Shown here piece by piece: positions 1 through 64,000 of a DNA stretch of 64,000 bases; position 1 is the first letter of the stretch, and each line of letters opens with the position of its first letter. The translations under genes were made by a program, and so were the position numbers. A model generated the notes under the pieces. The model saw only the letters and a list, made by a program, of their open reading frames with translations. It did not search any database and had not been told where the DNA came from. The DNA lies in assembly GCA_010909165.1 (NCBI GenBank), contig MU008172.1, positions 310,001 to 374,000 of the forward strand, in the 5' to 3' direction. Source of the stretch: Anthoceros angustus. Its lineage: Eukaryota; Plantae; Anthocerotophyta.

Positions 1-78
1 TCATTTCCTGCAACTACTGTGCACCTACTTTCGAGTGCATCATGTCAAGACGCTGAATTCCTTGGTTTGGAAATTCAG

Positions 79-514
79 GTCCGTGACAGCATCCACGAAG
101 CAGGCTTTTATGCCGAAACGGATATCTCAGACCGGAAAATTGACAGGAAGGTAATCCTTTCCACGTCTGGCGAGGAGGCGGACTGTGAGCAGCTGTGCTT
201 CTGGTTGGATATGGTGAGTCCAATTGCATCCTCACTTGACAATCTCTGCCACTGTGGCTGTAAATTCAGGTCCGGGAGGCACAGCTAGCTCAATTTAACT
301 ACATACTGGTGGTCGGCGAAAAGGAAGAAAGCACTGAGCAGGTCAGTTGTGCCTTCACCTTGTTCGTTGCAAATCCATTGTTGTTCGTACAACTAGCTGA
401 CACCGCTGTGTGCTGTAGGTCAATGTGCGCACCCGCGATAACAAGGTGCATGGCATGAAGAATCTGTCCGAATTGCTGAAAGAGTTCAAAGCGGAAGCAG
501 CAGCATTTCATTGA
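79..514 (+). CDS. THRRS: Threonyl-tRNA synthetase, last three exons (anticodon-binding domain): join(79..150,270..341,419..514); 5' part lies outside the window
   Basis: Three phase-0 exons with GT-AG introns (119 and 77 nt) splice to VRDSIHEAGFYAETDISDRKIDRK-VREAQLAQFNYILVVGEKEESTEQ-VNVRTRDNKVHGMKNLSELLKEFKAEAAAFH*, which matches the eukaryotic ThrRS C-terminus (KVREAQLAQYNYILVVG...VNVRxRDN). Confidence 0.93.
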
Positions 515-1478
515 CGTGCGCGTCATTTGAGCGCGTTGATGCCATTGGATTTTGTTAGTCAATGTCATTCATTTATTAATCGCATTCGGTAGGCCACGTT
601 GTTGCAATCGGCTTGTAATTCGTGCTCTCCTGTGCTTCCTTGTAAGCACGAGAACGGGGCCTGAAATATGTAGAATGAGAATGGAGGTTATATGGTCTTA
701 GTTTCATATATGGGGGTAACGAGGCCAGGACTGATGATCAAGTTGCACTTCGTTTTGCCAGGTTGCCGCTAGTAGCGTTTGCTAGCAGCAGCAACCTACA
801 TACGCATCCAGCACGTAGTGGGCAACAAATATTCATTCCTCGCCAGGTACCTCTTGAAAGCTGTAGATCCGCCTCCTCACGTCACGTGCAGCCCCCAACC
901 TGTCATTGATCAGCTTCTAGCAGGAATTTAAGCTACCCCTGCCCACGAACCGTCAACTGCCGGAGCACGCAGTGAACAAGCCAACGCAGACCTGCTGAGT
1001 AAGTCCTCGAAGCTCCTACATGGCTCGGACGTGCCTCGGCTGTGTATCCCCTCGTATAACTGTAGTCCACCCCCCTCGGATTGGGACCCCCTAAATGGAT
1101 AACCCTCTACTTGGGACGCCCGAGCTTACTCCCTGTGATGTGCAATGGTACTCGCCCTCCAACGTGTTGGCCAACGGCAAGCGCGCGGCAGGGAGCATCT
1201 TCGACACCGGTGGTAGGTGCCTGCGTCTCAATCTCCGAAGCAATCAATGCTTCGCGCGTGTGAAGGCGGGCGTGGCATGCCATGCCTCGCCCATCACGAT
1301 GCTCTCTCATCGTGGTATACTTTAAACGCAACACCATGTACAGGTCCATACAGGATGTCACTGCCGTATTTTGCCCAGCATGGCACAACCCTAATATACG
1401 CACCCACCACCAACCATGCTTGATTTTAGAACCGTGCGCGAGAGTATGAACTGAGCGCGGGTGTCTTAAACAAACCAT

Positions 1479-1544
1479 CCCAAAGACAAACAGATTAACC
1501 TAAACCAAGCACCCAAAGACAAACACATTAACCTAAACCAAGCA
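1479..1544. repeat. 33-bp direct repeat x2 just upstream of the transposase ATG
   Basis: cccaaagacaaacagattaacctaaaccaagca at 1479 and again at 1512 with 1 mismatch. Confidence 0.9.
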
Positions 1545-1570
1545 TTCTGGCCGCAAAGCGTGCTCCGTCC

Positions 1571-3963
1571 ATGGAGTGTGCGCTGAAGGTGCAATTTCCA
1601 GGGCTTGGTCAATTCTGCACCGAGAATCTAACTTGGCAGGTTTTGAAGGATTTGAAGATTGCCTACATTCCATGGAATAGAGTAGAAGATTTCATTTCTG
1701 GTGAAGGCTTCAAATGTGCTGCAAGTTTCTATCGGAAGGATTCAAAGACTCAAAATTCACTACCACCACCAATTGTGCCGTCCTTAGACACGCAATCACA
1801 TATATCGGTACTTTCTGCAACTTCCAAGTTCTCTACACTAATTTCCCTGACCATTTGGGTTTCCTGGCTTGGTGGCCTCTGTCCATGTGCTTTCTTTGCC
1901 TTAAGTTGAAGCCAAATCTTGGTATTTGCTGTCGTGTGTTTCTATGTAGGTATTGGTGTTCATATGGACCGGAGGATTTCCGAGCTGCTACCACACCCAA
2001 GAATGTGCGCATGAAGACCGGATGTATGGCCAATTTTGTTGTGAAGCAGTTGCGCTTATTCCACAGTTGCTCAAATCCTTCTTCATGAAGAGGCGCCGTA
2101 GATCGGCGGTGATATCTGTCATGGTCCAAGTATGTGGGACACCCTAAATTGTCTAGAGCTCCTTGGATCTCGAAGAGAAAAGGATTGGGTTAAACATTGT
2201 CTTTATTGCAAGGTATCGTGTCGGAGATTATGCGTCGGCATGTTGCAGTTGTGTACGAGAAGATGAGTCACTACATAGGACATGAGCGTGGTGGTGGCGT
2301 TCGAGATGACTACATGCGGCGCAAGGATGTGTTGAACATGAAGCGACAAGTGGAAGCGGGTGAGTGGAAACTAGACCACGATGATGTAAAGTCCGAGATG
2401 TGGCTCAAAGTGAATCTTGACCTTATCTTCCATAGATCGAACTGGTGAACCTTTTGTTTTAGGGTTGCAAACTCCTTTCATGCGGCAGATGTTCATCAAG
2501 CATGGTAACAATAGTGTGTTAGCCATAGACGTCACATTTGGTATGAACAAGTATAGGTACCACTTATTTACGGTGATGGTTTTTGATCAACACCTTAATG
2601 GTATTCCAGTTGCTTGGGCACTAACACAGGAGGCTACTATACTTTCTTTGGTATCATGGTTGACGCCACTCTGACATGTCGCTCTTACAACATGTGCAAC
2701 ATGGGTCCCTAGTTGCTTCCTAGTTGATGATTGTTTTAGCGAGATAGGTGCCTTTAAGCGGTATGGGGCCAACATACATGTTGTGTTGTGTCTATGGCAT
2801 GTAAGGAAGGCTGGCGTGAACCTTTTAAAGAAGGTAAAGTGCATTATTGCAAGGAAGAAGATTTGGGCAGCTCTTGCGGAGATCATGTATGTCGAGGCCA
2901 TAATACGCAAGATGGTGCATCGCATGGGGTAAGGTATTGTTAGAGTTCTTCTACAAGGAGTGGCATGGAAGTCAACCGACCTTTTGTTGAGTATTTCAAG
3001 AAGCAGTGGGGTGACTCTATAGGTATTATTCTTTGCCCAAAGTGTACTAGTTTCTTTGTGCAGTAAGGGTTGCTTGAATGGATGTTCACATGGTGTCGGC
3101 TGTGTGTAATAATGTTTCGCATTTCTTTATGCCAGACATGTGGTTGAAGAACTGCAGGATGTTTCCCCACGCTGGACAAGATACCACATCTCTTCTGGAG
3201 GCCTTTCATCGATTCTTGAAGGAAAGAGTATCTTTTACCAAGGCTGCGTTGCCAGGAAGGCGTATGGATTGGCTTCTGCATCAACTTGTGAACGAGGTAG
3301 CACGGCATTACTGGTACCTTGATTTCACCAAGGCTGGGGGTTACAAGCCGAATTTAAAACTCGAGAAGGTATATGAGCATGTTTTGTCCGTGAGCACCAT
3401 CCTGCATTTTGTCATATTCCGTCAGTTGGGTCTCTTGTTGCATATTGCATGTCCTCCGAGGATAGTGACAAGGTTTACGTCATTGAGGTGCACATTCTCC
3501 ATGGGCATTTTGTACTTGTGGGATGGGGCGAGAAAAGGATTCATTTGCAACATGTTGTGAAGGTGCAACAGTATGTGGTATATTTGAACATACTTCCAAT
3601 TATTGCGCCTTGCTTGGTGTACCAATGGATCTTATGTTCGGGCACAAGAAGAAGGAAGAACATTACGACCTAAATCTTGTTACGGAGAATGAGATATCAC
3701 ATGATAATCATGTTCGGATACAACGGCTGTCTGACAATCTTTGTTGTCGCACATCTTCCCATCAACCCGGTAGCTTGGAGGTTGAAGTGACGTCGAGACT
3801 TGGATGCAATCATGGGGTATTCCAAGCATTGTGGAAGCCAAGCTCGCTATTTTGTTTGAGGTCTGCAATAATGGAACAAGCACAACATCGTATTAGGGAA
3901 GTTGCATTTCGGTGGACGAGGCCTCAAGCGATAAACGGTATTAGAGGAGTTTGTTCCGAATGA
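1571..3963 (+). mobile_element. Disrupted MULE (Mutator-like) DDE transposase with SWIM zinc finger, AT1G60560/AT4G13970-like family, intron-containing
   Basis: Colinear motifs across frames: IAYIPWNRVEDFISGE; YWCSYGPEDF; GCMANFVVKQL; ICHGP; EPFVLGLQT...AIDVTFGMNKYRYHLFTVMVFD...IPVAW (first catalytic D); CFLVDDC; LCLWHVRKA; EAFHRFLK...RRMDWLLHQL (catalytic E region); frameshifted SWIM FCTCG...GFIC/HVVKV. Has an in-frame TGA at 2672-2674 and many 1-nt indels. Candidate GT-AG introns (e.g. acceptor tatgtag at 1949). Confidence 0.8.
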
Positions 3964-6743
3964 CGGGACCAACCGGTTAGTGCGTTTCAAGGGCATTGAA
4001 GAACGCTCAAGACCAAAGAAGAAAAAAGTGATTACTTTGTGACACCTTTAGGCTAAGGGCTGAAGAATTTTGCAATCGAGGGCTGAAAAATTTTGCAATC
4101 GAGGGCTGAAAAATTTTGCAATCGAGGGCTAAGAAATTTTGCAATCGAGGGCTGAGGAATTGCAATCGAGGGCTGAGGGCTGCAAAATTGTTCTGAGGAA
4201 TTTGTTCAGACTGTTTCTGACCTTGTGTAGCCTGGACTTCTTTACTAGGATGTTTTACAAATTAGTACAATAATGAAGGCTACTGTATGGCTAGAAGGCT
4301 ACTGAGCCGAGTATGGTGATTGGTGATAATGAGGTTAGTCCTCATGGTCTTGTTGTTTCCCCTTGTCCTGGGGTAGATGGATTTCCCATCTCTTTTTCAT
4401 AATAAAGTCTTCATTTACCTTCAATGGTATAAATGGGAAACCCTCAAGTTTATAATTGGGACGTTTTGTCCAAGCATTCATAATAGTTTTCCCTCTCTAA
4501 TTGAATATTAGACATGGACTAGATTAATAGTTGTTATGAATGATACAATTTTTTATTTAATTTTGAGTTTCCTTGTAATTTTATTTTTTAGATTTTTAAA
4601 ATTCCAATTGGGACACCTCCTAAATGGGACCTCTCCGACGACATATAGCCCTGATTAGGAAGGTGGACTGAATGCCCTTGGTTTGCCCTTTCAATCCTTG
4701 CGATAAACATTGGTAGCAAACTTGGAGCTTTCTCCAACATTAAGATCTTTCATCCAACTCCACGGGATATATATGCCACATATAATTCCTCTGAGCTTGT
4801 CATTTCAAGTCATGAGAACAAAATGGTCTCAAGGCCGACTTGTTTTTAAGTGAATAAGTTGACGTCATAACTTAGAGCAACCGTACTTTGTCATGCCACA
4901 TGATTCCTCCGGATACCGGTTGCTTTAAGCGGTCTTCTTTGTATGCTTGGAAATGGAAAAGATCAATCTCCTATCCGACATGTTGCGCTCACTCGCGGGA
5001 AGATCACATGTCGTGCTCGTTTTGTAGATGTGGCGCCCATGTTGGGCTGAGTCGGATAGATCACATCGGGGCTCATGAGCACACACACAAGTTTAGGACA
5101 ATTCCCACAAATCCACAATTCAGATTCACGGAAATGGCAGAACAATGGTCAAATGTATGTGGTATATTTGAACATACTTCCAATTATTGCGCCTTGCTTG
5201 GTGTACCAATGGATCTTATGTTCGGGCACAAGAAGAAGGAAGAACATTACGACCTAAATCTTGTTACGGAGAATGAGATATCACATGATAATCATGTTCG
5301 GATACAACGGCTGTCTGACAATCTTGTCGCACATCTTCCCATCAACCCGGTAGCTTGGAGGAGTTGAAGTGAAGCGGCGTCGAGACTTGGATGCAATCAT
5401 GGGTATTCCAAGCATTGTGGAAGCCAAGCACGCTATTTTGTTTGAGGTCTGCAATAATGGAACAAGCACAACATCGTATTAGGGAAGTTGCATTTCGGTG
5501 GACGAGGCCTCAAGCGATGGTGTATTAGAGGAGTTTGTTCGAATGGCGGGACCAACCGGTTAGTGCGTTTCAAGGGCATTGAAGAACGCTCAAGACCAAG
5601 AAGAAAAAGTGATTACTTTGTGACACCTTTAGGCTAAGGGTGAAGAATTTTGCAATCGAGGGCTGAAAAATTTTGCAATCGAGGGCTGAAAAATTTTGCA
5701 ATCGAGGCTAAATTTTGCAATCGAGGGCTGAGGAATTGCAATCGAGTGAGGCTGCAAAATTGTAATTTTATTATTTATTTGACCTTGTGTAGCCTGGACT
5801 TCTTTACTAGGATGTTTTACAAATTAGTACAATAATGAAGGCTACTGTATGGCTAGAAGGCTACTGAGCCGAGTATGGTGATTGGTGATAATGAGGTTAG
5901 TCCTCATGGTCTTGTTGTTTCCCCTTGTCACAGGGTAGATGGATTTCCATCTCTTTTCATAATAAAGTCTTCATTTACCTTCAATGGTATAAATGGGAAA
6001 CCCTCAAGTTTATAATTGGGACGTTTTGTCCAAGCATTCATAATAGTTTTCCCTCTCTAATTGAATATTAGACATGGACTAGATTAATAGTTGTTATGAA
6101 TGATACAATTTTTTATTTAATTTTGAGTTTCCTTGTAATTTTATTTTTTTAGATTTTTTAAAAATTCCAATTGGGACACCTCCCTAAATGGGACCTCTCC
6201 AGCCGCTGACATATAGCCCTGATTAGGGAAGGTGGACTGAATGCCCTTGGTTTGCCCTTTCAATCCTTGCGATAAACATTGGTAGCAAACTTGGAGCTTT
6301 CTCCAACATTAAGATCTTTCATCCAACTCCACGGGATATATATGCCACATATAATTCCTACAGAGCTTGTCATTTCAAGTCATGAGAACAAAATGGTCTC
6401 AAGGCCGCGACTTGTTTTTTAAGTGAATAAGTTGACGTCATAACTTAGAGCAACCGTACTTTGTCATGCCACATGATTCCTCCAGATACCAGTTGCTTTA
6501 GCGGTGCTGCTGTATGCTTGGAAATGGAAAAAGATCAATCTCCTATCCGACATGTTGCACGCTCACTCGCGGGAAGATCACATGTCGTGCTCGTTTTGTG
6601 ACAGGGACTGCCCATGTTGGGCAGCCTGAGTCGGATAGATCACATCGGGGCTCCGCGAGCACACACACAAGTTTAGGACAATTCCCACAAATCCACAATT
6701 CAGATTCACGGAAATGGCACAGAACAATGGTCCGAAATGTATG
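3571..6743. repeat. Tandem duplication of a 1584-bp unit (3571-5154, 5155-6738)
   Basis: gtatgtggtatatttgaacatac at 3571 and 5155. The unit ends run into gtatg at 6739 and then unique sequence. The copies differ mainly by small indels. Confidence 0.93.
4056..4168. repeat. 23-bp minisatellite x5 (agggctgaaaaattttgcaatcg); second array at ~5636-5750 in the duplicated unit
   Basis: Units start at 4056, 4079, 4102, 4125 and 4148, with no spacers. Confidence 0.92.
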
Positions 6744-8342
6744 CTGGACGAGCGCCTTTCCTCCGATACGCAACTTTGACGACTAAGTTGCTCAGCCAGG
6801 TTAGCGCTTCAGCTTCAGCGTGCGTCAGCAATGCTAGCCACTTTTGTGTGGGCTGATCTCACCATGCTTGGTGATGATCGGGTTCGTTATCTCACACTTC
6901 TGGTGTGATGCCCCACGAGACCAAGCTGGGCTGCCTTTGCCTCACACCGCATTAGGGTTCTTCCTAGTTAACTCCAATGACGGTGAACTAAGTACTGTTG
7001 TTATTCTATTTTGAACTGGATTGTACTATTCTATAAGTGCTAACCCATAGTATGTGATTGAAAAATAGGGCGCCTCGTGAAAACTTGCTTTAAGGAAACT
7101 ACGCTGTCTGTTAATTGAAATTGACCCCATTTGAACTACAGACTCCTTTCTTACTCCCACGTTCAGCTCCTTTTGAACTTCATACTTCTTAAGTTTTCAC
7201 TCTCACATTCAAACGGGCACGAAAGTCACAATCTATCAGCAATATATCTAGTGACATTTACTATCAAAAAGTGTGGGACATGTATATCTAATGTGTATTC
7301 CTCTAGAACAGCAAATGTATCATGCCAATGGTTACATGCAGGTGTTGCTCCTTCATAATTTGCCTCTTCACCTTAACCACGCAATGAACACGAGAAGGTG
7401 AACAAGCAGACAAATCAACAAAAAATTAGCAAAGCACGAGGTAGTCAATGAAGATGGAGTACATAGTATTAATCATGGGTACGAAGTTTGCAATACAGGT
7501 GAGTGAATTTTAGCAATGGGCACATCTTGAATGACAATGATAGGAAGGATTATCGAGACGACAATCATTGGTGGTGCCGATTCATCCTGTTGCAGTTAAA
7601 GTAATGGGAGCAGAGTTCTCTCTGCACACATATATCACAAATATTGATAGCAGAATGTTGTCTCCGCCATTGTGCTATAACAATTTTCGGTTTTGTGATC
7701 GAAAATTGTTCAGGTAAAGTCAGAATTTCCAACCAACACACAATAGAACATACAAATTAGTAAGTATGTGGTACAAGATACAATCATCACAGACGAGAAT
7801 GGAGAGACTTTGTGTAGGAAGAAAAGAGATGGAGAAAACACCATGTACACCGAAAAAAAAGGGGTCAACCCAACAAAGGGTACCAGGCCAAGGGGGACTA
7901 ACTCCTGCATTCGCTTTTCTCAAAACTACCTATTGCCTTAAGCTTGGCGGAGGCATTCCCTTCAAGGAAAACATCATATAGTTTTTGCAAAAAAAGAACT
8001 TAAAAAGAATCTTGTAAAAATTACAACATACATGTAGCACACAAAACATACAAACAAACGTGTAGTGTTTTATTGAGGGAAAAAAAACAATGGGGAAAAA
8101 CTCATCCAGCACGGGACAATGAAGGTGGACCTCGGGGATCAAGGTCAAACAGAGCGACTAAGCCCTTACCTAACAAACATATATATTGTTGCTATTCAAC
8201 ATGAGTTTGTAAATTAGATAAATATTAGATGACTTGTATATTGCAATATAACCAAAATGTAGTATTGAACAAAAAAACCACAATGAAGACTTTATTAAAA
8301 AGAAGAGATAGGAAAACTCATGTACCCCGAACCGATGGGGGA

Positions 8343-8458
8343 CAACCCACTAGAGGGCCAAGAGCCTGGGGGCTAGGCCCCACGAATGCCAACCCCGGAG
8401 CAACCCACTAGAGGGCCAAGAGCTTGGGGGCTAGGCCCCACGAATGCCAACCCCGGAG
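8343..8458. repeat. 58-bp direct repeat x2; a diverged relative lies at ~7836-7905
   Basis: caacccactagagggccaagagcc/ttgggggctaggccccacgaatgccaaccccggag at 8343 and 8401. Confidence 0.9.
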
Positions 8459-8519
8459 CTGCGAGGAAAGGCCTATCGAGATGAGGAAAGGGCTATCTAC
8501 AATTGGTAGCTTGTTGCCG

Positions 8520-9310
8520 TCCTGTAAGTAAAACCACAATACAACTCAAACTATTGTTACAAGACCTTTATATTATAGTATAACCAAAATTTGGTAAGAG
8601 AAGTAAAACAATGACACACCGAGTATTAAATTAAATTATGTACATAATCTCACTCATAGCCAATAATTTATTATAGCATCCATAACATGAAGTACTCCAA
8701 GTAACAATAGACTACAAAAATAAGGCAACTCAATGTACATACTTCAATCCTGGTGTGGGACTTCGATGTATACTTTGATTACATATCTACAAAGTCTTCA
8801 AATTCACTAAAATAAGATGTTATCTAAAACAAATTCATAAATCCTAAAAACCCTAAAATCGAAGAAGTCTCCAAGTTCTCCCAAAACTCTAAGAAGCGAT
8901 TCTCACAGCGCTCCGTAGAAAACGAGTTGCACAACGCCAAGGTTTGGTCCGATTAGACCGAAGGGTTTTTTCATATGTACTTCCACCATCTAGGAGAGGT
9001 ATCCATCAGTACCGTGTGGGTCCTCCTCGCCATTAGGCTTAGGCCAAATGGACACATATTTATAAGAACGCCATGATTAAGCATCCTGAGCTTAGATCGG
9101 TACTTAGATGGGGTATCTAAAGGGAGTGGAGACTTAGATGGGGTGCCTAAAGGGAGTGGATGCCCTTGGTGCAAGTAGCTTAGGCAGACCATGGTAGCAC
9201 CAAGTAGCTTAGGCACACCATGGTACAAGTTGTTAAGTACCAATCCCATGACGGAAATCCGTCCTTAGTGGACTTAAATAAAATTATTCTTCTTCTTCTT
9301 CATTAGAAGG
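8520..9310. mobile_element. AT-rich repeat-like remnant (unassigned TE), with internal 28-30 bp tandem duplications at ~9104-9232
   Basis: No ORF with recognisable homology. Contains tandem subrepeats (acttagatggggt...aaagggagtgga x2; caagtagcttaggca...ccatggta x2) and a terminal hairpin motif shared with 55.4/57.8 kb. Confidence 0.3.
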
Positions 9311-9539
9311 GGAAGGGCGGAGGCTCCGGTCACCTCGCGCCCTTGCCCTAGCTTCAGCCCTAGCTACGACACGATATGCCGTCACCGTGGCACTCGCCTA
9401 TGGGACTGTGGGGACCGCAGTGCGCTTGGCGAGGCCGTGTCTCAATTTTGGAGTCAACCACATTTGCATGTAGATGGACATTGCTCCCAACAAGGGGTTC
9501 GTTGTATAAGTTGAGCTCAGACAGGGATTGCAACGATCG

Positions 9540-11669
9540 TCACGCTCCCAGCTCTAACGCAGTCGTTATGCTGACAGCCATGAACAAGACATACCAGCCC
9601 ACCAGGGTGAGGCCCCAGCACCGAGTAATTTGGAACCTAGACCTTGTCATGACTACGAGCGAGCCCAGAAGGCCGGTGAAAAGGAATCCAAACGCAATGA
9701 GAATGCTGGGATGAACGCGGAGTGTATAGCCAGGAGACAGCGACTCCGACGTGGCCGTGGCCAGGGCCACTCCCAGGCCTATGAGCATGTTGAACATGGG
9801 GCCTGCAAAGCAACCGGCCATGGCCAAAGCTGGCTGCCCGTTCCTCGCAACAGCCACATCTGCTACCAGGTCTCCCATGGAATTGCCCCAGGCTAGGACG
9901 GTTATCCCCAGCAACGCTGGAGGAATTCTTAAAATGACGCCCAGAGCCACAAGGCAGCCCAGCAGTTCACCCGCCATGAAGGAAATCCAGCCTACACTCA
10001 TGGCAAAGGCGATGGCTGCAGGCAGGAGGTGTTGACTCTCTGGAGGCTCCTCTGACATGAGATAGTAGGCAGTTCCCACCAGGAGGCTCAGTATGACCAC
10101 CAGACCCCAGAGAGGAAGCTGAAGTGTGTCAGTCAGACTGATGCGCAGGTTCAATGGAATCTGGGAGCCGCACATATAGAGCAGCGCCAGAGGACACAGG
10201 ACCATGTTGGCAGTGGCGTAATGGCGGTTCCATTGTGAAGGATGGATCACAGGGATGGTGGCCTTGAGCAACACCTCCACCGGCATGCGACACTGCAGGG
10301 AAATATATCCCACCCTGCGTTAGTCGGATGAGAAACGATGCAAGGAACGGGTTGTCACTGAACCAAGGACTAGGGGAAGTACCTTCGATGCAGGCTGTCC
10401 GCAGCAGTCCGAAGAGCTCTTTTTCTGCATGCTCGGTAGCCTGGGAGACAGCATCGTCTTGGGAGGGCTACTGTACGCTGAATCCTTGAAGTAAGAATAG
10501 CCAGACACAACCTTGTCCAAAATTCTTCTGCTGACCAACATAGGGCCTCGCAGGCCCGAGGTTCCTACTCCTTCTGATCCCCACCAGCTATCAGCCCTGT
10601 CAACTTCCGGGCTCCTGGTGTTTGGTGACCGCGAGTCGCTGTCTTCCCACAGGGGGAGCTTACCAGGAGCCACAACCATTTCATCTATCAACTCAATTCT
10701 TTTCTTGGACGCATCCCGAGGGGAGAAGGAAGCCTTTGCGTCTTTCAGACCCTTGATTTGATCAGTGACCATAACCACCAGCGCAAACACACAATAAAAA
10801 AAGATGAAGCCCACAGCTTCCCAGAAGTAGACAATCCCGGTGAGGTACACTCCGAAGAGCAAACACACAGCAGTAGCATAGAAGATAATATCCCTCACAA
10901 ACGGAAAAGCTGCGACAGAAAACGGGGCTGCTGCCAATGCCACGCAGCCCACAACGAAGGTGGACACAAATGTCCCAGCGCTGAGGATCGCCCCTAGGCC
11001 AACTCGAGGATTGCCTCCCCGAATCGCTGCCACTGATGCAAACAGATCAGGAGCCCCGTTTCCAAAGGCAAGCAGTGTAACGCCCCCGGTGCTTGGTGTT
11101 AGTCCCATGACGGTAACCATGTAGGATACAGCTGGGGAGAAGTAATTCTCTGCAGTTTCTGCCAAGACGACGAACGCCACAAGCACGCCCGCAATCAGCA
11201 GGGGTACCGACAACCAAGAGACTCCCTGGAGTTCACAGAAGTGCAGCGCCGTGTAGTTTATAAGCCCTCGACCAGCACCATTGCAATGTCGCGCCTGTTC
11301 ACACCGGTCCTCTGGCAGCTGCCTGCCAACTTCGGCGCATTGCAACACCAGTGGTGGCACAAGATCTGCCGGCAGACGCTCATCCTCCCTGTCATGTGGA
11401 GTGCAACCAAGACAGGCCATGGAATCATCCACCACCTGGGCCTCATTCAATCCATCAGTGAAGTCCTGCTGCAGCCTGCGACGAAACCCGTTTCGCGGAT
11501 TCTTCTCGGCTGTCGAGAGCAGAGGTGAAGCCCGATCTGCTGCTTCCCATCCCCCCCTCACCCACGAGGCTGCTGCAGCGCACAGAAAGAAAGCCACCAC
11601 CAAGGCGACCCGGTACGCGAGCACGCGCCTCACGATGCAGCGGCGACAGGGCTCGGAAGCAGGTCCCAT
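9540..11669 (-). CDS. CCX5: Cation/calcium exchanger, CCX5-like: complement(join(9540..10292,10383..11669))
   Basis: Alpha-1 repeat GVTLLAFGNGAPDLFASV and alpha-2 repeat AWGNSMGDLVADVAVAR...AMAGCFAGPMFNML. The two same-frame ORFs are joined by a 90-nt phase-0 GT-AG intron (10293-10382). First in-frame ATG is at 11669. Confidence 0.92.
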
Positions 11670-12282
11670 CAATTCTTCCACCCGGCTGCGGGAGGCTCCA
11701 AGGCAGGCAGGCGCACGACTCAGGCTCCATGCACTCCAGCTCCCATCCCACAGTGGACCGGGTCTGGCGAGATGGAATTCAGAGTCTTCGTGCTCCCGCA
11801 CCTCCTCGCTCTCGCCATGAGAGGAGCGAACTCTTCATTATAATTCCATGAACGGCACTCGCCGACATCAGCCCGCTCATCCGCGTGCGCGCACGCAACC
11901 TAGGGCAGACGCCATCCCTACAAACGTGCCGCACGAATGTCCAGAGCTTGAAAACTTCGCAATAGCGCAAAAATGTCTTCGAAGAAGACGATCCCTTGTT
12001 TCCTACTGGACTACACCATCAACTTCCCCATGTAATCTAAGAGCATAACACTGGGATGCTCGCTGTACCTCGGGTAGCCCATGCTGATCTCTGGCCATCT
12101 GTCGTGAAAATGTACAAGTCTTTACAGCTCTGAGTGCAGCAGGAAAAGGAGGTGGCATCACCTCAGCCGCGGCTGGCGATCTAGAAGCGGATGGACTGCC
12201 ATGCACCACATGCCGCATTGCATGTAGGGCGAACAACTCCAGGGAGAGCGTGCCATGGTGGAAACACCTTCTGCATGCCTTC

Positions 12283-13971
12283 TCAATCCACTTGGTTCAG
12301 GTTTCCTGGGGTCCCGGCAGTCCTCGGTAGTCTGTGTGCCTCCTGAGGTATGCGAAGCTCTTCAGTGTCCCCGACAACAACAACATACTCCTGCCCTTGG
12401 TAAATGTAAGCAACTCTGAGCTGCTTGGCTTCTCCCGGACATGGGTCACAGAAGCCCATAAGCCCTGATTTCTTGACGCCTTCGTAGAGCAGCAACTGAC
12501 CAGTCTCCGTGATGAGGAACTGCAAGGGAATTGTGACATCCAGGTTAGGCGGAGGCATGTCACCGAGGTCTTCATCGTCACCATCCGCAGCATCCTGGCC
12601 CTTGGAGGAGGCCTTCAGATTACCATAAAGAGCCTCGCTAATAACCAAGCCATCCTTCTGTGCTTGCTTTCTTCGCTTCCTCTCTGCAACATTGAGAAGC
12701 AAGGCCTGCGCTTTCTCGGATGCAGCCCGGGCTTCCAGCACCTCTGAGATTGTGGACCTTCTCTGTTCCAGGAGTTTCCTTCTCGCCCTCCTCAAGTAGT
12801 AGGGTTTGAGAAGGAAGACGTTCAACAAGGCATAGATGGAAGAAGGCACGAACAAGGCCCCAAAGCAAATCCCTGGTCTAAGGGATGTGGAAAGCAGGAT
12901 GGGAATCACGAATTTCTGACCACCTCGGGTATACCGTATCTTCCACAACACACCCTGAAGGCCGAGGCTGCAAGACATGGCAGCAGAACTGTGCTCCGAA
13001 ACCCTTCTCTCCCCTCCTACCTCCACCTCCAGCCCTGAACTTCCAAGCTTGCCAGACACCCGCCCACGAGATTTGGGCGAGAAATGGCGAACAAAGTTTC
13101 CCGAAAGCCCCAACATGCTGGGGGAAACCCTGAATTCTCCTGATCCGCCGTTTTTAGAGCCGTTGTGTTGCCACCCTACTGCAACCGTGGGCTCCGGCCC
13201 TACTGCAAGCTGGATAGTGGCCGCCGTGTTCTGCCCGATCTGCCGGGTCCATCCGTTGGTAAGCGTGACAGCGCCCTCTTTTAGGGATAGGCTAGCACCC
13301 AAAGTCCCCGTGGAGTGCGATGACAGCTGCCTGGAAGCCTGCACGCTGAGAACGGACCGAAGCCCAACAGTGCTCACAACCTCCACCGTAGAGATACTGG
13401 ACAGCTGACGCCTCACAGCCATGGTGACAGACCCCCCTCCCATACCAGTCCGCATGGCCATGTGGCCGCCCAGCACCACCGTGTCCTTGCTTGAAACCTG
13501 CGCTTGCACAGACGAGGACATGGCCATGGCAGCCATCCTGGGGGGCCTGTCGAACGACTCAAACCACCTGGCAGCATTGATGGTTACCGCCAAGGAGCCT
13601 GCATGGTGCACATGAGCTGCCAGACTGCGCTCCTGCTTCCGCAATTGCAGCCTCTCGAACTCCTTCCTGATCTCCTCCCGGGACTTGAGCTTGGGCCCCA
13701 ATTCCAGCCCCGAAGTCAAGCCTTCCATGCCATACAGGTCGTAAATCTGGCGCCTCTTGGGGTCGCTCAGAATTTCGTACGCCTCCCGAATTCGCTGGAA
13801 GCTCTGCGTTGCGATATCCCGCATCTGCACAGACTGGTGCTTGTCGGGATGGTACACCTGCGCCCACTGCCGGTATGCCCGCTTGATGTCGTCGTCATCG
13901 GCATCCGGAGACAGATGCAGCAGCGCGTACAGCTCCCTGGAGGGCTCATCGTCCTCGGATCCCACAGCCAT
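12283..13971 (-). CDS. DNAJC11: DNAJC11/AT2G35720-like J-domain protein, single exon (frame open up to 14085; first ATG 13971)
   Basis: N-terminal J-domain ELYALLHLSPDADDDDIKRAYRQWAQVYHPDKH with HPD motif, a central beta-rich region, and a C-terminal LDVTIPLQFL...KKSGLMGFCDPCPGEAKQLRVAY segment typical of the family. Confidence 0.93.
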   Translation of the reverse strand: MAVGSEDDEPSRELYALLHLSPDADDDDIKRAYRQWAQVYHPDKHQSVQMRDIATQSFQRIREAYEILSDPKRRQIYDLYGMEGLTSGLELGPKLKSREEIRKEFERLQLRKQERSLAAHVHHAGSLAVTINAARWFESFDRPPRMAAMAMSSSVQAQVSSKDTVVLGGHMAMRTGMGGGSVTMAVRRQLSSISTVEVVSTVGLRSVLSVQASRQLSSHSTGTLGASLSLKEGAVTLTNGWTRQIGQNTAATIQLAVGPEPTVAVGWQHNGSKNGGSGEFRVSPSMLGLSGNFVRHFSPKSRGRVSGKLGSSGLEVEVGGERRVSEHSSAAMSCSLGLQGVLWKIRYTRGGQKFVIPILLSTSLRPGICFGALFVPSSIYALLNVFLLKPYYLRRARRKLLEQRRSTISEVLEARAASEKAQALLLNVAERKRRKQAQKDGLVISEALYGNLKASSKGQDAADGDDEDLGDMPPPNLDVTIPLQFLITETGQLLLYEGVKKSGLMGFCDPCPGEAKQLRVAYIYQGQEYVVVVGDTEELRIPQEAHRLPRTAGTPGNLNQVD

Positions 13972-14994
13972 CCTGTCACAATTGCCGCCCTCCTTCCCCG
14001 CCGCCTCAAGACTAGGCCACTCGGACACAAGCGCCTCCGCAGAAACTCGTCGGGCCGATGCCCACCGGGATCGGGAAGGGGCCACCCCGACTGCTCAAGG
14101 CCTTCCGCGAGGACAGATTTAGGTGTCGTATATGAGTATACTCTATACCTACTTGTAAAACCAGGTTATACATATTTCCAAATGATTAGCTGGGGTTCCG
14201 AGTATACCAAATGCGCTACCACCAAAGTTCAAGGACAGAGCACCACAGTAGACAACCAGACAACCAAGTTTAAGGACAGAGCACGGAACATGGGCCCAAA
14301 TGTACTAGCCCAGCAAGGACTTGTGCTGGCCAGAGATAGAGGAGTGCAAAATTTATCCAACTAACAGCTATCCATCCATAGTCAATTGGCTATAAAGAAA
14401 AAGCTTGGAGTTGAGATAACTAATCAGAATGTAGTCAGATATGTATCTGCATAAGGTTTGATGGAGAACACAAGTAGGAATAGACATGAGGTACTAGTAC
14501 TAACCCTCCAATATATCACCCTGCCAACCCACATCACTAGACCCATCACTACATTCCAATTAACAGGAGCTTTGTGGTAGCACCTACACGTCGTATTAGA
14601 GAAAGGACACATATCGGGACAAATTTTTACTTCATTTTCTCCAAGTAACTAAATGTAGGACTCTGCACAAAGAGCATCATCAGCGTGAGTTGTAAACAAG
14701 TGATAAGTGCACATAAATTCATGCTTCTCTGCCATATCAAAGGTAATATTTTCACTTTCTTCCAACAATGTCTACTGGAACGTGGATTTATATCAGCCCA
14801 AACCTGAACACACCGTATAATTGTTTGCTTGAGCTCAAGAAATTCTTTGGCCAAATCTTCAAATCGAATGTGACTAATCCCACATCAGGTGAACGAAGAA
14901 AAGGGCACACGGCATGAGGCGAACCCCCTACGAAATAGCACCGGATGTGGGACGTGTTCTTCGTCAATAAGTTGGCTTAACCCCAGAAGGACGC

Positions 14995-15720
14995 CCGTCG
15001 CCTAAACCTCATCAGCAAATATGTAATGCGCCTGCTCACCGTACCGCTCATGTGGCACAAACCGCAATGCGCATCAGATGCACCGTGCGGCTGGCATGCC
15101 GCCCGAGGGCCCTTCCCGGCGATCAACCCCCCGGCAACGGGCTCGCTCTTCACCGTCCACACTGCTCTACGGCTATATCCTTCTGAGTGCCCTAGACACA
15201 AGTGCTATGTCCTGCAGAGCGTCCATGTGCTCCCTCCGTTTTAGGGTTTATAAGTGTTCCAAATCACAAGCAAGCTGAGTCATAGGAGGTTGGTGAACGA
15301 AAGACATCCAAGCTCATGAGCTAATGAGATGCTTGAATTGGATCGCTGCTCGGAATCTGCACTTGCAAAGTGATTGGCCAATGTGCCATAGTGGTTACAC
15401 CACAGGCATGTGGAGACGTGAGGTTGCATGAGCTTGTACCTATCATGCTTCCCACAACCCCTTCGAACTGAACTATGCACTTGGAACACAAATTAGCTTT
15501 GAAATGCCCACTTCTCTCGCACATTACGAACAAGAACACGGGAACGAACTCGTTGAACACTGTGGAGTGTGGATGGTGGTGAAGAAAGAGCCAGAGAGTT
15601 AGTCGCCGAAATGGGAGAGAGGAGGCCGGCCGCACGGTGCATCGGGGGTTTGTGCCACACAACCGGTACGGCGCAGAGGCGCACGAGGTCCTTTTCCGAG
15701 GTTTACGGGTGATTTAGCCA
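14995..15720. repeat. Diverged long inverted repeat (foldback); arms ~14995-15265 and ~15480-15720
   Basis: Colinear inverted perfect blocks: taaacctc 15003/15698; gtggcacaaacc 15052/15647; gatgcaccgtgcggc 15077/15629; gtgttccaa ~15257/15481. Confidence 0.75.
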
Positions 15721-17006
15721 TATTTAAATATAATTAGTTGAATAAAAAAATCTGATGTATCTGTTCTCACCTGCATAATTACGAGTATGGTCAGTTCCGC
15801 CCTGTCCATCTGGTGGGAAAAAAAAAAAAAGAAGGAGAGAGTAGTGATGCCTCTTCCAACCATTTCGAGATGGCGTGGGGCTTCCATGGGTACGGCCACG
15901 TGAGCGAGCATTTTTCGAATGTTCCAAAAAAATGACAGCGCGATGATGTTCACCTAATTTAAGATTTGCAGCATGAAGTTCTAATTTTCCAAACACAGAA
16001 ATAGACCCTTCAAACCACCTAGTGGCGGTAGAGCTATCCACCACTCCGTTCCAAAACATGAGCATGGTGATTAAAGTGGCCGGCATCTTTGCTCAAAGTC
16101 CGAGCTCTTCAACCTTGAATCGGTGCCAAAGAAAATGAAGGACCCCGTAATACACCCAAAACAACTCATTTTGAGTGGGTTCGTTAATTCTACCATTAAA
16201 AAGAATTTGGATGGAGGGTGGCATACAGGAAGGGGGGCACGTGGAAGCGGTCGCGGAAACATGTGACGGGGAGACGCCGGTACCCGTCGTCGCTGGGAGG
16301 TGGTGGCAATAGGAATCCCGGCCCCGGCTCCGCCTCCGCCTCCGGCGGGATGTCAGGGGTTCCGTTTGGGCCCCGCAGCTTCGTTTCGAAACGAAAGCAG
16401 GTTGGGTGTACCGAAACCCGTTCCCGTTGGCGCGTGTAGCAACAGAGCAGGCTGGGCAGTGGGCAGTGCCAGGGAGCTGGCTGGTACAGAGAACGGGGAA
16501 CGGAACATCCATCTGTGCTGGCCGCTCGCTCCCAGCCGGGCGGGCAAGCAGGCGCGTGCATGCATCATGGCGGGCGGCGGCAGCCCCCGCGGCGAGACTG
16601 TCTGAACGCCTACGCTGATTACGTTGTGGAGGGGCTGTCCAGCTGCATTGCCAACTTGTGGGCGCTGCAGGAGAGGCGCTTTCTAGTGGTGTACCATGCG
16701 GTCACCGGCTTCATTCGAGCCACGCTGCGCCTCCTCCTCCTCGGCTCCCTCCATGCCAGGCAGTCGTAATTGAGCTTTGTGGGCTGTTTTCTTGGAGCAC
16801 TCACGGGAATGGGGTGCCTTGATGCCTGCGCAATTGGGCTCCCTCGCGCACTGGCATCAGCTGGAATGGAATTGGGGGGATGGCACTAGCTTCTGTAGGT
16901 GATGTGATGCAGGAGCAGGCACTGTTTCTTGTTTGAAGCTCTGTGGAATGTGAGAGGGCAGGGTTGGCTCGCTCTCTGTCCAGATCGGGCTTCCGATTTG
17001 TGCAAC

Positions 17007-19193
17007 ATGCAGGCAATTCATCAGAGGCCGTATGTGCCGAGTAGGTTAGCAGTGAGTGCGAGCGACAGGCACTCCTCAGACGGGGTGCACAAGGCCCTGC
17101 TGGGAGGGGGAGGTCCGGGTGTGGTCGCCACCAAGCACGCATGCTTGCCCTGGGCTTTGTTCCTTCTCACATTGACGTCGTTGCTGATTTACTTCAGCAA
17201 ATTCCAGACCCCGTGTCTGACGACGGACAATTCGTCCCCCCCGATTAAGCGGTCTTCCCAATCGTCGAGCCCTCTTGCGTTTATGAGAGGACGGAGTGTG
17301 TTGCTCGTATCTCACGAGCTTTCTGTGTCGGGTACTGCTGCTGTCCTTTCATTTTCTGTTTCTGTGCCAAAAGTGTGAGTGGTCTTTTACTAAAGTGTCT
17401 GTCTGTTGCAGGAGGCCCTTTGCTGTTGATGGAGCTTGCCAAGCTGCTCAGAGATGTGGGTGCCAAGGTTCTGTGGGTGACTAACAGAAACGATGGCAAT
17501 GATGTGACGCTTTCCTTGGAAGACAAACTGAGGGATCAAAACGTGCAAGTAAGCTGTCACCCTACCGGAAAGTAAGCTGCTTTGCTACGTATTTTGTAAT
17601 GCGAGACGGGGTCAGATTATCAACGGCACTTGTCCTGATTGGGCAGATACTCGTAGGGAGAGAAGAAAATGTTGTACAGGCAGCTTTGCGGGCTGATTTG
17701 ATTGTTCTCAACACAGCTGTTGCCGGGAAGTGGATTGATACAACGGTCAACGACAAGCTTGACCTCGTTCTTCCTAAAGTGCTGTGGTGGATCCATGAGA
17801 TGCGTGGTCACTATTTCTCCCCTGATCTCATTAAACACCTTCCAAGAGTGGCAGGGGCTATGATAGATTCCCATGCAACAGCAGAGTACTGGAAGAACAG
17901 GACGGCTACTCAGCTGAGGTCAGTTTATTGCCTTTTAGATAAGCAGGTCACCGTTGCGCTTTGCTTAGCCCTTAAGTAACCTATATCCTTCACACAGGGC
18001 CTCCGTGAACATGTGGAGCTTGGAAGCTGGATTAGTTTTCCGCTTACTGTACTCTTTGTGAGTTGCGATGTCTGTGGGGTTTAGTTGCTGAAATGTATGC
18101 AAGATCCTTGCAGATGGAAGATGCCAAAGACATACGTGGTACACCTGGGAAACAGCAAAGACCTTACTGCCGCAGCTGAGAATGAGCTTGGGAGGAAGCT
18201 CCTTAGAGAACATGTGCGGGAGCACTACGGAATTCGCAAAGATGACGTGGTGTTTTCAATAATCAACAGTATGCACCCATGAGTTGCCAGAAACAGCATT
18301 GCCCCTGGAGATTGTTTGGGTCTTTTCTGCTCACATGTTTTTCATCTTGTGCAAGCATAGTTCATTCTACCCATGGATGGCATGGTGAACCTGAATATGG
18401 AGGTTTTATGTGCAGGCTTTTCTCGAGGCAAGGGCCAAGATATTTTCCTGAAAGCTTTTGTCGCAGGCCTGAAACTCATAGATGAATTGGCACATAAACA
18501 TCATAGCAGTGGGCAGATGCATGCGTTTTTGGTTGGTAGTTCTTGGGCTGCTTCCCGCAAGTACGAGAAGGAGCTTGTTGATTATGTGAAGGATAACAAC
18601 GTAGAGCATCTAGTGCATTTTGTGAATACGACCTTGAACGTGGTTCCATATTTGGCTGCGACTGATGTGCTGGTACAGAACTCTCAGGTACGTAACGCAC
18701 ATTCTGGTTATATTCACCCTGAGCTATACGGATTTGTATTGTGCAATACTACATCACATCCCCAACCGGTTTGCTGCAGAAACCAGGTGAGTGCTTCGGC
18801 CGCATCACCATCGAGGCTATGGCGTTTGGCCTTCCCGTACTGGTACTCTGGTGTTACAATCGTGCTTGCTCTCCTTCCCGGAACCTGGATCCACCAGTCC
18901 TCTTCTGAACCTCTGGTGCGCACATCTTGCAGGGGACAGCAGCCGGTGGCACAAAAGAGATCGTCGTGGATAAAGAAACTGGATTTCTTCACCCGGTTGG
19001 CAGGGCAGGCATACCTATCCTAGCCGAGAACATGGCTGCCCTGTTCTTCGAGCCTGAGCTGCGAGCCCTACTGGGTGACCGGGGCCTAGGAAGAGCTAAC
19101 GAGCAGTTCACCGAACACCACATGTCCGAGCGGATTGCTTCAGTGTTGCAGGAGATATTGAGCCAGAACCAGCACTCTCCTGATCCTTTGTGA
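17007..19193 (+). CDS. GT4-family (GT-B fold) glycosyltransferase, AT1G19710/AT1G75420-like: join(17007..17331,17412..17548,17647..17918,18114..18268,18416..18687,18780..18842,18933..19193)
   Basis: Spliced product contains VLLVSHELSVSGGPLLLMELA, LNTAVAGKW, KVLWWIHEMRGHYF, GAMIDSHATAEYW, SRGKGQD, DVLVQNSQ, GECFGRITIEAMAFGLPVLGTAAGGTKEIV. All introns are GT-AG with consistent phases. The start codon is the least certain part. Confidence 0.93.
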
Positions 19194-19344
19194 CACAGGA
19201 TTTCCTCACAGTTTATAGTTTACACTGGACTTGGCTTTCACAAAAGTGTAGTACAGTTTTTGTGGAAGGTAAAGCATGCGATACACACCCACACCTAATG
19301 TGGGTGTGGGTGTCAGTTGCGAAACAGTCTGCGATCGTCTGCAC

Positions 19345-20308
19345 GAGGGTGCTTAGAAGGATAGGCTCCAAAGCGCAGGAAGGCTCTACAACCTTCAGGT
19401 ACTCTTCCAGAGATGGCAGGTACGCTTTTTCGTTGCACTCGGCTTCTGTCAACATTGCCTCCAGCACCCGGACATTTTGCATTTCATAATTATTCACACG
19501 CAAGGCGGCACAAGGTATGCCCTAGGTAGTAGAACTGATCACGACAACAGCTGCGTTCAGACAGGCATCGAATTCTGGAATTGCAGTCTTGATGCTTACC
19601 GAGCATCGCAAGTGACGCCCAATATCACGTCCTTGAAATCGAGCTGAAGAAGTAGCTTCGCTGATTTAGTTCACAGAGTCATAGATGGCGAAAAACAGGA
19701 TCCGTTGCGGCTCGCTGCCATTTTGCACCAACAAGGGGAGCCACCTAGAAGCAGTCATGTACTCTACTTCAGCCCCATGTCATCCGGATTCATGTGCCAC
19801 CAAAGGAGTTCTAACGAGTAGCAAGCTTCCATGCAGGTTAGGCATTTGCAGCCATGGCCAATTAATACCTTCGGATTGCTTCGACAAATGTCTGCATTTC
19901 AGAGAATGGCTCGAGCTTCAAGTCAAAGTAGTCATTAGCCACAGTGAGCAGTATAGAGTTCTGTGTGCAGGCTGCCAGTGCTTCCCACAAGTCTGCTTGT
20001 CCTCCAGCCCCCAAAGCCTCGAAGTATCTTTCGGTGACCATCCCACGTTTGCCCATGTTGATCTTATCGAGGTTGAACTCGAGGAACCATGTGCAGGCCA
20101 TGTGCAACAGCAGGTTTAGATGTGGCTCCTTGGGTCTAACCCTAAACGGTACTTCAGCTCTGACAGAGCACCTCCCATTGATGAAGCGAAATGTTCAAGC
20201 TTCTCACCTTTCAAGCTTTTCAATCTCTTGTCGGTGCTTGGATTGCTCCAGATTGAAGTTTGCCTTTGCAAGCTCAAAGAAGGGATTTCAACCAATGTAC
20301 GGGCAGAT
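19345..20308 (-). pseudogene. Plant class-I terpene synthase (ent-kaurene-synthase-like alpha domain) pseudogene fragment, 4 exons
   Basis: Exon remnants: ICPYIG*NPFFELAKANFN; RWFLEFNLDK...QNSILLTVANDYFD...FVEAIRR; WLPLL...ILFFAIYDSVN*I...QGRDIGRHL; VLEAMLTEAEC...YLPSLEEYL. Lesions: TGA at 20288-20290, TAA at 19666-19668, an acceptor reading CAC instead of CAG, and DDxxD changed to NDYFD. Confidence 0.85.
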
Positions 20309-21391
20309 CTAACTGTTGCTCCTGCTCAGGTGGCATTCTTGACGTCTCTTGCGTTGGGGCTATGGAGAAGGTCAACCTCGACAGGTCATCAGCTTTGGCG
20401 ATCGTGAGATCACTACTTGCTTCTCCGCTGGCGTATCATAGGCATAGTTTGGGAACAGGCACAATACAAGACGCAGCCCGCACAGGATGAAGGAGTATGT
20501 CTTCTCATGTTGATTTTTGGGTGCTTTGTTTGCGTTTGGACTGTCATAACGGATTCTAGTTCCATCTGTCCTGGATGCATCAGGTTGGGGTCTCCCTCCC
20601 TTCTTCGGACAGACATGCCCTTGTTAGGGCTTCGAGCAAGTTGAACACGTTGTTATCTCGTTTGTTGAAGGAAAAGAAAAGAGTCCGGTAACATGGCAAG
20701 AAAGAAATCGTATGTTTTAGAAACCAACAGACCATGCCTTGCATCAAGGACTTGGGAACCTTGTTAACAATTCATACTTACATATGGCTGACACATGGCA
20801 TTTTTGAAAGCCTCCACCAGGTTTGGAGGACTACATTTCTTGCTTTGGAAGCCATGTAGGCTAAGCTCATAAATCTTATACATAGTTTTATCTTCAATTA
20901 TCCGATCAAACACCAAAGGCTTTGTTGTGCACAGCATTTGAAACACAGGTTCCCCTCCATCCATATCCAGAGTCTCCCACAAAACCCAGCCGGCCCTGGC
21001 TCTTTGGTTTGGCAAGGCCCCCTTGAACCCTAGGGTCCACAATTTCAGCAGAGGAGTCCAAAAATTGTTCTCCTCCAAGGGCTCCTCATCCTGCGTCAAC
21101 ATCCAATCTTTCTCTAGCAAAACATGCGCCTCCAGCTTGTTCCCCAACCGCCGTATGGCAATAGTGTCCTCGTAGTTGAATGCCGCCGTATGGCAACAGT
21201 GTCCTCGTAGTTGAATGGAGTTGGAATAGGTGCTGGCACTGATTGCCTTTGGGGTCTCTTCCCTCTGTCTCCTCTGTGGGCCGCCTTCTCCTTTGTTGTG
21301 CTAGCCTTCACAGGTATGAAGTCAAGGAGCTCCATTTTGAAGGCTTATGAACCAAGGACGAGGCCATTCACGCCAAGGAGCATGTGATACA

Positions 21392-21503
21392 GACAAAGGA
21401 GAGGGAATTAGTGGCCGAGGACAAAGGAAAGGGAATTAGAGGCCAAGGACAAAGGAAAGGGAATTAGAGGCCAAGGACAAAGGAAAGGGAATTAGAGGCC
21501 AAG
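21392..21503. repeat. 28-bp minisatellite x4 (gacaaaggaaagggaattagaggccaag)
   Basis: Units start at 21392, 21420, 21448 and 21476. Three gtgaaacaggagttg copies follow at ~21552-21600. Confidence 0.92.
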
Positions 21504-22808
21504 GAGCAACTGATACAACTGTTGAGAGGGGCCAAGGAGCAATTGATACAGGTGAAACAGGAGTTGGGTGAAACAGGAGTTGATTGGGTGAAACAGGAGT
21601 TGATACGGGTAAAGGAAAGGAAAACTCATCATTTGGAATTTAAGTTGCTAACAGCTAGAAAGGCCAACAATATGAGAGGCGTGTTTGAGTTGTTTGAAGT
21701 GAAGTTGAAGATCAAATAGTAAGAATAAGAAATATAGATTGATTACTGGTTGCATATTCTGAAGTCTAACGAGACACGTTGAGTGGGTGTGCTAAAACAA
21801 AGACAAATTGGTTATCTTCATAGACAAATTGGTTAACAATTGAAGGCCAGGATAAGGGCATAGTGGAGATCTACAAGATTCTCCATAATAAATTTCAAGC
21901 CCTATCAAAGCTGGTGAAGCACAGTGAGTTATGGCTACTACCCAAGCACCCCTTGACTTTCGCCCAGGGCTGCGCAATGGTTTGCGTTGCTGAGTGCTTG
22001 AGGTATAGGTTACATCTGGATCCAAACTATTGAACAATTAGAATGATGGCTGTGGTACTAGCATTCATGACAGTATTTGCAATAACGATAGGCGAACGAG
22101 GACATTGCCCTGAGTTGGGCAGCTCTTTTTTGCAGCTGTTAGGGTGATCTGATGTGGGATGCTCGATCATGTGCTACTTCGTTAGTTCTCGGTCGAAGCG
22201 ACCTGACGAAATTGCTCGACGACTCGACCCAAGGAATTGTAAGATTCAAGAAATGCACATCATTCTGTCATCGTCAAACTTTGAAGACTTGCGGACACAC
22301 ATTTTCAAGTCTAGCAACGTCACGGAAGGATGCAAAAAGTTTCTGCAGAATGCAAGGATGCAAAATGGTTCTCCCGAATGAGAGCTGATTGCAGACAGCC
22401 AGTGGGCAACACTTTCCTTGGCATCCTTATACAGTATACATATTGAAACGTCTGCGATCTGGCCATGAGAGAGATGCCATGGGTCTGGTCAGAAGTTCGA
22501 GACGCTGTTGTAGGGAGCAAAATGACCCATCCAGATGAAATGGATACATCTTCAAACTTTGAGGATGATCTGCATGGGTCTATTCTGAATTGGACCCTTC
22601 AGAATTGTATCCCGCTCGAGGCAGGTGCGGTGAGGGATTCTCATTGCAAGTGGGATCCGCAGCAGTGGGTGCCTGAATCGCAGTTGCTGCTAATGACCTC
22701 AGGGTTGGACGTGGATATCCGCACCTTGCGTCCGAGCTCCACTTTCTGCATCATACAAACCAGGTGCTGCTCTTTGCAGCAAGGAGTCGGTGCGTGCTCC
22801 TACGAGCC

Positions 22809-25800
22809 ATGGCTGTTTGGAGTGTGTTAGCAGGTACTCCAGTGGGAGCTCTCGCTCACCTAAACAGCCAGACAGCCTGGTTCTCCATCTTTACGAAAAC
22901 GCCAGCTCGCCCAGGAGGATGCCTGGCTTGCGACGGTTTCTCCAGCGAGGGCCCTCCAAAGACCCTCTTGTTGCGACAATTTTCACGGGTTCCTACAAAT
23001 GGGTGGGATATGAGGCAAGACAAAGAACTTCTATGGATGCACAGCCTGTTGCCGTGGATGTGCAGATGGGACCCTGTGCCTCAAACTCCGATGGGAGCTT
23101 GCCAGAGCATTTCAATGCTCGCAGCCGTACAGGATACTATATGGGTGTAACGTCAGAGACAGTGAGCAAATTATGTCATTATGGCAATCTCACTGAGGCT
23201 GTTGAGGCTTTGGGAGTTTTAGTGCAAACAGACTGTTGTGTTCCCAGATCTCTGTTTTATACTGTGCTGAAGAAGTGTGTGATAAACAAGGATCTTGTTC
23301 TAGGCCTCCGAGTCCATGCTTTCACGGTGAAACAGGGGTATCAGTCGGACACGTTCTTGTGCAACCACGTCCTGCGAATGTACGCTTCTCATGGCAAGTT
23401 GCAAGACGCGATGGATGTGTTCTCGGGGGTTGCCAAACCAGATGCTTTCATGTGGTCGTCCCTGATAGCTGCGCATGTCAAACACGGGCAAGTCGAGCAG
23501 GCCTTACAGCTGTATCAGCAGATGCGCAGGTCCAGCGTGAAGCCAGATGGCCATGTGTTTGTGGCAGCCCTTCAGGCTTGTGCCAGAGGATCAGACTTGG
23601 AAAGTGGACAGCAGGTGCATGCTGATGTATTGGCTAGTGACGTCCGTTTAGATTTTTTCGTTTCCAGTTGCTTGGTGGACATGTATGCAAAGTGTGGGAG
23701 CTTGGAAGCTGCGCAACGAGTGTTCGATGAACTTGTTCAGAAAGATGTTGTGACTTGGACTGCTCTCCTTGCAGGGTATTCCCAGCAAGGCATGGGCCAA
23801 GAAGCTCTTCGTCTCTTCAGTGTCATGCAAGAAGAAGGCATTGCAGTACCAAATTCCGTAACATTCGTCTGCCTCCTGCAGGCATGTGCAAGTGTGGGCA
23901 ACCCAGCTTTGGAGACAGGAAAGCAGCTCCATTCACAAATTAGAAAAGGAGGACACGAAGCTGATGCCTTTGTAGCAAGCAGTTTGGTAAACATGTATGC
24001 AAAGTGTGGCAGCATGGAGGATGCTCAGAGAATGTTTGACGGAATCGGTCAAAAAGATGTGGTCACGTGGAATGCCATGATAGCAGGGTATTCTCATCAG
24101 AGCAGGGGTCGGGAAGCCCTTCGTCTCTACACTGTTATGCAAGAAGAAGGCATTGCTACACCTGATTCCACAACATTTGTGTGCCTCCTGCAGGCATGTG
24201 CAAGTGTTGGGCCATCAGCTTTGGACATAGGAAAGCAACTCCATACACAAATCAGAGAACAAGGACATCAGGAAGATGTCTTCATAGGCAGCAGTTTGGT
24301 GAACATGTATGCGAAGTGTGGCAGTTTGGAAGATACTCAGAAAGTGTTTGGCGGACTCGGTCATAAAGACGTGGTGACGTGGACTGCTATGATAGCTCGG
24401 TATTCCCAGCAAGGTATGGGACAAGAAGCCCTTTGTCTCTACAGTGCTATGGAAGAGGAAGGGATGTCTATACCAGATTCTGTGACATTCGTGTGCCTCC
24501 TGCAGGCATGTGCAAGTGTTGGCACGGCAGCCTTGGAGAAGGGGAAGCATCTTCATGCACATATTGCAGGACGAGGACTCCAAGCCGATGTATTTGTAGC
24601 CAACAGTTTGGTCAACATGTATGCAAAGTGTGGGGCACTGGAAGACGCTCAAAGAGTGTTTGATGGACTTGGTCAAAAAGATGTCGTTACGTGGACTGCT
24701 CTAATTGCAGGGTATTCCCAGCAGGGAATAGGCCAGAAGGCTCTTGATCTCTACAGCATAATGCAAGATGAAGGCATTACTGTACCCGATTCTGTGACAT
24801 TTGTGTGCCTTCTGCAGGCATGTGCAAATGTTGGCACTCCAGCTTTGGAGATAGGAAAGCAGCTTCATGCTCAAATTAAAGAGCAAGGGCATCAAGTTGA
24901 TGTCTTTGTTGCCAACAGTTTGGTTAACATGTACGCAAAGTGCGGGAGCCTAGAGGATGCTGAGAAATTGTTTGACAGACTTGGTCAAAAGAATGTCGTG
25001 ACGTGGAATGCCATGATAGCAGGGTATTCCCAGCAGGGCATGGGCCACAAGACCCTTCGCCTGTACAGTGCTATGAAAGCAGATGGCATCTGTACACCCG
25101 ACTCCGTGACATTTGTTTGCCTCCTGCAGGCATGTGCTAACGTAGCAGCTTTGCATGTGGGAAGGGAGCTACATGCACAGATTGAAGAGCAGGGGCTCCA
25201 GGCTGATGTGTGTGTAGCTGGCAGTTTGATAAACATGTATGGAAAGTCTGGGAGCATGGTTTATGCACAGCAGGTGTTTGATGCATTACCTGCACGCGAC
25301 GTTGTTGCCTGGAGTGCATTGATTGCAGGCTACGCCTGTCAAGGACACATTGAAGTGGTCTTCGGCTTGGTCCAGAGAATGAGAGAGGATGGCATACAGC
25401 CAGTTGGCATCACATTCCTTAGTGTACTAACCGTGTGCAGTCATGCTGGTCTAGTAGACAAGGGGAGAGAGTATTTCGAGGATATGAGCAGATGCTTTGG
25501 CATCACCCCTACAGTGGAGCACTATTCGTGCATGGTGGACCTCCTGGGCCGTGCAGGCGAACTGGATGAGGCACTAGCTTTGGTAAGGGCAATGCCCATA
25601 CTGCCTAATGCTGCGGTTTGGCACACTTTGTTGAATGCCTGTCGGAAATGGAGCAATGTGGAGGTGGGACTCCATGCTTTCAATGAAGCAGTAAAGCTAG
25701 ACAAGAAAGATGCCGCTTCATATGTGTTGATGTCGAGCATATACACGGGTGCTCAAATGTGGGAGCAGGCACAGAAAATGCAAGCGAGGAGGCGAAGTAT

Positions 25801-26053
25801 CAAAGCATGGAAGGAGCCGGGACAGACCTGGTGGACGGATAAGGACGGCCTAGTGCATAGCTTTTTGGTTGGTTATAAAAAGCTTCCCGACAGTCAAGCA
25901 AGGCTGAGAAAGGTCTTTCGCAAAATGAAGAACGAGGACATTCCACGTCTGAAATCTTCTGTCTCTAGGTCCGCCCTTTGCCCAACCATGGTCAAAGAAG
26001 CGCATCCCGGTGACTGGCTGGTGCCTCTGGCATCCATAGGTTCCACAGCCTGA
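22809..26053 (+). CDS. PLS-class PPR protein (RNA-editing-factor type): L-S-P-L-S-(P-L-S)x5-P2-L2-S2-E1-E2-WW PG-box, no DYW deaminase; apparent 1-nt frameshift at ~23073-23077
   Basis: The 1087-aa frame has canonical motifs (DVVTWTAMIAGYSQQG; SLVNMYAKCGSLEDA; TFLSVLTVCSHAGLVDKG; HYSCMVDLLGRAG; PGQTWWTD). The start MAVWSV (22809) is inferred from the paralog at 41833. Confidence 0.93.
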
Positions 26054-28191
26054 GCCATTGTTGTCCTAAGTTACAATCCTCCCTTCAAGAAATGGTTTCT
26101 TGTGTAATCTCCACATAGTCAGTTGTTGGGCGTAAAATTTGGTGGGTGATTTGTGAATGTCGATTCGTGGGTCATTTCGTGGAGTCAACGTGATTCGTCG
26201 GTCGATTGCTACTTACAAGTTTTTTTTTTCTCTCTCTGGGCCCTTTACTTTCAATCTTTATCACTCCACTGCCTGATTTCGGTTGTGTCGCCTGATCCAG
26301 GTCCTCCAATGATCTGTCGGTTGCAAGCGGGCTTGCAGGTGTAGTTACCCGGAGTGGCGGCTACGGATAGTGTCCGATGCGCTGCCAGAATTGCGATGAT
26401 GCATTTTGCGGCTTTGCGGCTCCCCAGCACGGGTGAGCACACATGTGAGTAAGTGGCAGTGGCTGTTGATGTTGTATATCGGTTATGAAACTGTTGGCTG
26501 TTGGCTGGGCTTGATATCATCCAACAGTCTCGCAAAGTCTGGGAGTTGCTGTTGTTGCACAGTACTGGTTCCGAGGAAGTCAAACGGTTTCGACTGGCAG
26601 CTGAGATCTGTTGTGCTGCCATCTCTGTTGCCGATTCCCAGCCCCCCACCTAATTTGCGGATCAGCAATACCACTCTTGTGGGTTGCGGATGATCGGCTT
26701 GCAACATTATGTACGCAGCTTTTCCAATAGCGAAAAGCGGTGCACGGATTTTGACTTGCCTTCGGAGTCATGTGAAAAACCGGGCACACACCCAGGCAGG
26801 CAGAAAAGGGCTGACCGGCAGAGAAACTGTGAAAGAGCGAACCGTATAGCACGCGGGGCGCTTGCTCTACTACCCACTCGTCCGTTGCAGCAGCTGGGCA
26901 TCCACACACAGTACATGTGCCCTACCCCCGCCCCGTGCGGAGCCCATATCTTGCTTTCCAGATGCAGAGCTTGCTTGCCTCGCGTTCGGGGGCTTTTAGT
27001 TGCACATGGCGTGTAAAGGGCGGGCCTGCTGCCTGCAGAAAGGGGTTGCCAGGCAGTAGCTGTAGCTACGAGGAAGGAAGGAGGGTTGGCATCGGCAATG
27101 ATTTGTGCCATGGCAATGGGGCATCTTATCATGCCCAGAGCAAACAATCCACTCGGGGCCACGACCTGTTTCGTTTGGTGGGGAAACAGGGCGGGCAGGC
27201 CCAGGGGTAGAGGGATAGAACCGTTATGTGTGGCGTGCCGCCTGCCGAGCTGGCCCTGTTATCCCTTCTTATTGCTGCCCAGCCCCTTCCCGTTTCCAGA
27301 AGCATCCACCAGTGGCCGGGCACAGCACATGCCCCCTTTTTGTGACTGGACGGTCACAACCACCTGATCATTTGGTCCTTTCCTTGCAACTGTCTCGTCC
27401 ACCAAAATACCCTCTCCTTTTGTTGGCAACCTTTTCAACCTTTTCAGCTTGGAATGTACAGGTATGCATCACAAGTAAATTTCAAATGTATAATACAGTA
27501 GAAATCTGAGCCACGGCAGAGGATGTTGATGTTTTAAGCTTCTACGATATCGAGGCCTCTTAAATCAATGGATCACAAAACAAAATATTTTACATATCTT
27601 ACTTTACTTTGTCCATCTACATGCCTTAAAGGGTTTGCTCCCGGAATCTGGCATGCTCCTAAACGGTGGGGACCGACCCTGATAGGCTTTTAAATTCAGC
27701 TATATAGATTCTTGAATTGTGATTCATATTTATTTATATTTAGGTTGTGGCTCTCTTGTCCAAGGAAAATGTGTCTCAAGTTTCTTGTAGTTACCATTGT
27801 TTTGATTGTGAGCAGTGCAATTAGCACGAGTGGCACGGATTGGGGTTTGCATGCTATTTTGTCATTTTGCTTTCCCTAACAAGCATCCACTCATCTGGCA
27901 AGAACAATGAGGTGACCTTGGCAAACCTTGGAAGATGTAAAGTGAAAAGTAAGATCATTCTAAGCCCGTTGCATGTTGCATGAAGTCGGGTTTGCAAGTG
28001 GTTTCACCATTGCCAGCGTTGAGGAAGCGGCTGTGCGAACGGCCCTTGAGAGAGTGCCTCCGCGAGTGAGTGGTTTGCTTGCTGGTACCAGTCTTCCTTG
28101 GAATCTGCAAGTGTCTCGCTTGGAAACCGTCAACTTCCCGAAACTTCTTTGTCTCAAACACTTTTTTATAATGAACACGAACTTGATACAT

Positions 28192-28262
28192 AAGGGGCAC
28201 GCATTCAGCTTCACCTTACAAGGGGCACGCATACAGCTTCACCCAATAAGGGGCACGCATAC
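28192..28262. repeat. 28-bp-period repeat x~2.5 (aaggggcacgcat core)
   Basis: Core at 28192, 28220 and 28248. Confidence 0.8.
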
Positions 28263-29121
28263 TTGGTATACTTGCTATGAATGCATAAACGAGTGTAGGA
28301 TATTTCTTCATCTATTGGTATTTGGGTACTTCATCTTTCCTTTTTTTTGATATCATAGGTACTTTAACAATTCTAGGTTCCATAGAGCACGACTGTTTAC
28401 GGTATTTTAACCTGCATGTTCTTCTTTCACTGCATGTTCTTCTTTCACTACTGATATCATTAGCACAGTAGGTCCCACAAAACATGAACCTTTTAGCGCT
28501 AGAATTTCACAAAAAAAAAAAAAAACATAAACTTCTTACATGCGTCTTGTCTTTCGTGTGCAATATCTTGACAAGAATTTTAAGTTGGTTAGAGCATAAC
28601 ATTGTGGCCTCATTGTTCTAGAAAATACTAGATAAAATTATTACATCTACTCGTATACAATAAAATATGCTTTTACTTAATAATTTTGATTTCTTCAATA
28701 AATGACTAAGGTGCAATAAGAATGCCAATCGTGATGGCACTGTTGTTGAGGACGACTTCTAATGCCTTTAGCAAAACACTTGTAATGTATGATCAAAAGT
28801 TTACTACAAAATTTGAAATAGAGAGGTATATTACATTGGTAGATACACAACACAATGAAGCACACTTTGTAGCATTTTCTGTCGTTGGTTGAATTCTTAC
28901 ACTCTTTTGTCTGGACTTTTCAGTATCTCTCAAAATTCTGATCAGCCTTTTGCAACTTTTGACCATGTGGCAAGTTCACTTTCCAAAGAGTCCTCTTTCT
29001 CCTCCAAATAGCTCAACATCTTCTTCCCTTCTTCAGGACTTTCCAACGCAACTTTCACCTAATGTTTCTCCCAAAACAGATTTCCCTCGTCGGCTTCTTC
29101 TTATCGACTTTCAAACACACA

Positions 29122-30900
29122 TCCACACAAAACTTCTGACGCTTTCTATAATTCCTTTGAAACCTCAAGAAGGTCCTTATGAATAGCTTCAAGAAAGCTG
29201 GCAAGGTTTAAATCCATAGGCCAAAATTGTACCTTGCTCTCGGGGCTGCACACTCCCCCTTCGATTGTACAATGCATGATCACTCCCGCCACCACCTTCA
29301 GAGAAAGTGAAGTCCCCACCTAGGCCTTCGTAGCATGTAACTCCTTCTCTTTAACATAATTTGTTTTGTAAAGAAGACTTTTACCTTGGCCTCTAGAGTA
29401 TGAAAGTATGTACGTTAGTGCATGCTCTCTCTCTATTACGGTTATCTTCTGCTGCCCTTTTACCATTCCTATTGATATCACTCAAGTTTCTTTTTCTCTG
29501 CACTCGATTGTCATTCCCCACTTACGTTTTCTTCTTAGCTTTTTCAGCTCCGTGCACTAATTCGTCTACTCGCAGGACCAATCAATTTAGATGTCATTCA
29601 ACTTTTCTCAAAAGCCTTAGTGTGGTCATCCTTGGAATGTATCTCTTCCCTTTTATATGACGCTTACGATACAAAGGATAACACAAGTTATGAATGTTAT
29701 TTCACTCTAGCGTACACAAAATCTCATTACTTGATGAGCTCAATCGTCAATTGATAAACCGTGGTTCATAGAGTTTTTTTTTTCTCTTTACAAGATTCTA
29801 ACTTTAGACCCACATAAATGAAACCTAAACGGGAAGCCTTGAAAATTAAACATTACACAGCAAAGAAAGAAGCATCGCATCGAAAGTGTCCTTACCAACT
29901 TCTAGCTATTTTCGCGTAGTAGCTGAGGTACTTCATCACATGAAGCCAACACGGCCTAAACCGATCGGCTCAAGAACCGAGGAAAAGTAAGATGCACGTA
30001 ATCTCGTGTGAGGTCCACACAAAACTTCCGACGCTTTCTATAATTCCTTTGAAACCTCAAGAAGGTCCTTATGAATAGCTTCAAGAAAGGCAAGGTTTAA
30101 ATCCATAGGCCAAAATTGTACCTTGCTCCTGGCCGACACTCCCCTTGATTGTACAATGCATGATCACTCCCGCCACCACCTTCAGAGAAAGTGAAGTCCC
30201 CACCTAGGCCTTCGTAGCATGTAACTCCTTCTCTTTAACATAATTTGTTTTGTAAAGAAGACTTTTACCTTGGCCTCTAGAGTATGAAAGTATGTACGTT
30301 AGTGCATGCTCTCTCTCTATTACGGTTATCTTCTGCTGCCCTTTTACCATTCCTATTGATATCACTCAAGTTTCTTTTTCTCTGCACTCGATTGTCATTC
30401 CCCACTTACGTTTTCTTCTTAGCTTTTTCACTCCGTGCACTAATTCGCTCTACTCGGGACCAATCAATTTAGATGTCATTCAACTTTTCTCAAAAGCCTT
30501 AGTGTGGTCATCCTTGGAATGTATCTCTTCCCTTTTATATGACGCTTACGATACAAAGGATAACACAAGTTATGAATGTTATTTCACTCTAGCGTACACA
30601 AAATCTCATTACTTGATGAGCTCAATCCGTCCAATTGATAAACCGTGGTTCATAGAGTTTTTTTTTTCTCTTTACAAGATTCTAACTTTAGACCCACATA
30701 AATGAAACCTAAACGGGAAGCCTTGAAAATTAAACATTACACAGCAAAGAAAGAAGCATCGCATCGAAAGTGTCCTTACCAACTTCTAGCTATTTTCGCG
30801 TAGTAGCTGAGGTACTTCATCACATGAAGCCAACACGGCCTAAACCGATCGGCTCAAGAACCGAGGAAAAGTAAGATGCACGTAATCTCGTGTGAGGTCC
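29122..30900. repeat. Tandem duplication of a ~0.89-kb unit (29122-30013, 30014-30897)
   Basis: tccacacaaaactt at 29122 and 30014. Both units end in gtgtgagg followed by tcc. The copies differ by small indels. Confidence 0.93.
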
Positions 30901-31180
30901 CTGCACAAGATTACTCCTTTGTAACAATAACAGTAACAGAGTTAGTAATAGTGCTTGATTTTACATTATGGACTCTTACATGCACAATCATTAACAAATT
31001 GTAATCATTTGCTAATCTGATTAACTTCCAAGTTCTTCCGTCGTCCAGCAATTTTTGCTGGCATATGATAAGTTTACGCAGAATCTTGTCTAGTTACTTG
31101 CAACTCTAACTTCTTCTCAGAAAAAAACCTTATGCAATAGTCCAATTATTACATACTTTCAGCATTACACAACCATGCAT

Positions 31181-31411
31181 GTGGTTTTTAAAAGTACTGC
31201 TAGAGCATTTCTTGTGGTTCTTAGAAGTACTGCTAGAACATTTCCTGTGGTTCTTAGAAGTACTACTAAAGCATTTCATGTGGTTCTTAGAAGTACTGCT
31301 AGAGCATTTCCAGTGGTTCTTAGAAGTTTTGCTAGAACATTTCCTGTGGTTCTTAGAGGTACTGCTAGAGCATTTCTTCTGTTTCTTAGAAGTACTGCTA
31401 GAGCTTTCCTA
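31181..31411. repeat. 33-bp minisatellite x7 (gtggttcttagaagtactgctagagcatttcct)
   Basis: Units every 33 bp from 31181 to 31379, with no unique spacers. Confidence 0.95.
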
Positions 31412-32164
31412 GAGCATCTTTGCTTTTAGAAAGTTATGTTCAACATCTCTATGGGTGACAAGGATATGAGACCTGATAATAGTCATATCATGAGCTTGCA
31501 GCAGTTTTACTTATGTACTTTCATGGACCTTGAACCAAGTCCGAGAGTACAAAAGACGTTTATGATTTAGCTTCTTAGGCTTTTGGAATAAGATCATACA
31601 ATAATTCTTTGAAGAAAATATTGTTTTCGGTACGCTTCGGACATTTGCTTCGCTTCCTTGTCAATTAAGTTTAATCTTAAGTATCAGGATACGTCTTTAC
31701 ATATCAAGGACCATGTCTGGGCGAAGTATCCGATCTAGAAGATCACTTAGAGGATTCGCTTGGATGGAAAAAAGAGTGGGCAGCAGGCCTAAAGATGAAA
31801 TGTCCTCAAGTCAGCTAAGGGACAAAAGCATTCTTGCCCCCTCAACCTTTTGTAGTCCTACAATAGCCCAACTTCACACTCAACATGCAAAAGTCGAAAA
31901 AAGAACTCAAACAAGCCCACATCTCCTCAAAAAGTTGCCCAAGCCCAAAGTCCCCAACATAAACCTCACCCTACAATTGCTATCTCTCCCCCAAGCTTGC
32001 CACGGCCTACACTTAAGGCATCACATGGCTCAAATCCCACCCATCACATGGCTCGAATCCCACCTTAAACCGAAGTCCTGAAGAGAGGAAGGAGAAGTTT
32101 AGTTATCCGGAAGACATTATGCATTCAATTTGAATGTCGTTCAATTTTCCATCAAAAGCCCTGA

Positions 32165-32305
32165 CGTCATCTTTCTCGAAATGTACTTCTTACCTTCTCA
32201 AAAAAACATTTACGATACACATGATAACACAAGACATCAAGGTTATTCCACTCTAGTGTGGTCAAAATCTCATTATTGAATAAGCTCAATCCATCCAATC
32301 GATGA
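32165..32305 (+). repeat. Diverged third copy of an internal segment of the 29.1-30.9 kb unit
   Basis: ttacgataca..gataacacaag..gttatt.cactctag..caaaatctcatta..gctcaatcc.tccaat also occurs at ~29625-29755 and ~30510-30640. Confidence 0.7.
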
Positions 32306-34495
32306 AAATGAACCTACTACTTAAGGATGACCTACAACTTGTAGTTTGAGTTATCTTTGCTTTACCGTTATTATCGTACATTACTTTCTACTAGATATGA
32401 TGGAAAGAGCCTACCGAGAAGAAGAAGAAAAGACCTTACAACAATAGCACAATGCATTACCACACAAGGGTACGGATGTTGGGTTGTGGTGAGAAACTTT
32501 ATTCATTGAAATATTCAAAATCTCCACCTCTCCACCTGGCATACTCAAGCAATAAGTACTCATATACGAGCATGTACATTGCATTGTCTTATCTAACTAC
32601 TCAAAAAAAGTAAGTGCCCCTGCCTCCCCACATATTCTCCTACCAGACGTTTCATATTGTTGAGAAGTAGAGTCCGTGTGATATGGAAAGTTGACAAACT
32701 ATGTATTTGGGCTTCCCAGGTGAAGTACGCACATCGCAGCATCGACAATAAATCCTTGTCAACAATAGTCCGAAGCTTCGGGAGCAATGCCGCTATTTTT
32801 GTAGTCTTTTGTAACACCATAAGACAAATTTGAAGTCAAGAGAAAGCGAGATACCACGGTAAAGCCAAGACGTATAATTTGGAACCATACGCACGCAACA
32901 GGTTCCAACGGGGCAGTGCGCGGTGCAGACTGCAGAGCAGCAGCAATGAAGGAGGGCGTGGCCCCGGGCCCGGCCCTGGCGGCCTGGCCCTGGCCGCTGG
33001 CTGCTGGCCGCTGGCCGCTGGCCGCTGGCCCGGCGGTGCGCTGCCAATCGCCAAAGGAGTTGGTCGCCATGCGCGTGGCAACGCCTAAAAGGCTAGCACC
33101 AGACGCAGGTAATCGCAGGAAATCTGGCAGGGACGGGCGGGCACCGCAGTCGAGGAAAGGGCAAGGCGCCAGCCCAGTGGGCCGATCCCTCCTCCTCCTC
33201 CCCCCCATCCCCATCCCCATTCAATGGCCGCGGAATCCACATTTATGACCTGCCGTGTTACCATATGCCAAAAGCCTTATCGTTACTAGATGGGCCTCCT
33301 CTTCGAGCATGCGGGTCGGCTCCCCATGAATGTCGTGCTGCAGTGCCCGGTCTTTGAGAGCAGGGACGCCCATTTTGGGGTTTTGGATCAGTTCAAAATT
33401 CCCCGAATTCAAAACTAGAATTTCCGCCTTCAAACTTCGAATTTGGGCTTGGGCACACTTGAGCGAGCAGCATGGAATCGCGAATCGATTCATCCCGGCG
33501 TCGTGTGAGGGGACGGGGCGGCACGATGAGCCAGGTCCTCCTTTTCCTCCCTTTCAATTTCGAGTGTGCGTTGTGTTTGGGAAGAAGCACCGGGGTCTTA
33601 CGGAGACTGGAGTCCGGGCCCCGCTGTGATTCCGTTTTGCCGCGTACCGCGGAAGGGCCCGCCGCGCGGAACGGAACGGAACGGGGAATGGGGAATGGGG
33701 AACGGGGCCCGGGGCATGCCCGTGCCGTTAGACATACATTAATGGCGGTTGAAGGACGAGGAAAGCCCCGGCCTCGGCCTCGGCCCCGGCCCCGGGACCC
33801 GGGAGTCCGGGACCCGGCCCCGTTCTGGCAGTAGCCCCGGCCCGGCCCGGTCCGGTCCGGCCCGGCCCGGCCCGGGCTTCCTTGCTTTTTGTGCCATCCC
33901 GGCCCACATTGCCCACGTCCGCTTCCCAGGTCCCGACTGCTGCGTGCTCCACGTCCTTCCGGCGGGCCGGCGGGCCTGTTCCTGTTCCTGTTCCTGCTCC
34001 TCTTGTTGTGCAACGCTGGCCTCGCCTGGCTGATGATCACATGAAGCTTCTCGGCTGTCGTCGCCGCAGCCGCTGTTGCCGTTGCAGTTGCCTCTCCCTT
34101 GCCACTTCCACTTGCGCTGCCGGTGCCATTTCCGTTTCCATCTCCATCGCCATCGCCAGGCTGCTCCTGCGGCGAGTTGCATGAGCCTCCGCGTTGCGCG
34201 CCGTGGCCCGAGCTGTGTTTGTGTTGGGGTGCGCAATTCCGGCATGGAAGCTCCCTGGGAGCTGACGTGACCGGGTGACCCGCCAGCTGTGGCAGGCCTG
34301 GGAGGTTGGGAGCAGCAGCACCCACGGCGGGGCTGGGATTCTTCTTGTTCCTCCACCGTCTTGGGCGGAAGGAGAGCACGGAAAGGGAGGGAAAGGAAGC
34401 AAAGGAAGGAGAGAGGAGAGGAGCAGCAAATGTGTGGGACGGGGTGGGCGGGGATCGGAGGTAGCAGGAAGAGGGGTGGTGGGTAGTAGGCGGGG

Positions 34496-36516
34496 ATGGG
34501 GAGGAACAAAATCCGGCCCGCTTGGCTGTCCAAGCTGAAGCAGGTGGGGACGTGCTGAAGGTGCAGAAGGGAAGCGAGTCGCCGCCGTCGCAAATTTCGC
34601 AGGGAGCGGGACGAGTCCCAGGCTCCGCCTTCAGCAGGAAGAGCCAGGACGCGCCGGAGCTGGCGCGCTCGCTCAGCCTGCGGCGAGCCAAGGCGCGGGC
34701 GGAATCCAGCAGATCGGACGGGGACGGGGGGCCGCCCACCAGCGGGCACCAGCTGTCCCGGAGCATCGACGCGCTCTACGCCCTGTCGCAGCGCAAGGGG
34801 GAATCGGAGCAGGAGCTGGAGCAGGAGCAGGAGGAAGAGCCGGAGCCGGAGCCGGAGCAGGAGCAGGAGGAAGAGCTGGAGCAGGAGCAGGAGCAGCGGC
34901 AGAGTGAGATATCGCAGGAGGAGCAAGTTCGGGGGCGGCGGGATCGGGAGAAGGAGAAGGAGAAGGAGAGGGAGCGGGAGGAGGAGCGGGCGCACGTTGT
35001 GCGGGACCTGGACCGGGCCACCATGGCGCTGCTCAAGAGCTCGCTCAAGCGGTCCAAGATCGCCAAGCACAAGGAGCTGGCGGAGAGGGCTTTGCGGGCC
35101 ACCGCGGAGCTCAAAGCCAAGACCAGATCTCTGGCGTCGGATGATTCCGCCTCGGTTGCGTCCGATCAGCAGCAGCAGCTGCACCGGAGGCCTTACGGCC
35201 TGACGGCGGGCGGGAGTGCGGGTGGAGGAAGGGCTGTGTTGAGGAGGAGATCGGCTTCCGACCTGCCTCGACCCAATTGGACGTCCGAGAGGCACTACAA
35301 GCACTCGCAGTCCACGTCTGCGGATTTCGAGTCGGATTCCTTGGATGCGGGACAGCCGGAGGCTTCGGTGGATGGCAGGCCCTCTTTCTGCACCAGCGAG
35401 GATGGTTGGGGGCCGGCGGGGGAGCGGGTGGATGTGCGGAGCAGTGATGACGGCTGGGAGAACGGGAGCAGGGGTAGCAGGGGGAGCAGGCGGAGCAGGG
35501 GGAGCAGGGGGAGCAGGCATTCGCGCTCCGCATTGGCTTCTGTCACCGGGAGCGAAGATGGGTGGGACAATGCCGGCACTAGCGCTGTGGCTGCTGAGGC
35601 TGTCGCTGCTGTCTCCAGATCCAAGTACTCTGCGAGGGAGCGGGAGGAGGTTTGGGATAACAGCAGCAAGGTGTCCGATGGGAGTGAATTGCGGGGCTCG
35701 TGGGGGTCTGATCTGTTTGGGAAGCTCAGGGCTCTAAGCCAATTCCGAGCCCAGGCGGCGCATGCGGATGCCGAGGCGGAGGCGGAGGAGGAGTTGGATG
35801 AAGAGGACTCGTCCTATTTGGAGGATGATGGGTGGGCGACAAGCGGGGAATCTTCCGGGGCGTCGCCGGAGAGGGAGTGGGAGACGCCCGGGAGGAGGGA
35901 GATGGGGACGCCCGGGAGGAGGGAGATGGGGACGCCCGGTAGAGGAACGCCAGGCAGGAAGGAGCTGGGTTTGCCGCCCATTTGGACGCCCGGCAGAATG
36001 GAGATGGAGCCTGTGAAGACCCCCTCCAGAAGGGAGATGGGGAGTCCCAGCAGGAGGGAGCTTGAATCTCCGACTAGACGGGCCGTGGGAAGTCCAGGGA
36101 GGCGAGAGGAGGCGTACCAGTACCAGTATGATGATTACGAGGCTGATCACAAGGTAGGGTGGAGGGAGGACTCTGAATCCGACAGGAAGGCGGCCAGGAG
36201 CCGAGCCTTTGAGGTGAAGCAGAAGCAGGGCAGAGCAAACCTGTCGTGCTTGTTGCCTACTGATATATCCGGGGTCGTGAGGGAGAGCGTGGCTATGGTG
36301 AAGTACTCGCAGGATCCGTATGCGGACTTCCGGCATTCCATGTTGGAGATGATTCTGGAGAAGGATATACATCAGTCTGACGATTTGGAGGAGCTCTTGC
36401 ACTGTTATCTCACGCTCAACTCGCCTCGCCAATATGCCCTCATCAAGAGGGCTTTCTGTGACACTTGGAATGAGCTGCTGGCGAGGAGGTCAAGAACTTT
36501 CTGGGGTGCCGTTTAG
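34496..36516 (+). CDS. OFP: OVATE family protein (OFP), ~670 aa; the N-terminus MGRNKIRPAWLSKLKQ joins the main frame through a 1-nt slip in GGGG (34546-34549) or a 59-nt intron (34544-34602)
   Basis: Canonical C-terminal OVATE domain (AMVKYSQDPYADFRHSMLEMILEKDIHQSDDLEELLHCYLTLNSPRQYALIKRAFCDTW) and the N-terminal AW-x-x-KLK motif seen in OFP1-type proteins. Confidence 0.92.
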
Positions 36517-38416
36517 CAGCATATCCCCGGGCCCGTCATGCCTCTTGGCACGACTGCCATCGGCCAACGCGCGGCAGTTGGCAAGGATGACGGTTTGAGC
36601 AAGGCAGGTCACCTTTCCTTCGTGGTTGCGGTGTGGGTGTCCTGGCTTAAGTGCCGCCATTAATTGCCCTCATTTCTAACCTCCGCTTGTTTCTGCCTCT
36701 GCTGCAGGAAGGGGTTTTGAAGCTGCTGGCGTCACTCTCTGGTGGCTGCCAGCCTTTATGGGGAGGGGTGCCGGTGGATGGTTGTCAGTAGAATGTTTTT
36801 GGCCTGGGAAAATGGGCACGCCTGTTTGGTGATGGAAGCTGTCAAATGATGAGTCCTCTCAAGGCTCGTCTCGCCTCTCTGACCGGAGGGTCTGTATTGG
36901 AAACGGTGAAACACCGCAAGTTCCATGTGTCCATGAGAGTGCCATTGTAACACAGACAGCTTGTCATTTAATCCGGTCTCCACGACTATGACGCACCGCC
37001 ACATTGTGCTGCTAAACTCGCTGCCTCCCAAAAATCCGCAAGGGTGGAGTACGTCATCATCTGAATTCGGGCCTTGTCAGGAGCACAGAACTGTGAAACG
37101 TACCTGGGCCCAGCACCCTCAGTTACCGGCGTCTACGTAGTTTCCAGGGAGCTTCACTGCGATACTGTGCTTCCGGTCTGTCGATGGATGGCTCGCAGTG
37201 CTGCCACTTCTACACCAAAGCATGCACACGACTGTTCCTCTGTCCTTCATTATACTACCACCTGAACGAGACCTCAGCATCCAAACTCTCCAACCCTAAC
37301 CGACAAGCTCTTGTCGAAGGACTAAGGAGAAATAATGCCCTTCAGACTCCCACCCTATCCAGGTCGCTCTCCTGACAACCCAAAAAAACCGACAAGTTTC
37401 AGCACGTTATTCTAAAGCTGGCACGATGGCTGCTCGCACTAACATCGTCGTTGAGGCAGCGACGATGGATGGTTTACAGGGAGTGAGTAATTTCTGGTAC
37501 CGTTTCTCGATTTGCAACGTTGGAACGACTAACAGTATTTTGTCACTTGTGATGTTAGTGCTATTGCTGATCATTCGCTTCCGTGAGCTTCTCTGAGATA
37601 TTGCACGTTCGACGAATGCCAAGGATGGCATGGACGTTCGTTTCAGTGGGTTCTTGTCAGGTTGCGAGTACTTCACTTTGTCTAGAGATGGTGGTATGAT
37701 ATTGAGGAAGATTTTGGATTGTAGTCCAAAGCCGAAGGTGGACACCAAGTCTTATCCCCATATGATGCTTCAACTGGTTGGGGAAGAGCAACCTGGTGAT
37801 GAAGGCGGTTCTGCCAGCCCTGGGGAGCATACCAGTACTGTGGTCTGTGCGACATTGCCAGAGGAAGTGGTCGAAAATATTACAATAGATATATCAACTA
37901 GATACTTAGTGCTCTAACCCCAAGGGTCACACCCCGTGATGTAAGGGTAGCATGGCTGGGATCGTACGGGACATGGAGGGATACTCCAGTTGGGACGAGG
38001 AGTTGGAAAGCGATCAAGAGACACACCCCTTCCAGAACGATGTGCAGAACGTGGAGTTCCGTATCTCCAACGAGGAGATCCTCTCTCGAACGATTGGCTC
38101 TCTTTCACAAAGCCCGCGCTCGAATGATTGCCCACAAGTGAATCATCTGGCATTGCCAACAGCAACAGCCTCCAACATGTTGCTAGAGGCAATCGCTGGT
38201 TGCCTTTCACTTACGTCCAAAAAATTCACGGTCTCCCCACTGGCCAACGCCAGCTGCCCAGTTTTGGAGTCTGAATCCCTTTACAGAAGCCTGAGAGTTG
38301 TCACTAATAGGATGTCCCTGGATCCTTTTCAGGGCATTTGCGATAACTTTTCTCGCCTGCCGACATGGTATCATACGCTACGCCTGCTCATGCCCAATCC
38401 ATATATCCTTCGTTCT

Positions 38417-41400
38417 TCATTCTAGAAATACCTGCTCCAGCCTTGCCTGACTCGTAGGATGCTTATCACCCCCAACCAGAAAGCTATGCACCAGCCCGTC
38501 CATGTCTGTCCACCAGCTCTGACCAGGCTGCTTCCATGCCCTCAATCTTATTCTCCTTGCCTGGATAATCCTTGCCTGCTCCCACATTTGGGCGCCGGTG
38601 TATATGTTCAGCATCAAGACATACGCTGCAGCATCTTTCTCGTCTAGCTTCAGTGCCTGTTCGAAAGCATAGCATCCCACCTCCACATTGCTCCACCTTC
38701 GACAGGCACTCAGCAAAGTGTGCCAGATAGCAGCGTTCGGAGATACAAGCATCGCCTTTACCAAGGCCAGTGCCTCATGAAGTCGCCCTGTACGGCCCAA
38801 AAGATCCACCATGCATGTGTAGTGATCCACCATGGGAGTGATGCCGCACTCTCTGCTCATAGCTTCAAAGTAACTTTTCCCTTTGCTCACTAAACCTGCA
38901 TGACTGCAGACTGTTAGTACACTAAGAAATGTGATGCCCACTGGCTTTATGCCATCCTCTATCATTCTGTGGATCAAGTCAAAGACAACTTCACTGTCTC
39001 CTCGACAGGCATAGCCTGCAATCAGAGCACTCCAGGTGACAACATCTCTAGTAGGCAGCGTATCAAAAACCTGCTGTGCATCAGCCATGCTTCCAGACTT
39101 TCCATACATGTCTATCAAACTGCCAGCTACAGACAAATTAGCTTGAAGTCCTTGTTCCTTAACCTGTACATGTAGCTGTCTTCCCAGATGTAAAGCTGAT
39201 ACATTTGCACACGCCTGCAGGAGGCACACAAATGTGGCGGGGTTGGGTACAGCTATGCCTTCTTCTTGCATAGCACTGTACAGGCGAAGGGCTTCTTGGC
39301 TCAAGCCCTGCTTGGAATACCCTGCAATTAAAGCATTCCACGATACCACATCCTTCTGACAAAGGCCGTCAAACTCTCTCTGCGCATCGTCCAAGCTGCC
39401 ACATTTTGCATACATGTTTATCAAACTGTTTGCTACGAACACATCACTTTGGTGTCCTTGTTCTCTAATCTTGGCATGAAGCTGCTTCCCCATTTCAAGA
39501 GCTGGGGTCCCCACTGTTGCACATGCCTGCAGCAGGGACACAAATGTGACAGAACTCGGTACGGCGATGCCTTCTTCTTGCATAGAAGTGTAGAGTCGAA
39601 GGGCTTCCTTTCCCATACCCTGCTGGGAATACCCTGCTATCATGGCATTCCACGTCACAACATGCTTTTGACCAAGTGCGTCAAAGACTCTCTGGGCATC
39701 TTCCAAGCTGCCACACTTTGCATACATGTTCACTAAACAGCTGGCTACAGACACATCATCTTGATGTCCTCGTTCCCTGATTTGAGCATGAAGCTGCTTC
39801 CCCTTCTCCAAGGCTGAGGAACCCAATCTTGCGCAAGACTGCAGGAGGCACACAAATGTCACACAGTCCGGCAAAATAGTGCCTGCTTCTTGCATAGCAC
39901 TGTAGAGACGAAAGGCTTCCTGGCTCAAGCCCTGATGGGAATATCCTGCTATCATGGCATTCCAAGCCACCAGATCTTTGTCATTAAGTCCATCAAATAG
40001 TCGCTGAGCATCTACCAAGCTGCCACACTTTGCATACATGTTCACCAAACTGCTGGCAACAAATGCATCAGCTTCATATCCTTGTTCTCTAATCTGTGCA
40101 TGAAGCTGCTTCCCTACCTCCAAAGAAGAGCTGCCGACACTTGCACATGCCTGCAGGAGGCACACAAATGTCACAGAATTGGGTATAGCAATGCCTTCTT
40201 CTTGCATAGCACGGTAGAGACGAAGGGCTTCCTGGCCCATCCCCTGCTGGGAATACCCTGCAATCATGGCAGTCCATGTCACCACATCCTTTTGACCAAG
40301 TCCATCGAACACACTCTGAGCATTTTCCAGGCTACCACACTTTGCGTACATGTTCACTAAACTGCTGGCTACAAACACGTCCGCCTGATGTCGTCCTTGT
40401 CTGATCTGTGCATGGAGCTGTTTCCCAATATCCAAAGATGGGGTGCCCACACTTGCACATGCCTGCAAGAGGCAAACAAAAGTGACAGAGTTCGGAACAG
40501 CGATTCCTTGGGCTTGCATAGAACTGTACAGATGAAGGGCTTCGTGGCCCATGCCCTTCTGGGAATACCCAGCAATCATGGCAGTCCAAGTCACCACGTC
40601 TTTTTCCTCGAGTCCGTCAAACACAATCTGCGCATCTTCCAAGCTGCCACACTTTGCATACATGTTCACTAAACTGCTGGCTATAAACGGATCAACTTGA
40701 TGTCCTCGTTCTCTAAATTGTGCATGAAGCTGCTTCCCCTTCTCCAAAGCAGGGGTGCCGAGACTTGCACATGCCTGCAGGAGAGACACAAATGTCACAG
40801 AGTTTGGTACAGTCATGCCGTCTTCTTGCATGACTCTGTAGAGACGAAGGGCTTCCTGGGCCATGCCCCGATGGGAATATCCTGCTATCATGGCATTCCA
40901 TGTCACCACATTTTTTTCACGAAGTCCATCAAACACGTCCTGAGCATCTCCCAAGCTGCCACACTTCACGTACATAGTCACCAAGCAATTCCAGACAAAC
41001 AAGTTAGGCTCGATATCACTGGCCAAGACGTCAGCGTGCACCTGCCGTCCAGTTTCCAGGTCTGATCCCCTTGCGCAAGACTGAAGGGCTGCGACGAATA
41101 CAAAGCTATCTGCCTTCACATTTGACCTGCGCATCTGGTGATACAGTTGCAGGGCTTGCTTACCCTGTCCGGTTTTGCCATGCGCAGCAATTATGGCAGC
41201 CCACATGCCGGCATCTGGCTGGGCAACCACACCGAACACATTCATCGCGTCTTGCAACCTGCCATGGGAAGCGTACATCCGCAGGATGTGGTTGCACAGG
41301 AACGTATCCGACTGGTACCCATTCTTCACCATGAGAGCATGGACACGGCGACCCAGAACAAGATCCTTCGCTACCACACATTCCTTCAGGACCGTATAGA

Positions 41401-41833
41401 AAAGAGATTTGGAGCAACAACAGTCCGTCAGCACCAGAATTCCCAAAGCCTCCACAGCCTCAGCGAGAAAGCCCTGATGGCAAAGCTTGCTCACTGTGTC
41501 AGCCGTTAAATCACATTCGTATCCTGCATCCCCACAAGGTTCACTATCACCCATCAAGCTCCATTTGGAGGCTGTGAGGTCCCGAGAAGGCTCGGGCCAC
41601 AAGAGCTCCTCGCCACCAATCTTGCTGGAAAATCCGTTTCCAGCTAGAAATGCTCCTGGTCTGAATGGCTTACTTGCGACCTCGTTGTTTGCCAGTGCCA
41701 GCACTTGATTCCTTGTTAGGCGAGCGGGAGCTCTTCCTCGAATGCCCGTGAACCCACCTTGTTGAGAGCAGGGAAAATGAGTCCACAACGGGTGCCCGTT
41801 GCCCGACTCAATTGCAACGCTCCAAACAGCCAT
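38417..41833 (-). CDS. PLS-class PPR protein, paralog of 22809-26053: L-S-P-L-S-(P-L-S)x6-P2-L2-S2-E1-E2-WW PG-box, no DYW deaminase
   Basis: Uninterrupted frame (open from 42001; likely ATG MAVWSV at 41833) with the same motif set, ending PGQSWWTDMDGLVHSFLVGGDKHPTSQARLEQVFLE*. Confidence 0.95.
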   Translation of the reverse strand: MAVWSVAIESGNGHPLWTHFPCSQQGGFTGIRGRAPARLTRNQVLALANNEVASKPFRPGAFLAGNGFSSKIGGEELLWPEPSRDLTASKWSLMGDSEPCGDAGYECDLTADTVSKLCHQGFLAEAVEALGILVLTDCCCSKSLFYTVLKECVVAKDLVLGRRVHALMVKNGYQSDTFLCNHILRMYASHGRLQDAMNVFGVVAQPDAGMWAAIIAAHGKTGQGKQALQLYHQMRRSNVKADSFVFVAALQSCARGSDLETGRQVHADVLASDIEPNLFVWNCLVTMYVKCGSLGDAQDVFDGLREKNVVTWNAMIAGYSHRGMAQEALRLYRVMQEDGMTVPNSVTFVSLLQACASLGTPALEKGKQLHAQFRERGHQVDPFIASSLVNMYAKCGSLEDAQIVFDGLEEKDVVTWTAMIAGYSQKGMGHEALHLYSSMQAQGIAVPNSVTFVCLLQACASVGTPSLDIGKQLHAQIRQGRHQADVFVASSLVNMYAKCGSLENAQSVFDGLGQKDVVTWTAMIAGYSQQGMGQEALRLYRAMQEEGIAIPNSVTFVCLLQACASVGSSSLEVGKQLHAQIREQGYEADAFVASSLVNMYAKCGSLVDAQRLFDGLNDKDLVAWNAMIAGYSHQGLSQEAFRLYSAMQEAGTILPDCVTFVCLLQSCARLGSSALEKGKQLHAQIRERGHQDDVSVASCLVNMYAKCGSLEDAQRVFDALGQKHVVTWNAMIAGYSQQGMGKEALRLYTSMQEEGIAVPSSVTFVSLLQACATVGTPALEMGKQLHAKIREQGHQSDVFVANSLINMYAKCGSLDDAQREFDGLCQKDVVSWNALIAGYSKQGLSQEALRLYSAMQEEGIAVPNPATFVCLLQACANVSALHLGRQLHVQVKEQGLQANLSVAGSLIDMYGKSGSMADAQQVFDTLPTRDVVTWSALIAGYACRGDSEVVFDLIHRMIEDGIKPVGITFLSVLTVCSHAGLVSKGKSYFEAMSRECGITPMVDHYTCMVDLLGRTGRLHEALALVKAMLVSPNAAIWHTLLSACRRWSNVEVGCYAFEQALKLDEKDAAAYVLMLNIYTGAQMWEQARIIQARRIRLRAWKQPGQSWWTDMDGLVHSFLVGGDKHPTSQARLEQVFLE

Positions 41834-43065
41834 GGCTCGAGCCTCGAGGAGCCTCTGGATCCCCCGCGGACCAACTCCGAGACAGTAAAATGCAAGACAG
41901 GTACTGTGTACACGTGATTGGACACCATTGAAATCGTGCTCTGAAGTTCGTCGATGTTGGACTGCCTCCGCGGTAACAGCTGCTTCATCGGGACGATCCA
42001 CACCTTATTCAGGATCGCCTTGTGACCTCAACAGCTCAATGGCATCAACCGCCATGACTTCCCGAGTTGTGGCAAATTGTCCTGTTCTTCCCTTTCAGTA
42101 TCGTATCGAGTTCGGCAAATCATCTTCTTCTTCCCTTCGTATCTTATCTGTATGTCCCGCTTGTGGTTCATCAGCTGAATCCCATGATTCCGAGTCCTAG
42201 CAAGATCGGCTCCTTCGTCTCGTTCTTATTTGTTGGACCTTGCTGGACTCCAGTCCGGAGTCCCTGGTCGGAACCAATCCAATGTGGCAGACAGTGGGCT
42301 TCCGTCGCAGTTCTTCATGGTGGGAGAGTTCATATTGGACTCTCCTTGTCCGCATCAATAAAGACTGGCATTCCTCCGGCTTTTGCTCATACAGTTTACC
42401 ATAAACAGACAGGGCGTTTCGGGTTAAGTGTTTACAATGATTGGCGGGGGCGAGCGACCATGCTGGCACCGAGACGATCGACCAGCGACACAAAGTTCCC
42501 CCCTCTCTCACAAGCGCGCACTTAGTGCAACGTACAATTAAAACAATAATAATTAAATATAATATTTTTAAAATAGTTAATATTATTAAGTAAAAGCTAT
42601 GTAACCTAATAAGGAAAGGACATGGCAAGTTATGGAGCAATGGTTAAGGCCATATAAGTCAATGTGACAAAGGCCATGCTGGCCAAGAGGTGGCTAAAGG
42701 CATTAAGGACACTGAAAAGTTAATCAACCCAATGTCAACCTATCTAAGGATTATAATGATTCTGTGGCCTGGAAGTCATTGAGAGGCATGTTAGATCTAT
42801 GTAGCTCTAGGGCAAAGTACAGGCAGCCCTTTATAGAGATGCAACCATGGCTTGACAATAGTGTCAAGTTCACTCAAAATCTCCCATAGCCTTGTAAAAT
42901 AGATTTGTTCTACATAACTTTGCAAGCATTGTTGATGATGCAAACATGCTGCTATCAAGAGTTCCTCACTCTTAATCTTCAACCACATGAGCACAAGGAG
43001 GACTGGAGCATGAGAATGCTGCTACATGGCCTGTAACTAATTGTAACGCTAACACAAGTGTCAAT

Positions 43066-43289
43066 TTGACAAGACCAATAATCAACCAAGCACTCCTTCC
43101 GATGACCTCATGGGCAAGGGAAGAGGAGCATCTACAATCTTTGACAAGACCAATAATCAACCAAGCACTCCTTCCGATGACCTCATGGGCAAGGGAAGAG
43201 GAGCATCTACAATCTTTGACAAGACCAATAATCAACCAAGCACTCCTTCCGATGACCTCATGGGCAAGGGAAGAGGAGCATCTACAATC
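43066..43289. repeat. 75-bp perfect tandem repeat x3
   Basis: ttgacaagaccaataatc...gagcatctacaatc at 43066, 43141 and 43216, with no mismatches seen. Confidence 0.95.
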
Positions 43290-43736
43290 AAATGTGAGGA
43301 TAGTTCCGACTCATAAGTACTGAAGGAGGAGATACATAGGTACTCTCCCCTTGAGGAAACGTATGCGCCCCTAGGATCTTATTTTCCAGATTACCCCGTT
43401 TACTAAAAACACAAATTTATCTTCCTAGATTATCCCATTTCCTAAAGAGCGCTTGCTGTTCCGAGAGGAGAGGGCTAACCATGAGCTGGCCGCTTCGTCC
43501 AGCGTTTGTAAGCCACCTTACCTCACAGGCTCATTGTTGGGAAGTCATTTTGTCTACATTCGTAAAAGCTAGAAATGGCAGAACTTTTTTCGCGATTAGA
43601 AATGGCAGAATGGCATAATTCGATTGTGCGCAAGGTCAAGACTTATACATAATGCAGTTGGTTTGCATTCTTGGCATGGGGTTATCTCCTTTTTAAAAAA
43701 AGTTATTATATTGCGCAATAACAAGTGGGCATGTTC

Positions 43737-43810
43737 GTCTGGATGGTGTAGTTGGTCATCACGCTAGTCTCACACACTAGAGGTCCCCAGTTCGAACCTG
43801 GGTTCAGACA
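43737..43810 (+). tRNA. tRNA-Val-CAC: tRNA-Val (anticodon CAC), nuclear type, intronless
   Basis: GTCTGGATGGTGTAGTTGGTCATCACGCTAGTCTCACACACTAGAGGTCCCCAGTTCGAACCTGGGTTCAGACA: 7-bp acceptor stem, CTAGT/ACTAG anticodon stem with loop CTCACAC, and GTTCGAAC T-loop/B-box. Confidence 0.97.
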
Positions 43811-43841
43811 TACATGTCTACTATGCTCTCTAAAACGCTCC

Positions 43842-43918
43842 TTTTACCCTCCTCTGGACAACTGAACCTTTTTAACTTCCCCTAAGCCTTTTAACCTCCT
43901 CGGTCAACTAAACCTTTT
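43842..43918 (+). terminator. Pol III T-tract terminators downstream of tRNA-Val (T4, T5, T4, T4)
   Basis: T-runs at 43842-45, 43869-73, 43889-92 and 43915-18, inside a diverged 47-bp tandem duplication. Confidence 0.6.
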
Positions 43919-44556
43919 AACATCCTCCACAGGAAAACATACTAATGGTACGTTGGGAAGGCCACGCCGGGGCGCCCAGACCTCCCCCCTTCATCTCTTC
44001 ACCGAGGCAAAGCTCAGCTGGAAGGTCCCCATTCCCTTTTTTATTTACACAGTGACCATGATCCTTTCGTGGGCAGCCTGGGCATGAAAATTATACTCGT
44101 GCATGCTTTCGCAACCAGACGGTTGCAACAACCCAAAGGGCCTTGTAGACGACACCTAAGAAGTATGTACCTGCGTAATCTAATTCTCCCTTGGGGAAAC
44201 GCTCTCCCCATGTGGACCCTCAAAGGGTCAAACCCAGCTTCCGTAAGTACGAGCAGATCTGTCTCCGAGGTTGCACCATCAGAGTGAAAGGAAACCGTTG
44301 GCACTAGACAGGAGCTGCGGACATTTCCACTTCCATGGCCCTTAGTCACGGGCACAAAAACCTGGGGAATGCCACGACAGCACGTGGACAGGCCGCAAAT
44401 GCTGCGCCCGACCGCCGGAAATTTCCAAAACGATCGCCTATCCTCGGGAGCTTGGTAGCTTGGTAGACGAAATCCTTCCACTGACTGAATGCACTAACCA
44501 CATTGTACCTAACCTGGTTTTCTAAGCAGCGATGCCAATATCATCGGCGGTACATA

Positions 44557-45577
44557 CTACGAATTACCAGCGGCAGCAGCTTCAGCTCGCTTCCTGACAA
44601 AGAAGGCATCTGTCCGGGCCAATCTCTTGACGGCTGTCGCTGGTAGGAATTTCTTCTTCCCAGGTAGCACTTCCAGGGTGCATCCCAGCGCTTCCAGCTT
44701 CGACTTAGCCGAGTCCGAGAACTTTGCTGCCTTTATGGACAGCTTCACATCCAAATCCCCGTCGCCCAAAACCTAAAACCCAGAGCAACAAGCTGAGTCC
44801 ACGGCAATCTCCTACCACAATTCATTCACACAACACGCGGGATCCAAAGCTCATACCTTCAACGGCAGCTTCCGTTCCCTGCCGCTAGGGTTGATGAGGC
44901 CCTTCTCCTTCAGTATCTCAAGAGACACCTCCTCCCCTTCCTGGAAATCTAGGCTGGCAATGTCAGACAGATTCACCGCCACATACTTCGGTAGCCCAGC
45001 ACCCATGCCTGCAGGCACCACAAGCGTCAAATGTCAGCCCCAGAGGAAGAACCTCACCTCACAACCCATTCCACGAAACCGCAATCACATTGTCAGCACA
45101 ATCCTCACCTCCAGCTATCCCCCTGAGCTTGGGCAGCCTCCGGTAAAGAGGCATCTGCCCTCCTTCAAACCCTGGCCGCACTCCCGACCCCGACCTGGAT
45201 TTCTGCCCCCGCATACCAAACCCGCAACTCGCACCCTGGCCAGCTGCAATACCACGCCCCTTCCTCTTGTTCCTCTTCCGGGACCCCGGCTGCGGAGACA
45301 GGTTGGAGAGGCGGAACCTCTCCACAGTGCCATCCTCCACGGTGGCCTCCGCCGCCGCCCGCACCGCCAGCGGCAAGGCCCCCGCGCCGGCCACTCTCCT
45401 GCAGCTCACGCCCGCGCGGAAGCCCTGGATGCTGGACACCGCCGAGGAGGAGCTTAGAGCAGCCCCATCGGCCTTCACCAGCCCCAGCCGCGGCCTCTGC
45501 AAGGCCGGCGAGGCAGCGCTGCCCGACACCGAGGGCACGCACAGCGCTGCTCTGCTCACCGACGCGAAACACGCCAT
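44557..45577 (-). CDS. RPL15: Plastid 50S ribosomal protein L15 with transit peptide: complement(join(44557..44772,44857..45008,45109..45577))
   Basis: [45 protein letters not shown]...[24 protein letters not shown] and LPLKVLGDGDL are uL15 signatures. Ser/Ala-rich N-terminus. GT-AG introns with consistent phases. Confidence 0.97.
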
Positions 45578-45790
45578 GTCCGCTCCCTGGGATGCATACA
45601 ATCCCCGCCCACGCAGCGCACCATCTTCATCCACTCGCGCGCGCACTCGCACCACATCCTTTTCCCGATTACGATTAGATTAGGCTCCCCATTAGCTGGA
45701 CAAGAAATTTAGTTAAACAATTGAAACAGAAAAAAACGGGCTCGGCTCGGCTCGGAACCCATTCTACATGTGGGTAGGTCCTACATATCT

Positions 45791-48700
45791 TCAATACACG
45801 AGATCGCATTGACAGAGGTCGCCAAAAAACTGCTTCACCACGTCCTGAAAGGGAGGGCGCAAGCACATGTAGCCGTTGAGGAACTCCTCCAAATCCAGCA
45901 GGTCGTTGATGTCGTCCTTCTCCAGGATCATGTCCACCATGGCGCTGTGGAAGTCGGAGTCGCGGCCTGGGGAGTCCGGCACCGCAGCGCACAGCTTCTC
46001 CAGCTCCCCGCGCTTCGCCGTCACCATCTCCTGGAGGTCCTTGGAGATCTCCGAGGCCTCCTCGCCCTTCTCCGACTCCAGCTTCAGAGAGCGCGTCTCG
46101 AACTCCAGGTGCGACAGCAGCTCCTGCTCCTGCTCTGAATCCGTCCTGTACGCTCCCGCCCCGAACATCCTCAGAGCCTCCCGTCTGAACACGCCCACCG
46201 ACAGGGCGCAATCGCTGTCGGATTCCGACCCCGATTCCGACCCGGTTCCCTCTTCCTCCTCGGATTCAGACTCCGCTTCCGCTGCCGCTTCCCCTTCCCC
46301 TTCCGCTTCTGCTGCTGGGTCTGGGTCCCTCGTGTCGCCGACTCCTTGCTTATTGCTGCTTTCCACGAGTCTGTCCGACTCGGGTGCTGGCTGGGCCGGG
46401 ATGGCCGCGGGCTGGTCACCGGCTTGGGAGCTCTGGTCGGGGTTCAACGATTTTGAAAGGCCGCGGCCGAGTCTGTTCTGGGACTCCAGGCCGAGGAGCA
46501 GCGTGGTGGCTTTGCTCCCCGGATCGGACTGGATGGAGGTGTTGAGGAGATCGGGCTTGGGCTGCTGGACGCCTGGCTTGTCCGGACCCGGGCTCGGGGG
46601 CCTCGGAGGGCCGCCGTTCCCCTGAGCCTGAGCTCGGGCATTGGTTTGCTTTAAGGCGGACGCTGATACTGATGCTGGGCGGCTTCCGGATTTCAAGTCA
46701 TCGATGCTGATGGTGGCGATGTTCTGGGTGAGGAGGTTTCTGCTGGGAGGCCGCAGCCGCCGATTAGCACTGGCAGGTGCAGGTGCCGGTGCTGTAGCTG
46801 TAGCTGTACCCGTGGGCGTCAGAGGAGGAGCAGGCTGGGATACCTGCATTAGGTACAGAGATGGGAAGGAAGTTCGGCTAATGCTGCTGGGAACTGGGCT
46901 GTTCTCGGCAGGGGTTGCAGATGGGGGAGGGCTTGCAGGGACTGGGACTGAGACTGAGACTGGGACTGGGACTGGGGCTGGGACTGGGACTGGGGCTGGG
47001 GATGGGCTGGATGAACGCTTGGATCGGGGAGCCGAGCGACTGGGGGTGGAGGTTTCCCCACCCGTGCCAGCCTCACTCCGAGCTGCCCGCCTACGGGAGG
47101 GCATCCCGGCGGGTGCTGGACTGGAGTTGGCGGAGATCATTCCCCTGCTCTTGGCTAACAAGGCTCTCATGCCACCTGGTTCAGATTGGACGGAGGAGTT
47201 CATGAAGTCTCGGGTTGATCTGAACCGGGATCTGATGCCAGACGGCTCGGCTCCATTACGGTCGCTGTCATACCCGCCTCCTGGAGAGTCCGAGCTGCTG
47301 TAGAGCTTGGACTTCGCCCTGGAGCTGACGGTGGATCTTTGCGAGCTCCCGACTCTCATGTCCAGGTCCTGATGCGTGTCCGGCAGGGAGGAGGCTCCTA
47401 TGGATTTGGAGCTAGGCGACCGCAGCTTGTACCAAAAGCTCGAGGCTGCTCCCCCTCGGCCAGGCGAGCCGTTCAGGTCATTCTCGACAGCTTCAAGCAG
47501 ACTTGCTCTGCTCAATGGCACACGACTTGGGCTCCTCTGCTTGTCTTCAGAAACCTGCTGGGCTGCAGCTGGCAAAGGCTCGTATTTCTGCTCCATATGC
47601 TTGAAATCATCTGGGAAGTTCCCCTGGTCATCCTCCTCCGGTTCCTGGATGATCGTTCCGGGCGAAGCAGAAATCGGTTTCTGGTTTGGGGACCGCAATA
47701 TCTGATCCGGAGATGCATCTCTTGAGTACTCCAATATTGGACTTTCATCTCCACCATCTGAGTCGAATGTCCGCGGCCTCTCATCACCGTCATCCACCTC
47801 CAATTCCCGCTCTGGCTCCCTGGCTGCCTCTCCCTCTTGGGAATCCATGTCCAATTCACGACCACTCTTGGAATCAAGAGACATGTCACTTGGACCGGAT
47901 GCAGAAGCAGCAGCACGAGCTGCTGCTGCCGCCTGGGCCTTCTCCAGCTGATCACTGAGAATGTCATGAAGGTCCTGCTGCAGAGCCAGCTCCTGCAGCT
48001 GATCAGCAATGTACTGGTCCAAGAACGTGTTCTGGTCGGAGTACTGATCCAGGTACTCATACAACTGCTCATGGTCTTGGATCAAGTACTCATGCTCGTG
48101 CATCACCTCGTCCGGGATATCACCGCTGTCGGGGTTCTCTGTTTCCCTCATCCTGATGGATGTCGATCGACTCATCTTCCCCTTGGACAGCCTGTCGAAA
48201 AACTGCTCAGAACCAGTGCTGGGCGGTCCTGAGTGCACAATCTTGCTCTTCCTTATGGTTTCCGCGATGAGAGGTCCTGAGAAGTACAACCCGCCCACCC
48301 CATTCGGACTGTCCCGGGGACCACGATCCCGAAGCATCCCTGAGAAACTAGACCGATCAACCACCAGCTCTTGATCCTCCGATATCTCCCTGTCATCGTA
48401 AATCTGCCTCAGCACGGATGCCGGAATGACGGGCCCAGATCGCGGCCACTGCTGCTCCCCCTCACTCTCCTGCAGCCCTTCATCCGACATCCCTAGCCCG
48501 CTCTCTATCCTACCGGCAACCAGAGGCCCTGAGAAATTTCTTCGATCCTTCGTCCTCGCCGCAGCCCTTAGTGCTTCCCCGTTGTAGCTGAGATTCTCCC
48601 GTGGCCGGAGGCCCGAATTCCTCAACCGAGTGGCAGCACTGGAAGTGGCTGCCGCTCTGGGAGTTGCTGCTTCCGGCTTGTGCTGTACGCTTCCCCCGTC

Positions 48701-51700
48701 CACCCATACCGGAATTATGTCGTTGCACTCATCGATGTACTCAGGTCGAGAGAGTCGATGCTTCTCTTGAAACCTGTCCTTCTGGATCTTGACATCCTCA
48801 TGCATCAACCTCTCCTCCGTGGCAGCAGCCACCATCCTCGATTTGTGCTTCCCGTTTGCCCCAGCAGCCTCAGACTGTACACGTGCCTGCAAGGCCATCA
48901 GGTTAGAATCCTCCCGAACAGGGCCTGCCTTCCTACCACCTTGACCAGCGTCCCTGGAGAGGGAATTGGCACCCGGTGACCTAGCTCTTCCCCTTTTAGG
49001 TTGCCCCCGATCCGCCCGTGAAGAAGACCAGCTACCATTCCCGTTGGAGTTGGAGTGGTGAGCCGCCCCTGATCTGCTGGTCCTCGGCTTGCTGTAGTAA
49101 GGATCCGACATCTGAGCCTTGAACTGCAAATCAAGCGATCTCCGAGCAGTCTGCGAGCCCGATCCTCTGTTCCACGGCCCTCTCATGTCCGCCGCATCAA
49201 CAGACTGTCCCAGCTTGCTCACCTTGGGCGAGTAGTCCACATTCCTGTACCTGCTCGCAACAGCTCTTGGTCCGTTCCGACGGGCAGCGCTCCCTCCAGA
49301 GGCCGCGGTACCATTGGACTTGGCGCTGGGAGGCGTGCTGGTCTGGTAGGTATCGGAGGCCACCCGAGCGGGAGAGCTCTTGCTGGATCTGCCTTCAACC
49401 AGGTACGGCTTCACAACCTTCTTGGTCACGGTGCGGTCGGCCTCCGACTCGAATTCATCCAGATGCAGCATGAGGTCCAGCCGGCTGAAGCTGCTGGAGC
49501 TGGAGTCCAGACCACCAGCCGTGCGGGGCTGGACCACCAGGCCAGCCTTGAGCTCTGCGTTGTAGTCGTTGAGGAGAGCAGCCACCCTCTGGAAATTCTT
49601 GGCCGTCAGCATCTTGTTGGACGACGTGCTGCTCAGCGCCTTCACTTCAGACTCGATGCTGGACCGGGGCAGGTCCTGGAATCTGGCCGAGTCCGCTTCC
49701 GAGGACGCTTCATCAGCCGGATCCGGCCGGGGAGCTGATCTGCGGTCACTCCGCTCCTTCAGCAGCGCTGCCACTTTGTCCATATTCCGGCTCGTCAGCA
49801 TCTTGGTGGAAGCTGTGCTGCTCAGCACCCTCACGTCCATGGTGGATTCGACGCTAGACCTCGGCTGCTCCGGAGGCTGCACTGGGAGTACTGGATCAAT
49901 TGCCGGATGCCGGAGTTCCGCCTCCTCCGATTCGGAATCCTCAACAGCAGGCAGAGTCTCCCGAAATTTGGGATTTGCGGATCCGGAGCTGCTGCTCTTG
50001 TCCACGGCAGAGGAAGCCACCTCTCCAATGGCCAGCTCCTGCACCTGCGCTGCTCCCGCCGGCTTTGCGATGGAGACAGAGAGACCCGCTATTCCCTCTA
50101 TCATTTTGTTGCCGTACGCTGCTGCTCCCAGAGCCTTGGGTGGTGCAACCAGCTTCTTTCTCCTGTTCCCATCCGCGGTAATCCCTTGTGCCGGCTTGCT
50201 CCAGCTGGTACCAGACTCGCCTACGCTTGCCGCAGCCGCGGCTTGCACCAATCCAAAGTTGAAAGTCCGGTGGATGTCTTGCACAACCTTGGGATCAAGA
50301 TCGATTTTGAGCTTGTGATGGAGCTCCGCAAATCGGTCCGTCAGCTCTGCCTTCAGCGCGGCATCCTTGGGAGTCTCCGCGGTCACGGAAGCGGATTCAA
50401 ACCTCGCCACGGACACGCCATTCAGATCTCCTCCCGAATCTCCAGCCAAAGCGGGCGATACTGAAGGCCCTTGCTCGCTGTCGGACACAGCCCGCTTCTC
50501 TTCCACCTCTAAGCTGCTGCTGCCAGCTTCACCATTCTGACCAGACCCAGCACCATCCTCAACACCGCGTGCTGGGGAAATTACGGGCCCGGCTCTCTCC
50601 TTGATCGGAATTGTTACACCTTTCTGCGCCCTCGCAGGCCCTACTCGCGCTGCCTGCGCAGCATTCCGTTCCAGCTCTCGAATGAGATCCTGGACGGATT
50701 TCTTGGGAGATTGTGGTGTAAACGCTGCCGGCTCCAAGCTTCCTCCTCCTTTGCCATCGAATTCTCTCAAGATCCCCACAATTTTGATTTCCGAAGCGGA
50801 GGGAGGGGACCGCCCACTTCCAACGTCCTCATCTCCACCAACTCCGGATCCCTCCTCCTGCTCCACACTTTCACCATAAGCTGCAATCAAAGATTCGCCG
50901 GCCCCAGATCCTGCCAAAATAGAGGTGGGAGAGCCAGACGAATCAAACAAGGAATCCGGATGCAGCAGACCAGCCGAGCTATCAACCTTTTCACGTTCCG
51001 ACACGACCGCACCTTGAACATACGGAGCTGAGAAATCTACACTTGCTTTCAGAAATTCCAGCATGCTTCCAGGATCTTCATTACTTCCCACAATCTTCTC
51101 CTTGTCAGCCTGTCCCGACACCGAGTCGCCCGCCGGTCGGATTACCTCGCCCTGGCCGTTCAACGCTGAGCTCCCCAGCTTGTTACTCACCGATTTCCTC
51201 CCGGGCCCCGCATTCCTTAACCCCAAGTCGGCCGACTTCCTGCCCGGGCCCGGGGAATCACTCACAGGTCCAGCCTTCTTTGTGACGGTTGCAACGGGCT
51301 GCTTCCTCGCAGCGTCAGGCAATATCCCGGATCCTGTTCGCTTGCCGGCCGAGGCATCCGGCTGCGGTTTCTTATTGGAGGGATTCTGCCCGTCCTTGGA
51401 CGCGGATTTGCGAGCCGGGATGTCGCTCACAGACTTCCTAGCTGGCACTACGGGATCCGCAGAGGCTTTCTTCGCCGCTTTCAGAGTGAAGAGCTCTCCA
51501 GACATGCTCTTCCCCGGACCTCCTTTGCCCTTGATCCCTGTATTTGCAATCTCTGTCGCCTTCTTCTCACTGCCTGCAGCCTTCTTCCGGCTGTTAGAGA
51601 GCAGCGGGCCGGAACCGGTGAGCCTTCTCAGCGGCCACCCGCTTCCTCCAGATTTGTCTTCCTTTGCCGGCTTCTGTGCGGAACCGGCCACTGCCTCCTT

Positions 51701-52573
51701 CTTTGCCCCGGGGCCCGCTGCCGGGATTTCCTTCGCGGGTCCGGAGACGATGACATCAAGCCTCTTAGCGCCTGCTGGTTTCGTGGATTTGGCGTTTTGC
51801 TCGTCCTTCTGCGGGGAAAAATCGGCTGAAAGCGGTGGATCGCACCCCAGCTGTTCCATGAGCATCAGATTTGCAAGGGATGATTCGTACTCCACGGTCG
51901 TGCTCGCTGGACGCAGAGTTCCAGCAGCGTCGTCCCCATCGGAGTCAGAAGCGGTAGCCAGCCTCTGGTACATGTGGATCCCGAAAGTGGGATCATCGGA
52001 ATCCTCCTTTTTCTCCTTGCTCTCCTTCACAAAATTGGACTTCACGATTGGAATCTTGGATTTGGAGAAGGCGGGAGTTGCTTCTTCGGCTCTTGCGACG
52101 TGTTCCCGGGGAAGCTCTAACGATCTGTTCCTCCTCTTTGGCAACGGAACAACGCCGCCAGAGGGGACGCGTGCTATGCCGCAGCTGAGATCAACGGAGT
52201 TGGAGCCCAGGCCCTTGAGGTTGGTAGCGGCCAGCTCCTTCTTGCTGCTCGAACTAGGTCTTCCGTGATCCACACTCTTGGACGTGTTGTTGAAGCTGAT
52301 TGCCCGCGCCAGACTTTGGCTACCCTGCGTGCCGGATGGCTGCTTCTTCTTGGACAAAGTAAGCTTCTTCAACGAGCTGCTCATGCCCTTGAGCTTGCCA
52401 TACCAGTTGCTTGAACCACTGCTGACATAGCCGAGCTCCCTGCCGTCCTCATCACCGCTAGCATAATTTGATGGACTTAACGCTGCCTTGGGCATGGCAC
52501 TTCCCCGCTGACCAGCCCCGGTCCCTTTGCTACCAGCGTCTTCCATGTCTTGTGTTTTCGACAACGCCGTCAT
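45791..52573 (-). CDS. Giant (2260 aa) single-exon OVATE-family-like protein with a degenerate C-terminal OVATE domain
   Basis: 6783-nt uninterrupted ATG ORF. C-terminus DSDFHSAMVDMILEKDDINDLLDLEEFLNGYMCL...VVKQFFGDL aligns by eye with the OVATE consensus. N-terminal SNWYGKLKGM resembles the OFP NAWFYKLKDM motif. Confidence 0.85.
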   Translation of the reverse strand: MTALSKTQDMEDAGSKGTGAGQRGSAMPKAALSPSNYASGDEDGRELGYVSSGSSNWYGKLKGMSSSLKKLTLSKKKQPSGTQGSQSLARAISFNNTSKSVDHGRPSSSSKKELAATNLKGLGSNSVDLSCGIARVPSGGVVPLPKRRNRSLELPREHVARAEEATPAFSKSKIPIVKSNFVKESKEKKEDSDDPTFGIHMYQRLATASDSDGDDAAGTLRPASTTVEYESSLANLMLMEQLGCDPPLSADFSPQKDEQNAKSTKPAGAKRLDVIVSGPAKEIPAAGPGAKKEAVAGSAQKPAKEDKSGGSGWPLRRLTGSGPLLSNSRKKAAGSEKKATEIANTGIKGKGGPGKSMSGELFTLKAAKKASADPVVPARKSVSDIPARKSASKDGQNPSNKKPQPDASAGKRTGSGILPDAARKQPVATVTKKAGPVSDSPGPGRKSADLGLRNAGPGRKSVSNKLGSSALNGQGEVIRPAGDSVSGQADKEKIVGSNEDPGSMLEFLKASVDFSAPYVQGAVVSEREKVDSSAGLLHPDSLFDSSGSPTSILAGSGAGESLIAAYGESVEQEEGSGVGGDEDVGSGRSPPSASEIKIVGILREFDGKGGGSLEPAAFTPQSPKKSVQDLIRELERNAAQAARVGPARAQKGVTIPIKERAGPVISPARGVEDGAGSGQNGEAGSSSLEVEEKRAVSDSEQGPSVSPALAGDSGGDLNGVSVARFESASVTAETPKDAALKAELTDRFAELHHKLKIDLDPKVVQDIHRTFNFGLVQAAAAASVGESGTSWSKPAQGITADGNRRKKLVAPPKALGAAAYGNKMIEGIAGLSVSIAKPAGAAQVQELAIGEVASSAVDKSSSSGSANPKFRETLPAVEDSESEEAELRHPAIDPVLPVQPPEQPRSSVESTMDVRVLSSTASTKMLTSRNMDKVAALLKERSDRRSAPRPDPADEASSEADSARFQDLPRSSIESEVKALSSTSSNKMLTAKNFQRVAALLNDYNAELKAGLVVQPRTAGGLDSSSSSFSRLDLMLHLDEFESEADRTVTKKVVKPYLVEGRSSKSSPARVASDTYQTSTPPSAKSNGTAASGGSAARRNGPRAVASRYRNVDYSPKVSKLGQSVDAADMRGPWNRGSGSQTARRSLDLQFKAQMSDPYYSKPRTSRSGAAHHSNSNGNGSWSSSRADRGQPKRGRARSPGANSLSRDAGQGGRKAGPVREDSNLMALQARVQSEAAGANGKHKSRMVAAATEERLMHEDVKIQKDRFQEKHRLSRPEYIDECNDIIPVWVDGGSVQHKPEAATPRAAATSSAATRLRNSGLRPRENLSYNGEALRAAARTKDRRNFSGPLVAGRIESGLGMSDEGLQESEGEQQWPRSGPVIPASVLRQIYDDREISEDQELVVDRSSFSGMLRDRGPRDSPNGVGGLYFSGPLIAETIRKSKIVHSGPPSTGSEQFFDRLSKGKMSRSTSIRMRETENPDSGDIPDEVMHEHEYLIQDHEQLYEYLDQYSDQNTFLDQYIADQLQELALQQDLHDILSDQLEKAQAAAAARAAASASGPSDMSLDSKSGRELDMDSQEGEAAREPERELEVDDGDERPRTFDSDGGDESPILEYSRDASPDQILRSPNQKPISASPGTIIQEPEEDDQGNFPDDFKHMEQKYEPLPAAAQQVSEDKQRSPSRVPLSRASLLEAVENDLNGSPGRGGAASSFWYKLRSPSSKSIGASSLPDTHQDLDMRVGSSQRSTVSSRAKSKLYSSSDSPGGGYDSDRNGAEPSGIRSRFRSTRDFMNSSVQSEPGGMRALLAKSRGMISANSSPAPAGMPSRRRAARSEAGTGGETSTPSRSAPRSKRSSSPSPAPVPVPAPVPVPVSVSVPVPASPPPSATPAENSPVPSSISRTSFPSLYLMQVSQPAPPLTPTGTATATAPAPAPASANRRLRPPSRNLLTQNIATISIDDLKSGSRPASVSASALKQTNARAQAQGNGGPPRPPSPGPDKPGVQQPKPDLLNTSIQSDPGSKATTLLLGLESQNRLGRGLSKSLNPDQSSQAGDQPAAIPAQPAPESDRLVESSNKQGVGDTRDPDPAAEAEGEGEAAAEAESESEEEEGTGSESGSESDSDCALSVGVFRREALRMFGAGAYRTDSEQEQELLSHLEFETRSLKLESEKGEEASEISKDLQEMVTAKRGELEKLCAAVPDSPGRDSDFHSAMVDMILEKDDINDLLDLEEFLNGYMCLRPPFQDVVKQFFGDLCQCDLVY

Positions 52574-54245
52574 CGCAAGCTTTCCATGCTGGTCTGTAGG
52601 TCGGACCAGTCAAAGCTCCTTCGCAGTCCTCCCGGATGAGACTCGGAGCTCATCACGGAAACCTTATCTCCGAACATCTGCACACCAGGCAAAGCAAGAG
52701 CACTGCATGTCAGCCGGCAAATTGATCGATCCAACCGAACAGGATTTGCTGCACAGGAATCGATGCATATCTCTACATGAAGTGGAGATGGAGGGAGAAT
52801 TCAGACAATTTCAAGGTGATGATTGTGTGCACACTCTGCTGAACTCGCAATCTCTGGCAAGACGAGACGAGATGCGGCAATGCAGAAGCATCAAGAGATG
52901 CCCCAAACTGCCCCGGCTTTTTATGGATCCGCATGATGAGCACCAGCAACTACATAGCTGGCACCATCTGTGGTGCTGGACATGCCTAACAGGAGCCACC
53001 GCGTGCACGCGCACAGGGAGTGCACCGTCTCAATTGTGCATTACCGGTCCCTCGGGTTGCACGCACTGCTGCGTGCCCCAGGTGGCCTATGGAGCTGTGC
53101 CAGGTGACTGGCTCAGCGGCCGCTGTTCCCTATTGCCAGTGGGATACCAGACGGTGCGTAGGAATCTTGATCCATCGTAGGTCCCATTCGACTTGTGTTC
53201 GTAAGTTGATCAAGGAGCAGGAGCTGTGGAATTGCAACATTGCTTTCGGGAGAGCCGGTGCTCGCCATGGACGTGCCTGCACGACGACGCACAGCGGCGC
53301 AGTCGTGGCCAGTAGGACCCGCTATCTTTAACGTGCCGTGCTAATCAAGCTTCGCTTGGCCCTGCGTGTCAATACCGCTGCGGGTACGCAACGCATTTTT
53401 GCGATTAGGGTTTCCTTGTTGTGTGCTGCGACGGAGAATTCACTGTATACCATGCGCAGGTCCCTGGACCTGTACGAGCTCTACATACATCGGCAATGTG
53501 GCAGGTACATCTGGAGGGTACTGTGGTGAGATAGGGACTTCAACAGTGGTTAGCAATGTGTGTTATGGATCTCGGACGATGTAAGGACTCTGCGTATGTA
53601 TCATGCCCGCTCCAACCAGCCACAAGCATGCAAGGGCTTGAGGAGTTCGGAAATGAGATAATGCAGCTTGGCAGGCTGTACCATCGCCGCCTCGTGAATT
53701 TGAGGCCTTTGGTGACCTCCAGATTGAAAGGACGCTCAAGGTTGCCATATGCATGCCCCTACGGCTCTCTGGGAAAATGCAGGTCCTGTCGCACGGTATC
53801 ACAAGAAAACTGCTCTTGGATTTCCATCGTGTAGGTCAGTGACAAGAGCTCAAAATGACGAACAGACAGTGGTAGAGCTCTATGCTGTCACCATCACCTA
53901 GCTGGAGACAAAGACACAAAGAACACCACTTCGAGGCTGGAGATTGCTGGAGATTGCTGTCTGTGTCGTTCAAGGTTCAGAGCATTTCTCCGCTTTGAGG
54001 TACGTTGCAATCTCATGGTCACTCAATTGCTAGGACAGCATGGACCTACGTGGTCATAACTGTGATCATGCATTTTGCAGCACCTCCCCTGTCATCCTCA
54101 TATGTACAACCTAGTGACATCTGGTGATACCTCTTAGATGGCAAAATGGTGGCCAAGCTTGCTGACTGTTGAATCGCTAACTGACGATCCAATGACCGCA
54201 ACCTTTAAGCAAGAGTTCTGAAACTTTCTAAACTTTTTCGCCAGC

Positions 54246-57200
54246 GTGAGGCTCTGTTTCTTTTACGGCCTCTGCTAGCAAGCTTGGAGACTCATCTGGC
54301 CATCCAGTCTGTGTGTCCACCACAGGTCCCAACGTCTCACAACAAGTAACGGACAAGGAGATCGATATCACTGACCGTGAGCATGAAAGTTGGCCTGGAG
54401 GCTCACGACAGGCGAGACTGTCAATTCCAGGCCAACTTTCATAAACATGGTTTCCAAGTTGATGGAATGATGGTTTCATGTTCACCGGCACGGGACTCCT
54501 GAGGTGAGCTCTTTTGGGATGGCTGGAGGTGCAGGAGGTTGTCCTGCGGCACAGCAAAGCTGGTGGGCACTATGTGGTATGGACGATAAAGTCAGGCACA
54601 TAGTGGGGAGTGTCGTCACACTCACGGCATACAATATCCACGGCATCACCAAACAAGATATTGCTTCCTAGTTGTTTTTGGTCTCAGTATGCCAATCTTC
54701 TAGCATCTGTATGATGTTCATATGGTTTCGGTATCTTTTCCTTTGATTACTACCACCCGACAAGATGCAGGTACTCACATCCTCATATATTACCAGAAAT
54801 TCTGAATCATTTGTCTTCATATTTTTCTAGAGTTTTGTCAAGATTGAGTCATCATGTCAAAGATATGCAAGATACATTTGTACTTGTCCTTTCATACATG
54901 CATATTATATCTATGTTTTTTTCAAAAACATGAAATACATGAGAAAGTTATAGCTAGTGGGTGTGGACCGGTAGCAGCCAATCTATACACCGGCTGTAGA
55001 AAGTTTTAAGTAGTGGGTGTGGACCAATAGCGGCCAATCTGTACATCGGCTGCAGAAAGTTGTAGCTCGTGGGTGTGGACCAGTAGCGGTTAATATGAAC
55101 ACCGACCTTGACCACAGACTATAAGGTGATATATAGAGGAGGTCCTTCAATAGTTCCTATGCTCTTGACATGGGGACTGTGGGCTTGGAACTTAAAGTAA
55201 CCTCTCGTTACTTTGAAGGGCCCTTCTCTTGACATGGGAACTGTGGGCTTCGAACTTTGAATAACCTCTAGTTACTTTGAAGGGCTCATTTATTGCTTTG
55301 GGAATTTAGATGACCATGCTATCAACACAAGAATACTGGTATTCGAGAGGAAAAGTGGGTTCAAAACTTCACATCCCACTTTTAAGAATGAAATCTCATT
55401 CCACCCTATATCAATACATTTTTTTTCGACCATCACTAGAAGAAGAAGATGAAGCATATTTAAGGCCACTAAGGACGGAAATTCCGTCATGGGACTGATA
55501 ACATTGAAGTTTAACTGAATTTCACCTAAATACTAGTGGTGTGAAGTATATCAAATATCTAGCAGGTTGAAAAAGAAAACTTGTGCATGAGTACTCTATT
55601 AGGAAATCCCATGTTTGCCTCAAACATACACCTATAAGAATGGGGTGAGGAAAAGAGAAAAAACTTCGGAGCGAAGAAGACCGAGCTGTTGTAAATAAGT
55701 TGGCAAAAGCGTTTGTGATATATGCATAGACAGGGGCCGAAGGAAACAAAGAGTTTTACATTCTCAACTTGCGTATTGCATAATCCAGATATTCGGGTCT
55801 CCTTACGTGGCCTTGGATGCAGCCATTTATATGTCTCAATCCCGAGAGGGTGAGACCTACACAAAAATGATCTAAGATTGAAGGACACATGGTTGGTTGC
55901 CAAGATAGAGATGTCAGTCATTATTTTCTACCACCAAAAGGCTAACAATTATTGGTGGGTCTTCAAACCCCGCCGCCCGCAATGTACATATGTAGAGAGG
56001 TTCGTCTTCTTCTTCTTCTTCGCCTTCTTCTTTTCTTCGCCCGTAAACTATGTTGGACATAGAGTAGTACTTTTCTGCGTGACCGTAGCACTCTGGGCAG
56101 GACAAATGACACGTTACCTTGTGAGTGTGTCGCACTCAGGAAACTTTCGAATGGCCGACGAAGGGTCCTGGTCGGGTCCCTATCCCTGTGGGATTTTTTT
56201 GTGAAAAATCGAGGTTGCTACCAAAAAGGCCTTGACCGACCACACACCGAGCCACATGTCGGTTGGGACCAGGCACCAGGCACCGGGAACCAGGCTGGAG
56301 CGTACCGAACGTGTTTAAGTTGGGGGCAATCGGATTGGCCATACCACAAATAAGATCCACAGCACAGGATCCGGGTGGTGCGTGTCTAGTCAGGGAAGGC
56401 CGGCAGTGGAGACCCAGTCAGGAAATCGGGTCACATTACTGGCCTGATCATCATCCAATGGGAGTGGATCAGATCAGATGACTTCACCATGTGTACTTAT
56501 GTCTCGCAACCGCTGTGGATGATGCTCTAATGCAACTGTTGAACAATGTCGACTCCGGTAGAGACGTGAGAAGGTGAGGCTCTGTTTCTTTTACGGCCTC
56601 TGCTATGCTTGGAGACTCATCTGGCCATCCAGTCTGTGTGTCCACCACAGGTCCCAACGTCTCACAACAAGTAACGGACAAGGAGATCGATATCACTGAC
56701 CGTGAGCATGAAAGTTGGCCTGGAGGCTCACGACAGGCGAGACTGTCAATTCAGGCCAACTTTCATAAACATGGTTTCAAGTTGATGGAATGATGGTTTC
56801 ATGTTCACCGGCACGGGACTCCTGAGGTGAGCTCTTTTGGGATGGCTGGAGGTGCAGGAGGTTGTCCTGCGGCACAGCAAAGCTGGTGGGCACTATGTGG
56901 TATGGACGATAAAGTCAGGCACATAGTGGGAGTGTCGTCACACTCACGGCATACAATATCCACGGCATCACCAAACAAGATATTGCTTCCTAGTTGTTTT
57001 TGGTCTCAGTATGCCAATCTTCTAGCATCTGTATGATGTTCATATGGTTTCGGTATCTTTTCCTTTGATTACTACCACCCGACAAGATGCAGGTACTCAC
57101 ATCCTCATATATTACCAGAAATTCTGAATCATTTGTCTTCATATTTTTCTAGAGTTTTGTCAAGATTGAGTCATCATGTCAAAGATATGCAAGATACATT

Positions 57201-58900
57201 TTGTACTTGTCCTTTCATACATGCATATTATATCTATGTTTTTTCAAAAACATGAAATACATGAGAAAGTTATAGCTAGTGGGTGTGGACCGGTAGCAGC
57301 CAATCTATACACCGGCTGTAGAAAGTTTTAAGTAGTGTAGGTGTGGACCAATAGCGGCCAATCTGTACATCGGCTGCAGAAAGTTGTAGCTCGTGGGTGT
57401 GGACCAGTAGCGGTTAATATGAACACCGACCTTGACCACAGACTATAAGGTGATATATAGAGGAGGTCCTTCAATAGTTCCTATGCTCTTGACATGGGGA
57501 CTGTGGGCTTGGAACTTAAAGTAACCTCTCGTTACTTTGAAGGGCCCCTTCTCTTGACATGGGAACTGTGGGCTTCGAACTTTGAATAACCTCTAGTTAC
57601 TTTGAAGGGCTCATTTATTGCTTTGGGAATTTAGATGACCATGCTATCAACACAAGAATACTGGTATTCGAGAGGAAAAGTGGGTTCAAAACTTCACATC
57701 CCACTTTTAAGAATGAAATCTCATTCCACCCTATATCAATACATTTTTTTTCGACCATCACTAGAAGAAGAAGATGAAGCATATTTAAGGCCACTAAGGA
57801 CGGAAATTCCGTCATGGGACTGATAACATTGAAGTTTAACTGAATTTCACCTAAATACTAGTGGTGTAGTATATCAAATATCTAGCAGGTTGAAAAGAAA
57901 ACTTGTGCATGAGTACTCTATTAGAAATCCCATGTTTGCCTCAAACATACACCTATAAGAATGGGGTGAGGAAAAGAAAACTTGAAGAAGACCGAGCTGT
58001 TGTAAATAAGTTGGCAAAAGCGTTTGTGATATATGCATAGACAGGGGCCGAAGGAAACAAAGAGTTTTACATTCTCAACTTGCGTATTGCATAATCCAGA
58101 TATTCGGGTCTCCTTACGTGGCCTTGGATGCAGCCATTTATATGTCTCAATCCCGAGAGGGTGAGACCTACACAAAAATGATCTAAGATTGAAGGACACA
58201 TGGTTGGTTGCCAAGATAGAGATGTCAGTCATTATTTTCTACCACCAAAAGGCTAACAATTATTGGTGGGTCTTCAAACCCCGCCGCCCGCAATGTACAT
58301 ATGTAGAGAGGTTCGTCTTCTTCTTCTTCTTCGCCTTCTTCTTTTCTTCGCCCGTAAACTATGTTGGACATAGAGTAGTACTTTTCTGCGTGACCGTAGC
58401 ACTCTGGGCAGGACAAATGACACGTTACCTTGTGAGTGTGTCGCACTCGGGGAAACTTTTTCCGCGAATGGCCGACGAAGGGTCCTGGTCGGGTCCCTAT
58501 CCCTGTGGGATTTTTTTGTGAAAAATCGAGGTTGCTACCAAAAAGGCCTTGACCGACCACACACCGAGCCACATGTCGGTTGGGACCAGGCACCAGGCAC
58601 CGGGAACCAGGCTGGAGCGTACCGAACGTGTTTAAGTTGGGGGCAATCGGATTGGCCATACCACAAATAAGATCCACAGCACAGGATCCGGGTGGTGCGT
58701 GTCTAGTCAGGGAAGGCCGGCAGTGGAGACCCAGTCAGGAAATCGGGTCACATTACTGGCCTGATCATCATCCAATGGGAGTGGATCAGATCAGATGACT
58801 TCACCATGTGTACTTATGTCTCGCAACCGCTGTGGATGATGCTCTAATGCAACTGTTGAACAATGTCGACTCCGGTAGAGACGTGAGAAGGTGAGGCTCT
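54246..58900. repeat. Tandem duplication of a ~2.32-kb unit (54246-56573, 56574-58890) bounded by gtgaggctct
   Basis: gtgaggctct at 54246, 56574 and 58891. The intervening sequences are near-identical apart from small indels. Confidence 0.94.
54956..55286. repeat. Nested subrepeats: 56-bp x~2.5 (54956-55095) and 64-bp x2 (55162-55286); repeated at ~57277-57610
   Basis: gtgggtgtggacc recurs every 56 bp. ctcttgacatggg at 55162 and 55226. The first 64-bp unit carries an aaagtaac-ctctc-gttacttt hairpin. Confidence 0.85.
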
Positions 58901-59524
58901 AGAGCGCGAAATAGGCTGGGGGCCACACATTCGATCCGATTTCCACACGAGCCCAGGTAGCAGTTGCAGTACAGCAAACAACAGAATACAGTAGAACACA
59001 TAACTGCCTTCAAAGAAGAATCCAGCCTTAAGCTATGGTGTGGTAACTAGTGGAAGACAGGACAAGTGGGACAGGAGGCTAGAGGCCATCCGACCACCTC
59101 AGCAGGTGGCAAGCCGGGCTTCTTTTAACGCCCAACTTCAGCCACTGGTCCTCATTCAACATGCACGAGTCGCCTGCCTGCGTTCGCTTCGGGTCTCGCT
59201 CACAGGTGGGGAGGAACATTCCGGGCTGGAGGGATCAGAATTGCGCCTGTGCGTGCATTGCGAACATTGACTGGCAGCCAAGCCGCGCCACCAGCGTAAA
59301 TGCAACCTTCCTGCGCAATCTTGCTCTTCGTGGACTGTCGCTCCCAGAGTCCCTTTGTCCCGGGATCTCCGCGCTGACCGCGAGTGTGTGAGAAACGGGT
59401 GGCAGCTGCCCTGTGCCCACCAAGTCCTGTAATTTGTCGAAATTTGGGTAGCCCTCTGCCTCGGACCGTAGATCTGTGGCGGCTTCAGGCCTTCGCTCTT
59501 CAGCAGAATCCGTAGCTTGCCAGC

Positions 59525-62500
59525 ATGACGGTAAAGGACGTTGAGAGAGGGATTGACGCTCAGCGCCGGCCTCTTCTCAGCGGCGGGAGTGGGAGTGGCC
59601 GTGCCTTGGGTGGGAAGAAGTCTAAGAAGACTGCCGAATCCGGTTCGGTTTTTTTCGCGATCGTCTGCACGCTTGTCGTGGCTCTTGGACCCATCTCGTT
59701 CGGATTTTCGGTGAGCGTTGGTTTGGTGCAAGCCGGGTTTGTCATTTCGTCCTGTCAGTGGGCGGAACTGATGGTTTGATGTATGCTTCAGCTTGGCTAC
59801 TCGTCCCCCACCCAAGCATCAATCACCAGCGATCTGCGCCTCACTGTCTCCCAGGTGCTGTTCACCTCACCTCTCCGCGGTTTGCGTTGGCGATGAAGTG
59901 TGCTTGTTTAGTACGTCTTTTCTGACTTCTGGGTTACTCTTTGCAGTTCTCCTTGTATGGCTCTCTTGTCAACGTCGGCGCCATGTTGGGGGCCATCACC
60001 AGTGGCAAGATTGCTGACCGACTGGGGAGGAAAGGGGTAACATGTCGTTCCTGCTCTTCATAGAACGTTACTTTCCTTGTCATCAATCACGGTCTAGAGG
60101 CTTTGTCCAAGTGGATTATCCATCAATTGCATTGCGCCCTATTGATGTTGGATTTTGCTCCTTCTAATATGCAGGCCCTAGTCGTTGCATCTTTGCCACA
60201 TCTGTTGGGCTGGGTGGCAACAGTATTCTCCTCGGTACGCTTTCGTGCTCGTTGTTCACACCCTATGGTCTATGCTTACAACATACAAGGCTGAGTTGAG
60301 AGTCTCAATTCAGCTTGCGGATCTACTTCGAGGCCGCAAGCCCTTTTGATCACGTGCTGTCTGTTATTTGCACCTGGTGCAGAATGCCGTTACTCTTGAC
60401 ATCGGAAGGCTTCTGATTGGTTACGGTGTGGGAGTTATTTCTTTCACTGTAAGTGTCTCCGTCATAGCCCTGGGGTAGTATTCAACTCAATTGTTGCTTC
60501 TGAATCAATCCATGGGCTGGTGCAGGTGCCCATATACATAGCTGAGATTGCTCCCATCCACCTGCGTGGCAGTCTTGGGGCAACCAATCAGGTACTTTTC
60601 CACAACATTTTGTTGAACTTGAAATGGTTTCCCAGCTCTTCCACAGCAGTGTTATTTCACTCTGATACATTTGCTTTCTGGTGCCGCAGCTTGCAGTCAC
60701 CGTGGGCATACTTTTGGCCTATTTGGGTGGCCTCCTTTTGGGATGGCGACAGCTTGCTGCTGCTGGTGTGTACTGTGCACTCGATTTATAGATGTTTGCT
60801 GCATAGCCTGGGAGGTGCAAACGTTTTACACAAGGTTAGGCAAGGGCCTATGCACTTTGGTTAACGTTTTTACTTATAGGATGTCTCGGTTTGCTGATGA
60901 CCTCCAGGACTCATTCCTTGCACACTCCTTCTCATTGGCCTTTTCTTCATTCCAGAGTCTCCTCGCTGGCTGGTGAGTTGATTTCAGTCCTGTCGTGAAA
61001 ATATATGCCCTCGAGGGGATGTTGTGGTTTGCAGCTAACTGGGCTGCATAAACAGATTAAATCAGGTTCTGAGGATGGTGATGTGGCGTCTGCACTGCAA
61101 GTGCTTCGAGGCGCTAGCTGCGATGTCTCGTCTGAGTTGAGAGAAATGAAAGTGAGTTGCAGGTCATCTCCCTCTAAGTAGGTAGCTAAAACTGTTGTAG
61201 TAGAATTGCCAATCACCCACGGCCACAACGCTGATGGCAACTTGGTATCCCAATCGTGAGCATAGTTCACCGTTAGCTTTACCTCAGGATCATTCTGTGT
61301 TATTACCTAGCACATGTCTATATGCTCATCGATGACCCTTGCTTTTGCAGGAAGGTATGGAGGAGGCAAAGTCTCAACCTCCAGCCCAGTTTTCTGATCT
61401 TTTTAGCCGGCGTCTCTTTCGCCCGCTTCTTGTAAGCTTATCACTCCAACCTAAACATACACCACCAGAGAGGTTGCTGCATGAAGGCCAGAAGTGAGCA
61501 AACTATGATAATAACGGTCATGTTTGGATCCCGTGTGTGTCAGGCTGGAGTTGGTTTACAACTTCTCCAGCAATTTGGAGGAATCAATGCCATCATGTTC
61601 TACGCCAGTGAAATCTTCCGTTCAGTTGGTAAGAAGAACTCTGGTGCTGTAATAATGTGAAAGTCACTTCAGCTGTAATAGCAGAGCACAAAAAGTGTTT
61701 AGACTTCGTTACAGCTTATATTCAGGATGCCTGCAAAGATTGCAACCTGAATATAGCGCTGTTACGTGACAGCTTTGTTATCAAAACCTGCGGATGAAGA
61801 CACATGAGTCGACTGATGTAAGATACATTTGGTTGCAGGGTTCACATCCCCAAATACTGCTTCACTCGGGATAGGGGTTCTCCAGGTATTGATGACAGGC
61901 GTAGCGGCAGGAATTATGGACAAAGCGGGCAGGCGGCTTTTGCTCATGGTGAGGAAGGAAGTCATTGTCCCGTATTGCTTTCAATTTGACATCTTGACGG
62001 TATTGTTTCTTTGCTATTCTAGCCAACTTTGGTTGAAGTTGCTGGCATTTGTCTTGGCCAGGTCTCTGCTGGTGGGATGGCTGTGAGCTGCTTCCTTGTG
62101 GGTTTTTCATTCTACCTGAAGGTCAGAACTCACCTTTAATCGCATGCTTATTCCGCTGTCGCTAACTTGTTTTTCTTTCCTAACGGAATGCATTGGCTCT
62201 GATTCTTGTTCCAGGGGCAGATGGCCATGATGTCAAGCCCGAACATGGATATCTATGTGAATGTTTTAGCATTGACCAGCTTACTGGTGTACATCATCGC
62301 GTTCTCGATGGGCATGGGTGCCATACCGTGGATAGTTATGTCTGAAATCTTTCCAGCAAATGTTAAGGGTATGGCAGGGAGCTTGGCGACTCTAGCGAAT
62401 TGGTTTGCAGCTTGGACAGTGACTATGGTGTTCAACTTCATGTTGCAGTGGAGCTCTGCGGGCTCCTTCTGGATATTTGCAGGGGAGTGTGCTTTAACTG

Positions 62501-62574
62501 TGGTGTTCGTGGCACTGTTTGTGCCTGAGACAAGGGGCCGTACTTTAGAGGAGATAGAGGCTTCCTTCGAATGA
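59525..62574 (+). CDS. ERDL6: ERD6-like (ERDL6/AT1G19450 clade) MFS sugar transporter, 14 exons: 59525-59710, 59792-59854, 59947-60036, 60175-60234, 60383-60448, 60526-60591, 60690-60765, 60908-60972, 61056-61151, 61351-61431, 61544-61628, 61839-61948, 62062-62121, 62215-62574
   Basis: Spliced product has [70 protein letters not shown] and [13 protein letters not shown]. It also has an N-terminal di-leucine (RRPLL). All 13 introns are GT-AG and phase-consistent. Confidence 0.95.
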
Positions 62575-63284
62575 GATCATCAGCTCAAGGGCAGTGATCA
62601 GATCATTCTATTTTTGCGGCATTCCCTTACGGCTGGGCGTGGTGTTACGATCAGGTAGGGCGCCAGCAGTGCTCTGAGATCGTTTGTCATACACCTAGAC
62701 GTCCGCAAAGACAAACCGTAAGAACAGTAAGTTAACGCCGCGGTAAATTTGAAATAGAGGCAGTAATTGTGGATAGTAGATCGACATAGGTTAAATGTAC
62801 AGACACCACCTGTGACGTGGTACAGAAGATATGGCCCTGATGAACGCTTACAGAACGGTCTGACAGAAGGCCGCGTCCAGGTTGACACATCCTTGCATTG
62901 ACGGTGGAGGACCATTGTTTTCATACTTGTGGTCTGAAAATTGTGTATCCTCATAGGCGCAGAATCTAGATGCGTAACCCTGCTTGCCCAACTAGAGGAA
63001 GTTGGCGATTACAATGAAGCGGGAGTGAAAGAAGAAAAACTCTCTAATAGGTTTTAGGGTCCTCATCCAGGTTTTGGGTACCTGGAATAATTTTTACCAC
63101 TTGTGGCCTCGGGCGGCCTTTCAATTCATTGTATGCTGATAGATAGCACAAGGAATATTTAACTAGAAAATAATAAATTAGTATTATTATTATTATTTAA
63201 ATTACTCAATAGATAATATTAGCATGATTATAAGTTAAAAAAATCTAGTCAGTAATCTATATTGCTTTAACAATGTCCATCTAG

Positions 63285-64000
63285 CTATGGTAGGCTATCA
63301 TCATCATCTTCCCATAGCTCATCATCAAAGTGGTCGTCATAATATTTGCACCTACATCTTATTCCTCTCCTAAGTTTAAGTTCTGGCTTTTCGTCACATG
63401 TTGTTGTGGGAATGAGCTCGTGCTCACGCCCTATTGATGCCAATGGCATATCTTGCCAAAGTATCTCCTCTACTTCCTTTGCCTGCAAAAATATTGCCAT
63501 TTCAAAGGTAGGGTCCAAACCCTTCTCTCTCACGACACAAGCTTTGAACAAGTCCAATAAGATGGCGGTGTCGTTTGCCGCGTATTCTTGTTGCTTGTAA
63601 GATAAGTTCATGCCTCTCTTGAAGGTCATTTGCATGGCCTTTGTCAGTCCCTTCCCCAAGAAGTCCGCCGCGCATCTATGAAGTGAAGGCATGTCTTCCA
63701 ATCCCATCAATTTCTTTGCCCATACCTGTAAGTCCACGACAGAGCGATGTAGGAGCTCCCTTTGTTGGCTGCAAGCCACTTCAGATCTGGGCGTCTAGCA
63801 AATCCAAATTTCACCACCTTTTCATTGGCCATCAATGAATGGAAGTCCTCCGCCCAATCGTTTGCTACTTCCATTGCAAGATCACTTGAAGGCGGAGCCC
63901 TTATCGCAGTTCCAATATCCATGATGGGGTCCATGATCTTATTCACAGAAATATCTATCAGGAATGTCATGTTGGCGTTGTTTGCCATATTGCCCCTTAA
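63285..64000 (-). CDS. 3' part of a DEDDy 3'-5' exonuclease (WRN-exo/RNase D/Mut-7-like), with an apparent 1-nt frameshift at 63758-63760; 5' part lies outside the window
   Basis: TFLIDI...HSLMANEKVVKFGF...DLKWL in one frame and VVDLQ...SL...FLGKGLTKAMQ...LSYKQQEYAANDTAILLDLF (ExoIII YAAxD) in the next. Adding one C to the CCC run fuses them. Confidence 0.75.

Follow-up and report, generated by a model that had tools for sequence, protein, structure and literature searches.

OVATE family proteins (OFPs) are small regulators of organ shape, which act via TRM/microtubule complexes and TALE homeodomain proteins. An N-terminal motif or domain (PF13724, DNA_binding_2) is found in many, not all, of these proteins, and residue D280 in tomato is the one most critical for TRM binding. 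To our knowledge, nearly all work on OFPs has been done in seed plants. In a survey of the angiosperm Betula, the OFP ORFs span 321–1269 bp, i.e. 107–423 aa, and, as is normal for OFP genes, the CDS is intron-free in most cases, 18 of 20 (PMC9613114). On the microtubule side, the known partners of OFPs are the TRM (TONNEAU1-recruiting motif) proteins, whose basic M8 motif is bound by acidic residues conserved in the OFP domain (PMC6226536).

Here we analyzed a giant OVATE-domain ORF in a 64,000-nucleotide stretch of DNA (the window) from the hornwort Anthoceros angustus. We consider it likely that the locus is a real, intronless gene for a giant OFP, composed of a disordered arm studded with conserved islands and a diverged OVATE domain, and that the protein would work as an adaptor or scaffold. 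The existence of a conserved OFP of roughly fivefold normal size would show that OVATE can be the end by which a large scaffold docks, and for its two thousand motif-studded disordered residues no counterpart is detectable in other plants. Hornwort biology would also gain a concrete intron-free gene for studies of OFP-TRM or OFP-KNOX/BELL modules in early land-plant evolution. The giant OFP is an annotation-level finding, based on sequence comparisons.

The giant ORF and its orthologue

The giant ORF and a neighbouring OFP are located in the window as follows:

45791..52573, minus strand: full CDS encoding the giant OVATE-domain protein of 2260 aa, stop codon included (ORF calling, end-to-end orthologue)
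34522..36516, plus strand: neighbouring ORF of 664 codons with a canonical OVATE domain at aa 596–652 (36307–36477) (Pfam, BLASTP)

The giant ORF runs uninterrupted from ATG to TGA, in agreement with the first-pass annotation, which had described one 6.8-kb ORF for a 2260-aa protein. An in-frame stop is found 13 codons 5' of the ATG. Stops in each of the other two frames occur at 0–11 per 100 codons (100-codon windows), and every such window contains at least one stop when the two frames are pooled, as compared to none over 2260 codons in frame. Since off-frame stops are found everywhere and in-frame stops are absent, a chance ORF is highly unlikely. The GC content at the locus is 57–61%. The protein is composed of 13.9% S, 10.9% A, 8.8% G, 7.6% P and 6.8% R, with disorder-promoting residues accounting for 65%. 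No record of the protein was found by an exact-sequence look-up in protein collections. The neighbouring ORF is convergent with the giant gene, whose 3' end is about 9.3 kb away. It retains both QDPYADF and LTLNSP, with a PF04844 score of 82 bits.

An orthologue search, proposed along with the first annotation, yielded one orthologue in sequence collections: a 2380-aa protein (P0001) from an unrelated public sequencing run (Logan SRR33208241, sequence L001). The two proteins are colinear from the N-terminal motif to the final two residues (VY), with an identity of 44% by BLASTP and 48–51% by MAFFT. All indels in the alignment are frame-preserving, and the orthologue gene likewise has an in-frame stop shortly 5' of the aligned ATG. 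For this one pair, dN/dS (NG86) was 0.23 overall and 0.13–0.51 in all computable 150-codon windows, these values being only rough because dS is saturated (>1.5). Since a 2380-aa protein aligns end to end and dN/dS is about 0.23, we conclude that the locus is a conserved coding gene, with a CDS predicted to be intron-free, rather than a chance ORF.

P0001 was the sole match to the full-length protein, and was alone returned with the two-sequence alignment as the query, in a word-index protein search of limited sensitivity that scored the 8000 best-sharing candidates. A word-index search with aa 2120–2260, likewise of limited sensitivity, also returned P0001 alone, and thus no further long OVATE protein. 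A HMMER profile of the core (aa 700–1560) retrieved only P0001 from 1.84 billion representatives. The core gave nothing useful in the ESM Atlas (top score 0.75), and a metagenome scan with the core alignment confirmed no locus. The flanks of L001 showed no match to the window by tblastx or blastn, hence no synteny was seen. Because no relatives of the core were found beyond one orthologue, the giant protein looks lineage-restricted, as had been suggested for a lineage-specific giant OFP, although, given P0001, this genome is not alone in encoding it. At least two divergent lineages have inherited the architecture from a common ancestor.

The N-terminal motif and the disordered arm

The alignment with the orthologue, together with structure prediction and repeat searches, revealed the following features upstream of the OVATE domain, all on the minus strand:

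52382..52408: NWYGKLKGM motif, aa 56–64, invariant in the orthologue (alignment)
52022..52063: conserved island KSKIPIVKSNFVKE, aa 171–184 (orthologue alignment)
50225..50371: conserved helical island, aa 735–783, with the core LHHKLKIDLDPKVVQDIHRTFN (alignment, AlphaFold)
49478..49861: motif SST(A/S)S(T/N)KMLT..N...VAALL occurring twice, aa 918–938 and 982–1002 (alignment)
48218..48544: four conserved SGP[LIVP] motifs (NFSGPLV, SGPVIPASVLR, YFSGPL, VHSGPPS), aa 1344–1452 (alignment)
47894..48103: acidic helical patch, aa 1491–1560 (alignment, AlphaFold)
46938..47010: hexanucleotide tandem repeat encoding a PV/PA dipeptide run, aa ~1856–1880 (absent from the orthologue)
46218..46313: imperfect short tandem repeats encoding an acidic E/S/G stretch immediately ahead of the C-terminal module (repeat search)

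The N-terminal motif, SNWYGKLKGM at aa 55–64, is presumably akin to the W[FY]xKL motif found at the N-terminus of OFPs. However, its earlier designation as OFP-type was not supported by Pfam, which detected no PF13724 in the first 100 aa at E<=10 or in the first 460 aa at E<=1. A gene fusion, suggested by a second OFP-like motif, FWYKLRSPS (aa 1711–1719), was rejected, as its sequence is not retained in the orthologue.

The composition and the predicted disorder agree with the original description of more than 2000 S/G/A/P/R-rich residues with one acidic helical patch (aa 1494–1535). However, the stretch is not featureless, since about 20 islands with 70–88% identity to the orthologue were observed between the N-terminal motif and OVATE. 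The most highly conserved stretch (88% identity) is 49478..49861, in which the paired KMLT motif is followed by YNAELKAGLV.QPR..GG.LDSSSSSF. AlphaFold gave a mean pLDDT of about 35 for both halves of the protein, a low value that is partly due to the shallow input, a two-sequence alignment. The predicted helices were confined to the conserved islands and were confident solely at aa 1491–1560 (pLDDT up to 90), which are 75–82% identical to the orthologue. Thus, the body of the protein, about 2100 aa, is predicted to be mostly disordered.

Self-BLAST of the protein revealed no internal repeats at E<=1e-3, the twice-occurring SSTSSNKMLT being too short to score. When eight separate segments were searched against Pfam, Ovate was the only family identified; matches to Band_7 and Dict-STAT-coil (E 0.05–0.26) were set aside as coiled-coil noise. 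A search of the literature on the FSGPL motif gave nothing relevant.

A coding and conserved ORF might nonetheless yield mainly shorter isoforms, with internal promoters or internal start codons giving, for instance, an OFP of ordinary size from the C-terminal few hundred residues, and with the giant protein as a minor or conditional product. The W[FY]xKL-like FWYKLRSPS is placed about 490 aa before OVATE, which is an ordinary OFP spacing, but its lack of conservation in the orthologue speaks against this reading. Moreover, in both species the whole 2260 codons have stayed open and show purifying selection, the part for the N-terminal 1700 aa being no exception, and full-length translation is therefore required at least sometimes. 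We regard shorter isoforms as the main products as unlikely.

The C-terminal OVATE domain

The C-terminal module is located at the following position:

45812..45958, minus strand: diverged OVATE domain, aa 2206–2254, PF04844 model positions 6–54 of 58 (Pfam, BLASTP, ESM Atlas)

The HMMER analysis recommended for the Ovate model gave a match of 26.2 bits (E 8e-6) for the last 140 aa, marginally above the PF04844 gathering cut-off of 25 bits. The score dropped with query length, to 24.6 bits on 200 aa and to 17.8 bits on the whole protein, which is below that cut-off; the C-terminus of the orthologue scored 28.9 bits. By BLASTP, the domain and its canonical OVATE counterpart in the neighbouring ORF share 46% identity over 48 aa (E 4e-8). 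Among the ten best ESM Atlas neighbours, every one bearing a family belonged to PF04844, the best with a score of 0.90 and 193/256 features shared. Based on these three independent lines, we assign the C-terminus to a true but diverged OVATE domain by homology. Its position is extremely C-terminal, at aa 2206–2254 of 2260 as compared to aa 2323–2375 of 2380 in the orthologue.

The window copy does not match Ovate model positions 1–5, among them D-P-Y, and the hallmarks reported as missing, DPY and LNS, are indeed replaced. GRD (GRDSDF) is found at the DPY position, as compared to DPCLDF in the orthologue, where D-P is kept, and DPYADF in the neighbour. The LNS position reads LRP (CLRP), versus CLRE in the orthologue and TLNS in the neighbour. 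D-P-Y...D-F and L-N are signatures of OVATE and do not define the family. The acidic core residues D2207, D2214, E2218, D2220, D2221, D2224, D2227, E2229 and E2230 are retained, which is compatible with binding to the TRM M8 motif or to TALE homeodomains. The OVATE stretch is also among the best-conserved islands, with 70% identity to the orthologue in its windows.

The loss of both signatures, with LN changed to LR in the orthologue as well, and the marginal Pfam score could also mean that the module is an OVATE remnant that no longer binds the canonical OFP partners. The protein would then be a new hornwort-specific disordered protein, active via its islands, namely the SGP motifs and the helices at aa 1491–1560, and would be an OFP by history only; both the best-conserved part and the sole confidently folded part are indeed located outside the OVATE domain. 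However, the OVATE stretch is conserved, its core is still acidic and it is still C-terminal, with both proteins ending in identical residues, all of which argues for a retained module function, and we find a mere remnant improbable. That there is no gene at all, only a chance ORF in GC-rich DNA, a pseudogene or a repeat-derived sequence with a spurious OVATE match, might be read from the GC content, the low-complexity stretches and short tandem repeats, and the lack in protein collections of relatives other than P0001 and of a record for the protein itself, but is effectively refuted by the colinear orthologue with in-frame indels only, the dN/dS and the frame-specific absence of stops, with the three lines of OVATE homology further against it.

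Proposed role and comparison with known families

For the preferred reading, an intronless gene for a giant OFP, we propose that the acidic three-helix OVATE module would dock on the usual OFP partners. These partners would be TRM proteins of the TON1-TRM-PP2A complex, contacted at their basic M8 motif, TALE homeodomain proteins, or both. Further factors may be recruited by the islands conserved along the tail, so that the protein would be a large adaptor or scaffold, not a small repressor. A more specific version is possible, if rather doubtful: that hornworts acquired and retained a giant OFP whose disordered arm of about 2100 aa, with partner-binding motifs of its own (among them the acidic, confidently helical aa 1491–1560 and the SGP cluster), bridges the OFP-TRM/TTP microtubule machinery or TALE factors to lineage-specific partners. 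If true, the protein would be a novel hub organising cell division or shape in plants of unusual cell biology. The new partners, the role in cell shape or division and the condensate formation first envisaged for the protein are speculation.

The giant protein resembles the OFPs (PF04844; tomato OVATE/SlOFP20, AtOFP1-19) in that OVATE is at the very C-terminus, the domain core is acidic, the CDS has no introns and the N-terminal part is rich in disorder and poorly conserved; a canonical OFP paralogue is located 9 kb away. It differs from them in lacking the DPY and LNS signatures and a detectable PF13724, and in its about 20 conserved islands, for which no counterpart was detected beyond one orthologue. 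Its 2260 aa amount to about 5 times the length of the longest OFP of the Betula survey (PMC9613114) and to 3.4 times that of the neighbouring 664-codon ORF.

AtOFP17 has been described as an Ovate-like OFP whose ovate domain is partial (preprint 10.64898/2026.06.30.735610). Like this class, the giant protein has a diverged or incomplete OVATE, and an 'OFP17' cluster is found among its ESM Atlas neighbours (score 0.83). However, members of the class are small (cluster representative 183 aa), whereas the giant protein is more than 10 times longer and loses only the first few model positions. In design, not homology, it is similar to the TRM proteins, which are also long and largely disordered and function through short conserved partner-recruiting motifs; at the level of Pfam families there is no sequence relationship to them, Ovate being the sole Pfam match on any segment. 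Thus, as judged from its sequence, the giant protein is a new, lineage-restricted and much enlarged form of the OFP family.

The giant reading frame and its surroundings

The coding features of the window, including the giant OVATE-family (OFP) gene, are as follows.

33400-35500, minus strand: antisense ORFs of 457 and 593 aa, P/R/L-rich and of low complexity, in a 66% GC stretch that overlaps the neighbouring OFP in its 5' part; most likely artefacts of GC-rich, repeat-like coding sequence on the opposite strand
34522-36516, plus strand: neighbouring OFP with canonical OVATE domain (PF04844, 82 bits; QDPYADF and LTLNSP)
38417-42001, minus strand: PPR-E gene, 1194 codons, with numerous PPR repeats plus an E motif (PF20431), ending without a DYW domain within the ORF
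45059-45655, minus strand: ORF whose start is about 135 nt past the stop of the giant gene, no Pfam match at E<=0.001
45791-52573, minus strand: giant OFP gene, 2260 codons from ATG to TGA
60520-62574, plus strand: exon-like ORF fragments, MFS sugar transporter (PF00083; 62206-62574 scores 93 bits)
63285-63779, minus strand: exon-like fragment, protein with a 3'-5' exonuclease domain (PF01612; 23.4 bits, slightly under cut-off)

The giant gene and its canonical OFP paralogue are convergent (tail-to-tail) and 9.3 kb apart, with the PPR-E gene between them. As listed, the neighbouring OFP opens with TTG and has its first ATG at about codon 168, so that its real start may differ or an upstream exon may exist; a GKLRAL string precedes its OVATE domain by about 190 aa, and it also has repeated TPGRREMG units. 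The ORF at 45059-45655 has a C-terminal part that looks like the start of plastid ribosomal protein uL15, its N-terminus with a transit peptide. If this ORF is real, its promoter and the 3' UTR of the giant gene would have to share less than 200 nt.

The giant frame contains no stops across its 2260 codons, whereas the two other frames contain 0-11 stops each per 100-codon window, at least one of them having stops in every window. Base composition differs among codon positions in most windows. A chance origin is excluded.

A word-index protein search gave a single match, P0001, a 2380-aa protein encoded by one ORF at 1990-9132 of the 9373-nt contig L001 (Logan run SRR33208241). The alignment with the window protein spans from the N-terminal motif to the final residues (...LVY / ...FVY), with 44% identity in BLASTP, 48-51% in MAFFT and only in-frame indels. 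The NG86 dN/dS was 0.23 overall and 0.13-0.51 in every computable 150-codon window, ratios that are rough because dS is saturated in this pair. We regard this orthologue as the decisive evidence that the giant ORF is a gene. An in-frame stop is located shortly 5' of the aligned start codon in both genes, and Met10 of the window protein aligns with Met1 of the orthologue, so that the true start may be Met1 or Met10.

No stretch resembling a retained intron, either lacking coding periodicity or showing off-frame ORF behaviour, was found in the giant ORF, so that an uninterrupted CDS is the best reading. Such coding sequences are the usual state in the family, being found in 18 of the 20 OFP genes of Betula (PMC9613114). 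The contig encoding the orthologue may be genomic. Its first 2 kb, 5' of the ATG (1-1989), contain no ORF longer than 104 aa, and GC falls to 38% just before the start; this segment looks more like a promoter or 5' UTR in genomic DNA than like cDNA, in which case the orthologue CDS would be intron-free too. The features listed in the first-pass annotation (SNWYGKLKGM, the acidic patch and the C-terminal OVATE-like stretch) are all present, and the off-frame stops, the orthologue and the dN/dS show a conserved, uninterrupted and very long coding gene.

Terminal motifs and the protein body

The OVATE-resembling stretch is found at aa 2206-2254, at the C-terminus. The PF04844 score rose as the query was shortened, from 17.8 bits for the full-length protein to 24.6 for its last 200 aa and 26.2 for its last 140 aa (cut-off 25), and was 28.9 bits for the orthologue C-terminus; model positions 6-54 were matched by the window copy and 3-55 by the orthologue. 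BLASTP against the neighbour's canonical domain gave 46% identity over 48 aa (E 4e-8). Among the ten best ESM Atlas matches to the last 140 aa, every one with a family assignment is a PF04844 cluster from Streptophyta (top score 0.90; 193 of 256 features shared). Thus, three lines of sequence comparison agree in showing a C-terminal OVATE homology domain. The DPY and LNS hallmarks have indeed been lost, as had been noticed from the sequence: QDPYADF and LTLNSP of the neighbour are aligned with GRDSDF and CLRP in the giant protein. The orthologue keeps D-P, so the loss of DPY is specific to the window's lineage, and the change from LN to LR is common to both copies. AlphaFold2 modelled the region as three helices with pLDDT 41-66, a value limited by the shallow alignment.

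The N-terminal motif SNWYGKLKGM (aa 55-64) had been called OFP-type. The motif is present, and NWYGKLKGM is invariant in the orthologue; PF13724 gave no match here at E<=10, so the label is putative. A second string, FWYKLRSPS (aa 1711), is not conserved in the orthologue and is probably a chance occurrence.

Most of the body is predicted to be disordered, in agreement with the first-pass annotation: disorder-promoting residues make up 65% of the composition, and AlphaFold2, run on the two halves separately with a two-sequence alignment each, gave mean pLDDT values of 34.8 and 34.9. The sole confident element was a helix pair at aa 1491-1560 (pLDDT up to 90); the acidic patch HEQLYEYLDQYS...LQQDL is located at about aa 1494-1535. 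Short helices were predicted at conserved islands at aa 627-643, 735-783, 928-946 and 991-1009. Pfam searches on eight segments detected nothing besides Ovate. The body is not featureless: it contains about 20 islands with 70-88% identity to the orthologue.

Conserved islands of the body, from the orthologue alignment
KSKIPIVKSNFVKE
LHHKLKIDLDPKVVQDIHRTFN
Motif SSTSSNKMLT..NF.RVAALL, two occurrences, then YNAELKAGLV
ASRYRNVDYSPKV
RRSLDLQF
KRGRARSP
LSRPEYIDE
Four SGP[LIVP] motifs, aa 1344-1452
RTSFPSLYLMQVS
LRPPSRNLLTQNIATIS

Distribution and possible role

A HMMER profile of aa 700-1560 searched against 1.84 billion representative proteins retrieved only the orthologue, as did word searches with the full length, the alignment and the OVATE end alone among proteins of 1243-3955 aa. 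A metagenome scan returned nothing. An exact-sequence look-up found no record of the window protein in the protein collections, and hornwort proteomes thus seem to be poorly represented there. That no relatives of the core were found in other, much better sampled plants is meaningful but falls short of proof. No account of hornwort OFPs, or of OFPs this large, turned up in literature searches. We conclude that the protein is a new giant variant within a known family, apparently restricted to a lineage. It should come as a surprise to OFP specialists and can easily be tested in Anthoceros.

It is unlikely that shorter isoforms are the main products of the gene, and slightly less likely still that the OVATE module is a non-functional remnant, with the activity elsewhere in the protein. 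That the ORF is not a gene is highly improbable, given its stop-free frame against off-frame stops in every window and an orthologue with in-frame indels and a low, if rough, dN/dS.

The tail would recruit other factors, and the protein would in this way serve as a scaffold or adaptor. More speculatively, it may form condensates or take part in division or cell shape. The giant protein retains the acidic core of the OVATE domain, and in tomato TRMs are bound through their basic M8 motif by conserved acidic residues of this domain (PMC6226536). The OVATE end would dock on TRM and/or TALE homeodomain partners, like other OFPs.
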